NCBI RefSeq assembly: GCF_053078305.1
Contig: NZ_CP166879.1
DNA: 64,000 bases
Strand: one strand, 5' to 3'
Part shown: in pieces, positions 1 through 64,000 of the stretch
Layout of the letters: the number at the start of each line of letters is the position of its first letter
Position numbering within the stretch: the stretch's first letter is position 1
Made by a program: the position numbers and the translations under genes
The notes under the pieces: generated by a model
What the model was told of the DNA's origin: nothing
What the model saw: only the letters and a program-made list of their open reading frames with translations
The model's database searches: none

Positions 1-150
1 ACCCGTGGGGCCAATCAGTTTTACAGCGTCATGGAACGGCTGAAGATGCTCGATTCCCTGCAGGCAACACAGCTTCAGTCGGCCATTGTTAAAGCCATTT
101 ATGTCTATCATCTCCCCGTAGTTGTCCGCATCGTTCGCCAACTCCACTGA
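1..150 (+). CDS. B: phage portal protein (lambda gpB-like), upstream part; 5' partial at window edge and interrupted after codon at nt 96, then 18 foreign codons to a stop
   Basis: Frame 1 reads ...FYSVMERLKMLDSLQATQLQSAIVKA, continuous with MYAATIESELD at 11936; matches remembered lambda portal. Confidence 0.75.
   Translation, partial: TRGANQFYSVMERLKMLDSLQATQLQSAIVKAIYVYHLPVVVRIVRQLH
91..98. other. left junction core repeat AAAGCCAT (putative attL core; extended 12/13 match to nt 103)
   Basis: Identical 8-mer at 11930-11937 exactly where the portal reading frame is broken and resumed. Confidence 0.6.
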
Positions 151-227
151 AACCCTTGCTGCGGCTGGAATGTCGTTTTCCATACTTTTGATGACCGTTC
201 ATCACACTTCCAGGTTTTCGCGGTTTT

Positions 228-280
228 GTGTATTGCAATGTGTATTGCAAATTGGCGATCGGGATGGGTGTGTATTGCAA
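228..280 (+). repeat. three direct copies of GTGTATTGCAA upstream of int (putative arm-type recombinase binding sites)
   Basis: Copies at 228-238, 240-250, 270-280; two more copies at 11835-11857 near the right end. Confidence 0.55.
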
Positions 281-298
281 ATCTCTTGAGGGCTGTTA

Positions 299-1540
299 AT
301 GGCTATTGAAAACAAACTCAGTGACAAACTGTTAAAGAGTCTTGTCGGAAAACGGCAGGACAAACAAAAAACAATAGCGGATGGGCGCGGGTTGTCTGTG
401 CGTGTAAGCATGGTTGGGGGGATCAGCTTTGTTTTTTACTATCGTCTTGGTGGCAGGGAATCCCCTCCGGTATGGCTTACACTTGGGCGCTATCCTGATA
501 TGTCTCTTGCAACAGCCAGGCGCATGCGTGATCAGTGCCGTGAGTGGCTGGCTGAAAATCTGGACCCCCGCAGGCAAATAAAACTTGCCGCCGAAAAAAC
601 CATGCAACCAGTGACCGTAAGGGATGCGCTGTTTTACTGGTACGACAATCACGCCACAACAGCCAGAAAAGAGCATGAATATTTAATAAAACGATTTGAA
701 AAGCATATCTTCCCCTATATCGGTGATATGGCTATAGAACAGTGCAAATTACACACATGGCTTGCCGTCTTTGACAGGATCAAAAAAAATGCGCCTGTTA
801 TGTCTGGTGCAATTTTTCTTGATATCAAACAGGCGTTGCGTTTTTGTCGCGTCAGGCAATACATCGCGTGCGATCCCTTTGGCGATATTAACGTAAGTTA
901 TGTCGGGCGCTCATCCGGTATAAGGGATCGCGTTCTTAATATCAATGAAACAGCGGATGTATGGTCTTATGCTTACGGTAATAATTTGCTGACACTGTCA
1001 TCAATACATAACAGAAGAATAATGGTTATCTGCCTGGTGTTTGGTTGCCGTCAGCAGGAGGCGAGGTTATCCACATGGGACGAATGGGATTTAAAAAACT
1101 GGGTATGGACAGTCCCAAAAGAGCACAGCAAAAACAAGGAGGCCATAGTAAGGCCTGTTCCTGACGGCATAAAACAATGGCTCGTTAATCTTTACGCAGA
1201 AACAAAAAATCGCGGTTATGTTGTCGGTTGTGCTTTGCAAAGGGCGACAATAACAGGGGCTGCAAACAGAATATGCAGGCGTCTTGGTCATGATATTAAT
1301 GGCTTGTGGTGCATACATGATTTCAGGCGCACATTTTCCACTGCGCTTAATGATATGGGGGCGGATCCTTATATTGTCGAACTTCTTTTAGGTCATAAAG
1401 TGAAAGGGGTTGCCGGTGTTTACAATAAAAGCAGGCATATAAAGAAAAAACTTGAGGTGCTTAATATGTGGGTTAATTACCTTAATACGATAGCAGGATT
1501 TAACAACAACGTTATCGAGCTTAATAAAGAGGTGGTGTGA
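299..1540 (+). CDS. int: tyrosine-type site-specific integrase (P4-like family)
   Basis: 413 aa; N-terminal arm-binding-like region, C-terminal HDFRRT...LLGH...GVAGVY catalytic motifs; position at element end. Confidence 0.85.
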   Translation: MAIENKLSDKLLKSLVGKRQDKQKTIADGRGLSVRVSMVGGISFVFYYRLGGRESPPVWLTLGRYPDMSLATARRMRDQCREWLAENLDPRRQIKLAAEKTMQPVTVRDALFYWYDNHATTARKEHEYLIKRFEKHIFPYIGDMAIEQCKLHTWLAVFDRIKKNAPVMSGAIFLDIKQALRFCRVRQYIACDPFGDINVSYVGRSSGIRDRVLNINETADVWSYAYGNNLLTLSSIHNRRIMVICLVFGCRQQEARLSTWDEWDLKNWVWTVPKEHSKNKEAIVRPVPDGIKQWLVNLYAETKNRGYVVGCALQRATITGAANRICRRLGHDINGLWCIHDFRRTFSTALNDMGADPYIVELLLGHKVKGVAGVYNKSRHIKKKLEVLNMWVNYLNTIAGFNNNVIELNKEVV

Positions 1541-1541
1541 T

Positions 1542-1799
1542 ATGGCAATTTATTCTCTTGTTGATGAAAACGATTTGCGCACAATGAAGGACATTGATCG
1601 GTTCATTCGTGAAAAAGAGTGCATAGCACTTACCACGCTGGCAAACTCAACACGCTGGAAAATGGAGCAGGCAGGTAAATTCCCGCGACGTATCAAGATC
1701 GGTGAACGTGCGGCAGGGTATCGACTTTCAGAGGTTCAGGCATGGATCCGTGGTGAGTGGCATCCTGGATGGAAACCTGGAAAAACAAAACAGCAATAA
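1542..1799 (+). CDS. alpA: AlpA-family phage transcriptional regulator / excisionase-like HTH protein
   Basis: 85 aa, overlaps int stop, pattern typical of AlpA (CP4-57 regulatory protein) family. Confidence 0.7.
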   Translation: MAIYSLVDENDLRTMKDIDRFIREKECIALTTLANSTRWKMEQAGKFPRRIKIGERAAGYRLSEVQAWIRGEWHPGWKPGKTKQQ

Positions 1800-1853
1800 C
1801 CAGTAAATAACGCCCCTCATCAAGAGGGGTTTTTGTCTATAGGGTAAAACGCG

Positions 1854-2432
1854 ATGAATAAAAATATTGCCGTGACGGGCAAGGGGTACGCTCGTCCAGT
1901 GAAAAAATTCTGTGATATTCGTGATCTTGTCGTTCTGCGCTTTGATGGTGTGAGCGTTCGCGTGGTGTATGTGAACGGCGATCCGTGGTTTGTTGCCGTT
2001 GACGTGTGCGCTGCGCTGGAAATTGTTGATCACAAGGTTGCGTTACGCCGTCTCGATGATGATGAAAAGGGGGAGTGTTTAATACCCACCCCAGGTGGAA
2101 ATCAAACAATGCGAACGGTATGCGAGTCAGGGTTCTACAAACTAATCGCCAGAAGTCGGAAAGCTGTTACTCCTGGCACGTTCGCCCGTCGTTTCAGTAA
2201 CTGGGTATTCAGAAATGTGATACCAGGTATCAGAAAAACGGGGGCTTATGGTATCCCGTGGGGGGCATTACAGGATTTTTCCCGCCGTAAAGAGCAATAT
2301 CAAATAAGTGCCAGCGAGAAGGGGAGGGAGCTACAGGCATGTAAGCGCAAAAAACGTGAACTGGAGGAAGAAGAAAAAAGGCTGATACGTGAATATCAGC
2401 CTGAGTTTTACTTTGGTGAGCGTATTCAGTAA
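1854..2432 (+). CDS. Bro-N domain protein (phage antirepressor-like)
   Basis: 192 aa; N-terminal FDGVSVRVVYVNGDPWFVAVDVCAALEI resembles Bro-N/antirepressor domain. Confidence 0.55.
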   Translation: MNKNIAVTGKGYARPVKKFCDIRDLVVLRFDGVSVRVVYVNGDPWFVAVDVCAALEIVDHKVALRRLDDDEKGECLIPTPGGNQTMRTVCESGFYKLIARSRKAVTPGTFARRFSNWVFRNVIPGIRKTGAYGIPWGALQDFSRRKEQYQISASEKGRELQACKRKKRELEEEEKRLIREYQPEFYFGERIQ

Positions 2433-2770
2433 CCACACGCGGTGCTGATTATACGGTACATCGTGTTAACCGAGAAGCTACCCACCAGCAAGGCAAAATC
2501 TTCTGCTAAAAAATGACATATGGCCAGTCGTCCGGAAAGCATGAAATTTTACAAAAATGGAAAATGAAGATTTTTATTGTGCTGGTGGGTAAAAACAAAA
2601 AGCGCCCCGTTGCCGGAGCGCCCTTGTGAACAATTAACCTGCTGCGAAAAAATTGGATCAGTGCAGGGAAATTATATCAACTGTGTGAAGAAGCGCCACA
2701 ATTGCCAGTTTAGCTTTGCGGCGAACGCGTCAATAAAGAATATTCTTTCTTTAAATTCTGTTTGTGTATT

Positions 2771-2800
2771 TTTTCGTAGTTTTTCGTAGTTTTTCGTAAG
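2771..2800. repeat. tandem repeat TTTTTCGTAG x3
   Basis: Three perfect 10-bp units in the intergenic gap between convergent genes. Confidence 0.6.
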
Positions 2801-2895
2801 GAGAAAGAGCGGCGCGTATGCACCGCTAAGGAGTTTATTTTCATGACTTATGCAGCTTTCAATCTTAGCACCGCCGTAGCTGGTGGACAAGGCTA

Positions 2896-3123
2896 TCAGC
2901 CAGGCGGTCGGTTTTTAGTGGCTTTTAACCGCCGTGGGTATTTCTCGACAAAATCTTCAAGGGCAAATTTTTCTGGTGGCACTAAGCGCGGCGCTGGTGG
3001 TGGTATTTTTGTTCTGGTTAGTTCTTCCTCAAGTCTGGCGCAGGCTTCTAACTGCCTTTGCCGGATGATTTCATCATCTTGCGTTTGCGTGTCTTGTATT
3101 GGTGATAGTGTGTTGTTGGTCAT
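2896..3123 (-). CDS. hypothetical protein
   Basis: 75-aa ORF co-directional with RHH gene; preferred over overlapping low-complexity + strand ORF. Confidence 0.35.
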   Translation of the reverse strand: MTNNTLSPIQDTQTQDDEIIRQRQLEACARLEEELTRTKIPPPAPRLVPPEKFALEDFVEKYPRRLKATKNRPPG

Positions 3124-3180
3124 GATACTGCCCTGTAAAGCAATGCGCCGGAGTACCTCACGCCACGGCGCTGATAGTGA

Positions 3181-3486
3181 TTATTCTGATTCTTGGGTCT
3201 TGCGACGCTGGAGTTCTTCGCGTGCAACGGTGACAAGTTGCCCGATTTCTTCCGCTGCTTTGATGCCGATTTGTTCGACCTTAGCCAGAGCATCCAGTGA
3301 AGACACAAGGGGATTTTCTCCGCTGCCTTCTGCCTGGCGGCGGGCGATTTCACCGCGCATGGCGGTTACTATGAATCCGGCGTTGCTTTCACCGTCCAGT
3401 TTTACGGATTCCATGCCTTCAATAACATCATGCGGGATCCGAGCTGTCAGTGATTGTGATTTTGCGTTTTTTGAACCTGTAGCCAT
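3181..3486 (-). CDS. ribbon-helix-helix (CopG/Arc-like) DNA-binding protein, putative element repressor
   Basis: SLTARIPHDVIEGMESV beta-strand/helix pattern; ATG at 3486 with GAGAGGA RBS; divergent from rightward operon. Confidence 0.5.
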   Translation of the reverse strand: MATGSKNAKSQSLTARIPHDVIEGMESVKLDGESNAGFIVTAMRGEIARRQAEGSGENPLVSSLDALAKVEQIGIKAAEEIGQLVTVAREELQRRKTQESE

Positions 3487-3700
3487 CTGTAATCCTCTCA
3501 ATGAAAGTGTAAGACAATATACACATAAAAAGTCTTACATAAAAGCATTGACATGTAAGCCACCTATAAATAAAGTTACTTACACCTTGTTAATGCAAGG
3601 TGCAGAAACGACGAAACCCGGCAGTGCGCTAACACTAACCGGGCTTCTAACCACCAACGATAGAAAGCGTATCGAGGTAGCTATGAGAAATCATACCACA
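3487..3700. promoter_or_regulatory. divergent promoter/operator region with repeated TGTAAGACA / GTCTTACAT / ACATGTAAG motifs
   Basis: AT-rich intergenic region between leftward RHH gene and rightward operon, repeated half-sites. Confidence 0.45.
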
Positions 3701-4045
3701 CACCCGCAAGGGCGGGACTCGCACAACCTGAATAAATACATCTGGCGTTTTCTGGCCCGAAAAAACCAGTTGATCGCCAGTGTCGAAAATAGCTATGATT
3801 CCCGCGCACCTCATAAAACGGGTGCCGGGATTGGCGTCCTGGGCAAAACTGAAGCGCATAACACGCGCCCCGCGTGTTTTTTTGTGCCGCATAGTCACAC
3901 CTTATCAATGGTGGGCTGTACGGGGGCGGAGCAATCCGCGCCGGTTTCTTCAGTGTCCGGTTACGCCAACCCTGTACAGTCCGCCACCAGCGAAATTGGC
4001 GTTTCCGGTGGCGGTTATCTTAACCACACTGAGGAGGCTGCCAAC

Positions 4046-4237
4046 ATGGCTACTATCCCTACCCTTGTACATTCTCAAACCGCCTTTCTCTGGCGCTTTA
4101 TCATCTTTGGCGCGTCAGACCATCAAATCATCCACGTCACCGCCTGGACGGAACGCGAAGCGCGTAGCCGTTGCCCGTCCGGTTGTGTTGCTGTATTCGC
4201 CGCCCGTATTCGTCAGGAGGTGTGCCATGTGCAATAA
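4046..4237 (+). CDS. Icd-like small protein (P4 cell-division-inhibitor family), tentative
   Basis: 63 aa, GAGGAGG RBS at 4031-4037; resembles remembered Icd-like proteins of P4-type elements. Confidence 0.4.
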   Translation: MATIPTLVHSQTAFLWRFIIFGASDHQIIHVTAWTEREARSRCPSGCVAVFAARIRQEVCHVQ

Positions 4238-4484
4238 AACCACACCGGACGCAGCCGCCGCGCTCACTACACTGATGCACGCGCTGATTGATATTTCTGT
4301 TATTGCTGACAGGGCGCATAAGCACGCCACCAGTGAAACAGAATATGCCGGGGCTTTCGTTCCTCATTCGCTGGCGGTTATGCAACTTAGTGCTGATATG
4401 GCGCTGAATGAGGCCAAAGCTATCCTGATTTCTGATTGTGAAAATGGGGGGGGGTTATGCGTGATGATCGTTTTAATGCCCTGA
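4227..4484 (+). CDS. hypothetical protein
   Basis: ATG overlapping previous stop, CAGGAGG RBS; operon context. Confidence 0.45.
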   Translation: MCNKTTPDAAAALTTLMHALIDISVIADRAHKHATSETEYAGAFVPHSLAVMQLSADMALNEAKAILISDCENGGGLCVMIVLMP

Positions 4485-4678
4485 AACAGGAGTTTGATGG
4501 TGCGCCTGATGATGCAGGTGATGCGCTTTCGTCAATATCCGAACTGATAAGAGTGGCCTTTTTCTTACTTGGCACGAAAGAATATAAATCAACTGGAATA
4601 GACGTACTGAATATTACTGCTGATTATGCGGAATATATGGCAGAAGTGGATTTAAGAAAGATAACGGACAGGGGGTAA
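4457..4678 (+). CDS. hypothetical protein
   Basis: 73 aa, G-rich RBS upstream, overlaps previous gene end. Confidence 0.45.
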   Translation: MRDDRFNALKQEFDGAPDDAGDALSSISELIRVAFFLLGTKEYKSTGIDVLNITADYAEYMAEVDLRKITDRG

Positions 4679-4679
4679 T

Positions 4680-4913
4680 ATGCGTGATATTTACCACGAA
4701 ACAATAGACCGCGCATTTAGTGCCCTTGCTTACGCTGAAGGTATGTACGAAATATTGCAAATGTGTCTGGAAACATTTGGCGATAATGAGCGTGATGTAA
4801 AGAAGGCGCGGATTATTAAATCACTGATAACTCTCCTTGAACCTGTAATAACAGAGTTGCAGGAAATAGACTTATTGCACGACAGATATAACGAACAGCA
4901 CACCGGAGAATAA
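4680..4913 (+). CDS. hypothetical protein
   Basis: 77 aa, AGGGGG RBS, tightly packed operon. Confidence 0.45.
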   Translation: MRDIYHETIDRAFSALAYAEGMYEILQMCLETFGDNERDVKKARIIKSLITLLEPVITELQEIDLLHDRYNEQHTGE

Positions 4914-4918
4914 AAATA

Positions 4919-5218
4919 ATGAAACTTAAATATCCTGGCTTAACTGCCAGTGGCAACACTCACCCTAAATTTACGCGCGGTGATATTTACCGCGACCAGT
5001 ACGGCGGCACGGTAATGATTAAGGGCGTGGCGGGACGGTGCGTAACTTACCGCCGTGAAGGCTACGAATATGATTGCGTGATGCCTGTTTATCAGTTCCG
5101 GCGTGATTTTTCTCTGGTACAGACCGCGCCGCATAACGTGCCCACCAGCAACGCCAGGGCACGGGCAAACATCCAGAAGCTGAAAACCATGATTAACGGA
5201 TTCAGGGGTAAAAAATGA
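4919..5218 (+). CDS. hypothetical protein
   Basis: 99 aa, GGAG RBS, stop overlaps next start. Confidence 0.45.
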   Translation: MKLKYPGLTASGNTHPKFTRGDIYRDQYGGTVMIKGVAGRCVTYRREGYEYDCVMPVYQFRRDFSLVQTAPHNVPTSNARARANIQKLKTMINGFRGKK

Positions 5219-6624
5219 AACTGGCACCGAACGTAAAACGATTACCGAAAGATAAATACACCGAAGCGGTTATTTTTGCGGGTATTGATGCTCACTCATT
5301 CGCAGAGCATTACATCATTGCACAGGCCAAAAAAGCAGGCGATCCAGTCCCTCCCGTTTATCTGGGGCGTTATCAGTTAAGCGAACTGGATAACCTCCAG
5401 ATTGTTGATGATGGGCGATACAGGGCGACGGTGATACGCGCCGGAAATATTGAAGAGCCGCAGCTGTTAACCATCGCCACGAAACTGGCGAGCGCCGGAG
5501 TCCAGGAGGCGCGGCTACTTTCTGAAAATTTCGAATTGCTGGAGGAATGGAGCGACCAGCTTCCACGGCTTAGGGAGGCATGGGAACGCGGGGAAAGCCT
5601 GGTCATGAAAAAAATTCCCCAGCGAAAAACCACGCTACCGATGAGCGTTGGATCTACCGGATACGACACACAGCTTGATTACGTGGTAAAGGGGATTATT
5701 CCGGCATCGTCGCTTTGCAGCATATACGGGGCGAGCGGTTCCTATAAATCATTCCTTGCCGGATCGTGGGCGTGTCACGTTTCCACGGGCCGCCAGTGGG
5801 GAGGCCGCAGGGTGGCGCATGGCGCTGTTCTCTATGTGGTTGGTGAAGGCGGTATCGGCGTTCCGCGTCGTGTAAAAGCCTGGGAGGTTGTGCACGGTGA
5901 GCAGGTGAAAAATCTGTATCTGGTAAACCGTCCCATCTTTCCGGCTGTCCCGCTTGATGTTGATGAACTGGTTATTGCTGCCAGTCAGGTGGAGAGGGAA
6001 ACGGGTAAACCTGTTCGCATGATTATTCTGGACACGCTGGCGCGTTGCTTTGGCGGCAATGATGAAAATGACTCCCGCGACATGGGGGCATTTATCCGTG
6101 GTTGTGACGAGCTTAAACGGCGCACAGGGGCTACGGTGCTGGTGGTTCACCATTCCGGCAAGGATGAAACAAAGGGGGCGCGTGGTTCCAGTGCATTTCG
6201 TGCATCACTGGACGCTGAATACCGGATACGCAGGGAGGACGCAGGAAGCGAAGCGCTGGTTATCTCATGCACCAAAATGAAGGACGCGGAGGAACTCAAA
6301 GAGGCTGCCTATGATTTGCGGGTGGTGGAGCTTTTTACCGACGCTGACGGGGAGTTAATTACGTCGCTGGTGGTGGTGGATAAGCCGCGCCCTCCCGTTG
6401 AACTGGAGCGCATCGAGGAGGCAGGCAACAAGACGGAAAACCATACCGCGCTATGGGGGTGCATCCGTTCACGCACACAGAACGGCGACAAGTGCACGAT
6501 CCCGCTGTTACGTGACGATATGAAAAAGCTGGGGTATGACACAAAACACCTTAAACGATGGTTAGCCAAACTGGAAAAAGACGACGTGATCTACATTGAC
6601 GGTGATGATGTAGGACCACTGTAA
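5215..6624 (+). CDS. replication initiation protein, RecA-like ATPase (AAA_25/RepA-type) with C-terminal DNA-binding domain
   Basis: 469 aa; Walker A-like GASGSYKS, Walker B MIILD, LVVHHSGKD motif; iterons immediately downstream. Confidence 0.7.
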   Translation: MKLAPNVKRLPKDKYTEAVIFAGIDAHSFAEHYIIAQAKKAGDPVPPVYLGRYQLSELDNLQIVDDGRYRATVIRAGNIEEPQLLTIATKLASAGVQEARLLSENFELLEEWSDQLPRLREAWERGESLVMKKIPQRKTTLPMSVGSTGYDTQLDYVVKGIIPASSLCSIYGASGSYKSFLAGSWACHVSTGRQWGGRRVAHGAVLYVVGEGGIGVPRRVKAWEVVHGEQVKNLYLVNRPIFPAVPLDVDELVIAASQVERETGKPVRMIILDTLARCFGGNDENDSRDMGAFIRGCDELKRRTGATVLVVHHSGKDETKGARGSSAFRASLDAEYRIRREDAGSEALVISCTKMKDAEELKEAAYDLRVVELFTDADGELITSLVVVDKPRPPVELERIEEAGNKTENHTALWGCIRSRTQNGDKCTIPLLRDDMKKLGYDTKHLKRWLAKLEKDDVIYIDGDDVGPL

Positions 6625-6830
6625 AAAGTGGGCATTAAAAGTGGGAAAGGTGGGCGATTTAACGTAATTTTAACAAAATCACCCACTTTCCCACGTGTAT
6701 ATATCCCAAAAAGTGGGCACTAAAAAAATACCTATGAAACAAGATGATATAAATCCCAAACTTCCCACGTTGGACGAAGTGGGAAAACGTAAAAAGTGGG
6801 CGAAAAAAGTGGGTAGAGGTGGGCGAATGA
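6625..6830. repeat. iteron array, putative replication origin of the satellite
   Basis: About ten copies of AAGTGGG(C/A) / GGTGGGCGA in both orientations directly downstream of the rep gene. Confidence 0.7.
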
Positions 6831-7078
6831 CTCAAAAACACAGAGACAGAACAGAGCCAAAATATAAAGCGTTAGACATGACAGAGCACGCTTTAAAGGT
6901 GGCAATCAGGGTAATAGACCGCCACACGCGGGAAGGATACGCGAAGGAACATCCCGACCTGATAAGCGCATTCATGACCACAGCGGCGGCAAACTTTGCC
7001 ACGCTGACAGAACGGGAGATAGCCGAAGCGGAACAGGTAACAACCATCAACGTTAAAACCGGAGAGGTGGAATCATGA
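6827..7078 (+). CDS. hypothetical protein
   Basis: 83 aa from ATG at 6827 (upstream part of track ORF lies in the iterons). Confidence 0.45.
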   Translation: MTQKHRDRTEPKYKALDMTEHALKVAIRVIDRHTREGYAKEHPDLISAFMTTAAANFATLTEREIAEAEQVTTINVKTGEVES

Positions 7079-7485
7079 CAGCACAGATAGCCGCTTACGG
7101 GCGGCTGGTGGACGACCCGCAGGTAAAACAAACCAGCAAGGGCACACCGATGACGCTGGCGCGTATGGCGGTATCTCTGCCATGCAGCCAGGCACAGGAC
7201 GGGCAGGCTACGTTATGGCTATCAGTGATGGCATTTGGTAAGCAGGCCGACTTCCTGGCTAAACATCAAAAAGGCGATGTTGCCAGCGTATCCGGCACGA
7301 TGCAGGTAAGCCAGTGGACCAGACAGAACGGGGAAACGCGGCAGGGTTATCAGGTTATTGCAGACAGTGTAATCAGTGCCCGTGCTGCCCGTCCTGGCGG
7401 GAGCAGACGTACAACCACAGGCACACAGGGTAATCAGCCACCAGCGGGAGGCGATGACCCTTACGGTGACGGTATTCCGTTCTGA
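7075..7485 (+). CDS. ssb: single-stranded DNA-binding protein
   Basis: OB-fold pattern and acidic C-terminal tail DDPYGDGIPF typical of SSB. Confidence 0.75.
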   Translation: MTAQIAAYGRLVDDPQVKQTSKGTPMTLARMAVSLPCSQAQDGQATLWLSVMAFGKQADFLAKHQKGDVASVSGTMQVSQWTRQNGETRQGYQVIADSVISARAARPGGSRRTTTGTQGNQPPAGGDDPYGDGIPF

Positions 7486-7495
7486 GGGGGTGACG

Positions 7496-7768
7496 ATGGT
7501 ACATGACCGCATAGCGGAGGAACTCGAGGCAAAAGGCTTTTACCGGAGGGCGGCGGCGCGATGGGGTGAAGTTATGCAGCTGGTGGAGACAGACAAGGAA
7601 CGGCATCAGGTTACGATGCGACGGCTGGAATGTTCCAGGAAGGCACAGAGGCCACCGGAGCCGCCGGATAACTTCGGAGACCTGAAAAAAGCAGTAGATC
7701 GCACTTATGCCGAAATGGGTATGGATGGTGTAAGCGATGAAATATGGCGTAATTACCCAGACAGCTAA
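7496..7768 (+). CDS. PerC-family transcriptional regulator
   Basis: 90 aa; IAEELEAKGFYRRAAARW motif resembles PerC family. Confidence 0.5.
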   Translation: MVHDRIAEELEAKGFYRRAAARWGEVMQLVETDKERHQVTMRRLECSRKAQRPPEPPDNFGDLKKAVDRTYAEMGMDGVSDEIWRNYPDS

Positions 7769-7774
7769 TCAACA

Positions 7775-7796
7775 GCCGGAGAAATCCGGCTTTTTT
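7775..7796 (+). terminator. rho-independent terminator (GCCGGAGAAATCCGGC + T-run)
   Basis: Perfect hairpin then TTTTTT; identical hairpin recurs at 10049-10071. Confidence 0.65.
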
Positions 7797-8007
7797 GTAC
7801 CCAAAAAAAGCCCGATAAGTACAGGAGGCATCTTATCGGGCTTTTGCATATGAGGTTTTTTTGGTGCACTGACACACATGATCGGGGTAATCATTTCATA
7901 ATTTGCAACACAACTCAACATCATTGCACAAAATGCAATCCTGATTATAATCAGAGCTGGATGAACATCCAGTTCTGATTTTTTAAGTCAAAGAGGAATT
8001 TCTTACT

Positions 8008-8214
8008 ATGGCTGAAGAGAAAAAAGGCGGTGTTTCGGTGTACATAAGCCCCGAAATCGTGGAGGTGCTCAAGCAGCGCCACAAAAAAAACTATGAGGCT
8101 GGCGTAGCGGCTGGACTGGATCCGCTGATGACGCCGGAGCCGTCGATAGGTTCACTTGTGCGCTCTTATTTACTTGCGGCGCTTGGGATGCATAAAAATT
8201 ATGGTGGTGAATAA
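8008..8214 (+). CDS. hypothetical protein
   Basis: 68 aa, AAGAGG RBS, first gene of capsid operon. Confidence 0.45.
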   Translation: MAEEKKGGVSVYISPEIVEVLKQRHKKNYEAGVAAGLDPLMTPEPSIGSLVRSYLLAALGMHKNYGGE

Positions 8215-9269
8215 TGACAGTAAAAGCAATGGCACTTACAACTAACCAGCTTTTCGCGTACCTGAATCGCGGGGATATTGCAGAATTTAAATTCAGTCCG
8301 CTGTTTACCACGCTGTTTTTCCCGAACGTGGCGACCTTCAACACCCAGAACATCATGCTGGACACCCTGGACATTGAAGAGGTTACGATGTCAGCGTTCT
8401 GTTCGCCTATGGTGGGTAGTCAGGTCCAGCGCGATAAAGGGTACGAAACCAGCACGATTAAACCAGGCTACATGAAACCCAAACACGAAATCGATCCAAC
8501 AAAAACCATCATGCGCATGGCTGGAGAAGATCCGGCACAGCTTAACGACCCTACCTACCGCCGTATGCGCCTGATTACTGGCAACATGCGCCGCCAGATA
8601 AACGCCATTAAAGCGCGCGTGGAATGGCTGGCGGTGAATGCGATAACGACCGGAAAAAACATCATTGAGGGCGAAGGCATAGAACGCTATGAAATCGACT
8701 GGAAAATACCGGAAAACTGCATCATAGAGCAGGCCAAGGGTAAAAAATGGTCCGAGCATGATAAAGATATTTACGATCCAATCTATGACATCGAACTATA
8801 CGCAGATCAGGCAGGTTGCCCCGCCAACGTCATGATTATGGGCGCTGAGGTATGGCGCACGTTACGCAGCTTTAAAAAATTCCGCGAACTGTACGATCTT
8901 TCCCGTGGTTCAGAATCCGCCGCAGAACTGGCCTGTAAAAACCTGGGTGAAGTAGTGAGCTTTAAAGGCTATCTGGGCGATATTGCCCTTATCGTCTATT
9001 CCGGCAAATACACTGACAGCGACGGTACCGAAAAATATTTCCTTGAGCCTGATTTGCTGGTCCTGGGTAACACCAACAATAAAGGGCTGGTGGCCTATGG
9101 TGCGATTATGGATCAGGAAGCGGTAAGAACGGGCGCAACGCAAAACATGTTCTACCCGAAAAACTGGATTGAAGACGGCGATCCGGCGATTGAGTACGTT
9201 CAGACGCACAGCGCACCGCAGCCGGTACCGGCAGATATTCGCAAATTTGTTACCGTCAAAATTGCTTAA
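8214..9269 (+). CDS. major capsid protein, lambda gpE-like paralog encoded by the satellite
   Basis: 351 aa; clear similarity to helper E at 14646-15674 (PGYVKPKHE, EDPAQLNDP, VVSFKGY, VLGNT motifs). Confidence 0.85.
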   Translation: MTVKAMALTTNQLFAYLNRGDIAEFKFSPLFTTLFFPNVATFNTQNIMLDTLDIEEVTMSAFCSPMVGSQVQRDKGYETSTIKPGYMKPKHEIDPTKTIMRMAGEDPAQLNDPTYRRMRLITGNMRRQINAIKARVEWLAVNAITTGKNIIEGEGIERYEIDWKIPENCIIEQAKGKKWSEHDKDIYDPIYDIELYADQAGCPANVMIMGAEVWRTLRSFKKFRELYDLSRGSESAAELACKNLGEVVSFKGYLGDIALIVYSGKYTDSDGTEKYFLEPDLLVLGNTNNKGLVAYGAIMDQEAVRTGATQNMFYPKNWIEDGDPAIEYVQTHSAPQPVPADIRKFVTVKIA

Positions 9270-9280
9270 CGGGGGATTCT

Positions 9281-9616
9281 ATGGACACTCCATACATTGA
9301 GTTATTTGCAGGCAGTCAGCAGGTATCCACGACGCTGGTACATTTTGCCGCTGATGCTGGCGTTATTCAGGAATTTACCCCGCTGATGCTGGCGGACAAT
9401 GGCGAGTTTAAGCCGTGGGATGGTCAGGAATCTGGCAAGGCTGTTTATCTGACCTCGTACCCCGTGGACACGTCAAAGCAGAAATCAGCACAGTGTTACA
9501 AGACGGGGATATTTAATATCGCCGCCGTAAACTGGCCTGAGAGCGCCGACACTGACGCGAAAAAATGCGCCGCCTTTGCGGGTTCTGGCGTATCCGTTCA
9601 GCCGCTGGCGCGATAA
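9281..9616 (+). CDS. head decoration protein, lambda gpD-like paralog
   Basis: 111 aa; TPLMLA...WDGQ...YKSG/TGIF...WPES...AFAG pattern shared with helper D at 14241-14588. Confidence 0.75.
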   Translation: MDTPYIELFAGSQQVSTTLVHFAADAGVIQEFTPLMLADNGEFKPWDGQESGKAVYLTSYPVDTSKQKSAQCYKTGIFNIAAVNWPESADTDAKKCAAFAGSGVSVQPLAR

Positions 9617-9628
9617 GCAGGGGAAACG

Positions 9629-10042
9629 ATGGCAACGAATGAAAGCATCATGGCGCTACCGCTGGCGAGTAAATTTAAAGCAGAAGCGCGGGCAATGGCT
9701 GACAGAGGTTTATCAACCTACGAGGCCGTATATCAACTCAACAAACTGGAAGAGCAGGACAAGCCGCGCGCTGATGCGATTATGGCGCTTCATGAACATA
9801 ACGACTATCAGCCGCTGTTACGTGCAATGGCAAACGTGCCATGTATTAGCGTCGATAATGCTCGTGAAATCCTGAACATGACCATAGAGCAGGAGCGCCC
9901 AAAGGTTGCGCCGGAGCTTACCGCAGCCTTTGAAAACTTTATGGACATGCACAGCCCGAAAGCCGTATCACCCGGCATGGCATACGACGGCAGAAACCAG
10001 GGCGATGAAGGCGACGTCGATCGCATACTGAAAACCATCTGA
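9629..10042 (+). CDS. scaffold protein, Nu3-like (scaffold domain only, no protease domain)
   Basis: 137 aa; C-terminus AAFENFMDMHSPKAV...DEGDVD parallels helper C/Nu3 C-terminus ALFEHFMANHSPAAV...ADGDAD. Confidence 0.65.
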   Translation: MATNESIMALPLASKFKAEARAMADRGLSTYEAVYQLNKLEEQDKPRADAIMALHEHNDYQPLLRAMANVPCISVDNAREILNMTIEQERPKVAPELTAAFENFMDMHSPKAVSPGMAYDGRNQGDEGDVDRILKTI

Positions 10043-10048
10043 CATAAG

Positions 10049-10071
10049 GCCGGAGAAATCCGGCTTTTTTT
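10049..10071 (+). terminator. rho-independent terminator after capsid operon
   Basis: GCCGGAGAAATCCGGC hairpin followed by TTTTTTT. Confidence 0.65.
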
Positions 10072-10130
10072 ACGGGTCCTTTCCGGCATATGGACCCGTT
10101 ACGGGGCGGCGACCTCGCGGTTTTTCGCTA
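10072..10130 (+). other. cos site 1 (cosN GGGCGGCGACCT at 10104-10115 with cosQ-like and cosB-like flanks), rightward orientation
   Basis: Exact lambda 12-nt cohesive-end sequence and lambda-like flanks ACGGGTCCTTTCCGG...CGCGGTTTTTCGCTATTTATGA. Confidence 0.8.
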
Positions 10131-10248
10131 TTTATGAGCTTTTTTCGGGTGCTGGTGGTGGTTTTGTTGTTCGCTCTATCTCTATGAATAAAAAGGGAAA
10201 GATAAAACCAATACACCAACCTGAAACATTACTTAAGTGGGGATATTG

Positions 10249-10791
10249 ATGAAATCGCACCTGATGAACAAAAAAAACATGGCGCAAAGCTGCCGTGTAA
10301 GTGCGACAGCGTTCGACAAGTGGGGAGTGACTCCCGTTGAACGTAAAGGACGCGAGGCTTTTTACGATGTTGCCAGCGTGATAGACAATCGGGTAAGCAA
10401 TGCAATTAACCAGGTTACAAACGACAAAGGCGAGATTGATGATGATGAACTCTTACGAGTCAGGATCAGATTACTGACCGCCCAGGCTGAGGCGCAGGAA
10501 CTTAAAAACGAGCGCGATCGCGGTGACGTAATTGATACTGAGTTTTGCCTGTACGCGCTTTCAAAGCTGGCGAGTCAGATTTCTTCAATCATGGACAGTT
10601 TGCCGCTTACCATGCAAAGGCGCTTCCCGCAGATTACTCCCGCTATGCTGGATGGGCTTAAAAGGGAAGTGGTTAAAGCCTGTAATGCCAGTGCCACAGT
10701 TGCCGACAACCTCCCGAAGATACTGGCTGATTACCTGATGGAAACTACCGGAGACGTACCGGAGAAGTTGCTACAGAAGAAAGGCGAGTAA
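10249..10791 (+). CDS. terminase small subunit, lambda Nu1-like
   Basis: LTAQAEAQELKNERDRGDVIDTEFCLYALSKLASQISSIMDSLPLTMQRRFP parallels remembered lambda Nu1; start uncertain (10237/10249/10264). Confidence 0.75.
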   Translation: MKSHLMNKKNMAQSCRVSATAFDKWGVTPVERKGREAFYDVASVIDNRVSNAINQVTNDKGEIDDDELLRVRIRLLTAQAEAQELKNERDRGDVIDTEFCLYALSKLASQISSIMDSLPLTMQRRFPQITPAMLDGLKREVVKACNASATVADNLPKILADYLMETTGDVPEKLLQKKGE

Positions 10792-10962
10792 CAGACGCGC
10801 AATTATTGAACAAAAGTAAGGCCCGACATGAAATCACCCAAAAATGCCTTTTTCATGCGTTTGTATGTCTGACCTTTTACGGTTTCGATATTATAAAAAA
10901 CAAATAGTTACGCTCGAGAGGTACCGACACGCATTTTTCAGGAAAATTTTCATAAACAGATA

Positions 10963-11015
10963 AAAACCGCGAGGTCGCCGCCCCGTAACGGGCCATAATT
11001 CCAGGAAGGACCCGA
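10963..11015 (-). other. cos site 2 (cosN reverse complement at 10972-10983), inverted relative to cos site 1
   Basis: AGGTCGCCGCCC plus lambda-like flanks on the minus strand. Confidence 0.75.
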
Positions 11016-11047
11016 CGACACCAGGCTATCAGAACGATGAGGGCACA

Positions 11048-11329
11048 ATGACAGAAGCCGAACTACTGGGATTAATCCGCTACGTTACCGGAATCAGCCA
11101 GCAGCATGACGAACAGGCCACGCAGCCGGACAGCGTGACCGCTGAAAATTATGCGCGTGTTGTTGCTGAGGTGATGCGCCGTGATGGTATCCAGCTTAAT
11201 GATGCAGATATGCGCGACATACGGATCCGCGTTCTTGAAATGCTGGCCTACCGTCGCCGCGTGCAGACGTACAGGGAAAAAGCAAAAATAACGTACCAGT
11301 GGAAGAAGCCGGAGCGATTACGGCGGTAA
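11048..11329 (+). CDS. hypothetical protein
   Basis: 93-aa ORF, last gene before the right junction. Confidence 0.4.
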   Translation: MTEAELLGLIRYVTGISQQHDEQATQPDSVTAENYARVVAEVMRRDGIQLNDADMRDIRIRVLEMLAYRRRVQTYREKAKITYQWKKPERLRR

Positions 11330-11834
11330 CTTGCTGATATTCCCGATAACGCAAAATTGCGCTCTGTCCTAACCCGTTGATATTTTCGGGAACAGCCAAC
11401 GGCTGAGGCCGGAACAACGATTATCTTTCAGATAGTCAGAGCTACGAAATTTTCGTAGTTTAATTACTCGCCAGTTTATCGTTAACTCGTTGATATTTTC
11501 GGTAACCTCAATTTGAGGAGATCGGAAACATAACCCTTCACATTCTGAATGGTTATAATGACCACTCAGACCATCAAGGCAACCATAACGAACATCGTTA
11601 CGGTTGGAGCTTTTACCCCACTGGGGGGAAGGTGCACATCTGGATCATCATTACCGTGATCAAGGGTATGTAAAACCCACCAGCCTGATTAACTGTTAAC
11701 CGGAAAAAAGCCAGGTAGCCAATCTCGATATGGGGATCCCCATATCGACATTAACGCCCCCTAGAACTGCGCATATCTGCATATAAAAACATCCACCAGC
11801 TTTATGACGGATGCCGCTCATCTGATAAATAATC

Positions 11835-11857
11835 GTGTATTGCAATGTGTATTGCGA
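11835..11857 (+). repeat. two direct copies of GTGTATTGCAA/GTGTATTGCGA near right end (arm-type sites)
   Basis: Same motif as the triplet at 228-280. Confidence 0.55.
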
Positions 11858-11929
11858 CTCCTTTAAACGATAGGTTTGAGCATTCGTAATGTACTGTTTT
11901 TAAATTTTATTTTTTCCTGTCTTTTCATA

Positions 11930-11937
11930 AAAGCCAT
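11930..11937. other. right junction core repeat AAAGCCAT (putative attR core)
   Basis: Identical to 91-98; portal frame resumes here. Confidence 0.6.
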
Positions 11938-12709
11938 GTATGCAGCGACGATTGAAAGTGAACTTGATACCGAAAAGGCCTTTGAATATATCGCCGGTGC
12001 GCCGCAGGGGCAGAAGGATAATCCGCTTATTAATATTCTGGATAAGTTCTCCACCTGGTATGACACGAATATCGTGACGCTGGGCGGTGTCAAAATTCCG
12101 CACCTTTTCCCCGGTGATGATCTGAAACTTCAGACCGCGCAGGATTCAGACAATGGATTTTCGGCGCTTGAACAGGCGCTGCTGCGGTATATCGCCGCCG
12201 GTCTTGGCGTTTCCTACGAACAGTTGTCCCGTGATTACTCGAAGGTCAGTTATTCAAGTGCCCGCGCCTCCGCCAATGAGTCGTGGCGCTATTTTATGGG
12301 ACGACGAAAATTTATTGCAGCCCGGCTGGCCACGCAGATGTTTTCCTGCTGGCTGGAAGAGGCACTTCTTCGGGGGATTATCCGTCCGCCACGGGCACGT
12401 TTTGATTTTTATCAGGCGCGTTCAGCCTGGTCGCGGGCAGAGTGGATTGGCGCAGGAAGAATGGCCATTGACGGGCTCAAGGAGGTCCAGGAATCAGTGA
12501 TGCGCATTGAGGCCGGACTGAGCACGTATGAGAAAGAGCTGGCGCTGATGGGTGAGGATTATCAGGACATTTTCCGCCAGCAGGTCAGGGAATCCGCAGA
12601 GCGGGAAAAAGCCGGACTCTCACGTCCGGTGTGGATAGCGCAGGCGTATCAGCAGCAGATAGCAGAGAGCCGCAGGCCGGAAGAGGAGACAACACCACGT
12701 GAGACGTAA
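11930..12709 (+). CDS. B: phage portal protein (lambda gpB-like), downstream part resuming after the insertion
   Basis: KAMYAATIESELD...YIAAGLGVSYEQLSR...MAIDGLKEVQE resembles remembered lambda portal C-terminal half. Confidence 0.8.
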   Translation, partial: KAMYAATIESELDTEKAFEYIAGAPQGQKDNPLINILDKFSTWYDTNIVTLGGVKIPHLFPGDDLKLQTAQDSDNGFSALEQALLRYIAAGLGVSYEQLSRDYSKVSYSSARASANESWRYFMGRRKFIAARLATQMFSCWLEEALLRGIIRPPRARFDFYQARSAWSRAEWIGAGRMAIDGLKEVQESVMRIEAGLSTYEKELALMGEDYQDIFRQQVRESAEREKAGLSRPVWIAQAYQQQIAESRRPEEETTPRET

Positions 12710-14204
12710 TCTTTCACACATTATTGCCGCAGCATTCAATGAACCGCTGCTTCTGGAGCCCGCCTATGCGCGGGTTTTCTTTTGCGCGCTCGGGCGCGAG
12801 ATGGGGGCAGCAAGTCTTTCGTTACCACAACAGCAGGTACAGCTTGATGCTCCCGGGATGCTGGCTGAAACGGACGAGTACATGGCCGGAGGTAAACGAC
12901 CGGCCCGTGTTTACCGGGTGGTGAACGGTATTGCGGTACTGCCGGTGACCGGCACGCTGGTGCACCGGCTGGGTGGTATGCGGCCATTTTCCGGAATGAC
13001 AGGCTATGACGGCATTGTTGCCTGTCTTCAGCAGGCAATGGCGGACACCTCTGTCCGGGGCGTACTGCTGGATATTGACAGTCCGGGCGGGCAGGCCGCC
13101 GGTGCGTTTGACTGCGCTGACATGATTTACCGCCTCCGGCAGCAGAAGCCGGTCTGGGCACTGTGTAATGACACGGCCTGTTCTGCGGCCATGCTGCTGG
13201 CGTCGGCCTGCTCCCGACGGCTGGTTACCCAGACATCCCGTATCGGCTCCATTGGCGTGATGATGGGCCATGTCAGCTATGCCGGTCATCTGGCGCAGGC
13301 CGGAGTGGATATCACGCTGATTTATGCCGGGGCGCATAAGGTGGATGGCAATCAGTTTGAAGCGTTGCCGTCAGAGGTTCGCCAGGACATGCAGCAGCGG
13401 ATTGATGCGGCGCGCCGGATGTTTGCCGAAAAAGTGGCGATGTATACGGGGCTGTCTGTGGAAGCTGTCACGGGGACAGAGGCTGCCGTTTTTGAAGGTC
13501 AGTCCGGTATTGAAGCCGGGCTGGCGGATGAATTAATCAATGCGTCGGATGCCATCAGTGTGATGGCTGCGGCGTTGAACACACATGATACAGGAGGCAC
13601 TATGCCGCAATTAACTGCAACGGAAGCCGCCGCGCAGGAGAACCAGCGAGTGATGGGGATCCTGACGTGTCAGGAAGCGAAAGGACGTGAACAGCTTGCC
13701 ACGATGCTGGCAGGACAACAGGGCATGAGCGTTGAACAGGCCCGGGCGATTCTGGCCGCGGCGGCACCACAGCAGCCGGTGGCATCCGCGCAGAGTGAAG
13801 CCGATCGCATTATGGCGTGTGAAGAAGCTAAAGGTCGTGAACAACTGGCGGCAACGCTGGCGGCGATGCCGGATATGACGGTGGAAAAAGCCCGCCCGAT
13901 CCTGGCGGCTTCACCGCAGGTGGATGCCGGCCCCTCACTCCGTGATCAGATTATGGCTCTGGATGAGGCAAAAGGGGCTGAGGCGCAGGCTGAACAGCTG
14001 GCTGCCTGCCCGGGAATGACAGTGGAGAGCGCCCGGGCTGTGCTGGCTGCGGGATCAGGTAAGGCAGAACCGGTTTCTGCATCAACAACCGCCCTGTTTG
14101 AACATTTCATGGCGAACCATTCACCGGCAGCCGTGCAGGGTGGCGTGTCACAGACGTCGGCAGACGGTGATGCGGACGTGAAAATGCTCATGGCCATGCC
14201 ATGA
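12699..14204 (+). CDS. C: prohead protease (S49/ClpP-like, lambda gpC) with nested in-frame scaffold (Nu3) region
   Basis: 501 aa; peptidase region then three ~40-aa scaffold-like repeats and a C-terminus similar to the satellite Nu3-like protein. Confidence 0.8.
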   Translation: MRRNLSHIIAAAFNEPLLLEPAYARVFFCALGREMGAASLSLPQQQVQLDAPGMLAETDEYMAGGKRPARVYRVVNGIAVLPVTGTLVHRLGGMRPFSGMTGYDGIVACLQQAMADTSVRGVLLDIDSPGGQAAGAFDCADMIYRLRQQKPVWALCNDTACSAAMLLASACSRRLVTQTSRIGSIGVMMGHVSYAGHLAQAGVDITLIYAGAHKVDGNQFEALPSEVRQDMQQRIDAARRMFAEKVAMYTGLSVEAVTGTEAAVFEGQSGIEAGLADELINASDAISVMAAALNTHDTGGTMPQLTATEAAAQENQRVMGILTCQEAKGREQLATMLAGQQGMSVEQARAILAAAAPQQPVASAQSEADRIMACEEAKGREQLAATLAAMPDMTVEKARPILAASPQVDAGPSLRDQIMALDEAKGAEAQAEQLAACPGMTVESARAVLAAGSGKAEPVSASTTALFEHFMANHSPAAVQGGVSQTSADGDADVKMLMAMP

Positions 14205-14240
14205 AGTCAGTGCTGACCATCAATATGAGGTTTTTACAAT

Positions 14241-14588
14241 ATGGTAACGAAAACCATCACTGAACAACGTGCGGAAGTACGTATTTTTGCCGGTAATGAT
14301 CCGGCTCATACCGCCACAGGCAGCAGCGGGATTTCTCAGGCAACACCGGCACTGACGCCCCTGATGCTGGATGAAGCCAGCGGGAAACTGGTGGTCTGGG
14401 ACGGACAGAAAGCCGGTAATGCGGCTGGCATACTGGTACTGCCGCTTGAAGGCACAGAGACGGTGCTGACGTATTACAAGTCGGGGACCTTTGCGACGGA
14501 GGCAATCCGCTGGCCTGAAAGTGTGGATGAACACAAAAAGGCCAACGCCTTTGTCGGCACAGCCCTGAGTCACGCGGCGCTGCCGTAA
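14241..14588 (+). CDS. D: head decoration protein gpD
   Basis: 115 aa; close to remembered lambda D (DPAHTATG, TPLMLD, YKSGTF, WPE). Confidence 0.85.
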   Translation: MVTKTITEQRAEVRIFAGNDPAHTATGSSGISQATPALTPLMLDEASGKLVVWDGQKAGNAAGILVLPLEGTETVLTYYKSGTFATEAIRWPESVDEHKKANAFVGTALSHAALP

Positions 14589-14645
14589 CACGTTATCAGG
14601 CCACCGCGTTGGCCTGACTGATTTCTGAATGAAAGGAACTGATTT

Positions 14646-15674
14646 ATGGGATTGTTTACGACCCGCCAGTTACTCGGTTATACCGAACAAAAAGTGAAAT
14701 TTCGTGCGCTGTTTCTGGAGCTGTTTTTCCGCCGTACGGTGAATTTCCACACCGAAGAGGTGATGCTGGATAAAATTACCGGAAAAACGCCGGTGGCAGC
14801 CTATGTCTCCCCGGTTGTTGAAGGAAAAGTGCTGCGTCATCGTGGTGGTGAAACCCGCGTGTTGCGTCCGGGCTACGTCAAGCCGAAACACGAATTTAAT
14901 TACCAGCAGGCGGTGGAGCGCCTTCCCGGTGAAGATCCGGCGCAACTGAACGACCCGGCCTACCGTCGTCTGCGTATCATCACTGATAACCTCAAACAGG
15001 AAGAGCATGCCATTGTCCAGGTGGAGGAAATGCAGGCGGTGAATGCCGTGCTGTATGGCAAATACACCATGGAAGGGGAGCAGTTTGATACTGTCGAGGT
15101 GGATTTCGGGCGCTCTGAAGGAAATAACATTGAGCAGGCTGACGGTAAAAAATGGTCTGAGCAGGACCGTGATACGTTTGATCCGACGCATGATATTGAC
15201 CTCTACTGCGATCAGGCCAGCGGTCTTGTGAATATCGCCATTATGGACGGTACGGTCTGGCGTCTGCTGAATGGCTTTAAGTTGTTCCGCGAAAAACTGG
15301 ATGCCCGTCGCGGCTCAAATTCACAACTCGAAACAGCAGTGAAAGACCTGGGGTCGGTGGTGTCCTTCAAGGGGTATTACGGCGATCTGGCCATTGTGGT
15401 GGCGAAAACGTCTTATGTGGCAGAGGACGGTACCGAAAAACGTTATCTGCCGGAGGGCACGCTGGTCCTGGGAAATACGTCAGCGGAGGGCATCCGTTGC
15501 TATGGTGCCATTCAGGATGCGCAGGCGTTGTCCGAAGGTGTGGTGGCCTCTTCCCGTTATCCGAAACACTGGATGACCGTGGGCGATCCGGCCCGTGAAT
15601 TCACCATGACGCAGTCCGCGCCGCTGATGGTGCTGCCGGATCCGGATGAGTTTGTGGTGGTACAGGTGAAATAA
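14646..15674 (+). CDS. E: major capsid protein gpE
   Basis: 342 aa; high similarity to remembered lambda E. Confidence 0.9.
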   Translation: MGLFTTRQLLGYTEQKVKFRALFLELFFRRTVNFHTEEVMLDKITGKTPVAAYVSPVVEGKVLRHRGGETRVLRPGYVKPKHEFNYQQAVERLPGEDPAQLNDPAYRRLRIITDNLKQEEHAIVQVEEMQAVNAVLYGKYTMEGEQFDTVEVDFGRSEGNNIEQADGKKWSEQDRDTFDPTHDIDLYCDQASGLVNIAIMDGTVWRLLNGFKLFREKLDARRGSNSQLETAVKDLGSVVSFKGYYGDLAIVVAKTSYVAEDGTEKRYLPEGTLVLGNTSAEGIRCYGAIQDAQALSEGVVASSRYPKHWMTVGDPAREFTMTQSAPLMVLPDPDEFVVVQVK

Positions 15675-15725
15675 TCCGGGAGCGGGGGCGAAATGCCCCC
15701 GTGTCTTTTTTCACAGGGGGCTGAG

Positions 15726-16109
15726 ATGGCAACAAAAGAAGAAAATCTGAATCGTCTTCGTCAACTGGCTGGTCTGCTGGGGCGCGAGGCGGATATGTCG
15801 GGGAGTGCTGCGGATATTGCTCTGCGTGTGTCTGAGTGGGAAGAGGAGCTTGCAGCTTCCCGGGAGGGCATTATGCACTCTGATGAGAGCGGGTCTGATC
15901 AAAATGACACAGACGATGGTGAGCAGTTGAACAACACGGATTCTCCGGATGATGTTAAAGCCGTCCGGGTACGGAAGTGCCTGCAAGTGATGGGGTATTG
16001 CCCGGAGACAGGTCGTCCCGTTGAGCTGGCGTTACGGGGTATGCGTGTTCTGGTGCCATCATCACTGGCAACGGCCATGATACAGCACGGAACGGCTGAA
16101 TATGCGTGA
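15726..16109 (+). CDS. FI: DNA packaging protein FI
   Basis: Position and architecture match lambda FI; ATG at 15726 with AGGGGG RBS. Confidence 0.7.
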   Translation: MATKEENLNRLRQLAGLLGREADMSGSAADIALRVSEWEEELAASREGIMHSDESGSDQNDTDDGEQLNNTDSPDDVKAVRVRKCLQVMGYCPETGRPVELALRGMRVLVPSSLATAMIQHGTAEYA

Positions 16110-16455
16110 TTTTCAGAATGCCTTTGATGCTGCCCTCGCCGGGGTGGACAGTACGATCGTTGAAGTGATGGGGATCCGTGCGCAGTTCACCTCCGGTGCA
16201 CAGCGTGGCGGCGAAGTTCAGGGGGTTTTTGACGATCCGGAGTCGCTGGGTTTTGCCGGTGGCGGGGTCCGTATTGAAGGAAGCAGCCCGTCATTATTTG
16301 TGCGGACGGATACGGTGCGTGCTGTGCGGCGTGGTGACACGCTGACCATTAACGGCGAGATGTTCTGGGTGGATCGTGTTTCTCCGGATGACGGGGGCAG
16401 CTGTTATCTCTGGCTCAACCGTGGGCAACCACCCGCTGTTAACCGGCGACGATAA
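16102..16455 (+). CDS. FII: head-tail joining protein FII
   Basis: 117 aa; near-identical motifs to remembered lambda FII (GDTLTI...FWVDRVSPDDGGSC). Confidence 0.9.
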   Translation: MRDFQNAFDAALAGVDSTIVEVMGIRAQFTSGAQRGGEVQGVFDDPESLGFAGGGVRIEGSSPSLFVRTDTVRAVRRGDTLTINGEMFWVDRVSPDDGGSCYLWLNRGQPPAVNRRR

Positions 16456-16470
16456 ACGCAGGGTGAAATT

Positions 16471-16953
16471 ATGGCGATAAAAGGGCTTGATCAGGCGATT
16501 GATAATCTGAGCCGGGTTCGTAAAAACGCCATTCCTGCTGCTTCAGCAATGGCCATTAACCGCGTGGCCACAACGGCAATAAATCAGTCTGCGTCACAGG
16601 TTGCCCGTGAGACAAAGGTACGCCGGAAACTGGTAAAGGAAAGGGCCAGGCTGAAAAGGGCCACGGTAAAAAATCCGCAGGCCAGAATCAAAGTTAACCG
16701 GGGGGATTTGCCTGTAATCAGGCTGGGTAATGCGCGGGTTGTCCTGTCCCGACGCAGGCGACGTAAAAAGGGGCAGCGTTCATCCCTGAAAGGTGGCGGC
16801 AGTGTGCTTGTGGTGGGTAACCGTCGCATTCCCGGCGCGTTTATTCAGCAACTGAAAAATGGGCGGTGGCATGTCATGCAGCGTGTGGCCGGGAAAAACC
16901 GTTACCCCATTGATGTGGTAAAAATCCCGATGGCGGTGCCTGTAACCAGGTAA
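16471..16953 (+). pseudogene. Z: tail protein Z, upstream part truncated by Mu-like insertion (ends with 3 foreign codons)
   Basis: Matches remembered lambda Z to ...IPMAVP, then VTR-stop from inserted DNA; remainder found at 56278-56391. Confidence 0.8.
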
Positions 16954-17245
16954 ATCATTTGATACCGACAAGGGTTTTAGTGAAAGGAGGTGAAATCACC
17001 TGTAAGATACTGAAATAAAACAGGTGATCGATGATTCTGGAGGTTGTTTAGTTTTGATACTGATTAAATAAAATCCGGTATAAAATTAAGGTATCGGCAA
17101 CAAATTTGATACTGCACATACTGCTTATGGACGTTTTTAAAAGTACTTAAAATGTCTTTTATGCTAAAAAGTTTATATCAATATCGATCTGGTCACAAAT
17201 CAAGTTGAAAGTGCTCGCTAAGTGCATAGCCTGGGCTTCATGGGG

Positions 17246-17764
17246 TTACGCTTTGGCTTCTTTATGGGTTAAATTGAAATGATGCTCCTTGGTTTCATCT
17301 CCCTCGAAAATCTCTCTAACCTTTTGATCTGATAAATTATTAAGGCTCAATGCTGCCAGGCGTCGAATACCTGTTAAAGCGATCAACTCTTGATTCTCTT
17401 GATTGCAGAATTCCAGCAATTTTTCTACCCCTTTCCTTCTCAAGGTGTAAATAACTAATTCTTGCTCTTCTTGGCTCAAAGTGTCGATGAGTTCGAGCAA
17501 CTCGCTATTGCCACCGTTCTTTTGAGGGGGCTGGTGTTTTATTTCTGCACTACCTGTAATGATGGAAACAACATGTGCAGGTAAGTCGCTTAAACGGTAG
17601 GCAAATGCTCTCCCTCTGATACCAGGTGTAGTTACCGAACGTTTTTCCCATCCTTCATTTTTTGCTCGTTTATGAAGCCCAGCCAGAGATGAAGGAAGAC
17701 CTCCAACCCCCAACAAGTCACTGGCAAGGATCCATTCTTGGTCAAGGATCATATCAAACTCCAT
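17246..17764 (-). CDS. c: Mu-type repressor c
   Basis: 172 aa leftward gene at left end; N-terminal DNA-binding domain shared with transposase N-terminus (LPSSLAGLHK). Confidence 0.7.
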   Translation of the reverse strand: MEFDMILDQEWILASDLLGVGGLPSSLAGLHKRAKNEGWEKRSVTTPGIRGRAFAYRLSDLPAHVVSIITGSAEIKHQPPQKNGGNSELLELIDTLSQEEQELVIYTLRRKGVEKLLEFCNQENQELIALTGIRRLAALSLNNLSDQKVREIFEGDETKEHHFNLTHKEAKA

Positions 17765-17981
17765 TTGATATTAACTTTTGTTTATATCTTTTATGCGGTT
17801 TATTTCAAAAATAACTCAATAAAAAACAAATAGATACAGAGCAAATTTAAAAATTTGAAATTAACCAGTTGATATTTACTAAGTTAATATCTAACATATC
17901 AAACATACACTAGTGAGTAACTCAATAGAGTAGCACACATGAGTAATAAAGTTTGCCATAGAAAGTACACAGGGGGCCATT

Positions 17982-18227
17982 GTGAGTCTTATTGAAGATT
18001 GGTCTTCCGCCGATATAAAGGCAGCCTTAGAAAAACGCGATACCAATTTGTCACGTTTATCAAGGGAAAATAATTTGCAGCCTAGGACTTTGGGTAATGC
18101 TTTGCGAGTTCCCTACCCTAAAGGTGAAAAGATAATTGCTAGGGCTATAGGTGTAGAGCCACAGGTTATTTGGCCTACTAGATATGAACGACGTGCGCGG
18201 AGGAAATATGTGGGTTGCAATGACTGA
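17982..18227 (+). CDS. ner: Ner-like DNA-binding protein
   Basis: 81 aa; GTG start with AGGGGG RBS; resembles Ner/Nlp family. Confidence 0.7.
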   Translation: MSLIEDWSSADIKAALEKRDTNLSRLSRENNLQPRTLGNALRVPYPKGEKIIARAIGVEPQVIWPTRYERRARRKYVGCND

Positions 18228-20292
18228 ATTGATTTCATTCAGTGACCTACCTAGTTCTTTGGCAGGTCTGCACAAAAAAGCAAAGAGGGAAGCGTGGAAA
18301 ACGCGGCTAAAACCAGGGGTAAAAGGGAAAGTTTTAGAGTGTGAAATAGGAGCTTTGCCTTTAACTGTTCAGCAGGCAGTACGCGAACGCCATGCCCTGC
18401 AACTGATGACGCAAAAAGCCGATGAATCACCGGCTCCGGTGGTGACAAAGGCCAGACGCTCACCTGCCGTGGTTGATGCGGTGGAGGCATATCGCGGATC
18501 ACCCCAACTGATGGTCGAACGCCTCAATGCCCTGACTGAAAATCAGCGCCAGGTGGCTGATGCACGAATCGCGATCGTCAGCGAAGTTCTGAAAGTCGCG
18601 CAACAACCTGGTTTCAGCTGTGCGAAGGCTATCCGGTTTATCGTTGACAACCTGGCACGTTCGCAGTTGGACGAGCGCATTGTGGCAATGGTTGAGACGG
18701 CGAACGCCAAAAAGGGAAACAGCCGCGCGTTAAGTGAAATCACGCTGAAACGCTGGATTGCGGCCTTTAACAAGGCGCAGAACGCCGCTGAACGCCTGCT
18801 TTTACTGGCACCGGGTAAGCGCCAGGAAATAAAAGCCGAAGATATTAACTGGCTGCCCGAATTTCTGGCGCAGTATCGCCAGTCAAACGGCCGACCAATG
18901 ACCGAGGCTTACGAGGATTTTGTCGCTGAATGGCAGCACCGGCACGCCGATGAGCCTTATATGCTCGATATCATGCCGTCTTATGACACCATTCGCCGCG
19001 CAATGAAGAAACTGCCGGAAGTGGTGAAACAAAAAGGCCGGGTGACCGGCAGTGAATACCGCCAGCTTGAGGGATTCACGCGCCGCGACTGGTCAAAAAT
19101 GCCGGTGAATTATGTCTGGATTGGTGACGGTCACGGCATGAAGCTGAAATGCGCACACCCGGTTCACGGTCGGCCATTTGCACCGGAAGTGACCTTTGTT
19201 ATCGACGGTGGCACGCGCTTTGTGGTGGGCTGGAGCCTTGACCTGGCTGAAAATGTTTTCGCCGTAGCCGGTGCCATACAGCACGGCATTCGCCATCACG
19301 GCAAACCGTTTCTGTATTACTCGGATAACGGCTCCGGGGAAACCGCCGACATCCTGGATAAGGAGGTTGTGGGGATACTGCCGCGACTGGGGATTAATCA
19401 CCCGACCGGGATTGCCGGTAATCCGCAGGGACGAGGCATTATCGAACGGCTTAACCGCACATTACCGATGCGCATAGCCCGTAAATACCGCACCTATTTC
19501 GGGAAAGGTGCAGATCGCGAGACGTTACGCAAAACCAACCGCGATTTACGCTCGGCATTTACTGCCCTGCAACAGGGCAAACGGCTGAACGCCCGGCAGC
19601 AGTCAGCGATGCGTGATTTACCGTCCTGGTCTGAACTGATTGATGCCATTCGTGACGGTGTTGAGTGGTACAACAACCGGCCGCACGATGAATTACCGGT
19701 GAAGCCGAACGGCAAGCATTACAGCCCGGCGGAGTTCAGAAAAAAACGCCTGGCGGAAGAGGACACGGAAATTGAATGGCTGTCCGATGTTGAGCTGCGG
19801 GATATGTTCCGGCCGATGGTGGAACGCCCTGTAAGACGCTGTGAAATACGCTGGCTGAATAATATTTACTACGCGCCCGAGCTGCGTGACGAGCATGGTC
19901 GTAAGGTGCTTATCAGCTATGACATTCATGATGCCGAACGAATTACCGTACGTCGCCTGGATGGCAGCGTGATTTGCGAGGCGGTATGGGACGGTAATAA
20001 ACGCGAAGCCTTCCCGGTTAGCGCGGAATACTACAAACAGCAGCAACGCCTTAAAGGCATGCGTAAACGCGCAGAGGAAAAAATCCGTGATGCCGAGGAT
20101 GAGGTTGTCAACGTGCTGGAGCACAAGCCGCAGGAGCCCTGGCTGGAAAACATATACCGCCCTGTGGGTAATACGGTGACCGTTCAGCAACCGGTCGCTG
20201 ACGATGAACCTGATGAAGAATACGAGCGTAATTTCCAGCGGGGATTGCAGTTGCTGGAAGCGAAATTAAAAGAAAATGACCCGCTGGCCTGA
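18208..20292 (+). CDS. A: Mu-type DDE transposase A
   Basis: ~694 aa; position after ner, repressor-like N-terminal domain, large catalytic core. Confidence 0.8.
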   Translation: MWVAMTELISFSDLPSSLAGLHKKAKREAWKTRLKPGVKGKVLECEIGALPLTVQQAVRERHALQLMTQKADESPAPVVTKARRSPAVVDAVEAYRGSPQLMVERLNALTENQRQVADARIAIVSEVLKVAQQPGFSCAKAIRFIVDNLARSQLDERIVAMVETANAKKGNSRALSEITLKRWIAAFNKAQNAAERLLLLAPGKRQEIKAEDINWLPEFLAQYRQSNGRPMTEAYEDFVAEWQHRHADEPYMLDIMPSYDTIRRAMKKLPEVVKQKGRVTGSEYRQLEGFTRRDWSKMPVNYVWIGDGHGMKLKCAHPVHGRPFAPEVTFVIDGGTRFVVGWSLDLAENVFAVAGAIQHGIRHHGKPFLYYSDNGSGETADILDKEVVGILPRLGINHPTGIAGNPQGRGIIERLNRTLPMRIARKYRTYFGKGADRETLRKTNRDLRSAFTALQQGKRLNARQQSAMRDLPSWSELIDAIRDGVEWYNNRPHDELPVKPNGKHYSPAEFRKKRLAEEDTEIEWLSDVELRDMFRPMVERPVRRCEIRWLNNIYYAPELRDEHGRKVLISYDIHDAERITVRRLDGSVICEAVWDGNKREAFPVSAEYYKQQQRLKGMRKRAEEKIRDAEDEVVNVLEHKPQEPWLENIYRPVGNTVTVQQPVADDEPDEEYERNFQRGLQLLEAKLKENDPLA

Positions 20293-20363
20293 AATAAAAA
20301 AATAACCCGAGCGGCGACTCAGGTTATTTGATTAAACAAGGTATCAAATGAAAGGTTAATAAT

Positions 20364-21296
20364 ATGACTGATATTAACGATGTAATCAAGACCATTGATG
20401 AACTTATTGATGGCGGCGTACTGACGCAGTATGCCATCGCCAGAGAGGCGGGAATTTCCGACGGCACATTATCGGCTTTCCGTAAGGGAAAATATAAAGG
20501 CGATAACGCTGCTGTGGCTGCTTCCCTGCGTTCCTGGTATGAGAACTGGAATAAACAAAGCGCACTGCCGGAACCGCCGCAGTTTGTGGAAACGCAGACA
20601 GTCCAGGAGCTGCGCACACTGTTTCAGGCGGTTCGTCTGATGGGCTGTATTAACGTTATTGTGGGCGTACCGGGTGTGGGTAAAACGGCCACTGCCCGTA
20701 ATTACTGCCAGGAGCAACCAAACACCTGGATGATCACCCTGTCACCCGCGCACTCCAGCGTCACGGAGTGTCTGCTGGAGCTGGCCGATGCGCTGGGGAT
20801 TGATTACACCCGCGCGAACAAAGGGGCATTATCCCGCGCCATCCGCCGTCGCCTGATGGGAACGCGTGGACTGGTGATTGTGGATGAGGCGGATCATCTT
20901 GGTATTGACGGTCTGGAGCAACTCCGGGCAATTCAGGACGCCACGGGGATCGGGATGGTGCTTATTGGTAACCCGCGCGGATTGTTTAAAGGTGGACGCC
21001 GCGCCTTTGATGATTTATCGCGCCTGTTCAGCCGTCTTGCCCGTACAAAACAACTTCGCAAGGCCAAAAAGGCGGATGTGCTGGCCATTGCCAGTGCGTG
21101 GGGGATCAGTGGTGAGGCCGAGCTGGCCGTCATGCAGGCTATCGCTGAAAAGCCGGGAGCGTTACGCGTTCTGACACATACGCTTAACCAGGCGTGGCTC
21201 ACCGCCAGCGGTGAAGGCGCGGCGCTGACAGAAAAACATATTAATGCGGCCTTTAAAGAGGTTTATACCAACCCTGAATTACTCTCACAGGTGTGA
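20364..21296 (+). CDS. B: transposition ATPase B (AAA+)
   Basis: 310 aa; Walker A GVPGVGKT, Walker B VIVDEADHL. Confidence 0.8.
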   Translation: MTDINDVIKTIDELIDGGVLTQYAIAREAGISDGTLSAFRKGKYKGDNAAVAASLRSWYENWNKQSALPEPPQFVETQTVQELRTLFQAVRLMGCINVIVGVPGVGKTATARNYCQEQPNTWMITLSPAHSSVTECLLELADALGIDYTRANKGALSRAIRRRLMGTRGLVIVDEADHLGIDGLEQLRAIQDATGIGMVLIGNPRGLFKGGRRAFDDLSRLFSRLARTKQLRKAKKADVLAIASAWGISGEAELAVMQAIAEKPGALRVLTHTLNQAWLTASGEGAALTEKHINAAFKEVYTNPELLSQV

Positions 21297-21520
21297 TTAT
21301 GGCGGTATTTAATATTCCTGATATTTACGGACGCTTTTACCTGGTTAATTTCGATAACGTGAAGGTGATTTCACTGGCCGAAAATAAAGAATGTGGCGAT
21401 TTACTTTTTGAATTTAATGACCGCACACGAATGGTGATATCTGCCGGACTTGATCGCGAAGGTGCGACAGACGTTTACAGCGGAATATGCCGTTCTGTTG
21501 GTGCGAAACAAGTCAGCTAA
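21293..21520 (+). CDS. hypothetical protein (Mu-like early region)
   Basis: 75-aa ORF overlapping B stop. Confidence 0.4.
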   Translation: MIMAVFNIPDIYGRFYLVNFDNVKVISLAENKECGDLLFEFNDRTRMVISAGLDREGATDVYSGICRSVGAKQVS

Positions 21521-21787
21521 ATGAGGTGTTATATGAATATGCAATCCTGCGGTAACAAAATGAATTTATTCGACTCCCTGAACAGCGCGCGCCGTCTGAC
21601 CGAACTTGCCGGTGCGGTACTGGAACGCAGTAAGCGCTATCCGCAACGTTTTGCACTGAAAACCACGCCGCCGGTAGGCAACGTGCAGGGAACCGGTGAA
21701 ATTGAAATCACCATACAGACCAACGGCCTGCGCCGCCGTGTGAAGGCCACCCGCATCAGCGGCTGCACGGTTTACTGGGAGGTGTGA
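21521..21787 (+). CDS. hypothetical protein (Mu-like early region)
   Basis: 88-aa ORF. Confidence 0.4.
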   Translation: MRCYMNMQSCGNKMNLFDSLNSARRLTELAGAVLERSKRYPQRFALKTTPPVGNVQGTGEIEITIQTNGLRRRVKATRISGCTVYWEV

Positions 21788-21864
21788 GGTGAAAAAAAAA
21801 TCTCATTGCATGGGCGTGGTCGAGTGGTCTTATTGAGTTTGGTTACGTCCTGCCGGAAGGTGCA

Positions 21865-22071
21865 TTGCCGATAGTTGCCGGAAAGCCTGCCACGGTACGG
21901 CATGTGATTGAGGTTATGGCGCGTCATGGACGTGATGAACAGGAGCAGTTACTGGTTCCGGGGATACCGGAAGCGGTGACGGAGGAAGAAGCCTTTAATG
22001 CCATGATTCGGTTCTGCCGTGAGGTCAGACGCCGGGTCAGTTATCCAAACAGAACGAGGACCAGAGGATGA
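21865..22071 (+). CDS. hypothetical protein
   Basis: 68-aa ORF. Confidence 0.35.
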   Translation: MPIVAGKPATVRHVIEVMARHGRDEQEQLLVPGIPEAVTEEEAFNAMIRFCREVRRRVSYPNRTRTRG

Positions 22072-22340
22072 GTAAAGTCGTACGCATTATTTTCGAATAC
22101 AAGGAGCACGTTATCCATAAAAACGCGGATGGAACAGTGCGCATGGGGATAAGTCTGGACATACGTTCAACCGGGATAAAGCAGAAAGGTGATGGACCTG
22201 CCATGATTTTTGGGGTGGTTATGCTCGCGGAAAGCAGAGACTTTGCTGAACTTGTGGCAATGAAAGCCAGTGCGCTCATGAAAGATATGAGCATGCGTTC
22301 CGGGGTTATTAAAGGTAATGAATTTAATCAGCAGGGGTAA
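22068..22340 (+). CDS. hypothetical protein, paralog pair member 1
   Basis: 90 aa; MSKVVRIIFEYK similar to next gene MSKVRVIFEFK. Confidence 0.45.
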   Translation: MSKVVRIIFEYKEHVIHKNADGTVRMGISLDIRSTGIKQKGDGPAMIFGVVMLAESRDFAELVAMKASALMKDMSMRSGVIKGNEFNQQG

Positions 22341-22344
22341 TTCC

Positions 22345-22638
22345 ATGAGCAAAGTACGCGTTATTTTTGAATTTAAGCATGTTTCGCATGACGAAAAACC
22401 GGCAGGCAATGACTGTGTTGAAGTGCATGAAAAGATTGGTGTGGATGTAAAAACAGAACGTGATACGAATAACAGGCCGACGTCACTCTGTGACGTTTAT
22501 GTAAGTATTCTCCAGTATCACAGTCCTGAAATTATTCAGTTTCTCTCAGCGGAATTTCAGGCATCTGTACAGGCTTTTGGGGCGGATGCCATCATTAAAC
22601 GCCACCGCGTGCATAAAGCATCAGGCACACTGCAATAA
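22345..22638 (+). CDS. hypothetical protein, paralog pair member 2
   Basis: ATG at 22345 with GGGG RBS; similar N-terminus to previous gene. Confidence 0.45.
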   Translation: MSKVRVIFEFKHVSHDEKPAGNDCVEVHEKIGVDVKTERDTNNRPTSLCDVYVSILQYHSPEIIQFLSAEFQASVQAFGADAIIKRHRVHKASGTLQ

Positions 22639-22649
22639 GGAAAAACAAA

Positions 22650-23180
22650 ATGGCAAAACGCGTTACAAAATTAAAGGCCGCAGCAGAGGCGGCACCGCAG
22701 ACCCGTGAAGAGGTCAGCCGCGATATCCGCACCCTGGGCGATATTCAGCGAGAGGCGCTGCGCCTGGAAACAGCGATGAATGATGAAGTGGCAGAAATCA
22801 CCGCCCGTTATACGCCGCAGATTGAAAACCTTAAAAAAGAAATCAAAGTGCTTTTTAAGGGGATTCAGGACTGGTGCAAAACCAACCGTGATGAGCTGAC
22901 GAACGGCGGCAAAACCAAAACTGCCAATCTGACCACCGGAACAGTGTCATGGCGGCTGGGAAATCCATCATGCAGCGTCAGCCGTGATGTGGAAGGTGTG
23001 ATTGAAATGCTGCGCCGTATGGGGCTTGAGCGATTCATCCGCACGAAAGAGGAAGTGAACAAGGAAGCGGTCCTGGCGGAGCCGGATGCAGTGAAAGGCA
23101 TTGCCGGTATTAAGGTGAATAAAGGCGCTGAAAGTTTTTATGTCGAGCCTTTTGAACAGGACGCCGGACTGAATAAATAA
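22650..23180 (+). CDS. gam: host-nuclease inhibitor Gam (Mu-type)
   Basis: 176 aa; DIQREALRLETAMNDEVAEIT...ANLTTGTVSWR...RFIRTKEEVNKEA matches remembered Mu Gam. Confidence 0.8.
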   Translation: MAKRVTKLKAAAEAAPQTREEVSRDIRTLGDIQREALRLETAMNDEVAEITARYTPQIENLKKEIKVLFKGIQDWCKTNRDELTNGGKTKTANLTTGTVSWRLGNPSCSVSRDVEGVIEMLRRMGLERFIRTKEEVNKEAVLAEPDAVKGIAGIKVNKGAESFYVEPFEQDAGLNK

Positions 23181-23277
23181 CACCGCATTAAATCTTTAAA
23201 TATCACATCGTTTTAAGTATGGCGCTCGCGTCAGGGGACTGTCTGCGCCTGTAAACTGAAAATAAGGAACAGGATAT

Positions 23278-23820
23278 ATGGCATATTTTTATTTCAAATT
23301 AGACCGTGTGCAGACAAATAAATATTTCACCAAATATCAACAGACTGTTTTACCGCTACGCAACAGTATTCTTCGGGCATTACTGAAAAATACAGGCGCT
23401 GCCGGATTGCGCTTAAAGCCGTTTGCCATGGACGTAATCAGTGAGTTTTATTTTTCTGGTACTCTGCCTGCGGGCTGGCGTAAGCGCGATGATGTGGCTT
23501 TTATCGGGGACGGACCGTGCTTTATTGCCAGACCTGATGAGTCATGCCCTGAAGGACCGGCGATTGCCGCAATGATTGAAGCCGCTGAACGCGAGTTAAG
23601 AAAGCGTCCTGATTTCCTTGTCTGGCTCTGTGAAAAGCTGGGGGTAATGAGAATCCCCTCCATGTTTAACATGGACTCCTGGTGGACCCCGTCGCTCTCC
23701 CGTGATGCCCTGTGCGTGGTGTTTAAAGTAGGCGCTTATGGCAGGGAAATAAAAGGGGGTATTCCTGAAGAATGCCAGGAGATTAAACATTCTGAATATG
23801 TGGCGCTGACGGAGGAATAA
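23278..23820 (+). CDS. hypothetical protein
   Basis: 180-aa ORF. Confidence 0.45.
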   Translation: MAYFYFKLDRVQTNKYFTKYQQTVLPLRNSILRALLKNTGAAGLRLKPFAMDVISEFYFSGTLPAGWRKRDDVAFIGDGPCFIARPDESCPEGPAIAAMIEAAERELRKRPDFLVWLCEKLGVMRIPSMFNMDSWWTPSLSRDALCVVFKVGAYGREIKGGIPEECQEIKHSEYVALTEE

Positions 23821-23823
23821 TTC

Positions 23824-24357
23824 ATGATTGATGCAAAAGTGCTTGAAGGGGTTAAAAACTGGCTGAGTATTTACGGGCGTCTGACCTGCGGAGTTCTGGC
23901 TGAAAAAATGAATATGCCGCCATCCTCGATGGTTTATTTTCTGCGTGATGCGGTTGATGCCGGGGTGCTGACGGAATGTAACGGTTTTTATGATATTCCG
24001 CGTCCCCGCCCGGTGCAGCCGGTTCGTCGCAAATGCAGCCAGGAGTCTGCGGCTGATGATGTTCAGTGGTGCAGCTTCAGAAAATCCCTGCCGTGGATTG
24101 AGGGGCATGATATTCCGTCGATGGCGTGGGAATTTGCTCAGGGCATACTGACCTGTGAAACCGTTTATGTGGTGGCTGAAGTTGATGAGCAGGCCATGAA
24201 AGAAGGCGTGCCCCAGTTTGTGATGGCGTATATCGACATACGCCTGGGTGTCATTATCTGCGGTTTAAGCGGCTGGAATATCACCTCGCGCGTTCTGCGT
24301 TACCTGATTGTTGACCGGACGGCCGCGCCTGCCGGGATATCTGCGGAGGTGGCGTAA
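23824..24357 (+). CDS. hypothetical protein
   Basis: 177-aa ORF. Confidence 0.45.
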   Translation: MIDAKVLEGVKNWLSIYGRLTCGVLAEKMNMPPSSMVYFLRDAVDAGVLTECNGFYDIPRPRPVQPVRRKCSQESAADDVQWCSFRKSLPWIEGHDIPSMAWEFAQGILTCETVYVVAEVDEQAMKEGVPQFVMAYIDIRLGVIICGLSGWNITSRVLRYLIVDRTAAPAGISAEVA

Positions 24358-24872
24358 TGTTCTTTAAAACATCAAACCCTTCCGCGCTGGCCGCGTGGCA
24401 AAAATATCAGCAGGACTGCCAGAAAGTTAAGGATGAGGCAAAACGCCTTGAGGCCGTGCTGAATGTTGCGTGCCGGTCGGTATTTGTATCCGGTATCAGT
24501 GGCTTTTGTTTTAAAGGGCTGCGCTTTATGGATGACAAATATCCTTTTCATCGCGACTTATGGCGAAAACCGACTGCGTCGAATGGCTGGAGCTGCACAC
24601 CGCGCACATCACGTATTCCCAAAGCCCTGCGCGTTGCCTCTGACGAACTTAACAGTCTGTGGCGTGAATATTCGCCCGTCACGTATGCCAGAACCGATGC
24701 ACTGTTGTTCTGGCTGGGTATTGATTTCTCGGCAATCATGTTTGGCCCTGTGAAGTGGTTCTGCGTTGACGATGTGATTTACCTTGAGTGCGGCGTAAAA
24801 CCCGCAAATCAGAAAATGACCGAAATTCTGTCTGATGAGTTTTATGCTGCTGAAAAGCGAGTCAGGGGGTGA
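24357..24872 (+). CDS. hypothetical protein
   Basis: 171-aa ORF. Confidence 0.45.
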   Translation: MFFKTSNPSALAAWQKYQQDCQKVKDEAKRLEAVLNVACRSVFVSGISGFCFKGLRFMDDKYPFHRDLWRKPTASNGWSCTPRTSRIPKALRVASDELNSLWREYSPVTYARTDALLFWLGIDFSAIMFGPVKWFCVDDVIYLECGVKPANQKMTEILSDEFYAAEKRVRG

Positions 24873-24875
24873 TGT

Positions 24876-25427
24876 ATGATGATTTTACAACCCATGGGGC
24901 GAAAAGGTCAGGCACCTGCTCATGTCCGTGCGTGGACACCTGAAGAAGATGCGCTGCTGATTGCGCTTTATCCATCCACCCCGGTTAAGGATATTGCTGT
25001 CAGGGTAAAAAGAAGTTTCTGGGGTGTACATAACCGGATTGTTTTATTACGCGGTACTTACCCGGAGTTGCTCAAATGCAAACGTCCAAGATTTAAACAT
25101 GATGAAGATAAATTTATCCGAAAAAATGCCAGAACGATGACCGGTAAGCAAATAGGAGAATATCTGGGGCGAGACCGGGATTCTGTCCACAATCGGGCGC
25201 GATATATTGGCGTAAGCATGAAAAAATACGGAGAATTGCTGCCCTTCACCCGTATACCTGACGATGATGTTCATCTTATTCGTGAATTACGGGATGCTGA
25301 ATCACCACGACGTCTTACCTTCCGGGAAATAGGCGAGAAATTTGAATTATCCGAGAGTACGGTGAATTTTATTTATCACCATCGCCGGACTGCCGAGGAC
25401 GCTGTATTACGGGAGTTAACGCCATGA
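24876..25427 (+). CDS. hypothetical DNA-binding protein (HTH-like segments)
   Basis: 183 aa with two HTH-like stretches. Confidence 0.4.
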   Translation: MMILQPMGRKGQAPAHVRAWTPEEDALLIALYPSTPVKDIAVRVKRSFWGVHNRIVLLRGTYPELLKCKRPRFKHDEDKFIRKNARTMTGKQIGEYLGRDRDSVHNRARYIGVSMKKYGELLPFTRIPDDDVHLIRELRDAESPRRLTFREIGEKFELSESTVNFIYHHRRTAEDAVLRELTP

Positions 25428-25609
25428 TAAAGAGACTTGTATTTTTCGCAATTTTCGTTCCGGTGTTGGGGGTTGGTTTTATATTTGCGATTACAGGAAA
25501 CCTGTCCATGATGCCAGATATTTGGTTCTTTATCAGGATGTCGCTCTTCCTGTTTATTATGAATCTTCTTATCGACATATATATCCGTATTACTGGAAAA
25601 CATAAATGA
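25424..25609 (+). CDS. small hydrophobic membrane protein
   Basis: 61 aa, strongly hydrophobic. Confidence 0.35.
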   Translation: MIKRLVFFAIFVPVLGVGFIFAITGNLSMMPDIWFFIRMSLFLFIMNLLIDIYIRITGKHK

Positions 25610-25980
25610 GAAAAATCACGTCCTTGTCAGAGTTACAGGAGATGAATATGAGTATTGAATTAAGATCGTCTTATGAGTATCGCAAATTTCTTATCGCCGG
25701 AGGCATGAAACCGGAAGATGTGGAAAAAATCGTTTCTTTTATGGATAAGGAATGTGACAAGCGGGATGTGTCAGAAATTATTATGGATGACATGATTCTG
25801 GATTCAGTCGTGGCGTTAAGTCCGTTATGGATTGTGCATTCTCTTGCGGAAATTGCCAAAGGCACCGATAAACAGGCAGCTGTTGCTGCCCTTCAGACGC
25901 TTAATGAAATGCGTATATCTCCACGCCCGACATTAATACAGATGATTTTGTCCAGTATGGAGGATAAAGCAAATGAATAG
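25606..25980 (+). CDS. hypothetical protein
   Basis: 124-aa ORF. Confidence 0.4.
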   Translation: MRKITSLSELQEMNMSIELRSSYEYRKFLIAGGMKPEDVEKIVSFMDKECDKRDVSEIIMDDMILDSVVALSPLWIVHSLAEIAKGTDKQAAVAALQTLNEMRISPRPTLIQMILSSMEDKANE

Positions 25981-26170
25981 TCTACCCGCTGGATGGGCGC
26001 GCCCTCTGATGGCTAAGAAGCATCATTTTTTTAAAACTGGCGATAATATCAGTATATGTAGGCGGTGGTTATATCTGGCTCATAATCGCGAGCCGGATAC
26101 ATTTGAAAGCCCTGATGACTGTGCCGAATGTCGCAGAAGACTGAATAAGGAGAAAGATAATGGACAGTAG
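25973..26170 (+). CDS. hypothetical Cys-rich small protein
   Basis: 65 aa with CxxC-like pairs. Confidence 0.35.
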   Translation: MNSLPAGWARPLMAKKHHFFKTGDNISICRRWLYLAHNREPDTFESPDDCAECRRRLNKEKDNGQ

Positions 26171-26456
26171 TTCGCAGTTGTTCTGGTGTTTATATATCAC
26201 ATCGTTTTTCGGTGCATTCGTCATTACACGATGGCTGTGCCGGAAAGTTATCAGTATTTTTCATAAAAAATACCTGATTGGGCTGGCGGCGACTTCTCTG
26301 ATTAATGCACTTGCCAGATATCATAAGGGGGAATACTACTCAAGAATAAAAACTGATGATGGTTTTAATATTTTTGTGATTCCTCCGGAGTATCGGGTTC
26401 AGCTCGATCGGGAAAGTAATATCTATCATATCAGCAGGAGTGTTGATACAGCATGA
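26160..26456 (+). CDS. hypothetical membrane protein
   Basis: 98 aa, N-terminal hydrophobic segment. Confidence 0.4.
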   Translation: MDSSSQLFWCLYITSFFGAFVITRWLCRKVISIFHKKYLIGLAATSLINALARYHKGEYYSRIKTDDGFNIFVIPPEYRVQLDRESNIYHISRSVDTA

Positions 26457-26962
26457 GAGGGAAACTGATATCCGCTATTCATGTGGCAAAGCGCGAGCTT
26501 GCCCTGGATGATGAGACCTACACATTCGTACTACTGGCAGCCACCGGCAAAACCAGTTGCCGGGATATGTCACCGGATGAGTTATCCCGCGTGCTGGATG
26601 TTTTCAAAAAACGCGGTTTTAAAGTGCGTCAGAAACCGGTTAACCGGGCCTTAAAACCGGGTACGGTGACCGCCAAAATTCGCGCCATCTGGAAAGTGAT
26701 GCACTGGCAGGGCTTTATCTCTGATGGTGCGGAAACCGCTCTTAACCGCTGGGTGAAATCGCAGACGGCCGCGCAGAACGGCGGCGAAGGTGTGGCAAAC
26801 TGGCAGTGGCTGGAGCAACACCCCGCCCTGGCCTCAGATGTGCTGGAGCGTCTCAAGCGATGGCACCGCCGCAAAATGCTGGCCGCGATGGGAATGCCCG
26901 AACGCACGCTGATGGGGTATGACGCCGTTTGCAGGCAGTATGAAAAATCACTTCCCCGTTAA
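26453..26962 (+). CDS. gemA: GemA / gp16-family regulatory protein
   Basis: 169 aa; position before mor and pattern typical of Mu gp16. Confidence 0.6.
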   Translation: MRGKLISAIHVAKRELALDDETYTFVLLAATGKTSCRDMSPDELSRVLDVFKKRGFKVRQKPVNRALKPGTVTAKIRAIWKVMHWQGFISDGAETALNRWVKSQTAAQNGGEGVANWQWLEQHPALASDVLERLKRWHRRKMLAAMGMPERTLMGYDAVCRQYEKSLPR

Positions 26963-27031
26963 CCCCAAATCCCGCCACAACGCGGGATTTTTATTTTAAA
27001 CTTACCGGGAACGCGAGAACCGGAGGCTGAT

Positions 27032-27457
27032 ATGGCAGAAACTCAGATGAGCATGTTTGGTGGTGACAGTGAGCAACTGCACGCCCTTATCGACCGCCTT
27101 GATGACATCCCTGATGATGTTCTCAAAAAGAACTGGCCGCGTACCCTGTCTGAACTGGTTGAAGTCACCGGCGCAGAACTTCAGCGTCAGGGGATTGAGC
27201 CGGTACTGGCCGGTAAACTGGCACGCAAGGTGGCTGCGGCTCAGGCCGCCTATATGGGCGGACGGGGTTATTACCTGCCGGTCGGGGAATCTCTCTTTGC
27301 CGAGCTGCGAAACAATGAGATATTTTCGCGCTGGGACCGGGGCGAGAAAATTGAATCCCTTCGCCGCCATTACCGGATGTCAGAAACCCAGATTTATACC
27401 GTCATACGTGAACAGCGCCGTCTGCATCTGGCAAGAACACAACCGCCACTTTTCTGA
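27032..27457 (+). CDS. mor: Mor/C-family transcriptional activator
   Basis: 141 aa; C-terminal HTH and placement before lysis genes. Confidence 0.65.
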   Translation: MAETQMSMFGGDSEQLHALIDRLDDIPDDVLKKNWPRTLSELVEVTGAELQRQGIEPVLAGKLARKVAAAQAAYMGGRGYYLPVGESLFAELRNNEIFSRWDRGEKIESLRRHYRMSETQIYTVIREQRRLHLARTQPPLF

Positions 27458-27528
27458 TATTCCGCAAAGCCTGCCGCCTTTCCTTCACCGTTACGCTGAC
27501 TCAGAGAACATCATGAGACAGCGTAACA

Positions 27529-28029
27529 ATGCCAAAACTCCCCGCACCACTGCGTAAAAAGCTGATTGCCCTTGTTCTGGCCGGTGCCGGGACGTTCACG
27601 ATTGCCACGCATTACACCGGTTACTGGGAAGGGAAAGAAAACTCCACGTATATCGATCCCACCGGTACACCCACCATCTGTTACGGCCATACCGGCCCGG
27701 ATGTGAAACCGGGTATGACCCTGACGGATGAAGAATGCCTGGAACTACTGGAAAAGGACATGAAATGGGCCTTTGCGGCCATTGATCGGCGTGTTCAGGT
27801 GCCGCTTACCCGTGGTCAGACGGTGGCGCTGGCTTCGTGGATCTTCTGGGCCGGTGAAACGAACTTTCGCAACTCCACGCTTCTGCGCCTGATCAATGCC
27901 GGGCAGATGCCCGCGTCCTGTAAGCAGTATATCCGCTGGATTTATTCAAAGGGGGTGAAGCTCCCCGGCCTTGAGGCCCGCCGTTCGGCGGATGAATGGT
28001 TATGTCGCTACGATTTGCCGAAAGTCTGA
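27529..28029 (+). CDS. lys: endolysin, lysozyme family with N-terminal signal-anchor (SAR-type)
   Basis: EGKENSTYIDPTGTPTICYGHT catalytic E...D...T motif; hydrophobic N-terminus. Confidence 0.75.
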   Translation: MPKLPAPLRKKLIALVLAGAGTFTIATHYTGYWEGKENSTYIDPTGTPTICYGHTGPDVKPGMTLTDEECLELLEKDMKWAFAAIDRRVQVPLTRGQTVALASWIFWAGETNFRNSTLLRLINAGQMPASCKQYIRWIYSKGVKLPGLEARRSADEWLCRYDLPKV

Positions 28030-28102
28030 ACCGCTTCTGGCGACCGATCATGATAGCGCTGCTGTGTGCGGTACTGCTGTTACGGGGTGTCCTGTGGCTG
28101 CG

Positions 28103-28492
28103 GTGAATAATGCCTTACCGGCCCTGATTGCCGGGGCGTGCATGGCGGCGCTGGGGATTATCGCTGTACTGGTTGCCGCGATATGGGGAATGCACCAGAA
28201 GACGCAGCGCCTTGAAGACAATAATCAGGTGCTTGTGCGTGAGCGGGATGAGGCGCGTCAGGTGCTGGCAAATCAGCAGCACACCCTGCAACTCATTTCA
28301 CAAATCAGTGAGGCGGCCACGAATGAAAAACAACAGAACATTCAGCACAGCGAGGGGCAGCAGAGCGTTGTCCGCCGGTCGCTGGCAGCAGTGCCTGCGG
28401 CCTCTGCCCCTGTTCCTGATGATGTGGCTGATCGGGTGCGCCGGGCCGTCTGTGAAATACGTGCCTGTGAAGCCGGTGCCGATCCCCGCTGA
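28103..28492 (+). CDS. i-spanin (Rz-like)
   Basis: N-terminal TM helix then coiled-coil region; start uncertain (GTG 28103 chosen). Confidence 0.5.
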   Translation: MNNALPALIAGACMAALGIIAVLVAAIWGMHQKTQRLEDNNQVLVRERDEARQVLANQQHTLQLISQISEAATNEKQQNIQHSEGQQSVVRRSLAAVPAASAPVPDDVADRVRRAVCEIRACEAGADPR

Positions 28493-28694
28493 ATGGCTGG
28501 CTGACTGCCTGGTCCCTCCTGCGCCGGAGCCGTTCACGTTTGGGGCATCGGTCACTTACAACCTGCAACTGCTGGCGGTGATCAAGAACTGCAACGTGGA
28601 CAAGGCCAGTATTCGTCGTCTGGAGGCGCGGCGACAACATGAATTTACTGATATGGCCGGAACGCCTGCTGTTCCGGCAGGAAAGACGAAGTAA
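28323..28694 (+). CDS. o-spanin lipoprotein (Rz1-like), overlapping i-spanin in another frame
   Basis: Lipobox LIGCAG after signal peptide, Pro-rich, ATG at 28323. Confidence 0.55.
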   Translation: MKNNRTFSTARGSRALSAGRWQQCLRPLPLFLMMWLIGCAGPSVKYVPVKPVPIPAEWLADCLVPPAPEPFTFGASVTYNLQLLAVIKNCNVDKASIRRLEARRQHEFTDMAGTPAVPAGKTK

Positions 28695-28704
28695 GGAAAA
28701 AGGT

Positions 28705-28932
28705 ATGGATGATTCAGATCGTGCTCAGGCTGTGATGGAGCGGGGATCAGAACGCGCCCTTTGTAACCGGCTGACACGTAAGCGCCGGGCAGTGGATGCT
28801 CCGGGCAGACGTGTCTGCGCAGACTGTGGCGGAGAGATCCCCGCCGCACGTCTTGTTGCTGTGCCGGATGCCATCCGTTGTGTGAACTGCCAGAACATCA
28901 TGGAGGCCCGTCATGTGGGTCAGCATCGTTAA
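28705..28932 (+). CDS. TraR/DksA-family C4 zinc-finger protein
   Basis: CADCGGEIPAARL...CVNCQ motif. Confidence 0.6.
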   Translation: MDDSDRAQAVMERGSERALCNRLTRKRRAVDAPGRRVCADCGGEIPAARLVAVPDAIRCVNCQNIMEARHVGQHR

Positions 28933-29221
28933 AGATTATGTTGTGCCGATCCTTTCGGCGACGGCAACCGCTGGCGGGATATTCATGGCGCTGATGCGCA
29001 AAACGTTTGTCCCCCGCGAGGCCTTTGAAAAACTCTCCGACCGCGTTGAGAAGGTGGAAACCCGCCTGTCGTCACTGCCGACAGAAGCCGAGGTCAACCG
29101 TCTGAATGTGGAAATCGTGACCCTGCGGGGTGAACTGAAAACCACGAACGCCACGCTCCGCTCTGTCTCCTATCAGAACGAACTGCTGCTGGAGCAGGCT
29201 GTAAGGAAAAAAACGCAATGA
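28913..29221 (+). CDS. hypothetical protein with TM segment and coiled coil
   Basis: 102 aa; Mu gp25-like position. Confidence 0.4.
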   Translation: MWVSIVKDYVVPILSATATAGGIFMALMRKTFVPREAFEKLSDRVEKVETRLSSLPTEAEVNRLNVEIVTLRGELKTTNATLRSVSYQNELLLEQAVRKKTQ

Positions 29222-29508
29222 GTGATTTCATTACTGAAGATCAGCGTCTGGTCATTCTGCGGTCGCTGGCAGATTACAACGGTGAACTGGGTGAATCCGT
29301 GCTCCAGGACTGTCTGGATGATTACGGCCACCGCGTGTCCCGCGACACCGTTCACACCCACATAGCCTGGCTTGCCGAGCAGGGACTGGTGCGCAAACGC
29401 GTTCTGATTAACGGTTATTTCATCGCGGAACTGACCGGTCGTGGGCAGGATGTGGCGGAAGGCCGGGCCTGCGTTCCGGGTGTGAAGAAACCACGCGCAA
29501 GGGGGTAA
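29218..29508 (+). CDS. hypothetical protein
   Basis: 96-aa ORF, operon context. Confidence 0.4.
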   Translation: MSDFITEDQRLVILRSLADYNGELGESVLQDCLDDYGHRVSRDTVHTHIAWLAEQGLVRKRVLINGYFIAELTGRGQDVAEGRACVPGVKKPRARG

Positions 29509-29510
29509 CG

Positions 29511-30092
29511 ATGGACAAGCCGACGCGTGGTCGTGTACGCAAGGTGGATTTGCTCCCCGACAGCATCCGTAAGCCGCTGCTGGAAATGCTGCGTGAAAAA
29601 CGTCTGACGCAGGTCCAGATCCGCGAGGAAATCAACCGTCTGATCCGTGAGGCGGGCCTGCCGGAAGAGCAGCAGCTTTCACCGGCGGCCATCAGCCGGG
29701 AAGCCTCCCGTAATGAGCTGATTGCCCGTAACCTGCGTGATTTACGCGAGCAGACAAAAGCCATGATGGCCGAACTGGGGGACAAGCCAACCGGTGAAAC
29801 CACAGCGCTGATTCTGGAAATGTCCCGCGCCCTGATGTACCGCCGCCTGCGTGCCGCGACCGAATCTCTGAACAGCGACAGCGACGTGGATATGCGCCTC
29901 ATCAAAGACATCCTCCTGTCAGCACAGCGTGCGGAAAGTGCCGCCGAGCGCAGCATTAAGCGTGAAAAAGAAATCCGGGCCGCATTTGCTGAAGAGATGG
30001 CAAACGCGGTCACCGACGAGCTGCGCGGCGTGGATGGCATGAGCGAGCAGATAGAATTTCGTATCAGGCAGATGCTGCTGGGTAAAGCGTAG
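29511..30092 (+). CDS. Mu gp27-like protein (putative small terminase subunit)
   Basis: 193 aa immediately upstream of large terminase. Confidence 0.55.
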   Translation: MDKPTRGRVRKVDLLPDSIRKPLLEMLREKRLTQVQIREEINRLIREAGLPEEQQLSPAAISREASRNELIARNLRDLREQTKAMMAELGDKPTGETTALILEMSRALMYRRLRAATESLNSDSDVDMRLIKDILLSAQRAESAAERSIKREKEIRAAFAEEMANAVTDELRGVDGMSEQIEFRIRQMLLGKA

Positions 30093-30102
30093 GAGGTGAA
30101 TC

Positions 30103-30351
30103 ATGGCAACAGATAACCGCTCACTGATGATCTGTGCCCATCAGAAGGCATTCAGTCTTGCAACACAGTTACCTCCTGAAACCATAAAAGTGTGTCGTGA
30201 GTTGACTGAACTCTGCATTGCCGGGGAAATCTCCCTGAAACAACTGCATTCGCTGCTGGCAGAGGCTGTCACTGATGAATTGAGCAGCGTGGACGTGATG
30301 ACTGAAGAGCTTGAGTCCCGAATCAGGGGCATTCTGACAGGTAAAGCATGA
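30103..30351 (+). CDS. hypothetical protein, paralog of gp27 C-terminal region
   Basis: AVTDELSSVDVMTEELESRIRGILTGKA parallels gp27 end AVTDELRGVDGMSEQIEFRIRQMLLGKA. Confidence 0.4.
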   Translation: MATDNRSLMICAHQKAFSLATQLPPETIKVCRELTELCIAGEISLKQLHSLLAEAVTDELSSVDVMTEELESRIRGILTGKA

Positions 30352-32015
30352 TGAGCAAAGCCAAAGAAACGTCTCCTTCACTGATGCAAATGACGCCTCC
30401 CCGCAAAATTGATCTGGCCGGTGAAAAAGCCCTGCTGGGCGTGGATGTGCCGGACAGCCTTGATTTACCCGGTGATATGCCGGTGTTTCTGGATTATCAG
30501 GCCCGCTGGTTTGAGGATGAAAGTCAGGTCTGCATCGCGGAAAAATCCCGACGCACCGGGCTGACCTGGGCGGAAGCCGGGCGTAACGTCATTACCGCCG
30601 CAAAGCCTAAGCGTCGTGGTGGCCGTAATGTGTTTTATGTGGGGTCAAAGCAGGAGATGGCGCTGGAATATATTTCTGCCTGCGCCCTGTTCTCCCGTGC
30701 CTTTAACCAGCTGGCAGATGCTGATGTGTATGAGCAGACCTTCTGGGATCGGAATAAAAAAGAAGAAATTCTGACCTACATGATCCGCTTTCCGAACAGT
30801 GGATTCAAAATTCAGGCACTGTCTTCCCGTCCGTCAAACCTGCGCGGCCTTCAGGGGGATGTGGTGATTGATGAAGCCGCGTTCCACGAGTCACTGGATG
30901 AGCTTCTCAAGGCGGCAATGGCGCTCACCATGTGGGGCGCGCGCGTGCGTATTATCTCCACGCATAACGGCGTCGATAATCTGTTTAATCAGTACATTCA
31001 GGAAGCCCGCGAGGGGCGCAAGGATTACAGCGTCCACCGCATAACCCTGGATGATGCCATTGCGGACGGGCTGTACCGTCGTATCTGTTATGTCACCGGC
31101 CGCGAATGGTCACCGGAAAGCGAGCAGAAGTGGCGTGATGATCTCTACAAAAACGCCCCGACCCGTGAGGATGCCGACGAGGAATACGGCTGTATCCCGA
31201 AAAAATCCGGCGGTGCCTATATTCCTCACGCGCTTATTGAAATGGCGATGCTCCGCGACATCCCGATTCTGACGTTTGAAGCCCCGGACGACTTCATCAG
31301 CCGTGCCGCATGGCTGCGTGAATCGGAGGTTTTAACCTGGTGTGAAGAACATTTAAAACCGCTTTTAGAGGCGTTAAATCCCCGTTCCCGCTTCAGCTTC
31401 GGGGAAGACTTTGCCCGCACCGGTGACCTCTCCTGCTTTGTGCTGCTGGAAATCACTGAATCCCTGGCAAAACGCGAGGTGTTTCGCGTGGAGCTGCGCA
31501 ACCTGCCGTATGCCCAGCAGGAGCAGGTGATGATGTACATCCTGACCCGCGTTCCGGCGCTGGTCGGTGCGGCGTTCGACGCCACCGGTAACGGCGGCTA
31601 TCTGGCCGAAGCCGCGCTGCTGGCCTTTGGCCCGGACATCATCGACTGCGTGATGTTATCGCCGAAGTGGTACGGCGAGTGGATGCCAAAACTGAAGGCC
31701 GAGTTTGAGGATCAGAATATCCTCGTCGCCCGCCATCAGACCACGCTTGATGATTTGCGCCATGTGAAGGTGGTGAACGGTATCCCGCAAATCGACAAGG
31801 GGCGTACGAAGGACCAGAACGCAACGGCTGTGAACGCCCGCCGCCATGGCGATTTTGCCGTGGCGCTCTGTATGGCAAACCGGGCGTCGTACATGGAGGG
31901 CTTCATCCTGGATGAATCAGCCTGTCAGGCGCTGCCGGAGCGGTCGCGGGCCATGGAGGGCGGTTATCGTGATGACGATGAGGCATATCATGAATTTGAT
32001 CGGGGGTGCTGGTAG
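30348..32015 (+). CDS. terminase large subunit (Mu gp28-like)
   Basis: 555 aa; ATPase region then nuclease region, position before portal. Confidence 0.8.
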   Translation: MMSKAKETSPSLMQMTPPRKIDLAGEKALLGVDVPDSLDLPGDMPVFLDYQARWFEDESQVCIAEKSRRTGLTWAEAGRNVITAAKPKRRGGRNVFYVGSKQEMALEYISACALFSRAFNQLADADVYEQTFWDRNKKEEILTYMIRFPNSGFKIQALSSRPSNLRGLQGDVVIDEAAFHESLDELLKAAMALTMWGARVRIISTHNGVDNLFNQYIQEAREGRKDYSVHRITLDDAIADGLYRRICYVTGREWSPESEQKWRDDLYKNAPTREDADEEYGCIPKKSGGAYIPHALIEMAMLRDIPILTFEAPDDFISRAAWLRESEVLTWCEEHLKPLLEALNPRSRFSFGEDFARTGDLSCFVLLEITESLAKREVFRVELRNLPYAQQEQVMMYILTRVPALVGAAFDATGNGGYLAEAALLAFGPDIIDCVMLSPKWYGEWMPKLKAEFEDQNILVARHQTTLDDLRHVKVVNGIPQIDKGRTKDQNATAVNARRHGDFAVALCMANRASYMEGFILDESACQALPERSRAMEGGYRDDDEAYHEFDRGCW

Positions 32016-33604
32016 TGGGACGTATAATTGATCTTGACGGAAAACCTTTCTCCTTTGACCCGGAGATGCAGAGTGCCGCGCTGGATATTCCGCAGATTGC
32101 CAGCCGTTATATTGAACATCCGGCCTCGGGTATCACCCCGAACCGGGCGGCGCAGTGCCTTCGCGGGGCTGAACGTGGCGATCTGATTGCCCAGTCCGAT
32201 CTGGCCGCTGACATTGAAGAAAAGGATACCCACCTTTTTGCAGAGCTGGGCAAGCGACGTCTTGCCATTCAGGGGGTGCCATGGAGTATTGAGCCGCCAC
32301 CGAACGCCAGCGCGAATGAGAAAAAGGACGCGGAAATGCTCGACGAATATCTGCATTCCGCCGACTGGTTTGATGCCATGCTGTTTGATGCCACCGATGC
32401 CATCCTGAAGGGCTATTCCTGCATGGAGATTGAGCACGGGATGCTCGGTAAAATGCACATCATCCGCGCCATCCGCTGGCGTGACAGCGGGCATTTCTGC
32501 CTTAACCCGGATGATTTGAGCGAACTGCGGCTGCGTGACGGCAGCCATGCCGGGGTGGCGTTTCAGCCCTTTGGCTGGATAGTGCATCAGTCGCGTTCAC
32601 GCACTGGCTACGGTGGTGCGACGGGGCTTGTCAGAACGCTTATCTGGCCGTTCATTTTCAAAAACTATTCCGTGCGCGATCTGGCTGAATTTCTGGAGGT
32701 GTACGGCCTGCCGATGAAGGTCGGGAAATACCCGTCCGGGGCAACACCGGAGCAGAAAAGCGCCCTGATGCGGGCGGTGATGGATATCGGGCGACGTACA
32801 GGCGGGATCATCCCTGCCGGGATGTCGCTGGAGTTTCAGGCAGCCGCGAACGGTCAGGCCGATCCGTTTGAAACCATGATTTCGTGGGGGGAGCGTTCCA
32901 TCTCCAAAGCTATCCTCGGCGGCACGCTGACCACGGAAGCCGGAGACAAGGGCGCGCGTTCGCTGGGTGAAGTGCATAACGAGGTGCGCCGGGAAATCAG
33001 GGATTCTGATTTACGTCAGCTGGCCGCCACGCTGAACCGCGATCTGGTGTATCCGCTGTATGCCCTGAACACCGCCCACGCCATTGATATCCGTCGCCTG
33101 CCGCGTATCTGTTTCCAGACCAAAGAGCCGGGGGATATCACCAAAATCACCAGTGCGGTGATGCAGCTCAGTACGGGGATGGATATTCCAGATCCCTGGG
33201 TACGGGAGCAGACCGGTATTCCACAGCCAGCCCCCGGTGAAGCCATCTTCCGTGTCCGGCAGAGCAGTAATGAACCCGCGCAGATCAACAGGGAAACACC
33301 GCCGGAAAAACAGGAAAAGACAGAGCAGACGGCGCTGTCAGCCCGAGTGCCGGAAGCGAAAAGCAGCCCCCGTGATGAACTGGACGACATGGGGGATGCG
33401 GTGCCTGCCCGCCGGTTACAGGAGGCCATCGACCCGCTACTGGAGCCGGTCATTGATGCCATCAGAACGCGGGGGCTGGCGGATGCGCTGGCAGACCTGC
33501 CTGCCCTTTACCGTGAAATGGATGATTCCCGCCTGATGACGCTGCTCAGTGATGCCATGTTTGCTGCGGAAATGAAGGGGATGCTGGATGGCTCAGGGGA
33601 TTGA
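32006..33604 (+). CDS. portal protein (Mu gp29-like)
   Basis: 532 aa after TerL. Confidence 0.75.
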   Translation: MLVVGRIIDLDGKPFSFDPEMQSAALDIPQIASRYIEHPASGITPNRAAQCLRGAERGDLIAQSDLAADIEEKDTHLFAELGKRRLAIQGVPWSIEPPPNASANEKKDAEMLDEYLHSADWFDAMLFDATDAILKGYSCMEIEHGMLGKMHIIRAIRWRDSGHFCLNPDDLSELRLRDGSHAGVAFQPFGWIVHQSRSRTGYGGATGLVRTLIWPFIFKNYSVRDLAEFLEVYGLPMKVGKYPSGATPEQKSALMRAVMDIGRRTGGIIPAGMSLEFQAAANGQADPFETMISWGERSISKAILGGTLTTEAGDKGARSLGEVHNEVRREIRDSDLRQLAATLNRDLVYPLYALNTAHAIDIRRLPRICFQTKEPGDITKITSAVMQLSTGMDIPDPWVREQTGIPQPAPGEAIFRVRQSSNEPAQINRETPPEKQEKTEQTALSARVPEAKSSPRDELDDMGDAVPARRLQEAIDPLLEPVIDAIRTRGLADALADLPALYREMDDSRLMTLLSDAMFAAEMKGMLDGSGD

Positions 33605-34913
33605 TTTAGGTTATGCCGCCACGCTTCCCTCAAAAGAGGCGGTGGCATACTTCCGCGCCAAAGGGGCGCATATCAGCTGGAACTGGTTCGAAACAGACGC
33701 GGATGTTCATGCCCGTTCATTCACGGCGGCAAAAGTGGCACGCCTGGACGTACTGACCACACTACAGGCGGAAGTGCAGCGTGCTGTTGATGAGGGGATT
33801 TCACAGAAAGCATTTATCCGCACACTGACACCCCGCCTGCAAAAGCTGGGATGGTGGGGAAAGCAGATTGTGGTGGACAGTGCCGGTAACGCGGAAGAAG
33901 TGCAGCTGGGCAGCCCCCGCCGTCTGGCGCTGATTTACAACGTGAACACCCGCGTGGCTTACAATGCCGGGCGTTACACGCAGATGATGAACAACACGGA
34001 CACGCATCCGTTCTGGCAGTATGTAGCGGTGATGGACAGCCGCACCCGCCCGGCGCATTCCGCCCTTAACGGGCTGGTATTCCGCTATGACGATCCGTTC
34101 TGGAATACACACTACCCACCCAATGGCTGGAACTGCCGCTGCCGTGTCCGGCCATTGTCTCAGGCCCGTCTGGATGCAATGGGGTTATCCGTTTCATCCG
34201 GTCAGGATCATCTTTCCACCCGCAATGTTGAGGCTGGCGTGGATAAGCAGACCGGAGAAGTCAGAGAAATGCCGGTGACCACATATTCAGATGGCACCAG
34301 AACCATGACACCGGATGTGGGCTGGTCATATAACCCCGGTTCGGCGGCGTTCGGCACAGACCAGGCGCTGATCCGCAAGCTGATCGAAGTGAAAAGCCCG
34401 GCGTTACGGGAAATGGTGGTTCAGGAGATGAACAACAGCCCGGAGCGGCAGCTGGCGTTCCGCATCTGGGCAAAAAACATCATGAAAACCCGGCGAGGCG
34501 GTAACGATATCCGCACGCTGGGCTTTATGACCGAAAGTATTGCGCAGGCGGTGGAAAGCCGGACGGGAACGCCACCGGCCCGCCTGCTGGCGATGAGCGG
34601 TAAAAATGTGCTCCATGCGGACAGCGTGAAACATCAGAATGACGGTATCGCCCTGACGCCGGAGGATTTCGCGCAGCTTCCCGCCATGCTGGCTTCCCCC
34701 GATGCCGTGCTGTGGGATCATGTCCATCAGAACCTGCTTTACATCACTGAAACCCGTGACGGAACGGCAAAGATTGCCGTCAATGCGCCTTATGGTGTGA
34801 AGCGCCAGCCGGATAAGCTGGATGTGGTAATTAATGCTTACCGGGTAAATAAATTTGATATTGAAAAAGCAATAGAGGGCGGAAAGCTGGAACTACTGGA
34901 AGGTAAATTGTAA
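33588..34913 (+). CDS. head morphogenesis protein, Mu F-like
   Basis: 441 aa; NGWNCRCRV motif typical of F-like minor head proteins. Confidence 0.7.
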   Translation: MAQGIDLGYAATLPSKEAVAYFRAKGAHISWNWFETDADVHARSFTAAKVARLDVLTTLQAEVQRAVDEGISQKAFIRTLTPRLQKLGWWGKQIVVDSAGNAEEVQLGSPRRLALIYNVNTRVAYNAGRYTQMMNNTDTHPFWQYVAVMDSRTRPAHSALNGLVFRYDDPFWNTHYPPNGWNCRCRVRPLSQARLDAMGLSVSSGQDHLSTRNVEAGVDKQTGEVREMPVTTYSDGTRTMTPDVGWSYNPGSAAFGTDQALIRKLIEVKSPALREMVVQEMNNSPERQLAFRIWAKNIMKTRRGGNDIRTLGFMTESIAQAVESRTGTPPARLLAMSGKNVLHADSVKHQNDGIALTPEDFAQLPAMLASPDAVLWDHVHQNLLYITETRDGTAKIAVNAPYGVKRQPDKLDVVINAYRVNKFDIEKAIEGGKLELLEGKL

Positions 34914-35031
34914 GCCGGTGACGGGGGTCGAACCCGCATAAACATATGACCCCTGAGGGTTTATGCCGCTTTACCAGTTAAGAGTACACCGGCCTGTATT
35001 TATTTTAATCAGATAGTTTTAAGGAGGCAAC

Positions 35032-35505
35032 ATGTCATCCATCGATGCAGCCGTGGTGGTGGACGTTGCGCGTCTCCAGCGGGTCTTTGCCCGGCTTCAG
35101 TTTGTGGGTGGTGGAAAAGACCTGGCCCGCAGTGTGGCGGCGAGTCTTCTGTCATCGTCAGAAATGGCGTTTGAACAGGAAAAAGAGCCGGACGGCGAAC
35201 GCTGGCATGACTGGTCAGATCCTTACCGCAAGTGGCGTACCCGTAAGGGATACATGCCCGGCAAAATCCTGACGCTGAACGGCGATCTGGCCCGACGCCT
35301 GACCACGGATTATGGCGACACCTGGGCGCTGATTGGATCAAATGAGCCTTATGCGGCCATTCATCAGTGGGGTGGCCTGCCCGGTATGCCACCGGGACCG
35401 GCGGCCATTGGTGCACGTCCGTATATGGGCTTTGATCAGGTGGCAGAGCAGGAGATCATGGACGAAATCAGAAAACGCTTTAAAAAGGCCACAGAAACGC
35501 CTTAA
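35032..35505 (+). CDS. virion morphogenesis protein (Mu G-like)
   Basis: 157 aa, position between F and protease. Confidence 0.6.
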   Translation: MSSIDAAVVVDVARLQRVFARLQFVGGGKDLARSVAASLLSSSEMAFEQEKEPDGERWHDWSDPYRKWRTRKGYMPGKILTLNGDLARRLTTDYGDTWALIGSNEPYAAIHQWGGLPGMPPGPAAIGARPYMGFDQVAEQEIMDEIRKRFKKATETP

Positions 35506-35681
35506 TTGTTTAAGGTATGCAAATGCATTACCTTACCCCCTTCAGGCGCGTGTCGTGATTTTCTAACCTGTATTTAACGGGCTTTAAAATCTGCGTGAAG
35601 CGCCTTTGTATTTTTCCCCTGGAAGCACTTCCTGAAATCCCGCAAAACCCGCCCTGAAAATTCCCGGCTTATGCTGCCGGA

Positions 35682-36806
35682 ATGAAGACGAAAAACACGC
35701 CCAAACTTGCTTATGCCATTCTGAATGCCATCAGCCTGTCCGCAGACGGGGACGGTGACTGGTGTCAGATCATGCCAGCCGGTCGGGTAAAGGCCCGTGA
35801 CGGTCGCCCGGAAAAACCGGCTGAAGGCTGGCTGATTAACCGTGCGACCGTTGAGCGCATGGTATCCCGGGTTGTGGCGCTCAATCAGCCGGTAAAAATT
35901 GACTACAACCACCAGACCCTGATTAAGGGGCATCAGGCACCGGCTGCCGGTTTTGTGATGGCCTCACCGGAGAATTTTCGCTTCAGTGAAGAGCGTGGCT
36001 TCGAGGTGCGCCCGAAGTGGAATCCTCCGGCCCTTGAACATCTGCGTAATAACGAATTCCCCTGGTTTTCACCGGTGATTGGCTATGACGAGAGCACCGG
36101 CGAACCTGTCGAACTTCGGATGCTGGCTATTACCGGTGACCCCGGTCTGACCGGCATGAATCCTGTCGCCGCGCTGTCGGCGGATGACCTTTATAACGCC
36201 TTAAACCCTCCTTTAAAGGATACCTCCATGAATGAGCAATTACGCCAGTTGCTGACGGCGCTCGGTCTGACCGTGGCTGACGGTGACGAATTTACGCCGG
36301 AGCTGGGCACGGCAGCGCTGTCTGCCCTCACCGGGATCAAAACCCGTGCGGATGCACACGACAACCTGAAAACACAGGTTGCCAGCCTGTCGGCAGAGCT
36401 GGAAACCGCAAAAGGCACACCGGCTGGCGGCAGTATTGATCTGACGAAATACGTGCCTGTTGAAACGTATAACGCCCTGCGTACCGAATACGTTGCGCTG
36501 TCGGCGCAGCACGGCAGCACCACGCTGGAGCAGGTGCTGGACAAGGCTGAATCCGAAGGGCGCATCTTCAAAAGCGAACGCGGCTATCTGGAACAACTGG
36601 GCGGGCAGATTGGCGTGGCGGCACTTTCTGCACAGCTTGACGCCCGCCAGCCGGTTGCGGCCCTGACCGGCCTTCAGACCGACACCGTGACCGTGCCGGA
36701 TAAAAAGACTGCCACCGCTGTGCTGTCGGCTGAAGATATCGCGGCCGCCAAACTGCTGGGTAAAACCGAAGCCGAGTTCCTGAAAATGAAAGAGGAAATG
36801 CAATAA
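35682..36806 (+). CDS. head protease/scaffold (Mu I/Z-like)
   Basis: 374 aa directly upstream of major head gene. Confidence 0.7.
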   Translation: MKTKNTPKLAYAILNAISLSADGDGDWCQIMPAGRVKARDGRPEKPAEGWLINRATVERMVSRVVALNQPVKIDYNHQTLIKGHQAPAAGFVMASPENFRFSEERGFEVRPKWNPPALEHLRNNEFPWFSPVIGYDESTGEPVELRMLAITGDPGLTGMNPVAALSADDLYNALNPPLKDTSMNEQLRQLLTALGLTVADGDEFTPELGTAALSALTGIKTRADAHDNLKTQVASLSAELETAKGTPAGGSIDLTKYVPVETYNALRTEYVALSAQHGSTTLEQVLDKAESEGRIFKSERGYLEQLGGQIGVAALSAQLDARQPVAALTGLQTDTVTVPDKKTATAVLSAEDIAAAKLLGKTEAEFLKMKEEMQ

Positions 36807-37753
36807 TGCCTACCCCGATTACACCGGCGATGATCACCGCCCTGATGACGGGCTACCGTTCTGATTTTCAGGCCGGGATGTCCATGGCCCCGTCGCAGTA
36901 CAAAAAAATTGCGATGACCGTGCCCTCCACATCGAAATCCAACACCTACGGCTGGCTGGGGCATGCGCCTCATTTTCGTGAGTGGATTGGTTCTCGTGTG
37001 ATCCAGAAAATGAAAGCGCACGGTTATTCCATTGTAAACAAGACCTGGGAAGATACCGTCCCTGTTAATCGTGATGATTTTGAGGACGATAATCTCGGTA
37101 TTTACTCGCCTTTATTTCAGGAGCTTGGTCGTGCCGCTGCTGTTCAGCCGGATGAGCTTGTATTTGCTGCTCTGCGTGATGGTCTGAAAAGTGCGTGTTA
37201 CGACGGTCAGAACTTCTTTGATACCGAACACCCCGTCTACCCAAATGTGGATGGTACCGGTGATGTGGCGCTGGTCAGCAACATGTTTGTGGCAAAAACC
37301 GGCTCTGTCGGTGCACAGGCAGATTACAGCGGACCGGCCTGGTATCTGCTCGACTGCTCCCGTGCAATAAAACCCATCATCTATCAGAGCCGCCGCAAGG
37401 TTGAACTGGTTGCACAGACAAAAATTGATGAAGGTCGCGCATTCACTGATAACGAGTTTGTGTTCGGTGCATCCGTTCGTCACAACGTGGGCTACGGCTT
37501 CTGGCAGATGGCCTACATGATGCAGTCACCGCTGACGCTGGATGCGCTGTGGCATGGCTGGTCCGCCATGCGTGAGTTTACCGCTGACGGTGGCCGCAAA
37601 CTCGGCATCAAACCCACCCATATTGTTGTCCCCACCTCGCTGGAAAAACAGGCGGTGCAGCTGCTGGAGCGTGAACTGTTCGCAGACGGAAACGCAACCG
37701 TCTCTAACGAGATGAAGGGCAAGCTGGAGCTGGTTGTCGCGGATTATCTGTAA
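36806..37753 (+). CDS. major head subunit (Mu T-like)
   Basis: 315 aa; position and pattern. Confidence 0.75.
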   Translation: MPTPITPAMITALMTGYRSDFQAGMSMAPSQYKKIAMTVPSTSKSNTYGWLGHAPHFREWIGSRVIQKMKAHGYSIVNKTWEDTVPVNRDDFEDDNLGIYSPLFQELGRAAAVQPDELVFAALRDGLKSACYDGQNFFDTEHPVYPNVDGTGDVALVSNMFVAKTGSVGAQADYSGPAWYLLDCSRAIKPIIYQSRRKVELVAQTKIDEGRAFTDNEFVFGASVRHNVGYGFWQMAYMMQSPLTLDALWHGWSAMREFTADGGRKLGIKPTHIVVPTSLEKQAVQLLERELFADGNATVSNEMKGKLELVVADYL

Positions 37754-37796
37754 ATGGTGAGCCGGGCTTACGGCCCGGCCCCTGCGGAGGGCAAAT

Positions 37797-38228
37797 ATGA
37801 ATGAACATCACACTGTGGCAGCAACAGATGATTCAGGTCTTCAGATCAGTGGTGACAATTCTGTCACGGTGCTGGCAGAAGTGCGTTGCAGTCGTTCGGC
37901 GTTTCGTCGTGCGGGGTTCCTGTTCACGCGTGGACGTCAGCAGGTTGAGGTCACCCCGGAGCAGCTTGCCCGACTGGAGGCGGAGCCATGCCTCACTGTG
38001 CGAATACTACAGACGTCTGCTGATGATGCGGGGAGCGTGGCGGGTGTGGTTCATGCAGTGGCCTGTACAGATTTAGCCGAAGCCGAAGCCGAAGCCGAAG
38101 CCGAAGCCGAAGCCGAAGCCGAAGCCGAAGCCGAAGCCGAAGCCGAAGCCGAAGCCGAAGCCGGACAGGATGCTCCCCGGAAAAAGACCGGTAACAAAGC
38201 GAAACAGGCGAAAAAGGCCCGCGCATGA
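37797..38228 (+). CDS. hypothetical protein with (Ala-Glu)14 repeat and basic C-terminus
   Basis: 143 aa; in-frame hexanucleotide repeat. Confidence 0.5.
   Translation: MNEHHTVAATDDSGLQISGDNSVTVLAEVRCSRSAFRRAGFLFTRGRQQVEVTPEQLARLEAEPCLTVRILQTSADDAGSVAGVVHAVACTDLAEAEAEAEAEAEAEAEAEAEAEAEAEAEAGQDAPRKKTGNKAKQAKKARA
38076..38159. repeat. perfect tandem hexanucleotide repeat (GCCGAA)14
   Basis: 14 uninterrupted units plus one imperfect unit, in frame within ORF 37797-38228. Confidence 0.9.
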
Positions 38229-38644
38229 ATTACGCCACTGAAACCGATATGCGGGCGCGTTACCGCGAGGATTTGCTCAGGCCGTTACTGGCTGTGCCCC
38301 GTTCGGATGAGCCGGACACGCGCAAGCTGAACCGGGCGCTGACAGATGCGTCAGCCCTTATCGACAGCTATCTGTCCGCCCGTTACACGCTGCCGCTGGA
38401 GGTTATTCCGGCCGTTCTTGTTCAGCACTGTTGCGCGATTGCCTTTTATTACCTGTGCGATCAGCGAGCCTCCGATCAGGCGCGTGACCGTTACCGTGAA
38501 GCGCTGGCCTGGCTGAAAGATGTCATGAACGGCAATGTGCCGGTCGGTGTGGATACGAACGGTGCGGCCCCTGAATCCGGGGATTTACCACAGGTTCTGT
38601 CTGATGCAGCGGTATTCGGGCGCAACCAGAAGGGCTTCATATGA
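38225..38644 (+). CDS. Mu gp36-like head completion protein
   Basis: 139 aa, synteny. Confidence 0.55.
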   Translation: MNYATETDMRARYREDLLRPLLAVPRSDEPDTRKLNRALTDASALIDSYLSARYTLPLEVIPAVLVQHCCAIAFYYLCDQRASDQARDRYREALAWLKDVMNGNVPVGVDTNGAAPESGDLPQVLSDAAVFGRNQKGFI

Positions 38645-39201
38645 TTACGGAAACCGAACAGGCATACATCGCCCGTATCCGTGAGTATTTCGGGAATGAA
38701 CTGGTGTCTGTTGACACGCATCCCGGCGACTGGAGCGACAGCGTACTGCGCACCATGCTGATTAACGCCCCGGCGATCTACGTTGCCTGGCTGGGTGCCG
38801 GTGAAGGCCGTACCCGTGGTCGTCTGGTCAGTCACTGGGTGTTCTACGTCATCGGCGACATGCTCAACGGGCGTGAGGCCAGCCGTCCCGGACTGTATCA
38901 GATTGTGGCCCGGCTGATTGCCGTGCTTAACGGCTTCAGAACAGAAAAAACCTCACCGCTTTACTTTGAAAAGGCGGTCAACGGTTACACCGAAACCCAG
39001 GCGGACAGTGGTGCGGTGATGTATGCGCTTTATTTCTCCTGCGAGGAAATGATCGCGCCACTGACGGATATCAGCTCGCTGGACGACTTCCTGCGTCATT
39101 ACGAAACCTTTGTGGAGCCGCCCGGTACGCCGCCGTTTGAGGCACATATTGATTTGCCGGGGAACACGACAACGGCGGTCGAACCGCCGGAGGAACTGTA
39201 A
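38641..39201 (+). CDS. Mu gp37-like protein
   Basis: 186 aa, synteny. Confidence 0.55.
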   Translation: MITETEQAYIARIREYFGNELVSVDTHPGDWSDSVLRTMLINAPAIYVAWLGAGEGRTRGRLVSHWVFYVIGDMLNGREASRPGLYQIVARLIAVLNGFRTEKTSPLYFEKAVNGYTETQADSGAVMYALYFSCEEMIAPLTDISSLDDFLRHYETFVEPPGTPPFEAHIDLPGNTTTAVEPPEEL

Positions 39202-39447
39202 ATGAAAACCATCTTTATCAAACCCGCGCCGGGACGCCTGATTCGTGATCCCGACACAATGCGCCCGCTGGCACAGGAGGGGGAGGAAAAGCCCTTCACG
39301 CCGTTCTGGTGTCGGCGTCTTGATGACGGCGATGTCATTCAGGCTGAAAAAGCCGCTGAAGAGGCTCCGGCTGTATCTGCGGATGCAACGACTGCGACAG
39401 AAAAACCGGTCGCCCAACCGGCATCCGATAAGGAGAAACCGCAATGA
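39202..39447 (+). CDS. hypothetical protein
   Basis: 81-aa ORF upstream of sheath. Confidence 0.4.
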   Translation: MKTIFIKPAPGRLIRDPDTMRPLAQEGEEKPFTPFWCRRLDDGDVIQAEKAAEEAPAVSADATTATEKPVAQPASDKEKPQ

Positions 39448-40946
39448 TTAATTTTGACGGGATCGGTAATGACCGCCGTATACCGCTGATTGAGGTTGAG
39501 TTTAATAACTCCATGGCTGTCACCGGCACCCCGGCACAGCGTCAGTGTGTACTGCTGTTTGGTCAGGCGAGAATGAAAGAGAATGCCGTGGACGGTACCG
39601 GTGTTCTGGATGTTCCGGTCAGGATCACCCGTGCGTCTCAGGCAACAGAACTCTGGGGGCGCGGCTCCATGATTGCCCTGATGGTGGCGGAATTTATCGC
39701 CATCAATCCTGATGCTGAACTGTATGCCATTGCTCAGGGGAATGGCACCGGACAGGCAACGGCTGCGGCCATGAATCTGACCGGAACGGTCACCCGTGAC
39801 GGGATTGTTTATGCCTGCGTGGGGGGGCGGCGTTATACACTCCCGGCACCAAAAGGTAAGAAAGGCAAAGAACTGACCGACGAGCTGGCCGCGCTGATCA
39901 ATGCCGATCCTGACGCGCCCTTCACGGCCTCCTCTGGTGCAGGAAGTGGTGATAATGGCGCAGGTCTGAAAGGGTCTCTGGGGATCACCGCCCGCTTTAC
40001 CGGTGAATGCTCCGTGCATGATGTGCGCCTGAACTATCACGACGGGGAAGCAACCCCGGAAGGAATACAGGTCGCTATAGCCTATCCGAAACAAAAAGCG
40101 GCTAACCCGGATATCACCCGAAGCGTGGCGGGTATGGGCGATCGCCAGTACAACTATGTCGTCATGCCCTATAAGGATGATGCAAACCTGAAAATCATCA
40201 GTGATGAGCTTCTGAAACGCTGGGGACCGGCCAAAATGTCTGACGGCGTGCTGTGGCTGGCACATACCGGCACGTTTGGTGAGGTGCAGGCATTCGGGGC
40301 AAAACGCAATGATTTTCTGGCGACCTGCACATCCATTCCCAAAGCCCCTGAACCGGATTACCTCTGGGCCGCGGCGGTCTGCGCCACCTGTGCACCCTCT
40401 CTGGGAGCAGATCCTGCGCGTCCGCTTCAGACGCTGGCGCTTCCGTCACGCATGGCCCCGGCTCCGGCCGATCGTCTGACGCGTGAAGAGCGTAACAGTC
40501 TGCTGTGGGGAGGGATTGCCTCGGTCAGTGTGGCTGCCGGTGATGTGGTTCAGATCGAACGTCAGGTGACCATGTATCGCCAGAACGTGTACGGCGAAAG
40601 TGATCCCAGCTATCTGGATGTGGAAACCATCTACACCCTCTCCTGGCTGCGTTATTCCCTGCGTACTTTTATCACACAACGTTTTCCGCGCCATAAACTG
40701 GCTGATGACGGGACGCCCGTTCGTGCCGGTCAGAATATCGTGACGCCGGAGATCATGAAGCTTCAGTTAATTTCGCTGGGTGAAGAGTGGGTGGAACTCG
40801 GGCTGGTCGAAAATCTGGACACCTTTAAAAAGAATCTGCTTGTGGAGCGTAATGCGTCAGATCGAAACCGTCTTGACGTGTTATGCACGCCGGATCTGGT
40901 TAACCAGTTCCGCTTCCTGGCAGCACAGATCCGTTTCATTTTGTGA
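39444..40946 (+). CDS. contractile tail sheath protein (Mu L-like)
   Basis: 500 aa, followed by tube gene. Confidence 0.8.
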   Translation: MINFDGIGNDRRIPLIEVEFNNSMAVTGTPAQRQCVLLFGQARMKENAVDGTGVLDVPVRITRASQATELWGRGSMIALMVAEFIAINPDAELYAIAQGNGTGQATAAAMNLTGTVTRDGIVYACVGGRRYTLPAPKGKKGKELTDELAALINADPDAPFTASSGAGSGDNGAGLKGSLGITARFTGECSVHDVRLNYHDGEATPEGIQVAIAYPKQKAANPDITRSVAGMGDRQYNYVVMPYKDDANLKIISDELLKRWGPAKMSDGVLWLAHTGTFGEVQAFGAKRNDFLATCTSIPKAPEPDYLWAAAVCATCAPSLGADPARPLQTLALPSRMAPAPADRLTREERNSLLWGGIASVSVAAGDVVQIERQVTMYRQNVYGESDPSYLDVETIYTLSWLRYSLRTFITQRFPRHKLADDGTPVRAGQNIVTPEIMKLQLISLGEEWVELGLVENLDTFKKNLLVERNASDRNRLDVLCTPDLVNQFRFLAAQIRFIL

Positions 40947-40954
40947 GGTAACGC

Positions 40955-41320
40955 ATGAGCGGAAAACAGTATCAGGGCACGGCCACTATCCGTGTGAACG
41001 GTCAGGAATACGAGACGCTTGAGGGGGCTACATTTTCTCCGTCAGGTTTTGAACGTGAAGTGGTGAAAGGCGCGAAAGTCTATGGTTACCGCCAGAAACC
41101 ACGTGAAGCGACGCTGGACTGCAAATTTCCGGCAGGCGGAGAAGGCTCACCAGCCGCTGATGAAATCAACAACTGGACTGCGGTCACCATCGAGTTTGTG
41201 GCGGATACCGGCGAAGTCCACATGATGACGAAGGCCTGGAGCAGTGAACCGGCCTCGCTTGACGGTGGCGGGGAGATCTCCGTGAAGTTCGCCAGCGCCT
41301 CCAGTACCCGTGTTCAGTGA
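40955..41320 (+). CDS. tail tube protein (Mu M-like)
   Basis: 121 aa. Confidence 0.75.
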   Translation: MSGKQYQGTATIRVNGQEYETLEGATFSPSGFEREVVKGAKVYGYRQKPREATLDCKFPAGGEGSPAADEINNWTAVTIEFVADTGEVHMMTKAWSSEPASLDGGGEISVKFASASSTRVQ

Positions 41321-41811
41321 TCAGGAAAAATAAAATGACCACACGTAAGAAAAAAACGGCAGTTTCCGATGCCGCCGTGATGGAGGCAATCCGGGAAGCA
41401 CTTGAGGGGGCTGATCCACGCACTGCCGGGCTGACAGAGCAACTGGCAAAGGGATATGTGGATCTGCTTGATGGTCTGCCGTTTGGTGAGACCCGTGAAT
41501 ATCGTGTCACGTTCCGGGAACTGACTGCGAAAGACAGTATTGACGCAGAAGCAGAAGCCGAGCGCGTGGTGGAGACAAACAATGGCCCGATGCTGATAGC
41601 GTCTCCGTCGTTACGCGGTGTTGCACTGCTGCGCCGTCAGATTGCCGCAGTGGGAGACATTGAGGGTCCGTTGTCACCCCGTCAGATTGGGCGGTTAAGC
41701 GAGCGCGATCTCTCCCGCCTGATGGCAGCGGTCAGCCTGCTGGATACCGCGCTTGCCGGAAAGCTGGCTGCTGACCGGGGGCGATCAGGCGCAGTGTCGG
41801 GATCAGATTGA
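41317..41811 (+). CDS. tail assembly chaperone
   Basis: 164 aa before tape measure; overlapping alternative-frame ORF 41753-41935. Confidence 0.55.
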   Translation: MIRKNKMTTRKKKTAVSDAAVMEAIREALEGADPRTAGLTEQLAKGYVDLLDGLPFGETREYRVTFRELTAKDSIDAEAEAERVVETNNGPMLIASPSLRGVALLRRQIAAVGDIEGPLSPRQIGRLSERDLSRLMAAVSLLDTALAGKLAADRGRSGAVSGSD

Positions 41812-41937
41812 AGAAGCGGCAATTATCCTGGGGATGGTGACAAAAAGCGGCCCGGAATGGGCGCTTAACCTCCCCCTGTCGCAACTTTACCGGCACTGCC
41901 GACAGACAGAAAAAATCATCAGAACGAAGCAGTAAGT

Positions 41938-44013
41938 ATGGCCCGAAATCTCAGAGCATCTCTGATAGTTGATTTGCTCGGCAATATCTCAGCCAAATCC
42001 CGCCAGTGGTCTCAGGAGCTGGGGGCATTCTCACGCTCCGGCCAGGCGGGGCTGGGTGGTCTGGGAAATGCTGCCCGCCGTGCCGGGCAGGAAACAGATG
42101 TACTCGGAAGCAGGATGCAGCGCACGCTGGCCGGGGTGCGGGGCAGTATCCGCCATGTCACTTCTGATTTTGACCGTCTTCAGGGCAGTATTACCGGCAC
42201 CATCGGGCGGATCAGCAATCTTTACGGAATGCTGGCCGGTGGTGCTGCTGTATATGGCTTTAACCGGGGATTTATTCGCCCGGCAGCGGAGATGGAAACC
42301 TATATGATTCGCCTGAACTCCCTTTACAAAGGGGATCGGGCGAAAACGGATGATGTCCGCAGGTGGGCAATACAGAATGCGAAGGAAACCACCTGGGGGC
42401 TGGCTGGCGTCATGCAGGAATATACGTCCAGTCTGGGCTTTGGTATGAGTGACAGGGAGGCCCGAAATTTTGTCACCATGCTTCAGGATCAGGGTGCCGT
42501 GGGCGGCTGGTCACTGTCCGATGCACAGGGGGCATCCCTGCAACTGAAACAGATGTATGCAAGAGGCAGTATTCAGGCGGCGGATGCAAATATTCTTGCC
42601 ACCTACGGCATTAATGCCTACCGCGTGCTGGCTGATCGTCTGGGTGTGGACCAGAAAGTGGTCAGAAAACTTGGTGAAAAAGGGCTGCTTGGGCCGGACA
42701 GTATTCGCCTGTTATTTCAGACGCTGGCGGAACAGGCCAGGGGAGCACAAAAGGACGCAATGAATTCCTGGAGTGGCCTGACGGCCATGATGGGTGACGT
42801 CTGGGACCAGTTTGCCCGGGATGTGATGGACAGTGGGCCATTTGAAAAACTGAAGGGTAATCTCAGGGGATTTCTTTCATGGGTTGACAGTGCCAAATCT
42901 GATGGCAGTTACCATTCCCTGGCGGAAAGCACGGCATCAGCCATGAACCAGGGCTTTGAGTATGCCCGTGATGCAGTGACAGGGTTTTATCAGGCGATCA
43001 GAAAGGTACGCGACACGCTTCAGGCTCTGCGGGATGCGGGCTATGGTGATGCGCTGGATCGCATTGGTCAGGGGGCACAGACTGCCGCGAAATACCTGCT
43101 GTACATGTATCTCGCCACCCGTGCCCTGAAAATGGCGCGGGCTGTCGGAACGGGGATTATACGTCCGGGTGCTGCATTGCTGGGATACGGATTATCAGCG
43201 GCGGCCTTCCTGACTTCACCTTTCCGGCGCTCTCCTCCGGCCGGAACACCACCAGGCACATCTCAGGGACGAGGGCAACGTTTTATGAACTTTCTTACCG
43301 GGGTAAATCCGGCAGCCGTTCAGCCAGTGCTTGTAACAAACTGGCCCGCAGGAGGACTGTCCGGCACCGGCGCGACCGATACATCCTCAGGCGGACGTCA
43401 GGGACGGGGCCGCAGGAAACGCGGACCGGGGCGCGGAAGACCGGTCACGCCTCCCCTGCCACCGTCCCCTGTACCACCGTCGCCCTCTTCTGGTGGGTCA
43501 GGGTTCTGGGGGCGCATGATGGGGCGCGCCGGTGGGTTGCTTTCGTCTGCCGGTAACCGCATGGGACTGGGGCGTTTCTCCGGCTTTTTCCGCAGTGCCG
43601 GTGGACTGGCTGGACGGCTGGGTGGCGGTGCCCTGTGGGCTGGCGCGATGGCAGCCCCGGTTCTGCTGGATGGCAGCGCCAGTATCACAGACAAGGGAGA
43701 AGCGGTCGGCTCTCTTGCAGGCAGTATTGCCGGTGGTGCGCTGGGGGCGGCAGCCGGACCTGTGGGGATTGCCATTGGTTCTACGGTGGGCAGCTATCTC
43801 GGTAACTATCTGGGGGGGTGGCTGACTGAAGCCTGGCAGAAATTACGGGGCAGTGATAATGAAAGCAGTGGACAGGCGGTACAAAAAGCCTCTGCCCGTG
43901 TGGAGCTGGTTGCCCCGGAAGGGTGGCAGGCTCGCAGTATTGATATTGATGACACGTCCGGTCACGGACTGGATGTGAATGTCTGGAACGGAGGGAATTA
44001 TGGCCTCTGGTGA
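41938..44013 (+). CDS. tail tape measure protein
   Basis: 691 aa, Gly-rich C-terminal segments. Confidence 0.75.
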   Translation: MARNLRASLIVDLLGNISAKSRQWSQELGAFSRSGQAGLGGLGNAARRAGQETDVLGSRMQRTLAGVRGSIRHVTSDFDRLQGSITGTIGRISNLYGMLAGGAAVYGFNRGFIRPAAEMETYMIRLNSLYKGDRAKTDDVRRWAIQNAKETTWGLAGVMQEYTSSLGFGMSDREARNFVTMLQDQGAVGGWSLSDAQGASLQLKQMYARGSIQAADANILATYGINAYRVLADRLGVDQKVVRKLGEKGLLGPDSIRLLFQTLAEQARGAQKDAMNSWSGLTAMMGDVWDQFARDVMDSGPFEKLKGNLRGFLSWVDSAKSDGSYHSLAESTASAMNQGFEYARDAVTGFYQAIRKVRDTLQALRDAGYGDALDRIGQGAQTAAKYLLYMYLATRALKMARAVGTGIIRPGAALLGYGLSAAAFLTSPFRRSPPAGTPPGTSQGRGQRFMNFLTGVNPAAVQPVLVTNWPAGGLSGTGATDTSSGGRQGRGRRKRGPGRGRPVTPPLPPSPVPPSPSSGGSGFWGRMMGRAGGLLSSAGNRMGLGRFSGFFRSAGGLAGRLGGGALWAGAMAAPVLLDGSASITDKGEAVGSLAGSIAGGALGAAAGPVGIAIGSTVGSYLGNYLGGWLTEAWQKLRGSDNESSGQAVQKASARVELVAPEGWQARSIDIDDTSGHGLDVNVWNGGNYGLW

Positions 44014-45349
44014 CGGTCGTGGTGCGTTCCGTGGTGTGCCGTTCCTCGTCTGGCGTGAGCAGCGCGAACGTGGCGGGCGAAACATTGTCCGTCGGGAATA
44101 TCCGTTACGGGAAACCGGTGGAGCAGACGATCTGGGACCTAAACTGGCTGAATTTACGTTCAGTGTACTTGTGATGGGGGATGATGTTCAGACGCAGCGA
44201 AATCGTCTGCGTGATGCCCTTCGTGCTCCCGGTGCCGGGGAGCTGCTTCACCCGGATTACGGCACGTTAAATGTGCTGATAAACAGCTTTGAAAGTCGTT
44301 ATAACGCCGCTGAACAGGGCGTGGTTGAGTTCACCATTAATGTCACGCCGGTAAGTGATGATACCGCACCTGCTGTCACACAGGACACGGCCGCCATTCT
44401 GGAGCAGAAGAGTACCACCGCGCTCGGGCAGGTTTTTGAAACCCTGGAAGCGGGCTGGACGGTGATTTCTGACGGAATGCACGATGTCCAGGCAATGACC
44501 GAAACCATCAGCGATAAGGTGTCCGCCCTGGAAAATGCCGTTTCCGGCATGGGGATTGTGCAGGATATCAGTGCCTTTACTGCCACGTTCACGGCGCTGA
44601 AAGGGAATGCCACGGCATTACTGACAGCACCTTCCCGCATGGCCTCATCTTTTGCGGGGCTTTTCAGTGCCCTGATCACCCTGCCATCGCTGCCGTCACT
44701 GTCTTCAGGAGGCCTGAATACCCGGCCCGGTGGCAGTATCGGCCGGACGACATCCGCCGTCTATCAGGGAATGCCGCAACTGTACAGGACATTATCTTCC
44801 CTGCGTTACGTGCTGGATGAGCAGGATAATCCGCAGACTCTCATCGGTCTGACACCGGCAGCACAAAAGAATATTCGTCTGATACGGGCGGTAATGCAGA
44901 GTGCTGCCGTGGTGGCCCAGGCACAGACCGTGGGAAAACTGCTGGATCAGGTTCTCAGTCAGGAAACCCTGCCGGATAGTGACGCAGCCCACCGTACCTG
45001 GCCTGTCTGGCTGGAAAGTTCAGTCGATCTTCAGCGCATTAACCGTGACTTAAGCGAAGCGCTCGAACGGCAGGTGATGACACTGTCCGGGCAGGGGTAT
45101 ACCGCCACGGCGCTGACGCTTCGTGATGCCAGACTGGCACTGACAGAGGATCTGAATACACGGGGAGTTCAGCTACCCGGTGCAACAGTAGTGACTGTAC
45201 GTACCACCGAGCCTGCACTGGTGACCCTGTACCGTGCCACCGGGAACAGTACCGGCTGGCAACGTTTTGTGCGCCGTAACGGTATTGTTGATCCGCTGTT
45301 CATTCCCGGAGGCCATTCAGTGGAGGTGATTAGTGAGCAGCAGGGTTGA
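43979..45349 (+). CDS. DNA circularization protein N-like
   Basis: 456 aa, synteny after tape measure. Confidence 0.65.
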   Translation: MSGTEGIMASGDGRGAFRGVPFLVWREQRERGGRNIVRREYPLRETGGADDLGPKLAEFTFSVLVMGDDVQTQRNRLRDALRAPGAGELLHPDYGTLNVLINSFESRYNAAEQGVVEFTINVTPVSDDTAPAVTQDTAAILEQKSTTALGQVFETLEAGWTVISDGMHDVQAMTETISDKVSALENAVSGMGIVQDISAFTATFTALKGNATALLTAPSRMASSFAGLFSALITLPSLPSLSSGGLNTRPGGSIGRTTSAVYQGMPQLYRTLSSLRYVLDEQDNPQTLIGLTPAAQKNIRLIRAVMQSAAVVAQAQTVGKLLDQVLSQETLPDSDAAHRTWPVWLESSVDLQRINRDLSEALERQVMTLSGQGYTATALTLRDARLALTEDLNTRGVQLPGATVVTVRTTEPALVTLYRATGNSTGWQRFVRRNGIVDPLFIPGGHSVEVISEQQG

Positions 45350-46466
45350 ACTGTATCTGGGCGGTGAGATTTTTTCCGGCTGGCTGACGGTGAGTGTTCG
45401 TCGCTCTCTTGAACATCTGGCGGGCTCCTTTGAACTGGGGGTAATGATGCCCGGTGTACGCCTTCCGTCATCCGTCCGTGCCGGTCAGTCTCTGGAATTG
45501 CGCATTGACGGTCAGCCTGTGATCACCGGCTGGCTGGATCAGGTCCGGCAGCGCATCAGCGCCACGCGTTTTCAGATCACGCTCAGCGGACGGGATAAAA
45601 CCGGTGACCTGGTGGACTGTTCAGCCATTCATCCGGGCAGCCAGTGGAGGAACCGTACGCTGGAGCACATTGCTTCAGATTTGTGTGCTCCGTTCGGGGT
45701 CACGGTGCGCTGGCAGGTAAATGATGCAACGGCAGCCCGGCCCTTTTCCACCTTCACACTGGAAAACTCAGAAACCGTGGCAGATGCGCTGACACGGGCC
45801 GCGAGACACAGAGGCGTCCTGGTAACCAGTAATGCCGCCGGTGAACTGGTTTTCACTCAGGCCGGCAGTCAGCGTGGCGACACGCTGACGCTGGGCGAAA
45901 ATCTGCTGGATTTGGATCACAACGTGGATCACCGTCTGCGCCACAGTGAATACCGTGTACGGGGGCACGGGCGTGGTGGTGGTCATGCCGGGGATGCACT
46001 GACAGCCGGAACGCTGGCCGCACCCGTTGGTACGGTGACAGACAGTGCCATCCACCGTTACAGACCGAAAATTGTGCTGGCGGATCATGCTGTTGATGCA
46101 GACGGTGCACGCCAGAGGGCTGTCCGGGAAATGCGCCGGGCGGTTGCCCGCTCTGTGCGCCTGACAGCCACCGTGCGGCACTGGTTTCGGGAGAACGGCC
46201 AGTTGTGGGATATCAACCTGCTGACGGCTGTCACGGCTCCCCGCACCGGAGTGGAAGAGCGTGATCTTCTTGTCTGTCAGGTGGAGTTTTCGCTGGATGC
46301 AAATCACGGCGAAACCACCCGTCTGATTCTGGCACCCCGTGACGGCTTTATTGTTCCGGCAGAGCCGGACAGCCGGGGAAACAGCGGAAGCGGAAATGCG
46401 GGTGATGTGGACGCCTTCGTGCGGGCACAGATGAAAAAACAGGGGATTAAATTCAATGATGAATGA
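45333..46466 (+). CDS. baseplate protein (Mu P-like)
   Basis: 377 aa. Confidence 0.65.
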   Translation: MSSRVELYLGGEIFSGWLTVSVRRSLEHLAGSFELGVMMPGVRLPSSVRAGQSLELRIDGQPVITGWLDQVRQRISATRFQITLSGRDKTGDLVDCSAIHPGSQWRNRTLEHIASDLCAPFGVTVRWQVNDATAARPFSTFTLENSETVADALTRAARHRGVLVTSNAAGELVFTQAGSQRGDTLTLGENLLDLDHNVDHRLRHSEYRVRGHGRGGGHAGDALTAGTLAAPVGTVTDSAIHRYRPKIVLADHAVDADGARQRAVREMRRAVARSVRLTATVRHWFRENGQLWDINLLTAVTAPRTGVEERDLLVCQVEFSLDANHGETTRLILAPRDGFIVPAEPDSRGNSGSGNAGDVDAFVRAQMKKQGIKFNDE

Positions 46467-47070
46467 CGAAGTCATCAGCCGCCTTCTGGCCCCCGTGATG
46501 CGGGGTGTTCGTCTGCTGTTCGGGCGTGGTGTACTGACCGGCACAACGGACACGCTGAAAATCCAGAATGTGCAAATCACCGGTATGGATGGTGAAACCT
46601 TTGATGACGTTGAGCGCCCCCAGCAGTACGGGCAAATCAGCGTCCCCCTGCCTGGTGCGGAAGTTTTTCTGGCCTGTGCTGGTGGACAACGGGATCAGGC
46701 CGTGGTGCTTGTGGTGGAAGACCGCCGCAGTCGCCCGACCGGACTTACCGCCGGAGATACCGGCGTGTATCACCATGAGGGGCACCGTATACGTCTGACA
46801 AAGAACGGCCGGATCATTGTGACCTGTAAGACGCTGGAGATTTACGCCGATGAAGGAGTTCAGGTGGATACACCGGAGGCTCACTTTACCGGTAATGTCA
46901 CAGTGGATAAGAACCTGCATGTCAAAGGCAATGTGTCCATTGACGGCACCGGAAGATCACAGGGGACGTTCACGATGTCCGAAGCGGTTATTGCCGGGAT
47001 CACCTATTCAGGTCATGTGCATCACGATAACGGTGAAGGCAGCAAAACGGGAGGACCAGAGAATGGCTGA
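46456..47070 (+). CDS. baseplate assembly protein V / spike (Mu gp45-like)
   Basis: 204 aa. Confidence 0.65.
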   Translation: MMNDEVISRLLAPVMRGVRLLFGRGVLTGTTDTLKIQNVQITGMDGETFDDVERPQQYGQISVPLPGAEVFLACAGGQRDQAVVLVVEDRRSRPTGLTAGDTGVYHHEGHRIRLTKNGRIIVTCKTLEIYADEGVQVDTPEAHFTGNVTVDKNLHVKGNVSIDGTGRSQGTFTMSEAVIAGITYSGHVHHDNGEGSKTGGPENG

Positions 47071-47500
47071 TATTGCTGTCGTCTGGGATCAGGGTTGTGG
47101 TTCCCTGCAACTGAACGGCGCAGATCTTCTGACGGATAACAGCCTGCTGACTGCGGTCATTATTTCACTGTTTACGGACAGGCGGGCGCTGGATTCCGAT
47201 GAAATCCCTGACGGCACCCGTGACCGTCGGGGATGGTGGGGAGACAGTTTCCGGGAGCGCCCCATTGGCTCCCGTCTCTGGCTGTTAAGCCGTGAAAAGA
47301 CGCTGTCCTCCGTGGTCAGCCGTGCACAGGCCTATGCTGATGAAGCGCTGGCGTGGCTGCATAAAAGCGGTGCTGCCACATCCGTGGTATGTCATGCCAT
47401 GCGTGTGGGGCATGATCGCCTTTCGCTTTCCGTGAAAATCACCCTGCCGGACGGAAGCAGACATCCGATGATTTTTTATGCTGATATGAAGGGGGAATGA
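47063..47500 (+). CDS. Mu gp46-like baseplate protein
   Basis: ATG at 47063 overlapping previous stop. Confidence 0.55.
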   Translation: MADIAVVWDQGCGSLQLNGADLLTDNSLLTAVIISLFTDRRALDSDEIPDGTRDRRGWWGDSFRERPIGSRLWLLSREKTLSSVVSRAQAYADEALAWLHKSGAATSVVCHAMRVGHDRLSLSVKITLPDGSRHPMIFYADMKGE

Positions 47501-48582
47501 TGCCTTATCAGCCCTTACCACTGGCGCAACTGATCACACAGACACAACAGGATATCAGCCAGCGCCTGCCCGGTTCGCAGCCGGGCGTGAATGAAACCAC
47601 CCTGAATGCCATTGCGTATGCACTGGCGGGTCTGTCAGCACAGGAGCATGAACATCTGGCCTGGATCTCCCGGCAGATAATTCCGACAGAAGCTGATGAA
47701 GCCGAACTCCTGAAACACTGCGCATTCTGGGGTGTCATCCGTAAACCGGCTTCCCGCGCTGACGGACCGGTACAACTGATGCTGACCACGGATGCAGGGA
47801 TCACGGAAGGCGTACTCCTTCAGCGAAGCGATGGTGTTGTGTACCGCATCACCGGCTCTGCGACCGGAAAAGCCGGAACACTGAATGTTAATGTGGAGGC
47901 GGAAAGTGCGGGGCGCGCTGGAAATACCCCGACCGGAACCCGCCTGTCCTTTATCACGCCACAGGCGGGCATCAACCAGACAGCCACGGTCACCGGCACG
48001 GGACTCACCGGTGGTGCGGATGTGGAAACGGTGCCGGAGTTGCTGTCCAGGCTGGTATTCCGGGTACAGAACCCGCCATCAGGGGGAACACAGTATGATT
48101 TTGAACGCTGGGCACGGGAAGTACCGGGCGTGACGCGGGCATGGTGTAAGCCTGAATGGCCTGAGGCGGGTAGTGTTGGTGTGACTTTTGTTCAGGATAA
48201 TAACCCTGACATTTTCCCCGGAGAAGGTGATGTGAAGCGGGTGGCGGATTATATCCGCAGTCATGATGATCCGGCGACGGGCCAGCCCGTTGGTCAGCCA
48301 CTTGGGCCGACAATCAGCGTGTTTAAGCTGACCAATAAGTCGGTGGCGTTTGAGATCAGGATTGTACCCAAAACGCCGGAAAATCAGGCTGCCGTAAAAC
48401 AGGCATTAACGGACCTGCTTTATAACGAATCGCGGCCGGGTGGACTTGTATTGCCTTCATCATTCTGGCGGGCTGTTGCAGGGGTGAAAGGACTGGAGGA
48501 TTTTGAAGTTCGCAGTCCGCTGAAGTCCGTGATGGCCGGAGATACAGAGTTGCTGACCGTGGGGGAAATCACATGGCTGTAA
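47497..48582 (+). CDS. baseplate J-like protein (Mu gp47-like)
   Basis: 361 aa. Confidence 0.65.
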   Translation: MMPYQPLPLAQLITQTQQDISQRLPGSQPGVNETTLNAIAYALAGLSAQEHEHLAWISRQIIPTEADEAELLKHCAFWGVIRKPASRADGPVQLMLTTDAGITEGVLLQRSDGVVYRITGSATGKAGTLNVNVEAESAGRAGNTPTGTRLSFITPQAGINQTATVTGTGLTGGADVETVPELLSRLVFRVQNPPSGGTQYDFERWAREVPGVTRAWCKPEWPEAGSVGVTFVQDNNPDIFPGEGDVKRVADYIRSHDDPATGQPVGQPLGPTISVFKLTNKSVAFEIRIVPKTPENQAAVKQALTDLLYNESRPGGLVLPSSFWRAVAGVKGLEDFEVRSPLKSVMAGDTELLTVGEITWL

Positions 48583-49130
48583 CCCTGACCCCGCATCAGC
48601 GCGCCCTGTTGCAGTTGCTGCCTGACGGGCTGGCATGGGATAAGCGGCCGTCATCCGTTCTTGCAGCTTTGTGCCTGGGCCTCAGTCATTCCACGGAGCG
48701 TGTTTCCTGGACCGGTAACCAGATGCTGGCAGAACGTTTTCCTGATTCATCCCGTCTGCTGCTGGAAGACTGGGAGCGTTATCTGGGGTTGCCGGAATGT
48801 GATATGACCGGCGCAACCATTCAGGAACGTCAGCGTTATGCCGGGAATAAATACCGGATGAAACCCTCTCTTAACCGTGAATTTTATATCCGGTTTGCGG
48901 CTGAGTTTGGTTATGAAATAGATATCCAGCCATCACCGGAATCACAATGGATCAGTATTGTGACAGTGAAGACGGCGGTGGGATACCGTCACATGAATGT
49001 ACTGGACGATATTCTTACACCACTGCGAATTTATGATGCAAGTGCGCTGGAGTGCATTTTAAACCGTTATAAGCCAGCCTGGCAGACGTTTTTATATCTG
49101 TACGAAAACAGTCATGAGGAGACGGAGTAA
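48573..49130 (+). CDS. tail protein (Mu gp48-like)
   Basis: 185 aa. Confidence 0.55.
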   Translation: MAVTLTPHQRALLQLLPDGLAWDKRPSSVLAALCLGLSHSTERVSWTGNQMLAERFPDSSRLLLEDWERYLGLPECDMTGATIQERQRYAGNKYRMKPSLNREFYIRFAAEFGYEIDIQPSPESQWISIVTVKTAVGYRHMNVLDDILTPLRIYDASALECILNRYKPAWQTFLYLYENSHEETE

Positions 49131-50017
49131 TGTATTTTGTCGACAACAATTCAGGTGTGACCGATATGCCACCACTGGCCCCCTCTCAGGGTACGCAGGT
49201 TAAATGGTTTACTGAAGGTGACGGACGCAAAGGGATCAGCCATATCGGTCAGGACTGGCTGAACATCGTGCAGGCAGAGCTGCTTGCCATTCTGACAGAA
49301 GGAAAGGTTCAGCCGGATAAGGCAAAACTGAACCAGCTGGTGACAGCCATTAAGGCAATCATTGCAGCAAACGCATACAGCCGGAAAAACAACCTTAAGG
49401 AGATTGCGGATGCAGGTGCAGAAGCACAGGCTGCTGCCCGCCGTCATCTGGGGCTGGGAGGATTATCAGGAAAAGACAGTCTGGCTGCTGCTGATGTGGG
49501 AGCACTGGAGAAATCCCGGAATTTTGACGATGTACCGGATAAACCGACGGCCCGCCTGAATCTTGATGTTTACAGTAAGGGAGAAGGCGATGAGCGTTAT
49601 CTGCGCAGGGACCAGAATGGCGCGGATATCCCGGACAAAGGAACCTTTATCGATAACCTCGGTTTACGGGAAACGGTAAATAAGGCTGCTGATGCCCTGC
49701 CATCGGGTGGAACCGCCGTGGCAGCGAATAAACTCGCCACCCCAGTAAATATTAATGGCGTTCCTTTCGACGGAACGCAGGATATCAATATTACATCGGG
49801 GATGACGCAGTCTGTGGCTGACTCACGTTATGTTCAAAGCATTCGAAGAGGTTCAAGGTCAACGATTGGAATGCAATATAATATTTTTGAAGTTCCTGAC
49901 GGATGCGTACTTACAGGGCTTGATGTCGCTGGTGATGGTAATGCAACGGTAACCGCATATTATCGCCCTGTTCAGTTTCTGATAAATGGTTCGTGGAAAA
50001 CAGCTTCCAGCGCATAA
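49130..50017 (+). CDS. tail fibre protein S (constant part plus variable part Sv in current orientation)
   Basis: 295 aa; C-terminal third lies inside the invertible segment. Confidence 0.75.
   Translation: MYFVDNNSGVTDMPPLAPSQGTQVKWFTEGDGRKGISHIGQDWLNIVQAELLAILTEGKVQPDKAKLNQLVTAIKAIIAANAYSRKNNLKEIADAGAEAQAAARRHLGLGGLSGKDSLAAADVGALEKSRNFDDVPDKPTARLNLDVYSKGEGDERYLRRDQNGADIPDKGTFIDNLGLRETVNKAADALPSGGTAVAANKLATPVNINGVPFDGTQDINITSGMTQSVADSRYVQSIRRGSRSTIGMQYNIFEVPDGCVLTGLDVAGDGNATVTAYYRPVQFLINGSWKTASSA
49655..49788. repeat. left inverted repeat of invertible tail-fibre segment (134 bp)
   Basis: Reverse-complement identical to 50906-51039 by manual comparison. Confidence 0.8.
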
Positions 50018-50096
50018 AAGTGCAGTAGTTCAAAAAACAGATTATCTGAATAAATATATGATGATTTTGTCTTTTCAACAAAAACAAGGTGAAATA

Positions 50097-50618
50097 ATGG
50101 AGCTTATTAACGTAAAACGATATTACCCGGAACACAAACCCTATGGTGAGGATGTTCAGTATTTCCAGAGTGAGGACGGAAGGGATTTTTATGAATCTCT
50201 CCCGCTTTTCACAAAGAAATACAAACTCTGTATTTCGCCTGTAACGGGTATTATCTGCTCTGTTGCTGAAGATGTCTCTGCTTTATATCCGGCAGGTTTT
50301 ACTGTTGTTGAAGTGGACGAACTGCCGGAAGGTGTGGATATTGACGGTAACTGGCAGTTTTCTGATGGCCTGATATCAAAGGTGCCGGTAAACTGGAAGA
50401 CGGTTGCTGAAAAGCGCCGCTCATCGCTGCTCCAGGAAGCCAACGAAACTGTGGATGACTGGAAAACGGAATTAAAACTGGACATGATTAGCGATGAAAA
50501 TAAATTACAGCTGACGCGCTGGATGGCGTATATCCGACAGCTTAAAGAAATGCACTTTAATGATATTGCCAGTGAGGGGCATTACCAGGCGATTCCCTGG
50601 CCGGAAAAACCGGAATAA
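50097..50618 (+). CDS. tail fibre assembly protein (U-like)
   Basis: 174 aa from ATG at 50097; inside invertible segment. Confidence 0.7.
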   Translation: MELINVKRYYPEHKPYGEDVQYFQSEDGRDFYESLPLFTKKYKLCISPVTGIICSVAEDVSALYPAGFTVVEVDELPEGVDIDGNWQFSDGLISKVPVNWKTVAEKRRSSLLQEANETVDDWKTELKLDMISDENKLQLTRWMAYIRQLKEMHFNDIASEGHYQAIPWPEKPE

Positions 50619-50652
50619 TTCAGAGGGTGCATTCAGCACCCTTTTCTGTGGT

Positions 50653-50976
50653 TTACACTGAACTTACCGTTCTCCAGGCATTATTAATATAAATCTGAAC
50701 CGGGCGATAATAGACCCCACCGATATTGTCCGCAGACCGGGAGCCGGTTTCCTGCACGTTAATACCGGAAAGCATACAACCGGAAGGTGCGCTGTAATTC
50801 CATGACATTTCATTGCCTCCGGGTGAATGATAGCTCTGTGCTCCAAGCTGAACATTCTGTACATACCGGCCATCTGCGGTTGACTGCGTCATTCCTGACG
50901 TGATGTTGATATCCTGCGTTCCGTCGAAAGGAACGCCATTAATATTTACTGGGGTGGCGAGTTTATTCGCTGCCAC
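50653..50976 (-). CDS. alternative tail-fibre C-terminal cassette (Sv'), promoterless in current orientation
   Basis: Minus-strand ORF homologous to S C-terminus (ANKLATPVNINGVPFDGTQDINITSGMTQS...). Confidence 0.7.
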   Translation of the reverse strand: MAANKLATPVNINGVPFDGTQDINITSGMTQSTADGRYVQNVQLGAQSYHSPGGNEMSWNYSAPSGCMLSGINVQETGSRSADNIGGVYYRPVQIYINNAWRTVSSV

Positions 50977-51039
50977 GGCGGTTCCACCCGATGGCAGGGC
51001 ATCAGCAGCCTTATTTACCGTTTCCCGTAAACCGAGGTT
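50906..51039. repeat. right inverted repeat of invertible segment (134 bp)
   Basis: Partner of 49655-49788. Confidence 0.8.
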
Positions 51040-51101
51040 TCAGGGATGTCGTATATCTGCTTTAAAAGGCATTTTCACCTCTTTTTAAGGAAGGTAAATA
51101 C

Positions 51102-51662
51102 ATGCTGATTGGCTATATACGCGTATCAACAAATGACCAGAACACAGGTTTACAAAGAAATGCGCTGGAATGTGCAGGATGTAAGCTGATTTTTGAAGAT
51201 AAAATGAGCGGAAAAACAACGCAGCGGCCGGGACTGAAGCGGGCACTGAAGAAACTAAAACCCGGTGACACGCTGATGGTCTGGAAACTGGACAGGCTGG
51301 GGCGCAGTATGCGCCACCTTGTTGCGCTGACAGATGAATTACAGCAACAGGGGATAAATTTTCGTAGTCTTACTGACAACATTGATACGTCAACCCCCAT
51401 GGGGCGCTTCTTTTTTCACATAATGGGTGCGCTGGCAGAAATGGAGCGTGAATTGATTGTCGAACGGACACGGGCTGGTCTTGCAGCTGCCCGTGAAAGG
51501 GGACGAACCGGTGGCAGACCCCGTCGTCTCACGCAGGAACAATACGAGCAGGTCGGGCGTTTACTGGCCGGGGGTGTCAGCCGAAGACAGGTGGCACTTA
51601 TTTTTGATATCGGCCTTTCAACCCTTTATCGTTATTATCCTGCAAGCATTTCGGAAAAATAA
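51102..51662 (+). CDS. gin: serine recombinase, Gin/Hin/Pin-family DNA invertase
   Basis: MLIGYIRVSTNDQ catalytic N-terminus, C-terminal HTH; adjacent to inverted repeats. Confidence 0.9.
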   Translation: MLIGYIRVSTNDQNTGLQRNALECAGCKLIFEDKMSGKTTQRPGLKRALKKLKPGDTLMVWKLDRLGRSMRHLVALTDELQQQGINFRSLTDNIDTSTPMGRFFFHIMGALAEMERELIVERTRAGLAAARERGRTGGRPRRLTQEQYEQVGRLLAGGVSRRQVALIFDIGLSTLYRYYPASISEK

Positions 51663-51752
51663 GACGCTCCCTTTGTTGGGCCTTTACTGAATTAACGCAA
51701 AATGGCGTTTATCGGTCTGTGGATATGATAATTCTGTTTATTCAGGAACAGG

Positions 51753-53810
51753 ATGAATATTATGACGTCCAAATGGGTTCAACTATCATCAATGCCCGGA
51801 AACTTTACCGTTAAAGTTTCCGGTGGTACAGCGGCATTTCTTGAGGCTCCTTTTCCTCCGGCTGAAACGAAAGGAGGAATGACATTTGCTGACTGTCTCA
51901 TCAGTTTTAATACACAGGATTGCCTGTGGGTAAGGCCAGTATCCGGTGATCCGAACGTGGAAATTACCGGAGCGGGTATTGGTGCTGTCATTCCGTTAAG
52001 TGCTGATGTTGCCGGTACTACTGAACCGTCAGACTGGGATAATGCTGAAACACATACCCGTCCGGCAGGAAATGAAACGGCTTCCAGCTCCCCTTCCTGG
52101 TATTACGTGATTGTTATAGCCGGTCAGTCCAATGCTTCATCTTATGGTGAAGGGTTGCCCCTGCCGGATTCTTATGATCGTCCTGATCCACGTATTATGC
52201 AGCTGGCACGCAGGAATACACAAACCCCCGGAGGTATTCCCTGCAAATACAATGAAATCATTCCAGCAGATCACTGCCTTCATGATGTTCAGAATATGAG
52301 TCTGCTGAACCATCCAAAAGCAGACCTGAAAAAAGGGCAGTATGGTTGTGTGGGTCAGGGACTTCATATTGCGAAAAAAGTATTACCGGTGATTCCTGCT
52401 GATGCCGGGATTTTACTGGTTCCCTGTGCCCGTGGCGGCTCTGCTTTTACAACCGGCGCAGTTGGCTCATTCGATCCGGCAAGTGGTGCAGCCGAGGCGT
52501 CACTACGCTGGGGAGTGGATACCCCACTGTATCAGGATCTTGTCAGTCGAACGAAAGCGGCACTTGAGGCGAATCCAAAGAATGTGCTGTTATCTGTCGT
52601 ATGGATTCAGGGGGAAGGAGACCTTAAAGCGACCCCGGCCCAGCATGGTGCCCAGTTTACTGCGATGGTGAAAAAATTCCGTGCGGATCTTGGTGCTTTC
52701 TCCGGTCAGTGTATTGGTGGTTCATCAGACAGTGTGCCGTGGTTATGTGGTGACACAACCTATGACTGGAAAGAGAAGAACCCGGCGGCATATGAAACCA
52801 TTTATAGCGGATATAAAAACCGGGCTTCCGAGAACATTCACTTTGTTCCACTGATGCACGATGAGTTCGGTAATAAAACCGCGACCAACCTGCCGGAGCA
52901 CGACCCGGATATCGCTTCTGCCGGGTATTATGGTGCGGAATCACGGGGAGATGGCAACTGGACAACAGCATCCAGGGCAACCCATTTTAGCTCCTGGGCG
53001 CGCCGTTTTCTGGTCTCAGATCGTTTTGCATCAGCAATTCTTAAATATGCAGGTCTGACCTCTGCATTTATTGCCGGTGTGGCCCCTGATGGTGAAGCCC
53101 TGCCTCAGCCCGCGCCGGGTGGAAAACCGGAAGCTCCGACAGGTAGTCAGCCAGGAAGCAGTGAGTCCCCCCAGCCGACATCCCCGTCACTCCGTACGCT
53201 GCTTTCACTTAAAGCATCAGCAGGGGAAGCCCCGGCTCAGGGATGGAAAATTACAGATGGTACAATCCAGCTGACGGACGAAGGTAAAGCGCTGACCGTA
53301 TCCAAACAAAGCGGAAAAACCTGGTCACTTACCCATGCGACCAGTGCTGCCGGAGAGCTGTTGCAGCATGGTGGTCAGTTGACCTGTAAATTCCGTCTGT
53401 CAGGTGAAGTAAAAGAAGGCCAGTTTGCTCTGGGTATTTACCTCCACACCGATACGGTCCCGGAAGGTGTAACCATGAGTGGTACAGGCACACCGTTCCT
53501 GATGGCGTATTATCTCCAGACAACAGGCGGCCAGTTAAATCTGATGCACCATAAAACAGGGGGGAATACGAAACTGGGATCATTTGGAGCCTACAATAAC
53601 CAGTGGCATACACTTGTCCTGAAGTTTACGGCGGGAAGTGCCCAGGTAACGCCTGTGCTGGATGGCACTCCGGGCCAGGCATTCCAGATGGTGAAAGATG
53701 CACTTTCCCCTGCCAAAGATACGCTGACACTGACAGATGTCACCAAAGGGGCAACTTATGGCGTGTCTTTTGAGAGCGTTGTCCTTGAGGTTAATACCCC
53801 TGCGGCATAA
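51753..53810 (+). CDS. NanS-p-like sialate O-acetylesterase (SASA-type esterase with lectin-like C-terminal domain), tentative
   Basis: 685 aa; GQSNASSYGEG esterase motif; cargo position between gin and com/mom. Confidence 0.5.
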   Translation: MNIMTSKWVQLSSMPGNFTVKVSGGTAAFLEAPFPPAETKGGMTFADCLISFNTQDCLWVRPVSGDPNVEITGAGIGAVIPLSADVAGTTEPSDWDNAETHTRPAGNETASSSPSWYYVIVIAGQSNASSYGEGLPLPDSYDRPDPRIMQLARRNTQTPGGIPCKYNEIIPADHCLHDVQNMSLLNHPKADLKKGQYGCVGQGLHIAKKVLPVIPADAGILLVPCARGGSAFTTGAVGSFDPASGAAEASLRWGVDTPLYQDLVSRTKAALEANPKNVLLSVVWIQGEGDLKATPAQHGAQFTAMVKKFRADLGAFSGQCIGGSSDSVPWLCGDTTYDWKEKNPAAYETIYSGYKNRASENIHFVPLMHDEFGNKTATNLPEHDPDIASAGYYGAESRGDGNWTTASRATHFSSWARRFLVSDRFASAILKYAGLTSAFIAGVAPDGEALPQPAPGGKPEAPTGSQPGSSESPQPTSPSLRTLLSLKASAGEAPAQGWKITDGTIQLTDEGKALTVSKQSGKTWSLTHATSAAGELLQHGGQLTCKFRLSGEVKEGQFALGIYLHTDTVPEGVTMSGTGTPFLMAYYLQTTGGQLNLMHHKTGGNTKLGSFGAYNNQWHTLVLKFTAGSAQVTPVLDGTPGQAFQMVKDALSPAKDTLTLTDVTKGATYGVSFESVVLEVNTPAA

Positions 53811-54082
53811 TCGTGACGGCCGGGAATTTATCCGGCTGTAACATCAGTTAATAAGAGTGAGGCTTATATGACATATATAAACGTCTGCCTGCTGTATTTC
53901 TGCACGGTGGTTTGTTGTCTGTTGCTTGTCAGCGGTGGTTATAAAATTATTCGCAATTATTTTCGAAATAAAATTGATGCAGCTGCCGAGGAAAAGATAA
54001 AAAGCGGTGCTGTAATGCCGCAGCCGAAAGACTCCGGTCAGATTTAATTTTTTGTGAACCAGAAAAGGAAAGGAGAATATTC

Positions 54083-54328
54083 ATGCCAGAGATTAAAGGC
54101 ACGGTTACTGAAGAGCTTGTCAAACAGGCACTTTATTCTGAAGAAGTGAACCGCGTGCTGAAGGCGCAGGTTCGCAAGGATTTTGAGGCACAAATCGACG
54201 CATATGTTGATGAAGTGCTGGCCCGAATGGTTGGCCATTCTCCGGCTGAAAACAGCACGGAGAATGAGCCTCAGCCCGTAGAGCAACCAGAGCCGGTTCA
54301 GCCCGGAACTGACAGTGCCATGATGTAA
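54083..54328 (+). CDS. hypothetical protein
   Basis: 81 aa, AAGGAG RBS. Confidence 0.4.
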   Translation: MPEIKGTVTEELVKQALYSEEVNRVLKAQVRKDFEAQIDAYVDEVLARMVGHSPAENSTENEPQPVEQPEPVQPGTDSAMM

Positions 54329-54402
54329 CAATACAAACCGACAGCTTCTCCTGTCGGTTTGATTTTCATGGGCGATGTATATACCAGTCAGAGGAAATAA
54401 TC

Positions 54403-54603
54403 ATGGACAAGAACAAAAAGCAGCCCGATACCAAAGGTCTGGAAATATTAAGCGCAGAAATTATCAATGCGCTACGTTCAGGACTTGATGAAAATACATT
54501 ACAGGATCGAAACTTCACCACTGCAATGTGGATAGCGATGCAGATCCTGTGTACCCCAAGATGCGCTATTTTTGCGGTTCGTGAGGGTCAGTTGACTCGC
54601 TGA
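54403..54603 (+). CDS. hypothetical protein
   Basis: 66-aa ORF; competing antisense ORF 54566-54796. Confidence 0.3.
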   Translation: MDKNKKQPDTKGLEILSAEIINALRSGLDENTLQDRNFTTAMWIAMQILCTPRCAIFAVREGQLTR

Positions 54604-55258
54604 TTGCCCGAATTACATCAGAAAAGCACGCGTTCCATAATTGCATAGCTGATGAATCACCAGCTGTATGAAAAGAGGTAAAGACACAACTGGTGGATGT
54701 CATTGCTGCAATTGTGATATCAGCTGCAATTCGCGCAGCCTGTAACTTTTGGTCGGTGGTCAGTTTATCCATTTTCTCCTGCCTGAACAGATGCATCTCT
54801 GCTTTACAGGAGGCCGGGGAATATCATAGGATACACCACGAGCTCAGAGTGAAGCATTGATGCAGTTTTTTACAGATTGACCCAGAATAGTTCGCGCTAT
54901 CTGAGTCGCCATTTATGTAGTCCCGAAGTAAAGCATTGATGCAAACTTGTCTAAATCGGCCCAGCATAGTTCCAGCTATGCTGGGTTTCCCTTTTATGTA
55001 GTATCCTGTTGATTTGAAACATACTACATATACGCGCGATCCTACCTTCACTGGATAAAAAGTCAATAAAATGATCATTTTATGATCGTTTTCACCACCT
55101 AACTCTTCGTTTTCTTTAAGTAAATAATCACCGCCCTGAATCATTGTTGATGACTTTTCAATCTATTTGTTGTATCAATTAAACAAATCGAATCGATCGT
55201 TTTTGTCGATCGATTGCATGAGAAAGGCATCAACAACAAAGCAGGAGGTTATGCGGCC

Positions 55259-55459
55259 ATGTATCGAAACATACGGTGCCGACACTGCAATAAGCTACTG
55301 GCACGGGCCAGTTTCAGTTATCTGGAAGTAAAATGTCCGCGCTGTAAAACCCTCAATCAAATCACATCTCCGAGCGCCACAGAGCACCCCACATACACAA
55401 GGAAATCCTGTCGTGGGGAACAGAAAGCAAGTCACATCCCGTATCATCAGCACGCCTGA
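55259..55459 (+). CDS. com: Com zinc-finger translational activator of mom
   Basis: CRHCNKLL...CPRCK zinc finger; overlaps start of mom. Confidence 0.75.
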
Positions 55460-56150
55460 ACTTATTCGCTATAACGACAATATCGTTGGTTATGGTTCCC
55501 GTGAGTTGCGGGTTGAGACAATAAGTTGCTGGCTGGCCAGACTGGTTATCGTCAATAAACATTACAGCCACCGTTTCGTAAATAACTCCTACCTTCATCT
55601 GGGCATATTTTCAGAACGGGAACTTGTTGGCGTAATGCAATGGGGTTACGCCCTTAACCCAAACAGTGGTGCACGCGTCGTAACGGGTACGCAGAACCGA
55701 GAATATATGGAGCTGAACCGGCTATGGATGCATGACTGTATGCCGAGAAACTCCGAATCAAGGGCAATCAGTTACGCGCTCAAGCTAATCAGGCAGCTTT
55801 ATCCGCAGGTACAGTGGGTTCAGTCGTTTGCAGATGAGCGTTGTGGCTGTCTTGGTGTCGTGTATCAGGCAAGCAATTTTGATTATGTAGGCAGCCATGA
55901 AACAATATTCTATGAACTTGATGGCGAGTGGTATCACGAGATTTGCAGGAATGCCATTAAACGAGGCGGACAACGAGGTGAACATCTGAGGGCTAATATC
56001 GACAGAGCCAGTGTGCATAAGTTCCGACAGTTTCGTTACATCCGGTTTCTGAACAAGAGGGCCAGAAAACGCCTCAACACAAAGCTATTCAAAGTCCAGC
56101 CTTACCCAAAACCACAAACAGTTAAAACTGGTTTGAAAGAGAGTGAATGA
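55413..56150 (+). CDS. mom: DNA modification protein Mom
   Basis: 245 aa at extreme right end after com, as in Mu. Confidence 0.7.
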
Positions 56151-56277
56151 GCGCTTAAAAACTCATTCTAAAACTCAAAAGAAAAGCGCCGATTTAGTAT
56201 CAAATAAGTTGCGTATCGGCGTTTTTCAGCGGTATCAAATGAAATGCAAATCGGTATCAAAAAAATCGCCGCGCTAT

Positions 56278-56391
56278 ATGCCGCTGACCACAGCATTTAA
56301 ACAGAATATTGAACGTATCCGGCGTGAACGCCTGCCAGAAGAACTGGCATATGCGCTGAAACAACAACTGAGGATTGCGATAAAACGATGA
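56278..56391 (+). pseudogene. Z: tail protein Z, downstream part resuming after Mu-like insertion
   Basis: [36 protein letters not shown] matches remembered lambda Z C-terminus. Confidence 0.8.
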
Positions 56392-56783
56392 AACATACTG
56401 ATATCCGTGCAGCCGTACTGGATGCACTGGAGAAGCATGACACCGGGGCGACGCTGTTTGATGGTCGCCCCGCTGTTTTTGAGGAGGCGGATTTTCCGGC
56501 GGTCGCGGTTTATCTGACGGATGCAGAGTATACCGGTGAAGAGCTGGATGCTGATACCTGGCGGGCCACACTGCATATTGAGGTGTTTTTACCGGCACAG
56601 GTACCGGATTCAGAGCTTGATCAGTGGATGGAAAGCCGGATTTACCCGGCGATGGCGGCGATCCCTGCACTGGCAGGCATGATTACCACGATGGTTACGC
56701 AGGGCTATGAGTATCGTCGTGATGACGATATGGCATTGTGGAGCTCTGCAGATCTGACTTATTCCATTACATACGAGATGTGA
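56388..56783 (+). CDS. U: tail terminator protein U
   Basis: 131 aa; near-identical to remembered lambda U. Confidence 0.9.
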
Positions 56784-56790
56784 GGATGAT

Positions 56791-57540
56791 ATGGCAACAC
56801 CAAATCCCCTGGCGCCGGTAAAAGGTTCCGGCACCACGCTCTGGGTTTACACCGGTAAGGGCGATGCTTATGCAAACCCGCTGTCAGATGATGAGTGGAC
56901 GCGTCTGGCAAAAATAAAGGATCTGACCCCCGGCGAGATGACGGCGGAATCCTACGACGATAACTATCTGGATGATGAGGATGCTGACTGGGTATCCACC
57001 GGGCAGGGGCAGAAATCTGCCGGTGACACCAGTTTTACGCTGGCCTGGAAGCCCGGCGAGAAAGGGCAGCGTGATTTGATTGCCTGGTTTGACAGCAGTG
57101 AGACCCGGGCCTACAAAATCCGCTTCCCGAACGGTACGGTGGATGTGTTCCGTGGCTGGGTGAGCGCCATTGGTAAAGCGGTGACTGCCAAAGAAGTGAT
57201 TACCCGTACGGTAAAAATCACCAATATTGGTCGTCCGTCGCTGGCGGAGGATCGGGGAGAAATCACACCGGTCACCGGTATTACCGTGACGCCACTAACG
57301 GGGAATGTGGCAAAAGGTCAGAGCACCACCCTGACTGTGGCCGTTCAGCCGGAAGGCGCAACGGATAAAACATTCCGCGCAACGTCGGCAAATCAGAATT
57401 TCGCCACCATTACCGTGAAAGGGAACACGATCACCGTGAAAGGTGTTGCGGCAGGTAAAGCGCAGATCCCTGTTGTCACCGGCAACGGTGAGTTTGCGGC
57501 GGTGGCGGAGATCACCGTTACGGATGGCGCTGCGGGCTGA
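56791..57540 (+). CDS. V: major tail protein V
   Basis: 249 aa with C-terminal Ig-like domain; matches remembered lambda V. Confidence 0.9.
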
Positions 57541-57556
57541 GGGGAGGAGATCAAGC

Positions 57557-57979
57557 ATGTTCCTGAAAACAGAACAATTTGAATATAACGGTGTGTCCGT
57601 CACGCTGTCGGAACTGTCCGCGCTGCAGCGGTTTGATTATATAAAGTTTGTTTCAGACGCAGCACAACAGGAGACAACGGAGCATGATGCCGTGCACATT
57701 AACCAGCGATATCTGGAAACGGCATCCCTGCTTGTGGCGATGTCGCTATGGCATTCCCATTCCCTCAAAGGCACTCTGGCCTCTCCGGAGACAGAGATGC
57801 AGCAGATCCGCCGTGAAGTGATGCTGGGATGGCCTGCTGATGCACTGAATCAGGCAACGAACCGGGTGCTTTATCTTTCAGGTATGCTGGATAACCGGCA
57901 CGATGCCGATCCTGAACAAACCGGGAAAGCAGAAGCGACTGAGCCGGTAACATCAAAAAAGCATTCGAAGGCGAGCTGA
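57557..57979 (+). CDS. G: tail assembly chaperone G
   Basis: 140 aa; MFLKTEQFEYNGVSVTLSELSALQR matches remembered lambda G. Confidence 0.85.
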   Translation: MFLKTEQFEYNGVSVTLSELSALQRFDYIKFVSDAAQQETTEHDAVHINQRYLETASLLVAMSLWHSHSLKGTLASPETEMQQIRREVMLGWPADALNQATNRVLYLSGMLDNRHDADPEQTGKAEATEPVTSKKHSKAS

Positions 57980-58419
57980 ACTTTGTCCTGAAACTGGCGC
58001 GTGAGATGGGGAGAGCCGACTGGCGCGCCATGCTTGCCGGGATGACATCCACCGAATATGCCGACTGGCGACGTTTTTACTGCACGCATTATTTTCAGGA
58101 TACCCAACTGGACGCTCATTTTTCCGGGCTGATGTACGCCGTACTCAGCCTGTTTTTTGGCGATCCGGATATGCATCCGGCGGATTTCAGTCTGCTTGCT
58201 CCAGCGTGTGAGGAAGAGCAGACGGAGATGCCGGACGAGGAAGAAATGCTGATGCAGAAAGCGACAGGAGTTGCCGGAGGCGTCCGGTTCGGAGGGGACG
58301 GGGGACGCGATATTTCACCTTCTGCGGATGTGGTGGATGTCAGCGAGGATGATGTTGCATTAATGATGGCTTCAGCGGGGATTTCCGGAGGTGTGAGATA
58401 TGTCCCAGCCAGCGGGTGA
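57557..58419 (+). CDS. T: tail assembly protein G-T fusion made by -1 programmed frameshift (slippery A AAA AAG at 57955-57961)
   Basis: -1 frame opens at 57943 and runs to 58419; heptamer near end of G. Confidence 0.65.
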
Positions 58420-61012
58420 TCTGGTTATTGATTTGAGTCTGGATGCGGCCCGGTTTGATGAACAGATGGCCCGGGTACGCCGTCATTTTTCCAGTCTGGA
58501 GGCGGATGCCAGAAAAACCGCCAGTACTGTTGAACAGGGGCTGAGCCGACAGGCGCTGGCTGCACAAAAAGCCGGGATATCAGTCGGACAGTATAAGGCT
58601 GCCATGCGCACACTGCCCGCACAGTTCACGGATATTGTCACTCAGCTTGCCGGTGGTCAGAATCCCTTCCTTATCATGCTGCAGCAGGGGGGGCAGATCA
58701 GCGATTCATTCGGTGGACCGCTCAGCCTGCTTACCCTGCTGAAGGAGGAACTTCTCGGGATCAGGGATGCCTCTGAATCATCAGAGGATTCGCTGTCAGA
58801 TACGGCAAATGCTCTGGCTGAAAATGCCCGGAATGCCGGTGAACTGGGACGATTTATGTCGGTGGCCCGTGTGGCGGCAGGTGGCGGGGTTGCCGTACTG
58901 GCCGCGCTTGCTGCTGCCGCCTGGCAGGCAGAGCAGGCTGACCGGGCCTTATTGCGTTCACTGACCCTGACCGGAGGGGCGGCTGCCACCACAACGGCCG
59001 AATTGTGGAAAATGGCCGGGGTGATCAGCGATGAAGCCGGTGGTGGTATCAGACAGGCGGCAGAAAATCTGGCCCGTCTGGCAGAAAGCGGGAAATATAC
59101 CGCCGGGCAGCTACGGATCATGGGGGAAACCTCTCAGAGATGGCTGCAGACGGTGGGGGACGATGCCGGGAAGGTGGAAAAAGCCTTTGAAGGGATTGCA
59201 GCAGATCCGGTGAAGGCGCTGGCCTCCCTGAATCAGCAGTATAACTTCCTGAGCGTTTCCCAGTTACGCCATATTGATGAGCTTGAGCGCACGAAAGGTA
59301 AACAGGCTGCGGTGACGGAGGCGATGTCCCTGTTTGCGGATGTTATGAATGCACGTCTGGAGCAACTTGATAAAGCGGCCACGCCGGTGGAAAAAATCTG
59401 GGACGATGTTAAAACCTGGACTTCTGACGCATGGGCATGGATAGGTGATCATACACTGGGGGCACTCAGTCTGATCACTGACGTGGTGGCAGGAACCGTT
59501 GAACAGGTGAAGCTGCTGCTTGTGCAGGGGGATCTGGCGCTGGCTGAATTTATTCAGTCAGCCTGGGAAACGACAAAGAATGTGCCCGGCGTTGGTGCGT
59601 TGTTTGGTGAACTGGCAGAAGAGAACCGCGTATTTATTGAGAAAACAAAACGCGATGAACTGGCGCTGAGAAAATCCATTGCGGAACGGGATGCGCGTAT
59701 ACGCCAGGGGGAAATGGGGTACATCAACCGTTCGCGTGCAACAGGCGTCAGCAAAGGTCCGGGGCAGCAGGAAGCCGTCAGCCGTCTGGCTGAAGAGCTG
59801 ACAGGTAAAAAGCATACATCACCGAAAACGCGCTCTGCCGGGGAGAGGGAAGAGGAGCAGGCAAGAGAGGCTCTGCTTGCCCTTGAAGCTGAACTCAGGA
59901 CGCTGGAAAAACACAGCGGTGCGAATGAGAAAATCAGCCGGCAACGCCGTGATTTATGGAAGGCGGAAAGTCAGTATGCGGTCCTGAAAGAGGCTGCCAC
60001 GAAACGACAGTTATCCGGGCAGGAAAAATCCCTGCTGGCCCATGAGAAAGAGACGCTGGAGTACAAACGCCAGCTGGCTGAGCTGGGCGACAAGGTTGAA
60101 TACCAGAAACGCCTGAATGAGCTGGCACAGCAGGCGGCACGGTTTGAAGAGCAGCAGAGCGCGAAGCAGGCCGCCATCAGCGCAAAAGCCCGTGGTCTCA
60201 CTGACCGTCAGGCGCAGCGGGAGTCTGAAGCGCAGCGTCTTCGTGACGTGTATGGCGATAATCCGCAGGCGCTGGCACAGGTCACCGGGGCACTGAAACA
60301 GACATGGGCGGATGAAGACATGCTGCGCGGTGACTGGCTGGCCGGGCTGAAGTCCGGCTGGGGCGAGTGGGCAGAAAGTGCGACGGACAGTTTTTCGCAG
60401 GTTAAAAGTGCTGCCACGCAGACCTTTGACGGTATTGCGCAGAATATGGCGGCGATGCTGACCGGTGCAGAGGCAGACTGGCGGGGATTCACCCGTTCGG
60501 TGCTGTCCATGATGACAGAAATCCTGCTTAAACAGGCCATGGTGGGAATTGTCGGGCGTATCGGCAGTGCCATTGGTGGTGCTTTCGGTGGTGGTGCATC
60601 TGCTTCCTCGGGGACGGCCATTGAGGCTGCGGCGGCGAACTTCCATTTCGCGACCGGAGGATTTACGGGGACGGGCGGCAAATATGAGCCTGCGGGGATA
60701 GTTCACCGCGGGGAGTTTGTTTTCACGAAAGAGGCAACCAGCCGGATAGGTGTGGGGAATCTTTACCGTCTGATGCGCGGGTATGCGGAAGGTGGTTATG
60801 TGGGTGCTGCCGGAAGTCCGGCGCAGATGCGGCGGGCGGAAGGTATTAATTTTAATCAGAACAATCACGTGGTGATTCAGAACGACGGTATCAACGGACA
60901 GGCGGGGCCGCAGCTGATGAAGGCGGTGTATGACATGGCCCGTAAGGGGGCGCAGGATGAACTCCGGCTGCAGTTACGTGATGGCGGTATGTTATCAGGG
61001 AGCGGGCGATGA
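58400..61012 (+). CDS. H: tail tape measure protein H
   Basis: 870 aa; extensive similarity to remembered lambda H. Confidence 0.9.
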   Translation: MSQPAGDLVIDLSLDAARFDEQMARVRRHFSSLEADARKTASTVEQGLSRQALAAQKAGISVGQYKAAMRTLPAQFTDIVTQLAGGQNPFLIMLQQGGQISDSFGGPLSLLTLLKEELLGIRDASESSEDSLSDTANALAENARNAGELGRFMSVARVAAGGGVAVLAALAAAAWQAEQADRALLRSLTLTGGAAATTTAELWKMAGVISDEAGGGIRQAAENLARLAESGKYTAGQLRIMGETSQRWLQTVGDDAGKVEKAFEGIAADPVKALASLNQQYNFLSVSQLRHIDELERTKGKQAAVTEAMSLFADVMNARLEQLDKAATPVEKIWDDVKTWTSDAWAWIGDHTLGALSLITDVVAGTVEQVKLLLVQGDLALAEFIQSAWETTKNVPGVGALFGELAEENRVFIEKTKRDELALRKSIAERDARIRQGEMGYINRSRATGVSKGPGQQEAVSRLAEELTGKKHTSPKTRSAGEREEEQAREALLALEAELRTLEKHSGANEKISRQRRDLWKAESQYAVLKEAATKRQLSGQEKSLLAHEKETLEYKRQLAELGDKVEYQKRLNELAQQAARFEEQQSAKQAAISAKARGLTDRQAQRESEAQRLRDVYGDNPQALAQVTGALKQTWADEDMLRGDWLAGLKSGWGEWAESATDSFSQVKSAATQTFDGIAQNMAAMLTGAEADWRGFTRSVLSMMTEILLKQAMVGIVGRIGSAIGGAFGGGASASSGTAIEAAAANFHFATGGFTGTGGKYEPAGIVHRGEFVFTKEATSRIGVGNLYRLMRGYAEGGYVGAAGSPAQMRRAEGINFNQNNHVVIQNDGINGQAGPQLMKAVYDMARKGAQDELRLQLRDGGMLSGSGR

Positions 61013-61338
61013 AAACCTTTCGCTGGAAAGTGAAGCCGGATATGGAGGTGAACTCGCAGCCGTCGGTGCGTGAAGTGCGTTTTGGTGACGGGTACTCACA
61101 GCGTATGGCGGCAGGGCTGAATGCTGACCTGAAAACATACCGGGTGATGCTTTCCGTGACCCGGGAGGAGGCCCGGCATCTGGAAGCGTTCCTGGCAGAG
61201 CACGGGGGCTGGAAGGCATTTTTGTGGAAGCCACCCTATGCATACCGGCAGATAAAGGTGACCTGTGCCGGGTGGTCTGCGCGGGTCGGGATGCTGCGCG
61301 TTGAGTTCAGCGCGGAGTTTAAGCAGGTGGTGAACTGA
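61009..61338 (+). CDS. M: minor tail protein M
   Basis: 109 aa, lambda M-like. Confidence 0.9.
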   Translation: MKTFRWKVKPDMEVNSQPSVREVRFGDGYSQRMAAGLNADLKTYRVMLSVTREEARHLEAFLAEHGGWKAFLWKPPYAYRQIKVTCAGWSARVGMLRVEFSAEFKQVVN

Positions 61339-62036
61339 TGCAGGATATTCACGAAGAAACTCTTAACGAGTCGGTTAAGTCAGAGCAGTCACCGCGGGTG
61401 GTGCTCTGGGAAATCGACCTGACGGCGCAGGGCGGTGAGCGGTATTTTTTCTGCAATGAGCTGAATGAAAAAGGGGAGCCGGTGACCTGGCAGGGGCGTG
61501 AATATCAGGCGTACCCGATTGAGGGCAGCGGCTTTGAGATGAACGGAAAGGGCAGCAGTGCCCGCCCGTCGCTGACAGTGTCCAATCTTTTTGGGCTGGT
61601 CACCGGGATGGCGGAGGATTTGCAGAGCCTGGTGGGTGCCACGGTGGTCCGCCGCCGGGTGTATGCGCGTTTTCTGGATGCGGTGAATTTTGTGGCAGGC
61701 AATCCGGAGGCAGACCCTGAGCAGGAGCTGATGGACCGGTGGGTGGTGGAGCAGATGTCAGCGCTGACGGCCATGACGGCCTCGTTTGTGCTGGCGACAC
61801 CGACGGAGACGGACGGTGCGCTGTTTCCCGGTCGCATCATGCTGGCGAACACCTGTATGTGGGATTACCGGGGCGATGAATGCGGGTATAACGGTCCGGC
61901 AGTGGCGGATGAGTTCGACAACCCCACCACGGATATCCGGAAGGACAGATGCAGTAAATGCATGCGCGGGTGTGAGATGCGCGGCATGGTGGCTAATTTC
62001 GGCGGTTTCCTTTCCATTAATAAACTTTCGCAGTAA
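61338..62036 (+). CDS. L: minor tail protein L
   Basis: 232 aa, lambda L-like. Confidence 0.9.
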   Translation: MQDIHEETLNESVKSEQSPRVVLWEIDLTAQGGERYFFCNELNEKGEPVTWQGREYQAYPIEGSGFEMNGKGSSARPSLTVSNLFGLVTGMAEDLQSLVGATVVRRRVYARFLDAVNFVAGNPEADPEQELMDRWVVEQMSALTAMTASFVLATPTETDGALFPGRIMLANTCMWDYRGDECGYNGPAVADEFDNPTTDIRKDRCSKCMRGCEMRGMVANFGGFLSINKLSQ

Positions 62037-62044
62037 ATCCCGTT

Positions 62045-62790
62045 TTATGACACAGACTGAATCAGCGATTCTGGCGCATGCCCGGCGGTGTGCGCCAGCG
62101 GAGTCGTGCGGCTTCGTGATAAGCACCCCGGAGGGCGAACGGTACCAGCCCTGCGTGAATATCTCCGCAGAGCCGGAGGCGTATTTTCGTATTGCACCGG
62201 AAGACTGGCTGCGGGCAGATATGCAGGGGGAGATTGTGGCGCTGGTCCACAGTCATCCCGGTGGTCTGCCCTGGCTGAGCGAGGCGGACCGGCGGCTGCA
62301 GATAAAGAGTGCCCTGCCCTGGTGGCTGGTCTGCCGGGGCGACATTCACCGGTTCCGCTGTGTGCCGCACCTGACCGGACGGCGCTTTGAACACGGTGTG
62401 ACGGACTGTTACAGCCTGTTCCGGGATGCATACCATCTGGCGGGGATAACGCTGCCGGATTTTGTGCGTGAGGATGACTGGTGGCGCAACGGCCAGAACC
62501 TGTACCTGGACAACCTGGCGGACAACGGCTTTTACCGGGTGTCTCCGTCCTGTGCACAGGCGGGCGATATCCTGCTGTGCTGCTTTGGTTCATCGGTGCC
62601 GAATCATGCCGCCATTTACTGTGGCAACGGTGAACTGCTTCACCATATACCTGAACAACTGAGTAAACGGGAGAGGTATTCTGAAAAATGGCAACGACGA
62701 ACGCATTCTGTCTGGCGTCACCGCCACTGGTCCGTATCTGCCTTCACGGGGATTTACAACGATTTGGTCGCCGCATCAGCCTGTATGTGA
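62045..62790 (+). CDS. K: tail assembly protein K
   Basis: 248 aa; ATG at 62045; synteny between L and I. Confidence 0.8.
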
Positions 62791-63368
62791 ACACGGCAGC
62801 GGAGGCCATACGTGCCCTGTCACTGCAGGTGCCGGGATTCCGCGGTCAGATGAACGAAGGCTGGTACCGGATACGTATTGCCGGTGAGGATACCGCGCCG
62901 GAGGCGGTGTATGCCCGTCTTCACGAACAACTGGGTGAGGGAGCGGTCATCCACATTGTACCGCGACTGGCCGGAGCCGGGGGAAATGGTGTTTTTCAGG
63001 TGGTGCTGGGGGCAGCAGCCATCGTGGGCTCTTTCTTCACAGCCGGTGCAACGATGGCGTTGTGGGGCGCAGCCCTGAGTGCCGGAGGGCTGACTGCCAC
63101 CACGATGCTGTTCTCACTGGGTGCCAGCATGATACTGGGTGGTGTGGCTCAGATGCTGGCCCCGAAGGCAAAGACGCCGGAGTACAAAAGTACGGATAAC
63201 GGTAAACAGAACACGTATTTTTCGTCACTGGACAACATGATTGCCCAGGGTAACCCGATGCCGGTACCTTACGGTGAAATGCTGGTTGGTTCACGACGGA
63301 TATCCCAGGACATTAGCACCCGTGATGAGGGCGGAGACGGGAAAGTGGTGGTTATCGGACGGGGATAA
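62688..63368 (+). CDS. I: tail assembly protein I
   Basis: 226 aa; ICLHGDLQRFGRRI...GNGVFQVVLGAAAI matches remembered lambda I; overlaps K. Confidence 0.85.
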   Translation: MATTNAFCLASPPLVRICLHGDLQRFGRRISLYVNTAAEAIRALSLQVPGFRGQMNEGWYRIRIAGEDTAPEAVYARLHEQLGEGAVIHIVPRLAGAGGNGVFQVVLGAAAIVGSFFTAGATMALWGAALSAGGLTATTMLFSLGASMILGGVAQMLAPKAKTPEYKSTDNGKQNTYFSSLDNMIAQGNPMPVPYGEMLVGSRRISQDISTRDEGGDGKVVVIGRG

Positions 63369-63608
63369 AAATAAAAAAATCCCGCAGAGTTAGTGGAGCT
63401 GCGGGAAATAACGATGAAGATTAATGTTATGGAGTTATTTTTTTGGGCAGAAAAACAGTAACGCAGCGTCATTATAGCGGCTACAGGCAATTGCCGGAAA
63501 TGTGAAGAATTTCAGAAATTTTATTCCGTCATGACACAGGCACCCTCCGGGGTGCCTGTTGTTTTTGGGCATAAACAGATTCAGACATCAGACAGGAGAG
63601 GGGGACAG

Positions 63609-64000
63609 AGTGGGTAAAGGGGGCGGCAAGGGGCACACACCGCGTGAGGCGAAGGACAATCTCAAATCCACGCAGATGATGAGCGTGATTGATGCCATTG
63701 GTGAGGGACCGGTGGAAGGTCCGGTGAAGGGACTGCAGAGTATTCTGGTGAACAAAACCCCGCTGACGGACACGGACGGTAATCCCGTGATACACGGTGT
63801 GACCGCCGTCTGGCGCGCCGGGGAGCAGGAGCAGACACCGCCGGAAGGCTTTGAGTCCTCCGGGGCAGAAACCGCACTGGGCGTGGAGGTGACGAAGGCA
63901 AAGCCGGTGACGCGCACCATCACGTCAGCGAACATTGACCGTCTGCGGGTCACCTTCGGGGTGCAGTCACTGGTGGAGACCACCTCAAAGGGTGACCGTA
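63609..64000 (+). CDS. J: tail tip/host specificity protein J, 5' part (runs off window)
   Basis: GTG start; KGHTPREAKDNLKSTQ...GEQEQTPPEGFESSG matches remembered lambda J N-terminus. Confidence 0.85.

What the first reader, a model, noticed from the sequence alone, without database searches (positions are those of the whole stretch)
2771..2800. TTTTTCGTAG x3 tandem repeat and related CGTAG palindrome elsewhere in the satellite
Three perfect 10-bp units lie between convergent genes; a near-perfect palindrome CTACGAAATTTTCGTAG occurs at about 11441-11461 and a 20-bp direct repeat CGTTGATATTTTCGG(G/T)AAC at about 11376 and 11489 in the long non-coding stretch before the right junction. These may be binding sites for an element regulator or replication/packaging accessory sites.
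Basis: seen in the sequence. Interest (0 to 1): 0.35.

Follow-up and report, generated by a model that had tools for sequence, protein, structure and literature searches.

The report
Orphaned regulator-binding repeat in a phage satellite
The three 10-base repeats are real and are a reshaped copy of a helically phased repeat array that related phage satellites carry at their integration sites and promoters. It is most likely a binding array for the satellite's small AlpA/excisionase-type protein that arrived here by recombination, so it is fairly ordinary, and it is not part of the replication origin or the packaging site.

Summary
The repeat exists at 2770-2799 as TTTTTCGTAG, TTTTTCGTAG, TTTTTCGTAA (29/30, not perfect).

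**Setting.** It lies in a helper-embedded PICI satellite, 8 bp from a minus-strand terminator hairpin.

**Relatives.** Every relative has, at the same place, 2-3 units of TTGTTCGnnn, starting 30 bp after the stop codon of a short alpA gene. Here only the last ~15 bp of that alpA survive, so the segment was imported by recombination. In those relatives, including the experimentally studied EcCICFT073, the same 10-bp-phased motif also forms arrays in both att arms and between int and alpA. Two of them also have one upstream of the capsid genes.

**Reading.** This is the architecture of winged-helix excisionase/regulator arrays (lambda Xis, 186 Apl, P2 Cox, P4 Vis). Binding was not tested.

**Orphan status.** In this element the motif has no partner arrays and the resident AlpA is a different allele, so this copy is probably an orphan remodelled by slippage or conversion.

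**Excluded.** The origin (AAAGTGGG iterons, 6621-6830) and cos (10068-10148) are elsewhere.

**Other motifs.** The palindrome and the 20-bp direct repeats are real and conserved, but they occur independently of the array. The direct repeats match the IHF consensus. The palindrome is an invariant island also found inside phage anti-repressor genes.

The parts
2770..2799 (+). Tandem array of three 10-bp units (TTTTTCGTAG, TTTTTCGTAG, TTTTTCGTAA). It is the positional homologue of the TTGTTCGnnn x2-3 array of related PICIs.
   Evidence: Sequence; TRF; alignments with L001, L002, L012-L015 and L258.
2721..2736 (+). Relic of the last codons and stop of a short (64-aa type) alpA gene (GCGAACGCGTCAATAA). 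It marks the recombination joint that brought the array into this element.
   Evidence: In L002 and L012-L015 the same bases are the 3' end of an intact alpA (annotated in L002). In the window, L001 and L258 the homology to that gene stops here.
2735..2748 (.). 14-bp perfect palindrome AAAGAATATTCTTT between the alpA relic and the array. Its GAATATTC core is conserved in all relatives. Function unknown.
   Evidence: Sequence; alignment.
2808..2827 (-). Terminator-like hairpin of the minus-strand operon (YlcI/YnfO-like gene 3181-3501 and 75-aa gene 2896-3123), followed by CTTTCTCCTT. The U-rich tail runs to the edge of the array (its last two bases are in unit 3).
   Evidence: Terminator scan. 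The minus-strand RNA forms 8 uninterrupted pairs including a G-U (z = -2.7), while the plus strand has a C-A mismatch (z = 0.0). Invariant in all relatives.
122..140 (+). Degenerate two-unit, 10-bp-phased pair (TTGTCCG / TCGTTCG) about 20 bp inside the left junction. It is the only other sequence in this element resembling the array motif.
   Evidence: Array scan; sequence. It is homologous in position to TGTTCGTGGG TGTTCGTCAT in L004.
11442..11458 (.). Perfect palindrome CTACGAAA-T-TTTCGTAG. It is a conserved module in E. coli satellites that is independent of the array. Its right arm plus flank (TTTTCGTAGTTT) is identical to 12 bases of the array.
11375..11393 (+). Copy 1 of the direct repeat CGTTGATATTTTCGGGAAC. 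Its reverse complement matches the IHF consensus (TATCAACGGGTTA at 11370-11382, preceded by an A-tract).
   Evidence: The same motif recurs 2-3 times in the right end of EcCICFT073.
11488..11506 (+). Copy 2 of the direct repeat CGTTGATATTTTCGGTAAC. Its reverse complement matches the IHF consensus (TATCAACGAGTTA at 11483-11495). This is the copy conserved in most relatives.

Best explanation
The 30-bp repeat is a locally homogenised copy of a helically phased direct-repeat array whose ancestral unit is TTGTTCGnnn.

**Native setting.** In the EcCICFT073-like lineage of E. coli phage-inducible chromosomal islands this array sits just after the stop codon of a short alpA gene. The same motif forms arrays elsewhere in those elements, each with one unit per helical turn:
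- in both att arms, next to the integrase-specific doubled motif;
- between int and alpA (6-7 units);
- upstream of the capsid operon in L001 and L015.

**Inferred mechanism.** Monomers of the small winged-helix AlpA protein bind head-to-tail along such arrays, cooperatively, and bend the DNA. AlpA is a homologue of P4 Vis and is both excisionase-like and the master activator of these satellites. At the att arms this would direct excision. At promoter-proximal arrays it would regulate transcription.

**This element.** It is a helper-embedded satellite with a different integrase and a different AlpA allele. The array arrived by recombination together with the last ~15 bp of the foreign alpA. 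It has no partner arrays here, so it is most likely an orphan site that has since been reshaped by slippage or short-patch conversion. That reshaping produced the G-to-T change in all units and the identical spacers. It may keep only weak or no function.

**Shown versus inferred.**
- Shown: homology, position, phasing, motif enrichment, the recombination joint, and the location of the origin and cos elsewhere.
- Inferred: which protein binds, and whether this copy is bound at all.
For: **Same place, same phasing in relatives.**
- L001 has TTGTTCGTAG TTGTTCGCGG TTGTTCGTTA.
- L258 has TTGTTCGGAG TTGTTCGCGG TTGTTCGTTA.
- L012 has TTGTTTGTAG TTGTTCGCGG TTGTTCGTGA.
- L014 and L015 are like L012 but their first unit ends in GTAC.
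- L002 and L013 have two units only.
- In L002 and L012-L015 the array starts 30 bp after an intact 64-aa alpA. The window keeps only GCGAACGCGTCAATAA of it.

**Same motif elsewhere in those elements.**
- attR arm of L004: TTGTTCGTGG TTGTTCGATA TTGTTCGTGA, 5 bp from the doubled motif.
- attL arm of L004.
- attR arm of L015, next to a different doubled motif.
- Between int and alpA in L001, L176, L177, L205, L213 and EcCICFT073, as 6-7 units.
- Upstream of the capsid genes in L001 and L015.

**Enrichment against Markov shuffles.** L004 has 4 arrays versus 0.21 expected. L015 has three arrays of at least 3 units versus 0.0 expected.

**Not origin iterons.** Each replicase type has its own iteron next to its gene: AAAGTGGG (window), AAAAGTGGGG (L001), TAACCCGCA (L002) and CTGTTCACC (L007). 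L001 and L002 nevertheless share TTGTTCG arrays.

**Literature.**
- Recombination directionality factors bind direct repeats one helical turn apart, head-to-tail, and several also regulate promoters (PMC7498355).
- AlpA/HTH_17 proteins are treated as excisionases in these satellites (PMC10111431).

**Proteins.**
- The element encodes an AlpA, PF05930, E = 5e-14.
- The resident AlpA differs from the array-associated alleles in the predicted recognition helix and wing: ANSTRW/GERAAGY versus CRTTRY or SRTCRY/GGRSVGW.

**Remodelling.** The array segment 2766-2807 is 31/42 identical to L001, while the flanks are 43/45 and 86/88 identical.
Against: - No binding data exist for any of these arrays.
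- AlpA cannot be separated from the integrase arm-binding domain with this sample. All TTGTTCG-bearing elements have related integrases (69-99% identical) as well as related AlpAs.
- The position of this particular array is not an obvious place for a regulator. It lies downstream of alpA, just outside a convergent terminator, and no sigma-70-like promoter is predicted next to it.
- In the window the units are TTTTTCG, a variant seen in no other satellite in the collections searched. The element's own att arms lack the motif.
- Identical spacers (TAG, TAG, TAA) are what neutral unit duplication gives, not what selection on a binding core needs.
Confidence: 0.5

Rival explanations
1. Neutral minisatellite. 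The repeat has no function in any element and persists because replication slippage keeps regenerating 10-bp units in a T-rich spacer between convergent transcription units.
For: - Copy number varies (2 or 3) and unit sequence varies among relatives.
- The window's units have identical spacers, the signature of recent duplication.
- Substitutions are concentrated in the array: 11 of 42 positions versus 4 of 133 in the flanks.
- Many unrelated phages carry simple TTTTTCGnnn tandem repeats.
Against: - The TTGTTCG core and the exact 10-bp phase are kept in relatives whose spacers differ.
- The same motif and phase recur at 3-4 other, non-homologous places in the same elements, far above chance. 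Slippage at one locus cannot explain that.
Confidence: 0.22
2. The arrays are arm-type sites of the P4-family integrase (N-terminal arm-binding domain) rather than AlpA sites. The copy after alpA would be an extra integrase site used for autoregulation or intasome looping.
For: - Arrays flank the core on both att arms and abut the start of int.
- All array-bearing elements have related integrases.
- Lambda P'1-P'3 are likewise tandem 10-11-bp sites (established knowledge).
Against: - A second, integrase-type-specific doubled motif already occupies the positions 81 bp upstream and 132 bp downstream of the attP centre, and was proposed as the arm site (PMC10111431).
- L015 has a different doubled motif (TGTGTGGTCAGT) and a 71%-identical integrase, yet keeps TTGTTCG arrays and a 98%-identical AlpA.
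- Arrays upstream of capsid genes and far from att have no role for an integrase.
Confidence: 0.15
3. One reading: one element-encoded regulator recognises TTTCGTAG both as direct repeats (2770-2799) and as an inverted repeat (11442-11458), linking the two ends of the satellite.
For: - The array and the palindrome's right arm share 12 identical bases, TTTTCGTAGTTT. Only 1.6% of Markov shuffles reach this.
- The window's array differs from its relatives in exactly the direction that increases this match: 9 shared bases in L001, 12 here.
Against: - The test is post hoc.
- The palindrome module occurs in 568 E. coli genomes, and the array segment in only 6.
- No other element has both.
- In relatives the array's conserved core is TTGTTCG, and the GTAG part varies (GTAC, GGAG, GCGG).
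Confidence: 0.08
4. Structural DNA or RNA role. The phased T5-6 tracts make intrinsically bent DNA that helps the neighbouring minus-strand terminator or the small-RNA promoter about 100 bp away. Alternatively, the U-rich repeat in the plus-strand RNA modulates translation of the downstream Ash-family ORF.
For: - T-tracts are in phase with the helix.
- The array begins 8 bp from the terminator stem.
- AAGGAG-N9-ATG of a 464-aa ORF lies 43 bp downstream.
Against: - Relatives have TTGTT, not T-tracts, so curvature is not conserved.
- The plus-strand RNA of the region folds no better than shuffles (z = 0.0).
- The small-RNA module occurs in 453 genomes, almost all without the array.
Confidence: 0.04
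5. Replication-origin iterons or cos/pac accessory sites.
For: Short phased direct repeats are typical of origins. The IHF-like sites near the palindrome resemble accessory sites of origins or of cosB.
Against: - The origin is at 6621-6830, with replicase-specific AAAGTGGG iterons.
- cosN, GGGCGGCGACCT, is at 10104-10115, upstream of the Nu1-like gene, with an inverted second copy at 10896-10989.
- TTGTTCG arrays are shared by elements with unrelated replicase catalytic modules.
Confidence: 0.01

Closest known systems
Binding arrays of recombination directionality factors: lambda Xis X1-X1.5-X2, 186 Apl operators, P2 Cox boxes
   Same: - Three or more direct repeats, head-to-tail, one per helical turn.
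- Copies at the att arm and also at regulatory regions.
- Loosely conserved units with a short conserved core (PMC7498355).
   Different: - Binding is untested here.
- This copy lies downstream of a gene next to a terminator, not at att or between promoters.
- In this element it has no partner arrays and the cognate protein allele is absent.
P4 Vis / PICI AlpA (Pfam PF05930)
   Same: - The element and its relatives encode AlpA.
- Vis is needed for P4 excision and represses the int promoter (statements in PMC7286903 and PMC6092414).
- AlpA activates its own promoter in EcCICFT073, and that element carries the arrays in its int-alpA region.
   Different: - No AlpA binding site has been defined in the papers I could read.
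- The resident AlpA (85 aa) differs from the donor-lineage AlpAs in the predicted DNA-reading parts.
- The large Pseudomonas AlpA antiterminator binds a single GGGACG element and is a different protein type (PMC9371919).
Doubled attP motif tgTGTATTGCantgTGTATTGCa of helper-embedded PICIs (PMC10111431)
   Same: It is present in this element at 227-250 and 11838-11860, at the published distances from the core. It is also a short direct repeat proposed to bind integrase arms or AlpA.
   Different: - It has a 12-bp period, is specific to the integrase type, and lies only in the att arms.
- The TTGTTCG/TTTTTCG array is a separate motif with a 10-bp period. It sits next to the doubled motif in non-embedded relatives but is missing from this element's arms.
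Replication-origin iterons of P4-like satellites and PICIs
   Same: Short repeats, partly 10-bp phased. L007 has CTGTTCACC iterons after its primase gene. From my own memory, unverified here, these resemble the P4 type I iteron TGTTCACC.
   Different: Origin iterons here sit directly after the replicase gene and change with the replicase type. The array motif does not.
Lambda cosB (R sites plus IHF site I1)
   Same: The element has a Nu1-like small terminase and a lambda-like cos site. The 20-bp direct repeats match the IHF consensus.
   Different: cos lies 1.2 kb away from the direct repeats and 7 kb from the array. Neither is adjacent to cosN.

Membership tests
RDF/AlpA-type (winged-helix excisionase-regulator) binding array | Two or more direct repeats in head-to-tail orientation | tested here: met
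   Three units on one strand, 2770-2799.
RDF/AlpA-type (winged-helix excisionase-regulator) binding array | Spacing of about one helical turn (10-11 bp), kept in relatives | tested here: met
   Exact 10-bp period in the window and in L001, L002, L012-L015 and L258.
RDF/AlpA-type (winged-helix excisionase-regulator) binding array | Copies of the same motif in the att arm(s) of the same element | tested here: not met
   - In the window's own arms there is only a degenerate pair, TTGTCCG/TCGTTCG, at 122-140, and nothing in the right arm.
- The feature is met in the donor lineage: L004, L015, L205 and EcCICFT073.
RDF/AlpA-type (winged-helix excisionase-regulator) binding array | The element encodes a small winged-helix RDF-type protein | tested here: met
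   AlpA at 1542-1799, PF05930, E = 5e-14. It is a different allele from those of the array-bearing relatives.
RDF/AlpA-type (winged-helix excisionase-regulator) binding array | Cooperative protein binding and DNA bending at the array | not testable with these tools
   Needs gel-shift, footprinting or ChIP.
Integrase arm-type sites | Located in the P and P' arms at fixed distances from the crossover site | tested here: not met
   The array is about 2.7 kb from the left junction (91-103) and 9.1 kb from the right junction (11930-11942). The fixed-distance sites are the doubled TGTGTATTGCA motif.
Replication-origin iterons | Clustered next to the initiator gene and co-varying with the initiator type | tested here: not met
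   The iterons are AAAGTGGG at 6621-6830. The array motif is shared by elements with RepA-type and DUF927-type replicases.
cos/pac accessory sites | Adjacent to cosN or the terminase recognition region | tested here: not met
   cosN is at 10104-10115, with an inverted copy within 10896-10989.
Intrinsic terminator | G+C-rich hairpin followed directly by a U-tract on the transcribed strand | tested here: not met
   The hairpin 2808-2827 with tail CTTTCTCCTT (minus strand) qualifies. The repeat itself lies beyond the tail and reads CTACGAAAAA on that strand.
IHF binding site (for the 20-bp direct repeats) | Match to WATCAANNNNTTR with an A/T-rich tract upstream | tested here: met
   TATCAACGGGTTA (11370-11382, minus strand) and TATCAACGAGTTA (11483-11495, minus strand), both preceded by CCGAAAA. 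These are the only two matches in the satellite; shuffles give 0.67. Binding not tested.
Known RNA families (Rfam 15) | Covariance-model match at the array, the palindrome or the direct repeats | tested here: not met
   In 1-13000 the only matches above their gathering scores are C4 (3904-3991) and isrK (3806-3882). Six weaker matches lie elsewhere, and none lies at the array, the palindrome or the direct repeats.

The most novel reading that the evidence does not exclude
The palindrome, not the tandem repeat, may be the interesting object.

**Observations.**
- ACTACGAAATTTTCGTAGT is a 19-23-bp perfect palindrome. It starts a conserved non-coding module in satellites of 568 E. coli genomes.
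- The identical 17-20 bases sit inside phage anti-repressor genes (phrog_1726), with no flanking homology to the satellites.
- There it is an invariant island at a module junction, and it alternates with a second palindrome at the same codons (CTACACAAAAAGTGTAG).

**Possible meaning.** It could be a site for a trans-acting phage or host factor that satellites copy in order to sense their helper. It could instead be a hairpin-type recombination joint that drives module exchange.

**Link to the array.** In this element the remodelled tandem array would then offer two to three direct copies of its half-site (TTTCGTAGTTT).
Probability: 0.1. Interest if true: 0.6.

Novelty: new member of a known kind. 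Interest (0 to 1): 0.3.

Why it matters
No AlpA binding site is defined in the PICI papers I could read (PMC6092414, PMC10111431, PMC11773190). AlpA is nevertheless the switch that couples these E. coli satellites to their helper phage.

If the TTGTKYS arrays are the AlpA boxes, they give a testable map of where AlpA acts. In the lineage that includes EcCICFT073 those places are the att arms, the int-alpA spacer, the region after alpA and, in L001 and L015, the late promoter region. They would also show how regulatory sites are carried between satellite lineages as small recombination patches.

For this particular window the array is probably an orphan, so its direct importance is small.

Tried and rejected
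- **Origin iterons.** Rejected. Each replicase type has its own iterons beside its gene.
- **cos or cosB sites.** Rejected.
- **Palindrome as a relic of an anti-repressor gene.** The window reads ..RNNDY..YEIFVV* in one frame. Rejected, because nucleotide homology to the gene is limited to about 20 bases.
- **Resident AlpA reading ATTGCA-like sequences at the late promoter as well as the doubled att motif.** Dropped. EcCICFT073 has the same late-promoter sequence but a different doubled motif.
- **Codon-position test** of whether the plus-strand 464-aa ORF or the minus-strand 75-aa gene is the real gene. Too few substitutions to decide.
- **Collection scans that gave little.**
  - A 19-mer in genome-contig hit only chance matches in G+C-rich genomes.
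  - A 25-mer in metagenome contigs gave one relative.
  - TTTTTCGnnn x3 in viral contigs gave 86 loci. Apart from L005 and L006, which come from a single genome (UViG 2617271340) and match the window's array region exactly, they are unrelated phage repeats.
- **Literature searches** for TGTTCACC and TTGTTCG returned only primer sequences.
- **Promoter scans** found no sigma-70-like promoter next to the array or the palindrome.
- **Pseudomonas AlpA antitermination model.** Considered because the array precedes a hairpin. It is a different, larger protein with a single-site element, and the hairpin is a minus-strand terminator.

Full report
**What is there**

The repeat is real but not perfect. 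Positions 2770-2799 read TTTTTCGTAG TTTTTCGTAG TTTTTCGTAA, a 29/30 match. TRF reports period 10, 3.3 copies and score 59. A de novo scan for three 10/11-bp-phased units finds only this array in the satellite and none in the remaining 52 kb of the window. Markov shuffles never produce a 3-unit array.

The palindrome CTACGAAA-T-TTTCGTAG is at 11442-11458.

**Context**

Window 91-11942 is a helper-embedded PICI satellite inserted in a lambda-like portal gene. The junctions are AAAGCCATTTATG (91-103) and AAAGCCATGTATG (11930-11942). The published doubled motif TGTGTATTGCA lies at 227-250 and 11838-11860. This configuration is described in PMC10111431.

| Coordinates | Strand | Feature |
|---|---|---|
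| 299-1540 | + | int |
| 1542-1799 | + | alpA (PF05930) |
| 1854-2432 | + | Bro-N anti-repressor |
| 2896-3123 | - | 75-aa gene |
| 3181-3501 | - | YlcI/YnfO-like gene |
| 3806-3882 | + | isrK RNA |
| 3904-3991 | + | C4 RNA |
| 5215-6624 | + | RepA-type replicase |
| 7075-7485 | + | SSB |
| 7376-7768 | + | PerC |
| 8214-9269 | + | lambda E-type capsid |
| 9281-9616 | + | D-type decoration protein |
| 10237-10791 | + | Nu1-like small terminase |

The array lies in the 463-bp spacer between the convergent Bro-N gene and the 75-aa gene. It is 8 bp from a hairpin at 2808-2827. That hairpin is a minus-strand terminator. The minus-strand RNA forms eight uninterrupted pairs including a G-U (z = -2.7). 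The plus strand has a C-A mismatch there and folds no better than shuffles.

**Relatives**

Only six complete E. coli genomes hold a homologue of 2700-2900. Viral and metagenome collections add a few more. All have a 10-bp-phased array at the same place, but with the unit TTGTTCGnnn.

| Element | Units |
|---|---|
| L001 | TTGTTCGTAG TTGTTCGCGG TTGTTCGTTA |
| L258 | TTGTTCGGAG TTGTTCGCGG TTGTTCGTTA |
| L012 | TTGTTTGTAG TTGTTCGCGG TTGTTCGTGA |
| L014, L015 | TTGTTTGTAC TTGTTCGCGG TTGTTCGTGA |
| L002, L013 | TTGTTTGTAG TTGTTCGTGA (two units only) |

In L002 and L012-L015 the array begins 30 bp after the stop codon of an intact 64-aa alpA. In the window, L001 and L258 only the last ~15 bp of that gene remain (2721-2736). 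They are joined to an unrelated conserved module. The array therefore came in as part of a recombination patch.

The patch is 96-100% identical to relatives in its flanks (43/45 and 86/88 against L001). The array segment 2766-2807 is only 31/42 identical. All three units changed G to T and the spacers became identical. That pattern fits unit duplication or short-patch conversion. I could not exclude adaptive change.

**The motif is a family of arrays**

In the elements that carry the array natively, the same motif in the same 10-bp phase occurs at several other places:
- Both att arms, directly next to the integrase-type doubled motif. In L004 attR this is TTGTTCGTGG TTGTTCGATA TTGTTCGTGA. It is also present in L004 attL, L015 attR, L205 attL and both arms of EcCICFT073.
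- Between int and alpA, as a 6-7-unit array on the opposite strand, in L001, L176, L177, L205, L213 and EcCICFT073.
- Upstream of the capsid genes in L001 and L015.

The enrichment is strong. L004 has 4 arrays versus 0.21 expected. L015 has three arrays of at least 3 units versus 0.0 expected.

**What the arrays are not**

Each replicase type has its own iterons immediately after its gene.

| Element | Iteron |
|---|---|
| window (6621-6830) | AAAGTGGG |
| L001 | AAAAGTGGGG |
| L002 | TAACCCGCA |
| L007 | CTGTTCACC |

L001 and L002 have unrelated catalytic modules yet share TTGTTCG arrays. The arrays are therefore not origin iterons.

The lambda-type cos is at 10068-10148, with cosN GGGCGGCGACCT at 10104-10115. 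An inverted second copy is at 10896-10989. The arrays are therefore not packaging sites.

**Most likely mechanism**

Direct repeats one helical turn apart, bound head-to-tail and cooperatively, at att and also at promoters, are the hallmark of recombination directionality factors. Examples are lambda Xis, 186 Apl, P2 Cox and P4 Vis (PMC7498355).

AlpA is the P4 Vis homologue of these satellites. In EcCICFT073 it activates its own promoter, and its overexpression triggers excision and replication (PMC6092414). EcCICFT073 carries the arrays in exactly that int-alpA region and in its att arms.

I therefore infer that the arrays are AlpA binding arrays. The integrase arm domain is the main alternative. 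A weak argument for AlpA comes from L015. It keeps the arrays and a 98%-identical AlpA, while its integrase is 71% identical and its doubled motif differs.

**Status of the copy in this window**

Three observations bear on whether this copy is functional:
- The resident AlpA (85 aa) differs from the array-associated alleles in the predicted recognition helix and wing.
- The element's own att arms lack the motif, apart from a degenerate pair at 122-140.
- The close helper-embedded relative L007 has no such arrays at all.

The array here is therefore best read as an orphan site, remodelled and possibly inert.

**The palindrome and the direct repeats are separate things**

*Palindrome.*
- The palindrome module is found in 568 E. 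coli genomes. Homology usually starts exactly at the palindrome's left edge.
- In L017-L019 it extends to 23 bp, AAACTACGAAATTTTCGTAGTTT, within flanks that are only about 79% identical overall.
- No other array-bearing element has it. Some of them have a different palindrome, AAACTACCCGTAGTTT, instead.
- The 12-base identity with the array (TTTTCGTAGTTT) is unusual, about p = 0.016 post hoc. L001 shares 9 bases and L012 only 6. I treat the link as probably coincidental.

*The same bases in phage genes.*
- The same 17-20 bases occur inside phage anti-repressor genes (phrog_1726), coding Y-E-I-F-V, without any flanking homology to the satellites.
- In an unbiased, protein-based sample the 15 bases encoding Y-E-I-F-V, the core of the 17-mer, have 0 variable sites. 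The flanks have 13 of 45 and 14 of 45.
- An alternative palindrome, CTACACAAAAAGTGTAG, occupies the same codons in other members. It also has 0 of 15 variable sites, against 17 of 45 and 39 of 45 in its flanks. This suggests a constraint at the nucleic-acid level at a module junction.

*Direct repeats.*
- Both copies match the IHF consensus on the minus strand. They are the only two matches in the satellite.
- The motif recurs two or three times in the right end of EcCICFT073.
- The function of this conserved non-coding right-end region remains unknown. Rfam has no match there.

**Verdict**

The array is a new member of a known kind of element. In this element it is probably a relic. Interest is modest.

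Noticed in passing
window 2590-2706, minus strand: - **Candidate ~75-nt small RNA.** It has an extended -10 (TGATATAAT, 2679-2671), two hairpins and a strong intrinsic terminator (2625-2598, followed by TTTTTGTTTTT).
- The module is conserved in 453 E. coli genomes and is present in EcCICFT073.
- The first stem shows a C-G to A-U compensatory change between the window and EcCICFT073.
- It has no Rfam match.
   Followed up: partly
window 91-103 and 11930-11942 (junctions); 227-250, 269-280, 11838-11860 (doubled motif): - The satellite is inserted inside the portal gene of a lambda-like prophage. The portal reading frame continues across the element.
- 59 complete E. coli genomes have this int-alpA-Bro module next to a split portal gene.
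- This helper-embedded PICI configuration and the TGTGTATTGCA doubled motif are already published (PMC10111431).
   Followed up: yes
window 10068-10148 (+) and 10896-10989 (-): Two lambda-type cos sites in inverted orientation flank the Nu1-like small terminase gene (cosN GGGCGGCGACCT at 10104-10115). EcCICFT073 has the same inverted pair around its 144-aa gene.
   Followed up: partly
window 6621-6830; L001 9505-9720; L002 8700-9020; L007 16810-17046: - The replication origins lie directly after the replicase genes, with replicase-specific iterons (AAAGTGGG, AAAAGTGGGG, TAACCCGCA, CTGTTCACC).
- All four replicases share a homologous N-terminal domain of about 125-140 aa (45-74% identical). It is fused to three different catalytic modules (RepA helicase, DUF927, DNA primase).
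   Followed up: partly
L259-L338 (anti-repressor genes, phrog_1726), codons about 56-62; window 11442-11458: - The 17-base palindrome is an invariant island inside phage anti-repressor genes, at the junction between an N-terminal module and variable downstream modules.
- Other members carry a different palindrome at the same codons, CTACACAAAAAGTGTAG, encoding YTKSV instead of YEIFV.
   Followed up: partly
window 2843-4237, plus strand: - A 464-aa open reading frame starts at AAGGAG-N9-ATG just after the hairpin.
- It runs antisense through the 75-aa and YlcI-like genes and through isrK and C4, and ends in an Ash-family domain (PF10554, residues 318-411).
- It may correspond to P4 eta, whose translation controls immunity termination. 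Whether its 5' half is translated could not be decided.
   Followed up: partly
L001 5601-5632; L340 (EcCICFT073) 4955-4975: A second 10-bp-phased array lies immediately upstream of the 62-aa alpA gene. It is CAATACGACA CAATAAGACA CAATAAGACA in L001 and GACACAATCC GACACAACCC in EcCICFT073. Its reverse complement (TTGTGTC) resembles units of the TTGTKYC arrays.
   Followed up: no
window 11549-11659 (+) and 11726-11747: - The conserved non-coding right end contains a possible 36-aa ORF (MVIMTTQTIKATITNIVTVGAFTPLGG...). Two of the three substitutions I looked at between relatives are synonymous in that frame.
- It also contains several hairpins and a 22-bp perfect palindrome, CGATATGGGGATCCCCATATCG.
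- Its function is unknown.
   Followed up: no
L005 and L006 (IMG/VR UViG 2617271340, contigs 000010 and 000015): Two different contigs of one genome carry a stretch identical to the window across the array region. That genome therefore appears to hold two copies of this satellite segment.
   Followed up: no

What the first reader, a model, noticed from the sequence alone, without database searches (positions are those of the whole stretch)
3487..4045. Long untranslated leader with repeated half-sites between the RHH regulator and the Icd-like ORF
About 560 bp separate the leftward RHH gene from the first convincing rightward start, with repeated TGTAAGACA/GTCTTACAT/ACATGTAAG motifs. The overlapping 464-aa + strand ORF is low-complexity and implausible. 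In P4-type elements the equivalent leader encodes an RNA-based immunity system, so this region may hold operators for the RHH protein, a regulatory RNA, or both.
Basis: inference. Interest (0 to 1): 0.45.

Follow-up and report, generated by a model that had tools for sequence, protein, structure and literature searches.

The report
Satellite control region with three regulatory RNAs
The 559-bp gap is the early control region of a phage satellite: repressor binding sites at two back-to-back promoters, a P1/P4-type immunity RNA pair that is already known, and a conserved antisense RNA that RNA databases do not list.

Summary
Window 3487-4045 is the early control region of a PICI-type satellite embedded in a lambdoid portal gene. 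It has three layers.

1. Promoters and operators (3507-3585). Two divergent promoters carry four GTGTAAGACAC-like 11-mers. At equivalent positions in relatives, the centre of this motif changes together with the N-terminal sequence of the adjacent YlcI/YnfO protein. These are very probably its operators.

2. Antisense RNA (minus strand, 3684 to about 3604). This is a roughly 80-nt, two-hairpin RNA with a terminator, lying opposite the ribosome site and start codon of a remnant icd-like gene. It folds far better than the plus strand in 83 of 83 homologues and shows compensatory changes. It matches no Rfam family. No transcript data were available.

3. Immunity cassette. An isrK/seqA-type RNA (3806-3882) is followed by a C4/CI-type antisense RNA (3904-3991). 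The C4 loops pair with sites inside isrK and over the ribosome site of the complete icd-like gene (ATG 4046). Loops and targets co-vary across 26 cassette variants. The same models hit P4's cI locus.

C4/isrK hits in Gram-negative PICIs are already published. The main finding is therefore a new member of a known kind. The antisense RNA and operator co-variation are the possibly new parts.

The parts
3181..3486 (-). YlcI/YnfO-family gene (101 aa), the probable ribbon-helix-helix-type repressor transcribed leftward.
3507..3517 (.). Operator-like site O1 (GTGTAAGACAA). It abuts or overlaps the -10 and the predicted start of the leftward promoter.
   Evidence: In relatives a site lies 45-46 bp upstream of O2, and its sequence tracks the protein type.
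3516..3521 (-). Probable -10 (TATATT on the minus strand) of the leftward promoter for the YlcI/YnfO gene.
   Evidence: The block CA[AG]TATACAC next to O1 is conserved across most protein types, while the operators themselves differ. Function is inferred.
3530..3540 (.). Extra inverted operator-like copy (AAGTCTTACAT). It forms an 8/8 inverted repeat with O1.
   Evidence: Inverted repeat I14, 3508-3515 / 3532-3539, 100% complementary. Present only in the window-type control region.
3548..3576 (+). Rightward promoter, TTGACA-17-TAAAGT. The predicted start is near 3583.
   Evidence: Consensus scan, 10 of 12 matches. TTGAC and a -10-like hexamer are conserved in relatives.
3553..3563 (.). Operator-like site O2 (ATGTAAGCCAC), abutting the -35 hexamer.
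   Evidence: In relatives an 11-mer of the form GTGnnnnnCAC follows TTGAC directly. Its centre co-varies with the protein type.
3575..3585 (.). Operator-like site O3 (GTTACTTACAC), overlapping the -10 hexamer and the predicted transcription start.
   Evidence: In relatives it lies 22-25 bp (35 bp in one type) downstream of O2, in direct or inverted orientation, with 0-2 mismatches to O2.
3584..3601 (+). 5'-terminal stem-loop of the rightward transcript (ACCUUG-UUAAUG-CAAGGU).
   Evidence: MFE -8.6 kcal/mol, z = -2.6. A hairpin is kept in other control-region types with different stem sequences. Its function is inferred.
3604..3684 (-). Candidate cis-antisense RNA of about 80 nt. It has a 5' hairpin containing the anti-SD sequence, and a terminator hairpin (3647->3613) followed by a U-rich tail. 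It is complementary to the 5' UTR, the SD (3674-3677) and the edge of ATG 3683.
   Evidence: Minus-strand MFE is -36.5 kcal/mol (z = -5.8), against -20.5 for the plus strand. The minus strand is more stable in 83 of 83 distinct homologues, mean -37.0 against -22.9. Predicted pairs include 510 G-U cells and 0 A-C cells. 91.7% of cells are paired, against 35-51% when partners are slid. Seven pairs change on both sides, reached by 0 of 500 shuffles. My covariance model R1 scores 96.3 bits here. No Rfam family reaches threshold.
3690..3698 (-). Probable extended -10 promoter (TGgTATGAT on the minus strand) for the antisense RNA. The predicted start is at 3684-3682.
   Evidence: Read directly from the sequence. 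In homologues the hexamer varies mainly at its fourth position (TATGAT, TATAAT, TATTAT). There is no good -35. Function is inferred.
3683..3752 (+). Remnant 5' end of an icd-like gene (MRNHTTHPQGRDSHNLNKYIWRF). It reads on in frame through the RNA cassette into the second icd-like gene.
   Evidence: The first 23 codons are identical to the complete 66-aa icd-like genes of CD45, and nearly identical to those of CFT073. The sequences diverge after TGGCGTTTT.
3741..3751 (+). Left copy of the direct repeat TCTGGCG(T/C)TTT (the WRF codons). The right copy is at 4089-4099. The two copies bracket the 348-bp cassette.
   Evidence: Direct-repeat family D1. The alignment breakpoint falls here.
3770..3799 (+). 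Promoter of the isrK-type RNA, TTGATC-18-TATGAT.
   Evidence: Consensus scan. The predicted start coincides with the isrK model start at 3806. TATGAT or TATGCT is conserved at the head of nearly all 26 cassette variants.
3806..3882 (+). isrK / P4 seqA-type small RNA. It carries targets a1 (3828-3837) and b1 (3848-3854) and ends in an intrinsic terminator (3860-3878 plus a U run).
   Evidence: Rfam RF01394, 66 bits against a gathering score of 50. Terminator scan. Complementarity to C4.
3904..3991 (+). C4 / P4 CI-type antisense RNA. Loop b' is at 3947-3956 and single-stranded a' at 3963-3972.
   Evidence: Rfam RF01695, 77.6 bits against a gathering score of 45. MFE -46.9 kcal/mol, z = -5.2, with b' in a hairpin loop.
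3995..4035 (+). Downstream targets a2 (3995-4002, ATTGGCGT) and b2 (4026-4035, ACACTGAGGA). b2 overlaps the SD GAGGAGG at 4031-4037.
   Evidence: Inverted repeats I4 and I6. The predicted cis duplex is -39.6 kcal/mol. Three-way co-variation across cassette variants.
4046..4237 (+). Complete icd-like gene (63 aa), the first gene controlled by C4.
   Evidence: NCBIfam NF033153 phage_ICD_like, 58.2 bits against a cutoff of 25. RefSeq annotation of relatives agrees.

Best explanation
Window 3487-4045 is the early control region of a PICI-type phage satellite. It stacks three repression layers in front of the satellite's rightward operon (icd-like gene, then replication genes).

Layer 1, protein. 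The leftward YlcI/YnfO-family protein, probably ribbon-helix-helix, binds GTGTAAGACAC-like 11-bp sites. O2 and O3 flank the -10 of the rightward promoter and would shut it. O1 lies at the start of the protein's own promoter and would autoregulate it.

Layer 2, cis-antisense RNA. An RNA of about 80 nt is made from an extended -10 promoter inside the first codons of the old icd-like gene and ends at its own terminator. It pairs with the 5' UTR, SD and start codon of the first rightward ORF. This would block translation, with probable knock-on degradation or Rho-dependent polarity.

Layer 3, P1/P4-type immunity cassette. The cassette recombined in at the conserved WRF codons of icd. Its own promoter makes a short isrK/seqA-type RNA that mostly terminates at 3878. 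Read-through yields the C4/CI-type RNA. The b' and a' elements of C4 pair with b2 and a2 over the ribosome site of the complete icd-like gene. This blocks translation and so causes premature termination of the operon. The short isrK RNA carries decoy sites a1 and b1 and can titrate C4, as IsrK does in Gifsy-1.

What is shown: the family identity of isrK and C4, all the complementarities, loop-target co-variation, antisense-strand structure and covariation, and operator-protein co-variation. What is inferred: binding, transcription starts, RNA processing, and the direction of each regulatory effect.
For: RNA cassette:
- C4 scores 77.6 bits and isrK 66 bits, both above gathering score.
- The same models hit P4 cI/seqA (74.9 and 60.8 bits) and a P1-like immI region (75.9 and 49.5 bits).
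- C4 folds with b' in a hairpin loop, z = -5.2.
- b' (3947-3956) pairs with b2 (4026-4035) over the SD. a' pairs with a1 (3828-3837) and a2 (3996-4002).
- Across 26 distinct cassettes the a cores (TTGGCG, TTAGCC, TTAGGAC, TTAGCAG, TTGACAG) and the b cores (ACTGAAG, TAACGAAG, GTCAAAGG, GTTACAGG and others) change together at all three sites.
- Cis duplexes average -33.8 and -29.6 kcal/mol, against -25.3 and -20.7 in trans.
- The Gifsy-1 experiments show the isrK promoter, partial read-through of its terminator, a processed ~80-nt downstream RNA, and trans-activation by IsrK (PMC4825925).

Antisense RNA: detailed under parts.

Operators:
- Three sites have fixed geometry, with O1 at -45/-46 and O3 mostly at +22 to +25 relative to O2.
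- Their centres differ between protein types. The best cis mismatch averages 1.35, against 3.2 in trans.

Mosaic origin: alignment with CFT073 and CD45 and the flanking direct repeat.
Against: - No transcript, binding or genetic data exist for this element.
- The antisense promoter has no good -35.
- The antisense terminator's U tract is interrupted (UUUCGUCGUUUCU).
- Its conserved -10 also encodes conserved Asn-His codons, so coding constraint could explain that conservation.
- The window-type operators are more degenerate than in relatives, with 2-3 mismatches to GTGTAAGACAC.
- The isrK region alone does not fold better than shuffles (z = -0.45).
- Since the first icd-like gene is a remnant here, layer 2 may be vestigial in this particular element.
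Confidence: 0.72

Rival explanations
1. The region encodes a protein. The ORF from ATG 3683 to 4237 (184 aa, or a shorter form from ATG 3908) is translated into a functional Ash-family protein fused to Icd. On this reading the nucleotide conservation reflects that protein.
For: Pfam Phage_ASH hits residues 38-131 at 63.1 bits against a cutoff of 26. RefSeq annotates 'ash family protein' in relatives. ATG 3683 has a good SD, and the frame stays open into icd. In Gifsy-1 the equivalent orf45 is translated, and its translation is needed for downstream expression (PMC4825925).
Against: The Phage_ASH match covers exactly the isrK + C4 + a2/b2 nucleotides (3794-4075). The same family hits the old P4 'cI gene product' ORF over the CI RNA, and from my own knowledge of the P4 literature the immunity factor there is the RNA. 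Variable columns show no codon periodicity, 40/35/42 for positions 1/2/3. Variation sits in blocks matching loops, targets and paired stems. RefSeq marks the relative's copy as an incomplete pseudogene. The Gifsy-1 authors report conserved nucleotides but variable amino acids for orf45.
Confidence: 0.08
2. The two hairpins at 3604-3684 act in the plus-strand mRNA, as a structured 5' UTR for stability, an RNase site or a translational switch. On this reading no antisense RNA is made.
For: The plus strand also forms two hairpins (-20.5 kcal/mol, z = -2.0). Watson-Crick covariation is strand-neutral. There is no transcript evidence for the minus strand, and the antisense promoter lacks a -35.
Against: The minus strand is about 14 kcal/mol more stable in 83 of 83 homologues. 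There are many G-U pairs on the minus strand, which would be A-C mismatches on the plus strand, and no A-C cells. The U-rich tract follows the hairpin only on the minus strand and is kept in all hairpin types. An extended -10 sits at the right distance.
Confidence: 0.15
3. The TGTAAG/CTTACA repeats are not sites for the adjacent YlcI/YnfO protein. They would instead bind another factor, such as AlpA, a helper-phage protein or a host nucleoid protein, or be promoter-architecture elements.
For: AlpA is the experimentally shown activator of Gram-negative PICI genes, and no PICI repressor is established (PMC6092414). There is no binding data. The RHH fold is not confirmed by sequence profiles.
Against: The motif's central bases change in step with the N-terminal segment of the adjacent protein across about ten types, while geometry and promoter hexamers stay fixed. 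This is the pattern expected of a cognate repressor-operator pair. L007, which has a different left-hand regulator, also has a different control region.
Confidence: 0.12

Closest known systems
P1/P7 immI system (c4 antisense RNA - icd - ant). Rfam C4, RF01695.
   Same: The order of elements matches: a1 b1, then C4 (b' a'), then a2 b2 over the ribosome site of icd, all on one strand within one transcript. A P1-like phage gives near-identical model scores. The first controlled gene is icd-like in both. As in P1 versus P7, specificity is carried by co-varying loop and target sequences.
   Different: Here the cassette sits in a PICI-type satellite, downstream of a separate repressor/operator region and an antisense RNA. 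No ant gene directly follows icd. The downstream genes are small ORFs, then DUF4222, a RepA-type helicase and SSB. RNase P processing and repression were not tested.
P4 immunity (CI RNA with seqA/seqC).
   Same: Rfam C4 hits P4 CI at 74.9 bits, and isrK hits the P4 seqA leader at 60.8 bits. These are the same two families in the same order as in the window. Both are satellite elements, and the RNA sits in the leader of the early or replication operon.
   Different: The window's element is not P4-like. A near-identical relative carries major capsid, decoration, connector and small terminase genes and a RepA helicase. The published view is that PICIs and P4 share only three distantly related proteins (PMC6092414). 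P4 has no YlcI/YnfO operator region, and my antisense-RNA model finds nothing in P4.
Gifsy-1 isrK-orf45-anrP locus (Salmonella).
   Same: An isrK RNA with its own promoter and a leaky terminator is followed by a conserved-nucleotide 'orf45' region that yields a ~80-nt processed RNA, followed by the regulated gene (PMC4825925). The window has an in-frame ATG at 3908, equivalent to the orf45 start.
   Different: The regulated gene is icd-like, not an antirepressor. The orf45-equivalent frame is fused to icd rather than ending at its start codon. The Gifsy-1 paper does not describe the orf45 region as a C4 RNA.
cis-antisense RNAs over a ribosome site: SymR/symE (type I toxin-antitoxin) and P22 sar/ant.
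   Same: A short, two-hairpin, terminator-ended RNA is transcribed from just inside the target ORF and covers its SD and start codon. The target, Icd-like, belongs to a family annotated as cell-division inhibitors, which is potentially toxic. The window copy resembles the SymR model weakly (32.8 bits, E = 0.0012).
   Different: The SymR score is well below gathering (61), and other variants of the RNA give no SymR hit. This is a mechanistic analogy, not family membership. No toxin-antitoxin behaviour has been shown.
Arc/Mnt-type ribbon-helix-helix repressors at divergent phage promoters (for example P22 immI).
   Same: A small protein is encoded divergently from the operon it would control. 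It has short repeated operators overlapping both promoters. A basic N-terminal segment is followed by two helices. Operator sequence tracks that N-terminal segment.

Membership tests
C4 antisense RNA (Rfam RF01695; P1 c4 / P4 CI) | Covariance-model score at or above the curated gathering score. | tested here: met
   77.6 bits against 45 at 3904-3991 +. P4 CI scores 74.9 and the P1-like phage 75.9 with the same model.
C4 antisense RNA (Rfam RF01695; P1 c4 / P4 CI) | Exposed a' and b' elements complementary to a2/b2 that overlap the ribosome site of the downstream gene. | tested here: met
   b' (3947-3956) pairs with b2 (4026-4035), which overlaps the SD at 4031-4037. a' (3963-3972) pairs with a2 (3996-4002). 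b' lies in a hairpin loop. The cis duplex is -39.6 kcal/mol.
C4 antisense RNA (Rfam RF01695; P1 c4 / P4 CI) | Upstream a1/b1 (seqA) copies in the same leader. | tested here: met
   a1 at 3828-3837 and b1 at 3848-3854, inside the isrK hit. Loops and both target sets co-vary across 26 cassettes.
C4 antisense RNA (Rfam RF01695; P1 c4 / P4 CI) | Processed from the leader transcript (RNase P) and acts in trans as an immunity repressor. | not testable with these tools
   Needs RNA end mapping and genetics.
isrK (RF01394) / c4-a1b1 (RF03163) | Covariance-model score at or above the gathering score. | tested here: met
   isrK scores 66 bits against 50. The overlapping c4-a1b1 model scores only 21.2 against 46.7 here, so membership is met for isrK only.
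isrK (RF01394) / c4-a1b1 (RF03163) | Own promoter and an intrinsic terminator giving a short RNA, with read-through into the downstream region. | tested here: inconclusive
   The promoter-like site at 3770-3799 predicts a start at the model's first base. A terminator lies at 3860-3878 plus a U run. These are in-silico results only.
P4-like satellite | P4 gene set (alpha primase-helicase, sid, psu, delta, epsilon). | tested here: not met
   The window has an AAA_25/RepA-type helicase, a Bro-N protein and a small terminase. A near-identical relative is annotated with major capsid, decoration, connector and small terminase genes. sid, psu and delta were not searched for specifically.
Gram-negative PICI / helper-embedded PICI | int-alpA at the left, a divergent control region, a replication module, then packaging genes. 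The element is about 10-15 kb and inserted at a specific site. | tested here: met
   Gene order. Window 1-103 and 11930-12400 are contiguous in the portal gene B of lambdoid phage PhiR12_2_star. This places an ~11.8-kb element inside a helper late gene, as described in PMC10111431.
SymR antitoxin RNA (RF01809) | Covariance-model score at or above the gathering score. | tested here: not met
   32.8 bits against 61 in the window. No hit at E <= 1 in five loci carrying other variants of the same RNA.
Ribbon-helix-helix repressor superfamily | Beta-alpha-alpha fold, detectable by profile or structure. | tested here: inconclusive
Pfam Phage_ASH (PF10554) | HMM score above the cutoff, and evidence that the sequence is a protein under selection. 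| tested here: inconclusive
   The HMM cutoff is met (63.1 against 26). However, the match coincides with the RNA cassette, shows no codon periodicity, and also falls on the P4 'cI' ORF over the CI RNA.

The most novel reading that the evidence does not exclude
Gram-negative PICIs may carry a so-far undescribed repression system at their divergent early promoters. It would consist of a YlcI/YnfO-type repressor with type-specific 11-bp operators, plus a conserved ~80-nt cis-antisense RNA over the ribosome site of the first rightward gene (icd-like). This would fill the gap left by the published statement that a global repressor in these elements is 'unclear'. On top of this, P1/P4-type isrK-C4-icd cassettes would behave as stackable immunity modules. 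They recombine at the WRF codons of icd, and some elements carry two in tandem with different specificities.
Probability: 0.45. Interest if true: 0.55.

Novelty: new member of a known kind. Interest (0 to 1): 0.4.

Why it matters
How Gram-negative PICIs are kept silent is not well understood. [quoted passage not shown] This window's control region, read together with about 120 relatives, gives three concrete and testable parts:
- a candidate repressor with its cognate operators;
- a candidate antisense RNA, whose control-region sequence is found in roughly a quarter of complete E. coli genomes and which is also present in Edwardsiella;
- a P1/P4-type immunity RNA cassette with many specificity variants.

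It also suggests that the 'ash family protein' annotation and Pfam Phage_ASH are largely a translation of that RNA cassette. That affects how thousands of prophage and satellite loci are annotated. The core RNA identification itself is routine and already published for PICIs (PMC10111431).

Tried and rejected
- SymR membership for the minus-strand RNA. The window copy is below threshold, and other variants give no hit. I kept it only as a mechanistic analogy.
- Sequence-profile proof of an RHH fold. Pfam, NCBIfam beyond YlcI_YnfO_N, and PDB phmmer/hmmsearch gave nothing meaningful.
- Structure prediction for the protein. Single-sequence AF2 of the whole protein was low-confidence at the N-terminus. 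Foldseek on the domain model gave only a noise hit.
- The Ash ORF as a real protein. Rejected as the main reading.
- Species-representative genome scan for the conserved 18-mer. Of 8 hits, 7 were chance matches in unrelated taxa. Only Edwardsiella hoshinae holds a true copy.
- Literature. Searches for the antisense RNA sequence, and for PICI plus antisense RNA or Icd-like, found nothing relevant. The original P1 c4 papers (PMC312442, PMC196329) are not held. P1 and P4 mechanistic details therefore rest on my own knowledge plus secondary citations.
- blastn alone for counting C4 cassettes. It under-counted, and iterated nhmmer was needed (17 versus 27 loci).

Full report
**Observation**

The gap is exactly as described. 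The leftward YlcI/YnfO-family gene starts at 3486, and the complete icd-like ORF starts at 4046 behind GAGGAGG. TGTAAG occurs 23 times in the 64-kb window, against 19.4 expected. Four copies lie within 77 bp (3508, 3534, 3554, 3579) in alternating orientation, which is far more than local chance allows. The 464-aa ORF exists. It is antisense to two leftward genes for about its first 215 codons, and it is real coding sequence only at its 3' end.

**Context**

The element has this gene order:
- integrase (299-1540) and AlpA-like gene (1542-1799);
- Bro-N protein (1854-2432);
- two leftward genes, then the control region;
- icd-like gene and small ORFs;
- DUF4222, RepA-type helicase (5215-6624) and SSB;
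- major capsid (8214-9269) and small terminase (10237-10791).

These assignments come, and from the annotation of a near-identical relative. This is a PICI-type satellite with its own capsid genes.

Window 1-103 and 11930-12400 are contiguous in the portal gene B of a lambdoid phage. The ~11.8-kb satellite is therefore embedded in a helper late gene, as described for helper-embedded PICIs (PMC10111431).

**The known RNAs**

Rfam gives C4 at 3904-3991 (77.6 bits, gathering score 45) and isrK at 3806-3882 (66 bits, gathering score 50). These are the only two gathering-level hits in the whole window.

C4 hits the CI RNA locus (8507->8420, 74.9 bits) and isrK hits the upstream seqA leader (8692->8615, 60.8 bits). 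A P1-like phage immI region gives 75.9 and 49.5 bits. The window's cassette therefore belongs to the same families as P1 c4 and P4 CI.

The anatomy matches the P1 scheme:
- A promoter-like site (3770-3799) predicts a start at the first base of isrK.
- isrK ends in a terminator at 3860-3878 plus a U run.
- C4 folds at -46.9 kcal/mol (z = -5.2), with b' in a hairpin loop and a' single-stranded.
- b' (3947-3956) pairs with b2 (4026-4035) across the SD of icd-like.
- a' (3963-3972) pairs with a1 (3828-3837) and a2 (3996-4002).

Across 26 distinct cassettes from related loci, loop and target sequences change together at all three sites. Cis duplexes are about 9 kcal/mol better than trans ones. This is strong comparative evidence for the RNA-RNA interactions and for many immunity specificities.

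The Gifsy-1 isrK-orf45-anrP work provides experimental precedent (PMC4825925). It showed the isrK promoter, a leaky terminator, a processed ~80-nt downstream RNA, and activation by short IsrK in trans. That C4 and isrK profiles hit Gram-negative PICIs is already published (PMC10111431).

**The mosaic**

In CFT073's PICI and in strain CD45, the YlcI/YnfO gene is followed after about 197 bp by a 66-aa icd-like gene. That gene starts at the equivalent of ATG 3683. The window is nearly identical to CD45 up to TGGCGTTTT (the WRF codons) and then switches to the isrK promoter.

The 348-bp cassette is bracketed by TCTGGCG(T/C)TTT at 3741-3751 and 4089-4099. The cassette therefore recombined into icd at the conserved WRF codons. 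Of 124 related loci, 27 carry a cassette and five carry two in tandem, each followed by an icd-like ORF.

**The antisense RNA**

The stretch between the rightward promoter and ATG 3683 is conserved in about 120 loci. It forms two hairpins that are much more stable on the minus strand:
- The window copy folds at -36.5 kcal/mol (z = -5.8) on the minus strand, against -20.5 on the plus strand.
- The mean across homologues is -37.0 against -22.9, with the minus strand more stable in 83 of 83.
- The predicted pairs contain 510 G-U cells and no A-C cells.
- On a 30-sequence alignment, 91.7% of cells pair, against 35-51% for slid controls.
- Seven pairs change on both sides, six of them in the terminator helix. 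None of 500 shuffles reached this.

The second hairpin is followed by a U-rich tract on the minus strand only. An extended -10 (TGgTATGAT, 3698->3690) sits at the right distance to start the RNA at 3684-3682. In homologues the hexamer varies mainly at its least critical position.

The RNA is complementary to the SD (3674-3677) and abuts the start codon. No Rfam family covers it. My covariance model finds one copy in the window, none in P4 or the P1-like phage, and a true copy in Edwardsiella hoshinae. Expression is inferred, not shown.

**The operators**

I grouped relatives by the N-terminal sequence of the left-hand protein. This reveals an 11-bp motif of the form GTGnnnnnCAC at three fixed positions:
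- O1 lies next to a conserved TATACAC block, the probable leftward -10.
- O2 abuts the -35 hexamer TTGAC.
- O3 lies between the -10 and the transcription start.

The motif's centre is type-specific (for example GTGTAAGACAC, GTGGGCCACAC, GTGTTCAACAC, GTGGCTGACAC, GTGTGTTTCAC) and tracks the protein's residues 9-20. The geometry is constant. O2 finds a better partner in its own control region (1.35 mismatches) than in others (3.2).

The window's sites are degenerate versions of GTGTAAGACAC, plus one extra inverted copy. The RHH fold is plausible but not proven.

**Rivals**

- A functional Ash protein is unlikely. The Pfam match equals the RNA cassette. There is no codon periodicity. The same family hits the obsolete P4 'cI protein' ORF over the CI RNA.
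- A plus-strand-only role for the hairpins is disfavoured by the G-U pattern and the position of the terminator.
- A different binding protein for the repeats is disfavoured by the protein-operator co-variation.

**Verdict**

The main content, a C4/isrK immunity cassette in a satellite leader, is a new member of a known and already reported kind. The conserved antisense RNA, the type-specific operators and the modular cassette architecture are the parts that may be new, and they are worth an experiment.

Noticed in passing
window 1-103 and 11930-12400 (element about 104-11929): The satellite is inserted inside portal gene B of a lambdoid prophage. The two flanks are contiguous in phage PhiR12_2_star (28254-28356 and 28344-28814), sharing a ~13-bp identity block. 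This makes it a helper-embedded PICI of the kind described in PMC10111431. The truncated portal, protease and major head genes follow at 11876-15674.
   Followed up: partly
window about 18184-53810: A Mu-like prophage appears to lie between the lambdoid head genes and the lambdoid tail tape-measure gene (58400-61012). It includes a transposase (18184-20292), large terminase (30348-32015), portal (32006-33604) and tape measure (41938-44013). The window would then hold three nested mobile elements.
   Followed up: no
window 3794-4075; L124 (P4) 8330-8521: Pfam Phage_ASH and the RefSeq name 'ash family protein' coincide exactly with the isrK + C4 + a2/b2 nucleotides. They also match the old P4 'cI gene product' ORF over the CI RNA, and show no codon-position bias. 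The family looks like a conceptual translation of a conserved RNA cassette.
   Followed up: partly
L007, L055, L064, L067, L077 (about +152 and +624 from the conserved 18-mer): Some relatives carry two isrK-C4 cassettes in tandem, each followed by its own icd-like ORF. The two have different a/b specificities. In L055, for example, they are TTAGGAC/GTTACAGG and TTAGCAG/AAATTGG.
   Followed up: partly
window 3181-3330 (C-terminal half of the YlcI/YnfO protein): Residues about 46-88 show weak similarity to helix-hairpin-helix DNA-binding motifs (Hef nuclease, DNA polymerase beta; E = 0.4-1.4). The CFT073 homologue is only 59 aa and lacks this half.
   Followed up: no
L126 2529-2611 (Edwardsiella hoshinae NBRC 105699): A full-scoring copy of the candidate antisense RNA (93 bits) occurs outside Escherichia. 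This is consistent with cross-genus spread of these satellites.
   Followed up: partly
window 3703-3716: A GC-rich hairpin (CCCGC-AAGG-GCGGG) lies within codons 7-12 of the remnant icd-like gene, just upstream of the antisense promoter on the minus strand. It is identical in close relatives, so covariation gives no information.
   Followed up: no
L007 2780-3052 (-): Some relatives keep the antisense RNA and cassette but replace the YlcI/YnfO gene and its operators with a different small Arc-like regulator (MRISPELKEQFDKEAQSDGISLANWLKELG...). This suggests that the repressor/operator unit is exchanged as one module.
   Followed up: no

What the first reader, a model, noticed from the sequence alone, without database searches (positions are those of the whole stretch)
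6625..6830. Dense iteron array directly downstream of the replication ATPase gene
About ten copies of AAGTGGG-type motifs in both orientations within ~200 bp, overlapping the start region of the next small ORF, directly after a RecA-like replication protein with a C-terminal DNA-binding domain. This is the rep-then-ori arrangement of phage-inducible islands and supports autonomous replication of the element.
Basis: seen in the sequence. Interest (0 to 1): 0.55.

Follow-up and report, generated by a model that had tools for sequence, protein, structure and literature searches.

The report
Replication origin of a phage satellite
The repeat cluster is very probably the replication origin of a small phage-parasitic island (a PICI embedded in a lambda-like prophage), where the island's own helicase binds through a C-terminal winged-helix domain; this is a known kind of origin.

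Summary
The 202-bp gap 6625-6826 carries 11 GTGGG cores, 8 forward and 3 reverse; 9 fit ARGTGGG. Shuffled sequence never gives more than 3 ARGTGGG per 200 nt.

The array starts right after the stop codon of a 469-aa helicase (Pfam AAA_25, RecA fold). It ends 3 nt before the ATG of the next gene.

The element (about 104-11942) has the gene order of the E. coli satellite EcCICFT073. In that satellite the equivalent rep-ori segment was shown by experiment to drive plasmid replication. Here the element is inserted in the portal gene of a lambdoid prophage, a published configuration (HE-PICI).

Comparative evidence is strong. Relatives keep the 11 sites at fixed positions. The repeat sequence follows one residue at the start of the predicted recognition helix:
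- His445 goes with GTGGG.
- Asn goes with GTGAG.
- This holds whatever the rest of the protein looks like.

Unrelated rep alleles in the same slot carry their own sets of 11 repeats. An easily melted AT-rich spacer lies between the repeat sets.

Verdict: a rep-cognate iteron origin. It is a new member of a known kind and of modest interest. Function has not been tested for this allele.

The parts
4919..5218 (+). DUF4222 gene, always found directly upstream of rep, whatever the rep allele
   Evidence: phrog_285. Annotated as DUF4222 in relatives carrying RepA, DUF927 or primase-type rep.
5215..6624 (+). rep: 469-aa helicase-initiator built from three modules (N-terminal domain 1-136, RecA-fold AAA_25 core, C-terminal winged helix)
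   Evidence: Pfam AAA_25 at residues 151-318, E 7e-43. Full-length match to phrog_2850. RefSeq name 'helicase RepA family protein'. Foldseek finds RadA, Rad51 and Twinkle. The three-module mosaic is shown.
6412..6621 (+). Codons for the Rep C-terminal winged-helix domain (aa 400-469)
   Evidence: pLDDT about 90. Helices 408-422, 429-438 and 446-455, then a beta hairpin at 459-468. Foldseek top hits are DtxR/IdeR, MarR-type (MepR, MexR), Fur and ArsR DNA-binding domains, with probability 0.97-0.99 and rmsd 2.5 A over about 63 residues.
6547..6579 (+). Codons for His445 and the predicted recognition helix (aa 445-455). His445 (CAC, 6547-6549) is the residue that covaries with the repeat sequence.
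   Evidence: His goes with GTGGG in 33 distinct loci and Asn with GTGAG in 25. The link is independent of the rest of Rep.
6625..6826 (.). Proposed origin of replication: the whole rep-to-next-gene intergenic region
6626..6654 (+). Left iteron set: three direct repeats (AAGTGGG, AAGTGGG, AGGTGGG)
   Evidence: The positions are conserved to the base in all classes.
6655..6681 (.). AT-rich spacer 1 (78% A+T), flanked by convergent repeats
6682..6696 (-). Two inverted iterons (CCCACTT, CCCACGT)
6695..6704 (.). GTGTATATAT, conserved in all iteron classes; function unknown
   Evidence: Column identity about 0.9-1.0 across 52 aligned origins.
6711..6717 (+). Central single iteron AAGTGGG
6718..6761 (.). 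AT-rich spacer 2 (73% A+T), the candidate DNA unwinding element. It contains the class-independent conserved AAAAAAATACCTATGAAACA (6722-6741).
   Evidence: The 30-step window 6720-6750 is at the 99.7th percentile of helix instability in the 64-kb window. Conservation is shown.
6764..6770 (-). Inverted iteron (CCCACGT)
6777..6823 (+). Right iteron set: four direct repeats. The last one (6817-6823, AGGTGGG) lies 3 nt upstream of the ATG of the next gene, at the ribosome-binding position.
6827..7078 (+). 83-aa gene of unknown function (phrog_1231), conserved downstream of the origin in many relatives with RepA-, DUF927- and primase-type rep alleles (absent in L004 and L088)
   Evidence: Annotated from the ATG in relatives.
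7075..7485 (+). Single-stranded DNA-binding protein gene of the satellite
   Evidence: TIGR00621 at 57.5 bits, above the cut-off of 53.95. phrog_44.

Best explanation
The array is the replication origin of a PICI-type phage satellite, and it is matched to the helicase-initiator encoded just upstream.

Proposed mechanism:
1. Rep is made after the satellite is induced.
2. Rep binds the 11 short repeats (consensus aaAaGTGGG) through its C-terminal winged-helix domain. His445, at the start of the recognition helix, reads the sixth base of AAGTGGG.
3. The repeats lie in sets around two AT-rich spacers. Binding on both sides distorts and opens the least stable spacer (6718-6761).
4. The RecA-fold helicase part of the same protein loads itself onto the opened strands. 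The satellite's own SSB coats them.
5. Priming and synthesis are left to host enzymes, and possibly to functions of the helper prophage in which the satellite sits.

Shown here:
- The anatomy of the array.
- The identity of the domains.
- Fixed site positions across relatives.
- Covariation between the helix residue and the repeat sequence.
- Exchange of the C-terminal domain and origin as one unit.
- Homology of the overall layout to an experimentally proven origin.

Inferred, not shown:
- Binding of Rep to the repeats.
- Melting of the spacer.
- Self-loading of the helicase.
- The source of primers.
- That about 11-12 sites reflect two hexamers.
For: **1. Clustering.** There are 9 ARGTGGG and 11 GTGGG in about 200 bp, against shuffle maxima of 3 and 6.

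**2. Position and architecture.** The array begins at the first base after the rep stop codon. Repeat sets flank AT-rich spacers, and spacer 1 has convergent repeats on its two sides. This is the published PICI origin layout (PMC6092414; PMC9371898).

**3. Instability.** The window 6720-6750 is at the 99.7th percentile of helix instability in the 64-kb window.

**4. Synteny with a proven origin.** EcCICFT073 has the same gene order: DUF4222, rep, gap, small ORF, ssb, PerC, capsid, decoration, cos, rpp-like. It carries 11 copies of its own repeat, GGTAGAYA, in the same gap.

**5. Each rep allele has its own repeat in that gap.**
- DUF927 type: 11 copies of AACCCGCA.
- Primase type: 11 copies of YCTACC.
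- Yokenella RepA type (57% identical Rep): 12 copies of GTGCG.
- Source.

**6. Fixed positions.** In 82 RepA-type loci the 11 site positions are fixed while the repeat sequence changes in concert.

**7. Covariation with the helix.**
- His at helix position 445 gives a mean of 9.9 GTGGG and 0.4 GTGAG (33 distinct loci).
- Asn gives 0.4 and 7.4 (25 loci).
- A second link: the E-M..F helix goes with G after the core, and the D-T..L helix never has G there.

**8. The repeat type follows the C-terminal domain, not the rest of Rep.**
- L017 has a 100% identical core but an Asn helix, with 0 GTGGG and 8 GTGAG.
- L035-L043 have only a 69% identical core but the same helix, with 11 GTGGG.
- Both states occur in all three core lineages.

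**9. Fold.** The C-terminal domain is a confident winged helix, and residue 445 caps helix 3.

**10. Selection.** Within the window's class, repeat columns are 98.1% conserved against 88.8% for the other columns.
Against: - No experiment exists for this allele. The proven case, EcCICFT073, uses an unrelated helicase and DNA-binding module; only the N-terminal 126 aa are shared, at 47% identity.
- Rep has no recognisable primase domain, so replication may depend on host or helper functions.
- Foldseek E-values for the small C-terminal domain are only about 0.03.
- The ATPase core of the full-length model is of low confidence.
- No DnaA box or IHF site was found within one mismatch. This fits a self-contained initiator but removes one classical origin hallmark.
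- The outer repeat sets point the same way rather than towards each other.
- The covariation counts come from related sequences linked by recombination, so the number of independent events is small: at least three helix backgrounds carry both His and Asn forms.
Confidence: 0.85

Rival explanations
1. The repeats are operator sites where Rep, or another satellite regulator such as AlpA or the PerC-like protein, controls expression of the downstream genes (small ORF, ssb, late genes). They would not be an origin.
For: The last repeat lies 3 nt from the ATG of the next gene, on its ribosome-binding position. All genes run in one direction through the region. Covariation with the Rep helix shows binding specificity, not replication.
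Against: No sigma-70-type promoter or terminator was found in 6400-7100. Eleven sites spread around two easily melted spacers is more than an operator needs. The binding protein is a helicase. The homologous gap in EcCICFT073 is a proven origin. The two roles can also coexist, so this reading is more an addition than a replacement.
Confidence: 0.06
2. The array is a packaging, partition or recombination site (pac/cos, centromere-like, or an integrase arm site) rather than an origin.
For: Clustered short repeats in both orientations also occur at centromere-like sites and at recombinase arm sites.
Against: The satellite's cos sites are elsewhere: exact lambda cosN 12-mers lie at 10104-10115 and 10972-10983, flanking the terS/rpp-like gene, as in EcCICFT073 (PMC6739421). 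The integrase-arm-like repeats are a different sequence, GTGTATTGCAATGTGTATTGC, at 228-248 and 11835-11855. No ParA or ParB gene was found. The repeat sequence follows the helicase's C-terminal domain.
Confidence: 0.02
3. The origin is a decayed remnant. The satellite is now copied only passively, as part of the helper prophage and the chromosome.
For: The satellite is embedded in a prophage. For the embedded satellite 11capE, little or no replication was seen after excision in two of three experiments (PMC10111431).
Against: Rep is full length and keeps its Walker motifs. All 11 sites are intact and identical in number and position to the majority of relatives. Repeat columns are more conserved than spacers. 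An identical Rep and a near-identical origin recur in independent viral contigs.
Confidence: 0.07

Closest known systems
EcCICFT073 pri-rep-ori module (Gram-negative PICI; Fillol-Salom et al. 2018, PMC6092414)
   Same: The gene order around the origin is the same: DUF4222, rep, gap of about 200-290 bp with 11 repeats, small ORF, ssb, PerC-like, capsid, decoration, two cos sites, rpp/terS-like. The N-terminal 126 aa of the two Rep proteins are 47% identical. That origin was shown to drive plasmid replication.
   Different: The EcCICFT073 Rep is a 584-aa 'DNA primase family' protein. Its helicase and DNA-binding parts are unrelated to those of the window's Rep, and its repeats are GGTAGAYA rather than AAGTGGG. 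I could not establish whether the AAA_25 allele is among the four Pri-Rep alleles listed in that paper.
SaPI Rep and ori (Staphylococcus aureus pathogenicity islands; PMC9371898)
   Same: The origin lies immediately 3' of rep. It has 6-12 short repeats in sets around an AT-rich region. A self-loading helicase recognises the repeats through a C-terminal winged-helix domain, and specificity is matched between Rep and origin.
   Different: SaPI Reps are AAA+ (SF3/MCM-like) helicases. This Rep is a RecA-fold AAA_25 protein. The two are functional analogues, not homologues.
Helper-embedded PICIs (HE-PICI, e.g. 11capE; Mageeney et al. 2023, PMC10111431)
   Same: The satellite is integrated in a late gene of a lambdoid prophage and points the same way as that gene. 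Here the gene is the portal gene. In relative L001 it is terL. C4 and isrK RNAs lie in the regulatory zone.
   Different: That paper's Replication category lists the Primase, SSB and DUF5906 families and mentions no RepA/AAA_25 helicase. It does not dissect the origin.
RSF1010 (IncQ) RepA helicase, PDB 1g8y
   Same: It belongs to the same Pfam family, AAA_25. It is the only PDB sequence match to Rep, and a weak one (E 0.01, residues 153-323).
   Different: From general knowledge, in IncQ plasmids a separate protein, RepC, binds the 20-bp iterons, and RepA has no DNA-recognition domain. Here the helicase itself carries the winged helix and the repeats are 7-9 bp.
Iteron plasmids (pPS10, F, R6K, RK2)
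   Same: Repeated initiator-binding sites lie next to an AT-rich region, and initiator and sites are matched.
   Different: From general knowledge, those initiators are WH1-WH2 proteins without helicase activity, their iterons are 17-22 bp, and they need DnaA boxes and host DnaB. No DnaA box is present here.

Membership tests
PICI-type rep-ori module (SaPI / EcCICFT073 layout) | The origin lies immediately 3' of the replication initiator gene | tested here: met
   The first repeat starts 2 nt after the rep stop codon (6624), and the array fills the gap 6625-6826.
PICI-type rep-ori module (SaPI / EcCICFT073 layout) | Sets of short repeats flank an AT-rich region | tested here: met
   There are 3 + 2 repeats around spacer 1 (78% A+T) and 1 + 5 around spacer 2 (73% A+T, 99.7th percentile of instability).
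PICI-type rep-ori module (SaPI / EcCICFT073 layout) | [quoted passage not shown] | tested here: met
   Spacer 1 has three forward repeats on its left and two reverse repeats on its right. Around spacer 2 only one convergent pair is present, and the two outer sets share an orientation.
PICI-type rep-ori module (SaPI / EcCICFT073 layout) | The initiator is a helicase with a C-terminal winged-helix DNA-binding domain | tested here: met
   AAA_25 core. The C-terminal domain model has pLDDT 83-90, and every top fold match is a winged-helix DNA-binding domain. This rests on a predicted, not a solved, structure.
PICI-type rep-ori module (SaPI / EcCICFT073 layout) | Rep and origin are a matched pair | tested here: met
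   Tested by comparison only. Helix residue His or Asn goes with GTGGG or GTGAG in 58 distinct loci, and the C-terminal domain and origin are exchanged together across three core lineages.
PICI-type rep-ori module (SaPI / EcCICFT073 layout) | The rep-ori segment replicates autonomously on a plasmid | not testable with these tools
   Shown only for EcCICFT073 and for SaPIs.
SaPI Rep protein family (homology) | AAA+ / SF3-type helicase core | tested here: not met
   The core is RecA-fold AAA_25. Fold matches are RadA, Rad51 and Twinkle. The protein works like a SaPI Rep but is not a member of that family.
Gram-negative PICI / helper-embedded PICI | Integrase, AlpA-like regulator and rep all in one direction; size 10-20 kb; capsid and terS/rpp-like genes; no tail or lysis genes | tested here: met
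   int 299-1540; AlpA-like 1542-1799 (phrog_2790); rep; capsid 8214-9269; decoration 9281-9616; terS-like 10237-10791. The element is about 11.8 kb, and no tail or lysis family was found inside it.
Gram-negative PICI / helper-embedded PICI | Carries helper-type cos sites | tested here: met
   Exact GGGCGGCGACCT at 10104-10115 (+) and 10972-10983 (-). The same pair is present in EcCICFT073 (PMC6739421).
Gram-negative PICI / helper-embedded PICI | Integrated inside a lambdoid prophage late gene and pointing the same way | tested here: met
   Joining 1-103 to 11943 onward restores one reading frame. The joined sequence matches intact portal genes over 100% of its length in one piece, at 98.3% identity. 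Prophage head genes follow.
Gram-negative PICI / helper-embedded PICI | Helper-dependent induction, packaging and transfer | not testable with these tools
   Needs experiments.
Classical iteron plasmid origin (RepA / pi / TrfA type) | 17-22 bp iterons, a WH1-WH2 initiator without helicase, and adjacent DnaA boxes | tested here: not met
   The repeats are 7-9 bp, the initiator is a helicase, and no DnaA box was found within one mismatch.

The most novel reading that the evidence does not exclude
A single residue at the start of the Rep recognition helix (His445 or Asn) sets whether the initiator reads GTGGG or GTGAG. Neighbouring helix residues set the next base. If so, this family of self-loading RecA-fold helicase-initiators holds a simple, naturally permuted recognition code. 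That code would create mutually orthogonal satellite replicons. It could explain how several such satellites coexist in one cell (up to 6 matching places per genome), and it could be used to design orthogonal origins. The recurring count of 11-12 sites in unrelated rep alleles might reflect one site per subunit of a double hexamer.
Probability: 0.5. Interest if true: 0.45.

Novelty: new member of a known kind. Interest (0 to 1): 0.3.

Why it matters
The finding assigns a function to an unannotated 200-bp gap and to a gene that RefSeq names only 'helicase RepA family protein'. DNA matching this rep-ori query turns up in 1479 of 5426 complete E. coli genomes (114 cover at least 80% of it), many of them Shiga-toxin-producing strains.

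It shows that this satellite family swaps its replication module as a unit made of DNA-binding domain plus origin. It also gives a concrete residue-to-base prediction that can be tested.

It does not change how these origins are understood. The rep-then-ori design, the winged-helix reading of repeats and the embedding in helper prophages are all published.

Tried and rejected
- **Phage collection.** A blastn search of 5215-7100 gave no match, so the module belongs to chromosomal satellites and not to deposited phage genomes.
- **PDB by sequence.** The only hit was a weak one to RSF1010 RepA (E 0.01).
- **Full-length Rep model.** It is of low confidence in the ATPase core (pTM 0.44), so I did not interpret the core beyond its RecA fold. 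The fold of the N-terminal domain was not resolved.
- **Promoter and terminator scan** of 6400-7100 found nothing.
- **DnaA-box and IHF scans** found nothing within one mismatch.
- **Rfam** finds no RNA family in the gap.
- **Single-strand folding** of the gap gives z = -2.6. The inverted repeats explain this, so I did not treat it as a separate feature.
- **PADLOC** finds no defence family in the accessory zone.
- **cfPICI.** I first suspected a capsid-forming PICI. I rejected this because the element has no terL, portal or protease of its own; those genes belong to the surrounding prophage.
- **Pri-Rep alleles in Fillol-Salom 2018.** I tried to learn whether the AAA_25 allele is among the four listed. 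The supplement gives only accession numbers, and a guessed region of E. coli 042 missed the island.
- **Technical point.** Loci L002-L007 were not available to scripts, so their gaps were read by eye and pasted in.

Full report
**1. The observation**

The sequence between the stop codon of the 469-aa ORF (5215-6624) and the ATG at 6827 is 202 bp long. An exact search finds nine ARGTGGG sites at 6626-6823, out of only fourteen in the whole 64 kb.

Counting the GTGGG core gives eleven sites:
- Forward: 6628, 6641, 6650, 6713, 6779, 6796, 6809, 6819.
- Reverse: 6682, 6690, 6764.

The total count in the window is not above chance (14 against 17 expected), but the clustering is. The largest count in any 200 nt is 9, against a mean of 1.6 and a maximum of 3 in 200 dinucleotide-preserving shuffles. 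For the 5-mer core it is 11, against 4.0 and 6.

The stated overlap with the next ORF depends on a mechanical GTG start at 6695. In annotated relatives the gene starts at the ATG that corresponds to 6827. The array is thus intergenic, and only its last copy (AGGTGGG, 6817-6823) covers the ribosome-binding position.

**2. Anatomy of the array**

Numbering from the first base after the rep stop codon, the cores lie at 4, 17 and 26 (forward), 58 and 66 (reverse), 89 (forward), 140 (reverse), and 155, 172, 185 and 195 (forward).

Two AT-rich spacers separate the groups:
- 6655-6681 is 78% A+T.
- 6718-6761 is 73% A+T, against 47% for the window.

The stretch 6720-6750 is at the 99.7th percentile of nearest-neighbour helix instability for the whole window.

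The region has no sigma-70-type promoter or intrinsic terminator. It has no DnaA box or IHF site within one mismatch, and no Rfam family.

**3. The upstream protein**

- **Core.** The ORF matches Pfam AAA_25 at residues 151-318 (E 7e-43) and matches phrog_2850 over its full length. RefSeq calls its relatives 'helicase RepA family protein'. Its only PDB sequence match is the RSF1010 RepA helicase, and that match is weak (E 0.01). An AlphaFold model is poor in the core (pTM 0.44), but Foldseek still finds RadA, Rad51 and Twinkle. 'RecA-like' is therefore right.
- **C-terminal domain.** The last 70 residues are modelled with pLDDT near 90, both in the full-length model and alone. They form three helices (408-422, 429-438, 446-455) followed by a beta hairpin. 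Nearly all of the top fifty PDB matches, including every one of the best ones, are winged-helix DNA-binding domains: DtxR/IdeR, MepR/MexR, Fur and ArsR. Probabilities are 0.97-0.99 and rmsd is 2.5 A over about 63 residues, but E-values are only about 0.03, as is usual for so small a domain.

**4. The element that carries the array**

The surrounding genes are:

| Coordinates | Gene |
|---|---|
| 299-1540 | integrase |
| 1542-1799 | AlpA-like excisionase/regulator |
| 1854-2432 | BRO-N antirepressor |
| end of ORF 2843-4237 | Icd-like protein |
| 4919-5218 | DUF4222 |
| 5215-6624 | rep |
| 6625-6826 | the array |
| 6827-7078 | 83-aa ORF |
| 7075-7485 | SSB |
| 7376-7768 | PerC-like protein |
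| 8214-9269 | major capsid homologue |
| 9281-9616 | decoration protein |
| 9629-10042 | scaffold-like protein |
| 10237-10791 | small-terminase-like protein |

C4 and isrK RNAs lie at 3806-3991.

EcCICFT073, the E. coli satellite studied by experiment, has the same order of genes. The element is therefore a Gram-negative PICI.

The element is also embedded in a prophage. Joining window 1-103 to 11943 onward restores one reading frame. The joined sequence matches uninterrupted portal genes of free lambdoid phages over its whole length in one piece (PhiR5_1 at 98.3%, phage 21 at 95.5%). Prophage head genes follow. This 'helper-embedded PICI' arrangement has been described (PMC10111431). A close relative sits in terL of another prophage.

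**5. Comparative evidence that the array is matched to Rep**

(a) *Different rep alleles carry different repeats in the same gap.*

| Rep allele | Example | Repeat | Copies |
|---|---|---|---|
| DUF927 type | L005 | AACCCGCA | 11 |
| Primase type | L006, L007, EcCICFT073 | YCTACC (GGTAGAYA) | 11 |
| RepA type, 57% identical | Yokenella L088 | AAGTGCGCG (GTGCG core) | 12 |

The Yokenella array has the same layout as the window's.

(b) *Site positions are fixed while the repeat sequence changes.* A scan of IMG/VR gave 80 loci with RepA-type proteins 74-100% identical to the window's. Across them the eleven positions are conserved to the base, and the repeat sequence changes in concert at all copies.

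(c) *The change follows the helix.* The helix region reads GY[DE]xK[HN]xxRWLxKLE.
- With His at residue 445 the gap holds on average 9.9 GTGGG and 0.4 GTGAG (33 distinct loci).
- With Asn it holds 0.4 and 7.4 (25 loci).
- His/Asn pairs occur in three helix backgrounds: DTKHLKRWLA / DVKNMRRWLA, EMKHFRRWLY / EMKNFRRWLY, and EMKHFSRWLR / EMKNFSRWLR.
- A second link concerns the base after the core. It is G in 70-77% of sites for E-M..F helices and never G for the window's D-T..L helix.

(d) *The repeat type does not follow the rest of the protein.* Rep is a mosaic of three modules, and the repeat type follows only the last one.
- L017 has a core 100% identical to the window's but an Asn helix, with 0 GTGGG and 8 GTGAG.
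- L035-L043 have a core only 69% identical but the window's helix, with 11 GTGGG.
- Both states occur in all three core lineages.

(e) *Selection.* Within the window's class, repeat columns are 98.1% conserved against 88.8% for the other columns (13 distinct origins).

Residue 445 caps the third helix of the winged-helix fold, the usual recognition helix. From general knowledge of protein-DNA contacts, Asn favours adenine and His favours guanine, which fits the direction of the change. That last point is inference.

**6. Mechanism**

The best reading is the published PICI and SaPI scheme (PMC6092414; PMC9371898). Rep binds the repeats through its winged helix on both sides of an AT-rich spacer. 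It opens the spacer and loads its own helicase ring. The satellite's SSB covers the single strands, and host enzymes prime and extend.

What is shown is the anatomy, the domain identities, the covariation and the homology of the layout to a proven origin. What is inferred is binding, melting, self-loading and the source of primers. Rep has no recognisable primase domain. Its N-terminal 126 residues are 47% identical to the N-terminus of the EcCICFT073 Pri-Rep, so that domain probably serves a function common to all alleles, which I could not identify.

**7. Rivals**

- **Operator role.** Control of the downstream genes is possible in addition to the origin role, since the last repeat sits on the ribosome-binding site. 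It does not explain eleven sites around easily melted spacers bound by a helicase.
- **Packaging.** The cos sites are elsewhere, at 10104-10115 and 10972-10983. Two cos sites are already known for EcCICFT073.
- **Integrase arm sites.** The arm-type repeats have a different sequence.
- **Decayed remnant.** This is unlikely because the gene and all eleven sites are intact and under selection.

**8. Comparison with known systems, and novelty**

The array works like a SaPI or EcCICFT073 origin, and the element is a member of the Gram-negative PICI family. The Rep protein is not a homologue of SaPI Rep (AAA+), nor of the EcCICFT073 helicase module. It is a RecA-fold AAA_25 helicase fused to a winged helix.

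I could not determine whether this allele is one of the four 'Pri-Rep' alleles listed in 2018. The 2023 survey of embedded satellites does not list an AAA_25 family among its replication genes.

I file the finding as a new member of a known kind. The residue-to-base covariation and the unit exchange of C-terminal domain plus origin are the only parts I did not find in the papers I read.

**9. Verdict**

- Observation: confirmed.
- Confidence in the origin reading: 0.85.
- Interest: 0.3.

Noticed in passing
window 1-103 and 11930-12709 (element about 104-11942): The satellite interrupts the portal gene of a phage-21/lambda-like prophage. Joining the flanks restores the reading frame, and the joined sequence matches intact portal genes of free phages. 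The near-repeat AAAGCCAT[T/G]TATG lies at 91-103 and 11930-11942. This is the published 'helper-embedded PICI' configuration (PMC10111431). Relative L001 sits in terL.
   Followed up: yes
window 10104-10115 (+) and 10972-10983 (-): Two exact lambda cosN 12-mers (GGGCGGCGACCT), with cosQ-like flanks and in inverted orientation, bracket the terS/rpp-like gene 10237-10791. EcCICFT073 has the same pair (L089 7559-7570 and 8298-8309), known as cos1 and cos2. Why there are two is an open question in PMC6739421.
   Followed up: partly
window 3806-3882 and 3904-3991: Rfam isrK (66 bits) and C4 antisense RNA (77.6 bits) lie in the regulatory zone, pointing to P4-like RNA immunity. The mechanical 464-aa ORF 2843-4237 that spans them has a low-complexity, Ser/Cys-rich translation and no family hit in its first 266 aa. 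It is probably not a gene apart from its Icd-like end.
   Followed up: partly
window 5215-5622 (Rep aa 1-136); L089 2242-2620: The Rep N-terminal domain is shared with the otherwise unrelated EcCICFT073 Pri-Rep (47% identity, E 5e-26). It occurs in two alleles, about 97% and about 43% identical, that combine freely with three core alleles. Its function and fold were not identified. It is modelled confidently as an alternating beta-alpha domain.
   Followed up: partly
window 6695-6704 and 6722-6741: GTGTATATAT and AAAAAAATACCTATGAAACA are conserved across all iteron classes, although they are not iterons. They may be part of the unwinding element or a site for a host factor. Neither matches a DnaA box or an IHF site.
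   Followed up: partly
L076, L079, L081 (Asn helix) and L070, L074 (His helix): A few relatives have mixed origins: 2-3 GTGGG with 5-6 GTGAG, or 7 GTGGG with 2 GTGAG. They may be recombinants or intermediates in a switch of specificity.
   Followed up: no
L004 2507-2984 (E. coli ETEC4090): This relative has a 478-bp gap after rep, with 12 GTGAG cores spread over about 400 nt, which looks like an origin plus a partial second copy. Different genes follow (ProQ/FinO, PerC).
   Followed up: no
window 7775-7796 and 10049-10070: Two identical 22-nt terminator-like hairpins, GCCGGAGAAATCCGGCTTTTTT, lie after the PerC-like gene and after the scaffold-like gene.
   Followed up: no
window 10235-10241 and 10318-10324: Two more AAGTGGG copies, 83 nt apart, lie at the start of the terS-like gene. 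They are the only other copies inside the satellite. They may be chance or secondary Rep sites.
   Followed up: no
protein P0119: A 680-aa relative fuses a zinc-ribbon/Toprim primase (PF08273, PF13362) to the same AAA_25 helicase. This suggests that the primase-less form in the window relies on an external primase.
   Followed up: no
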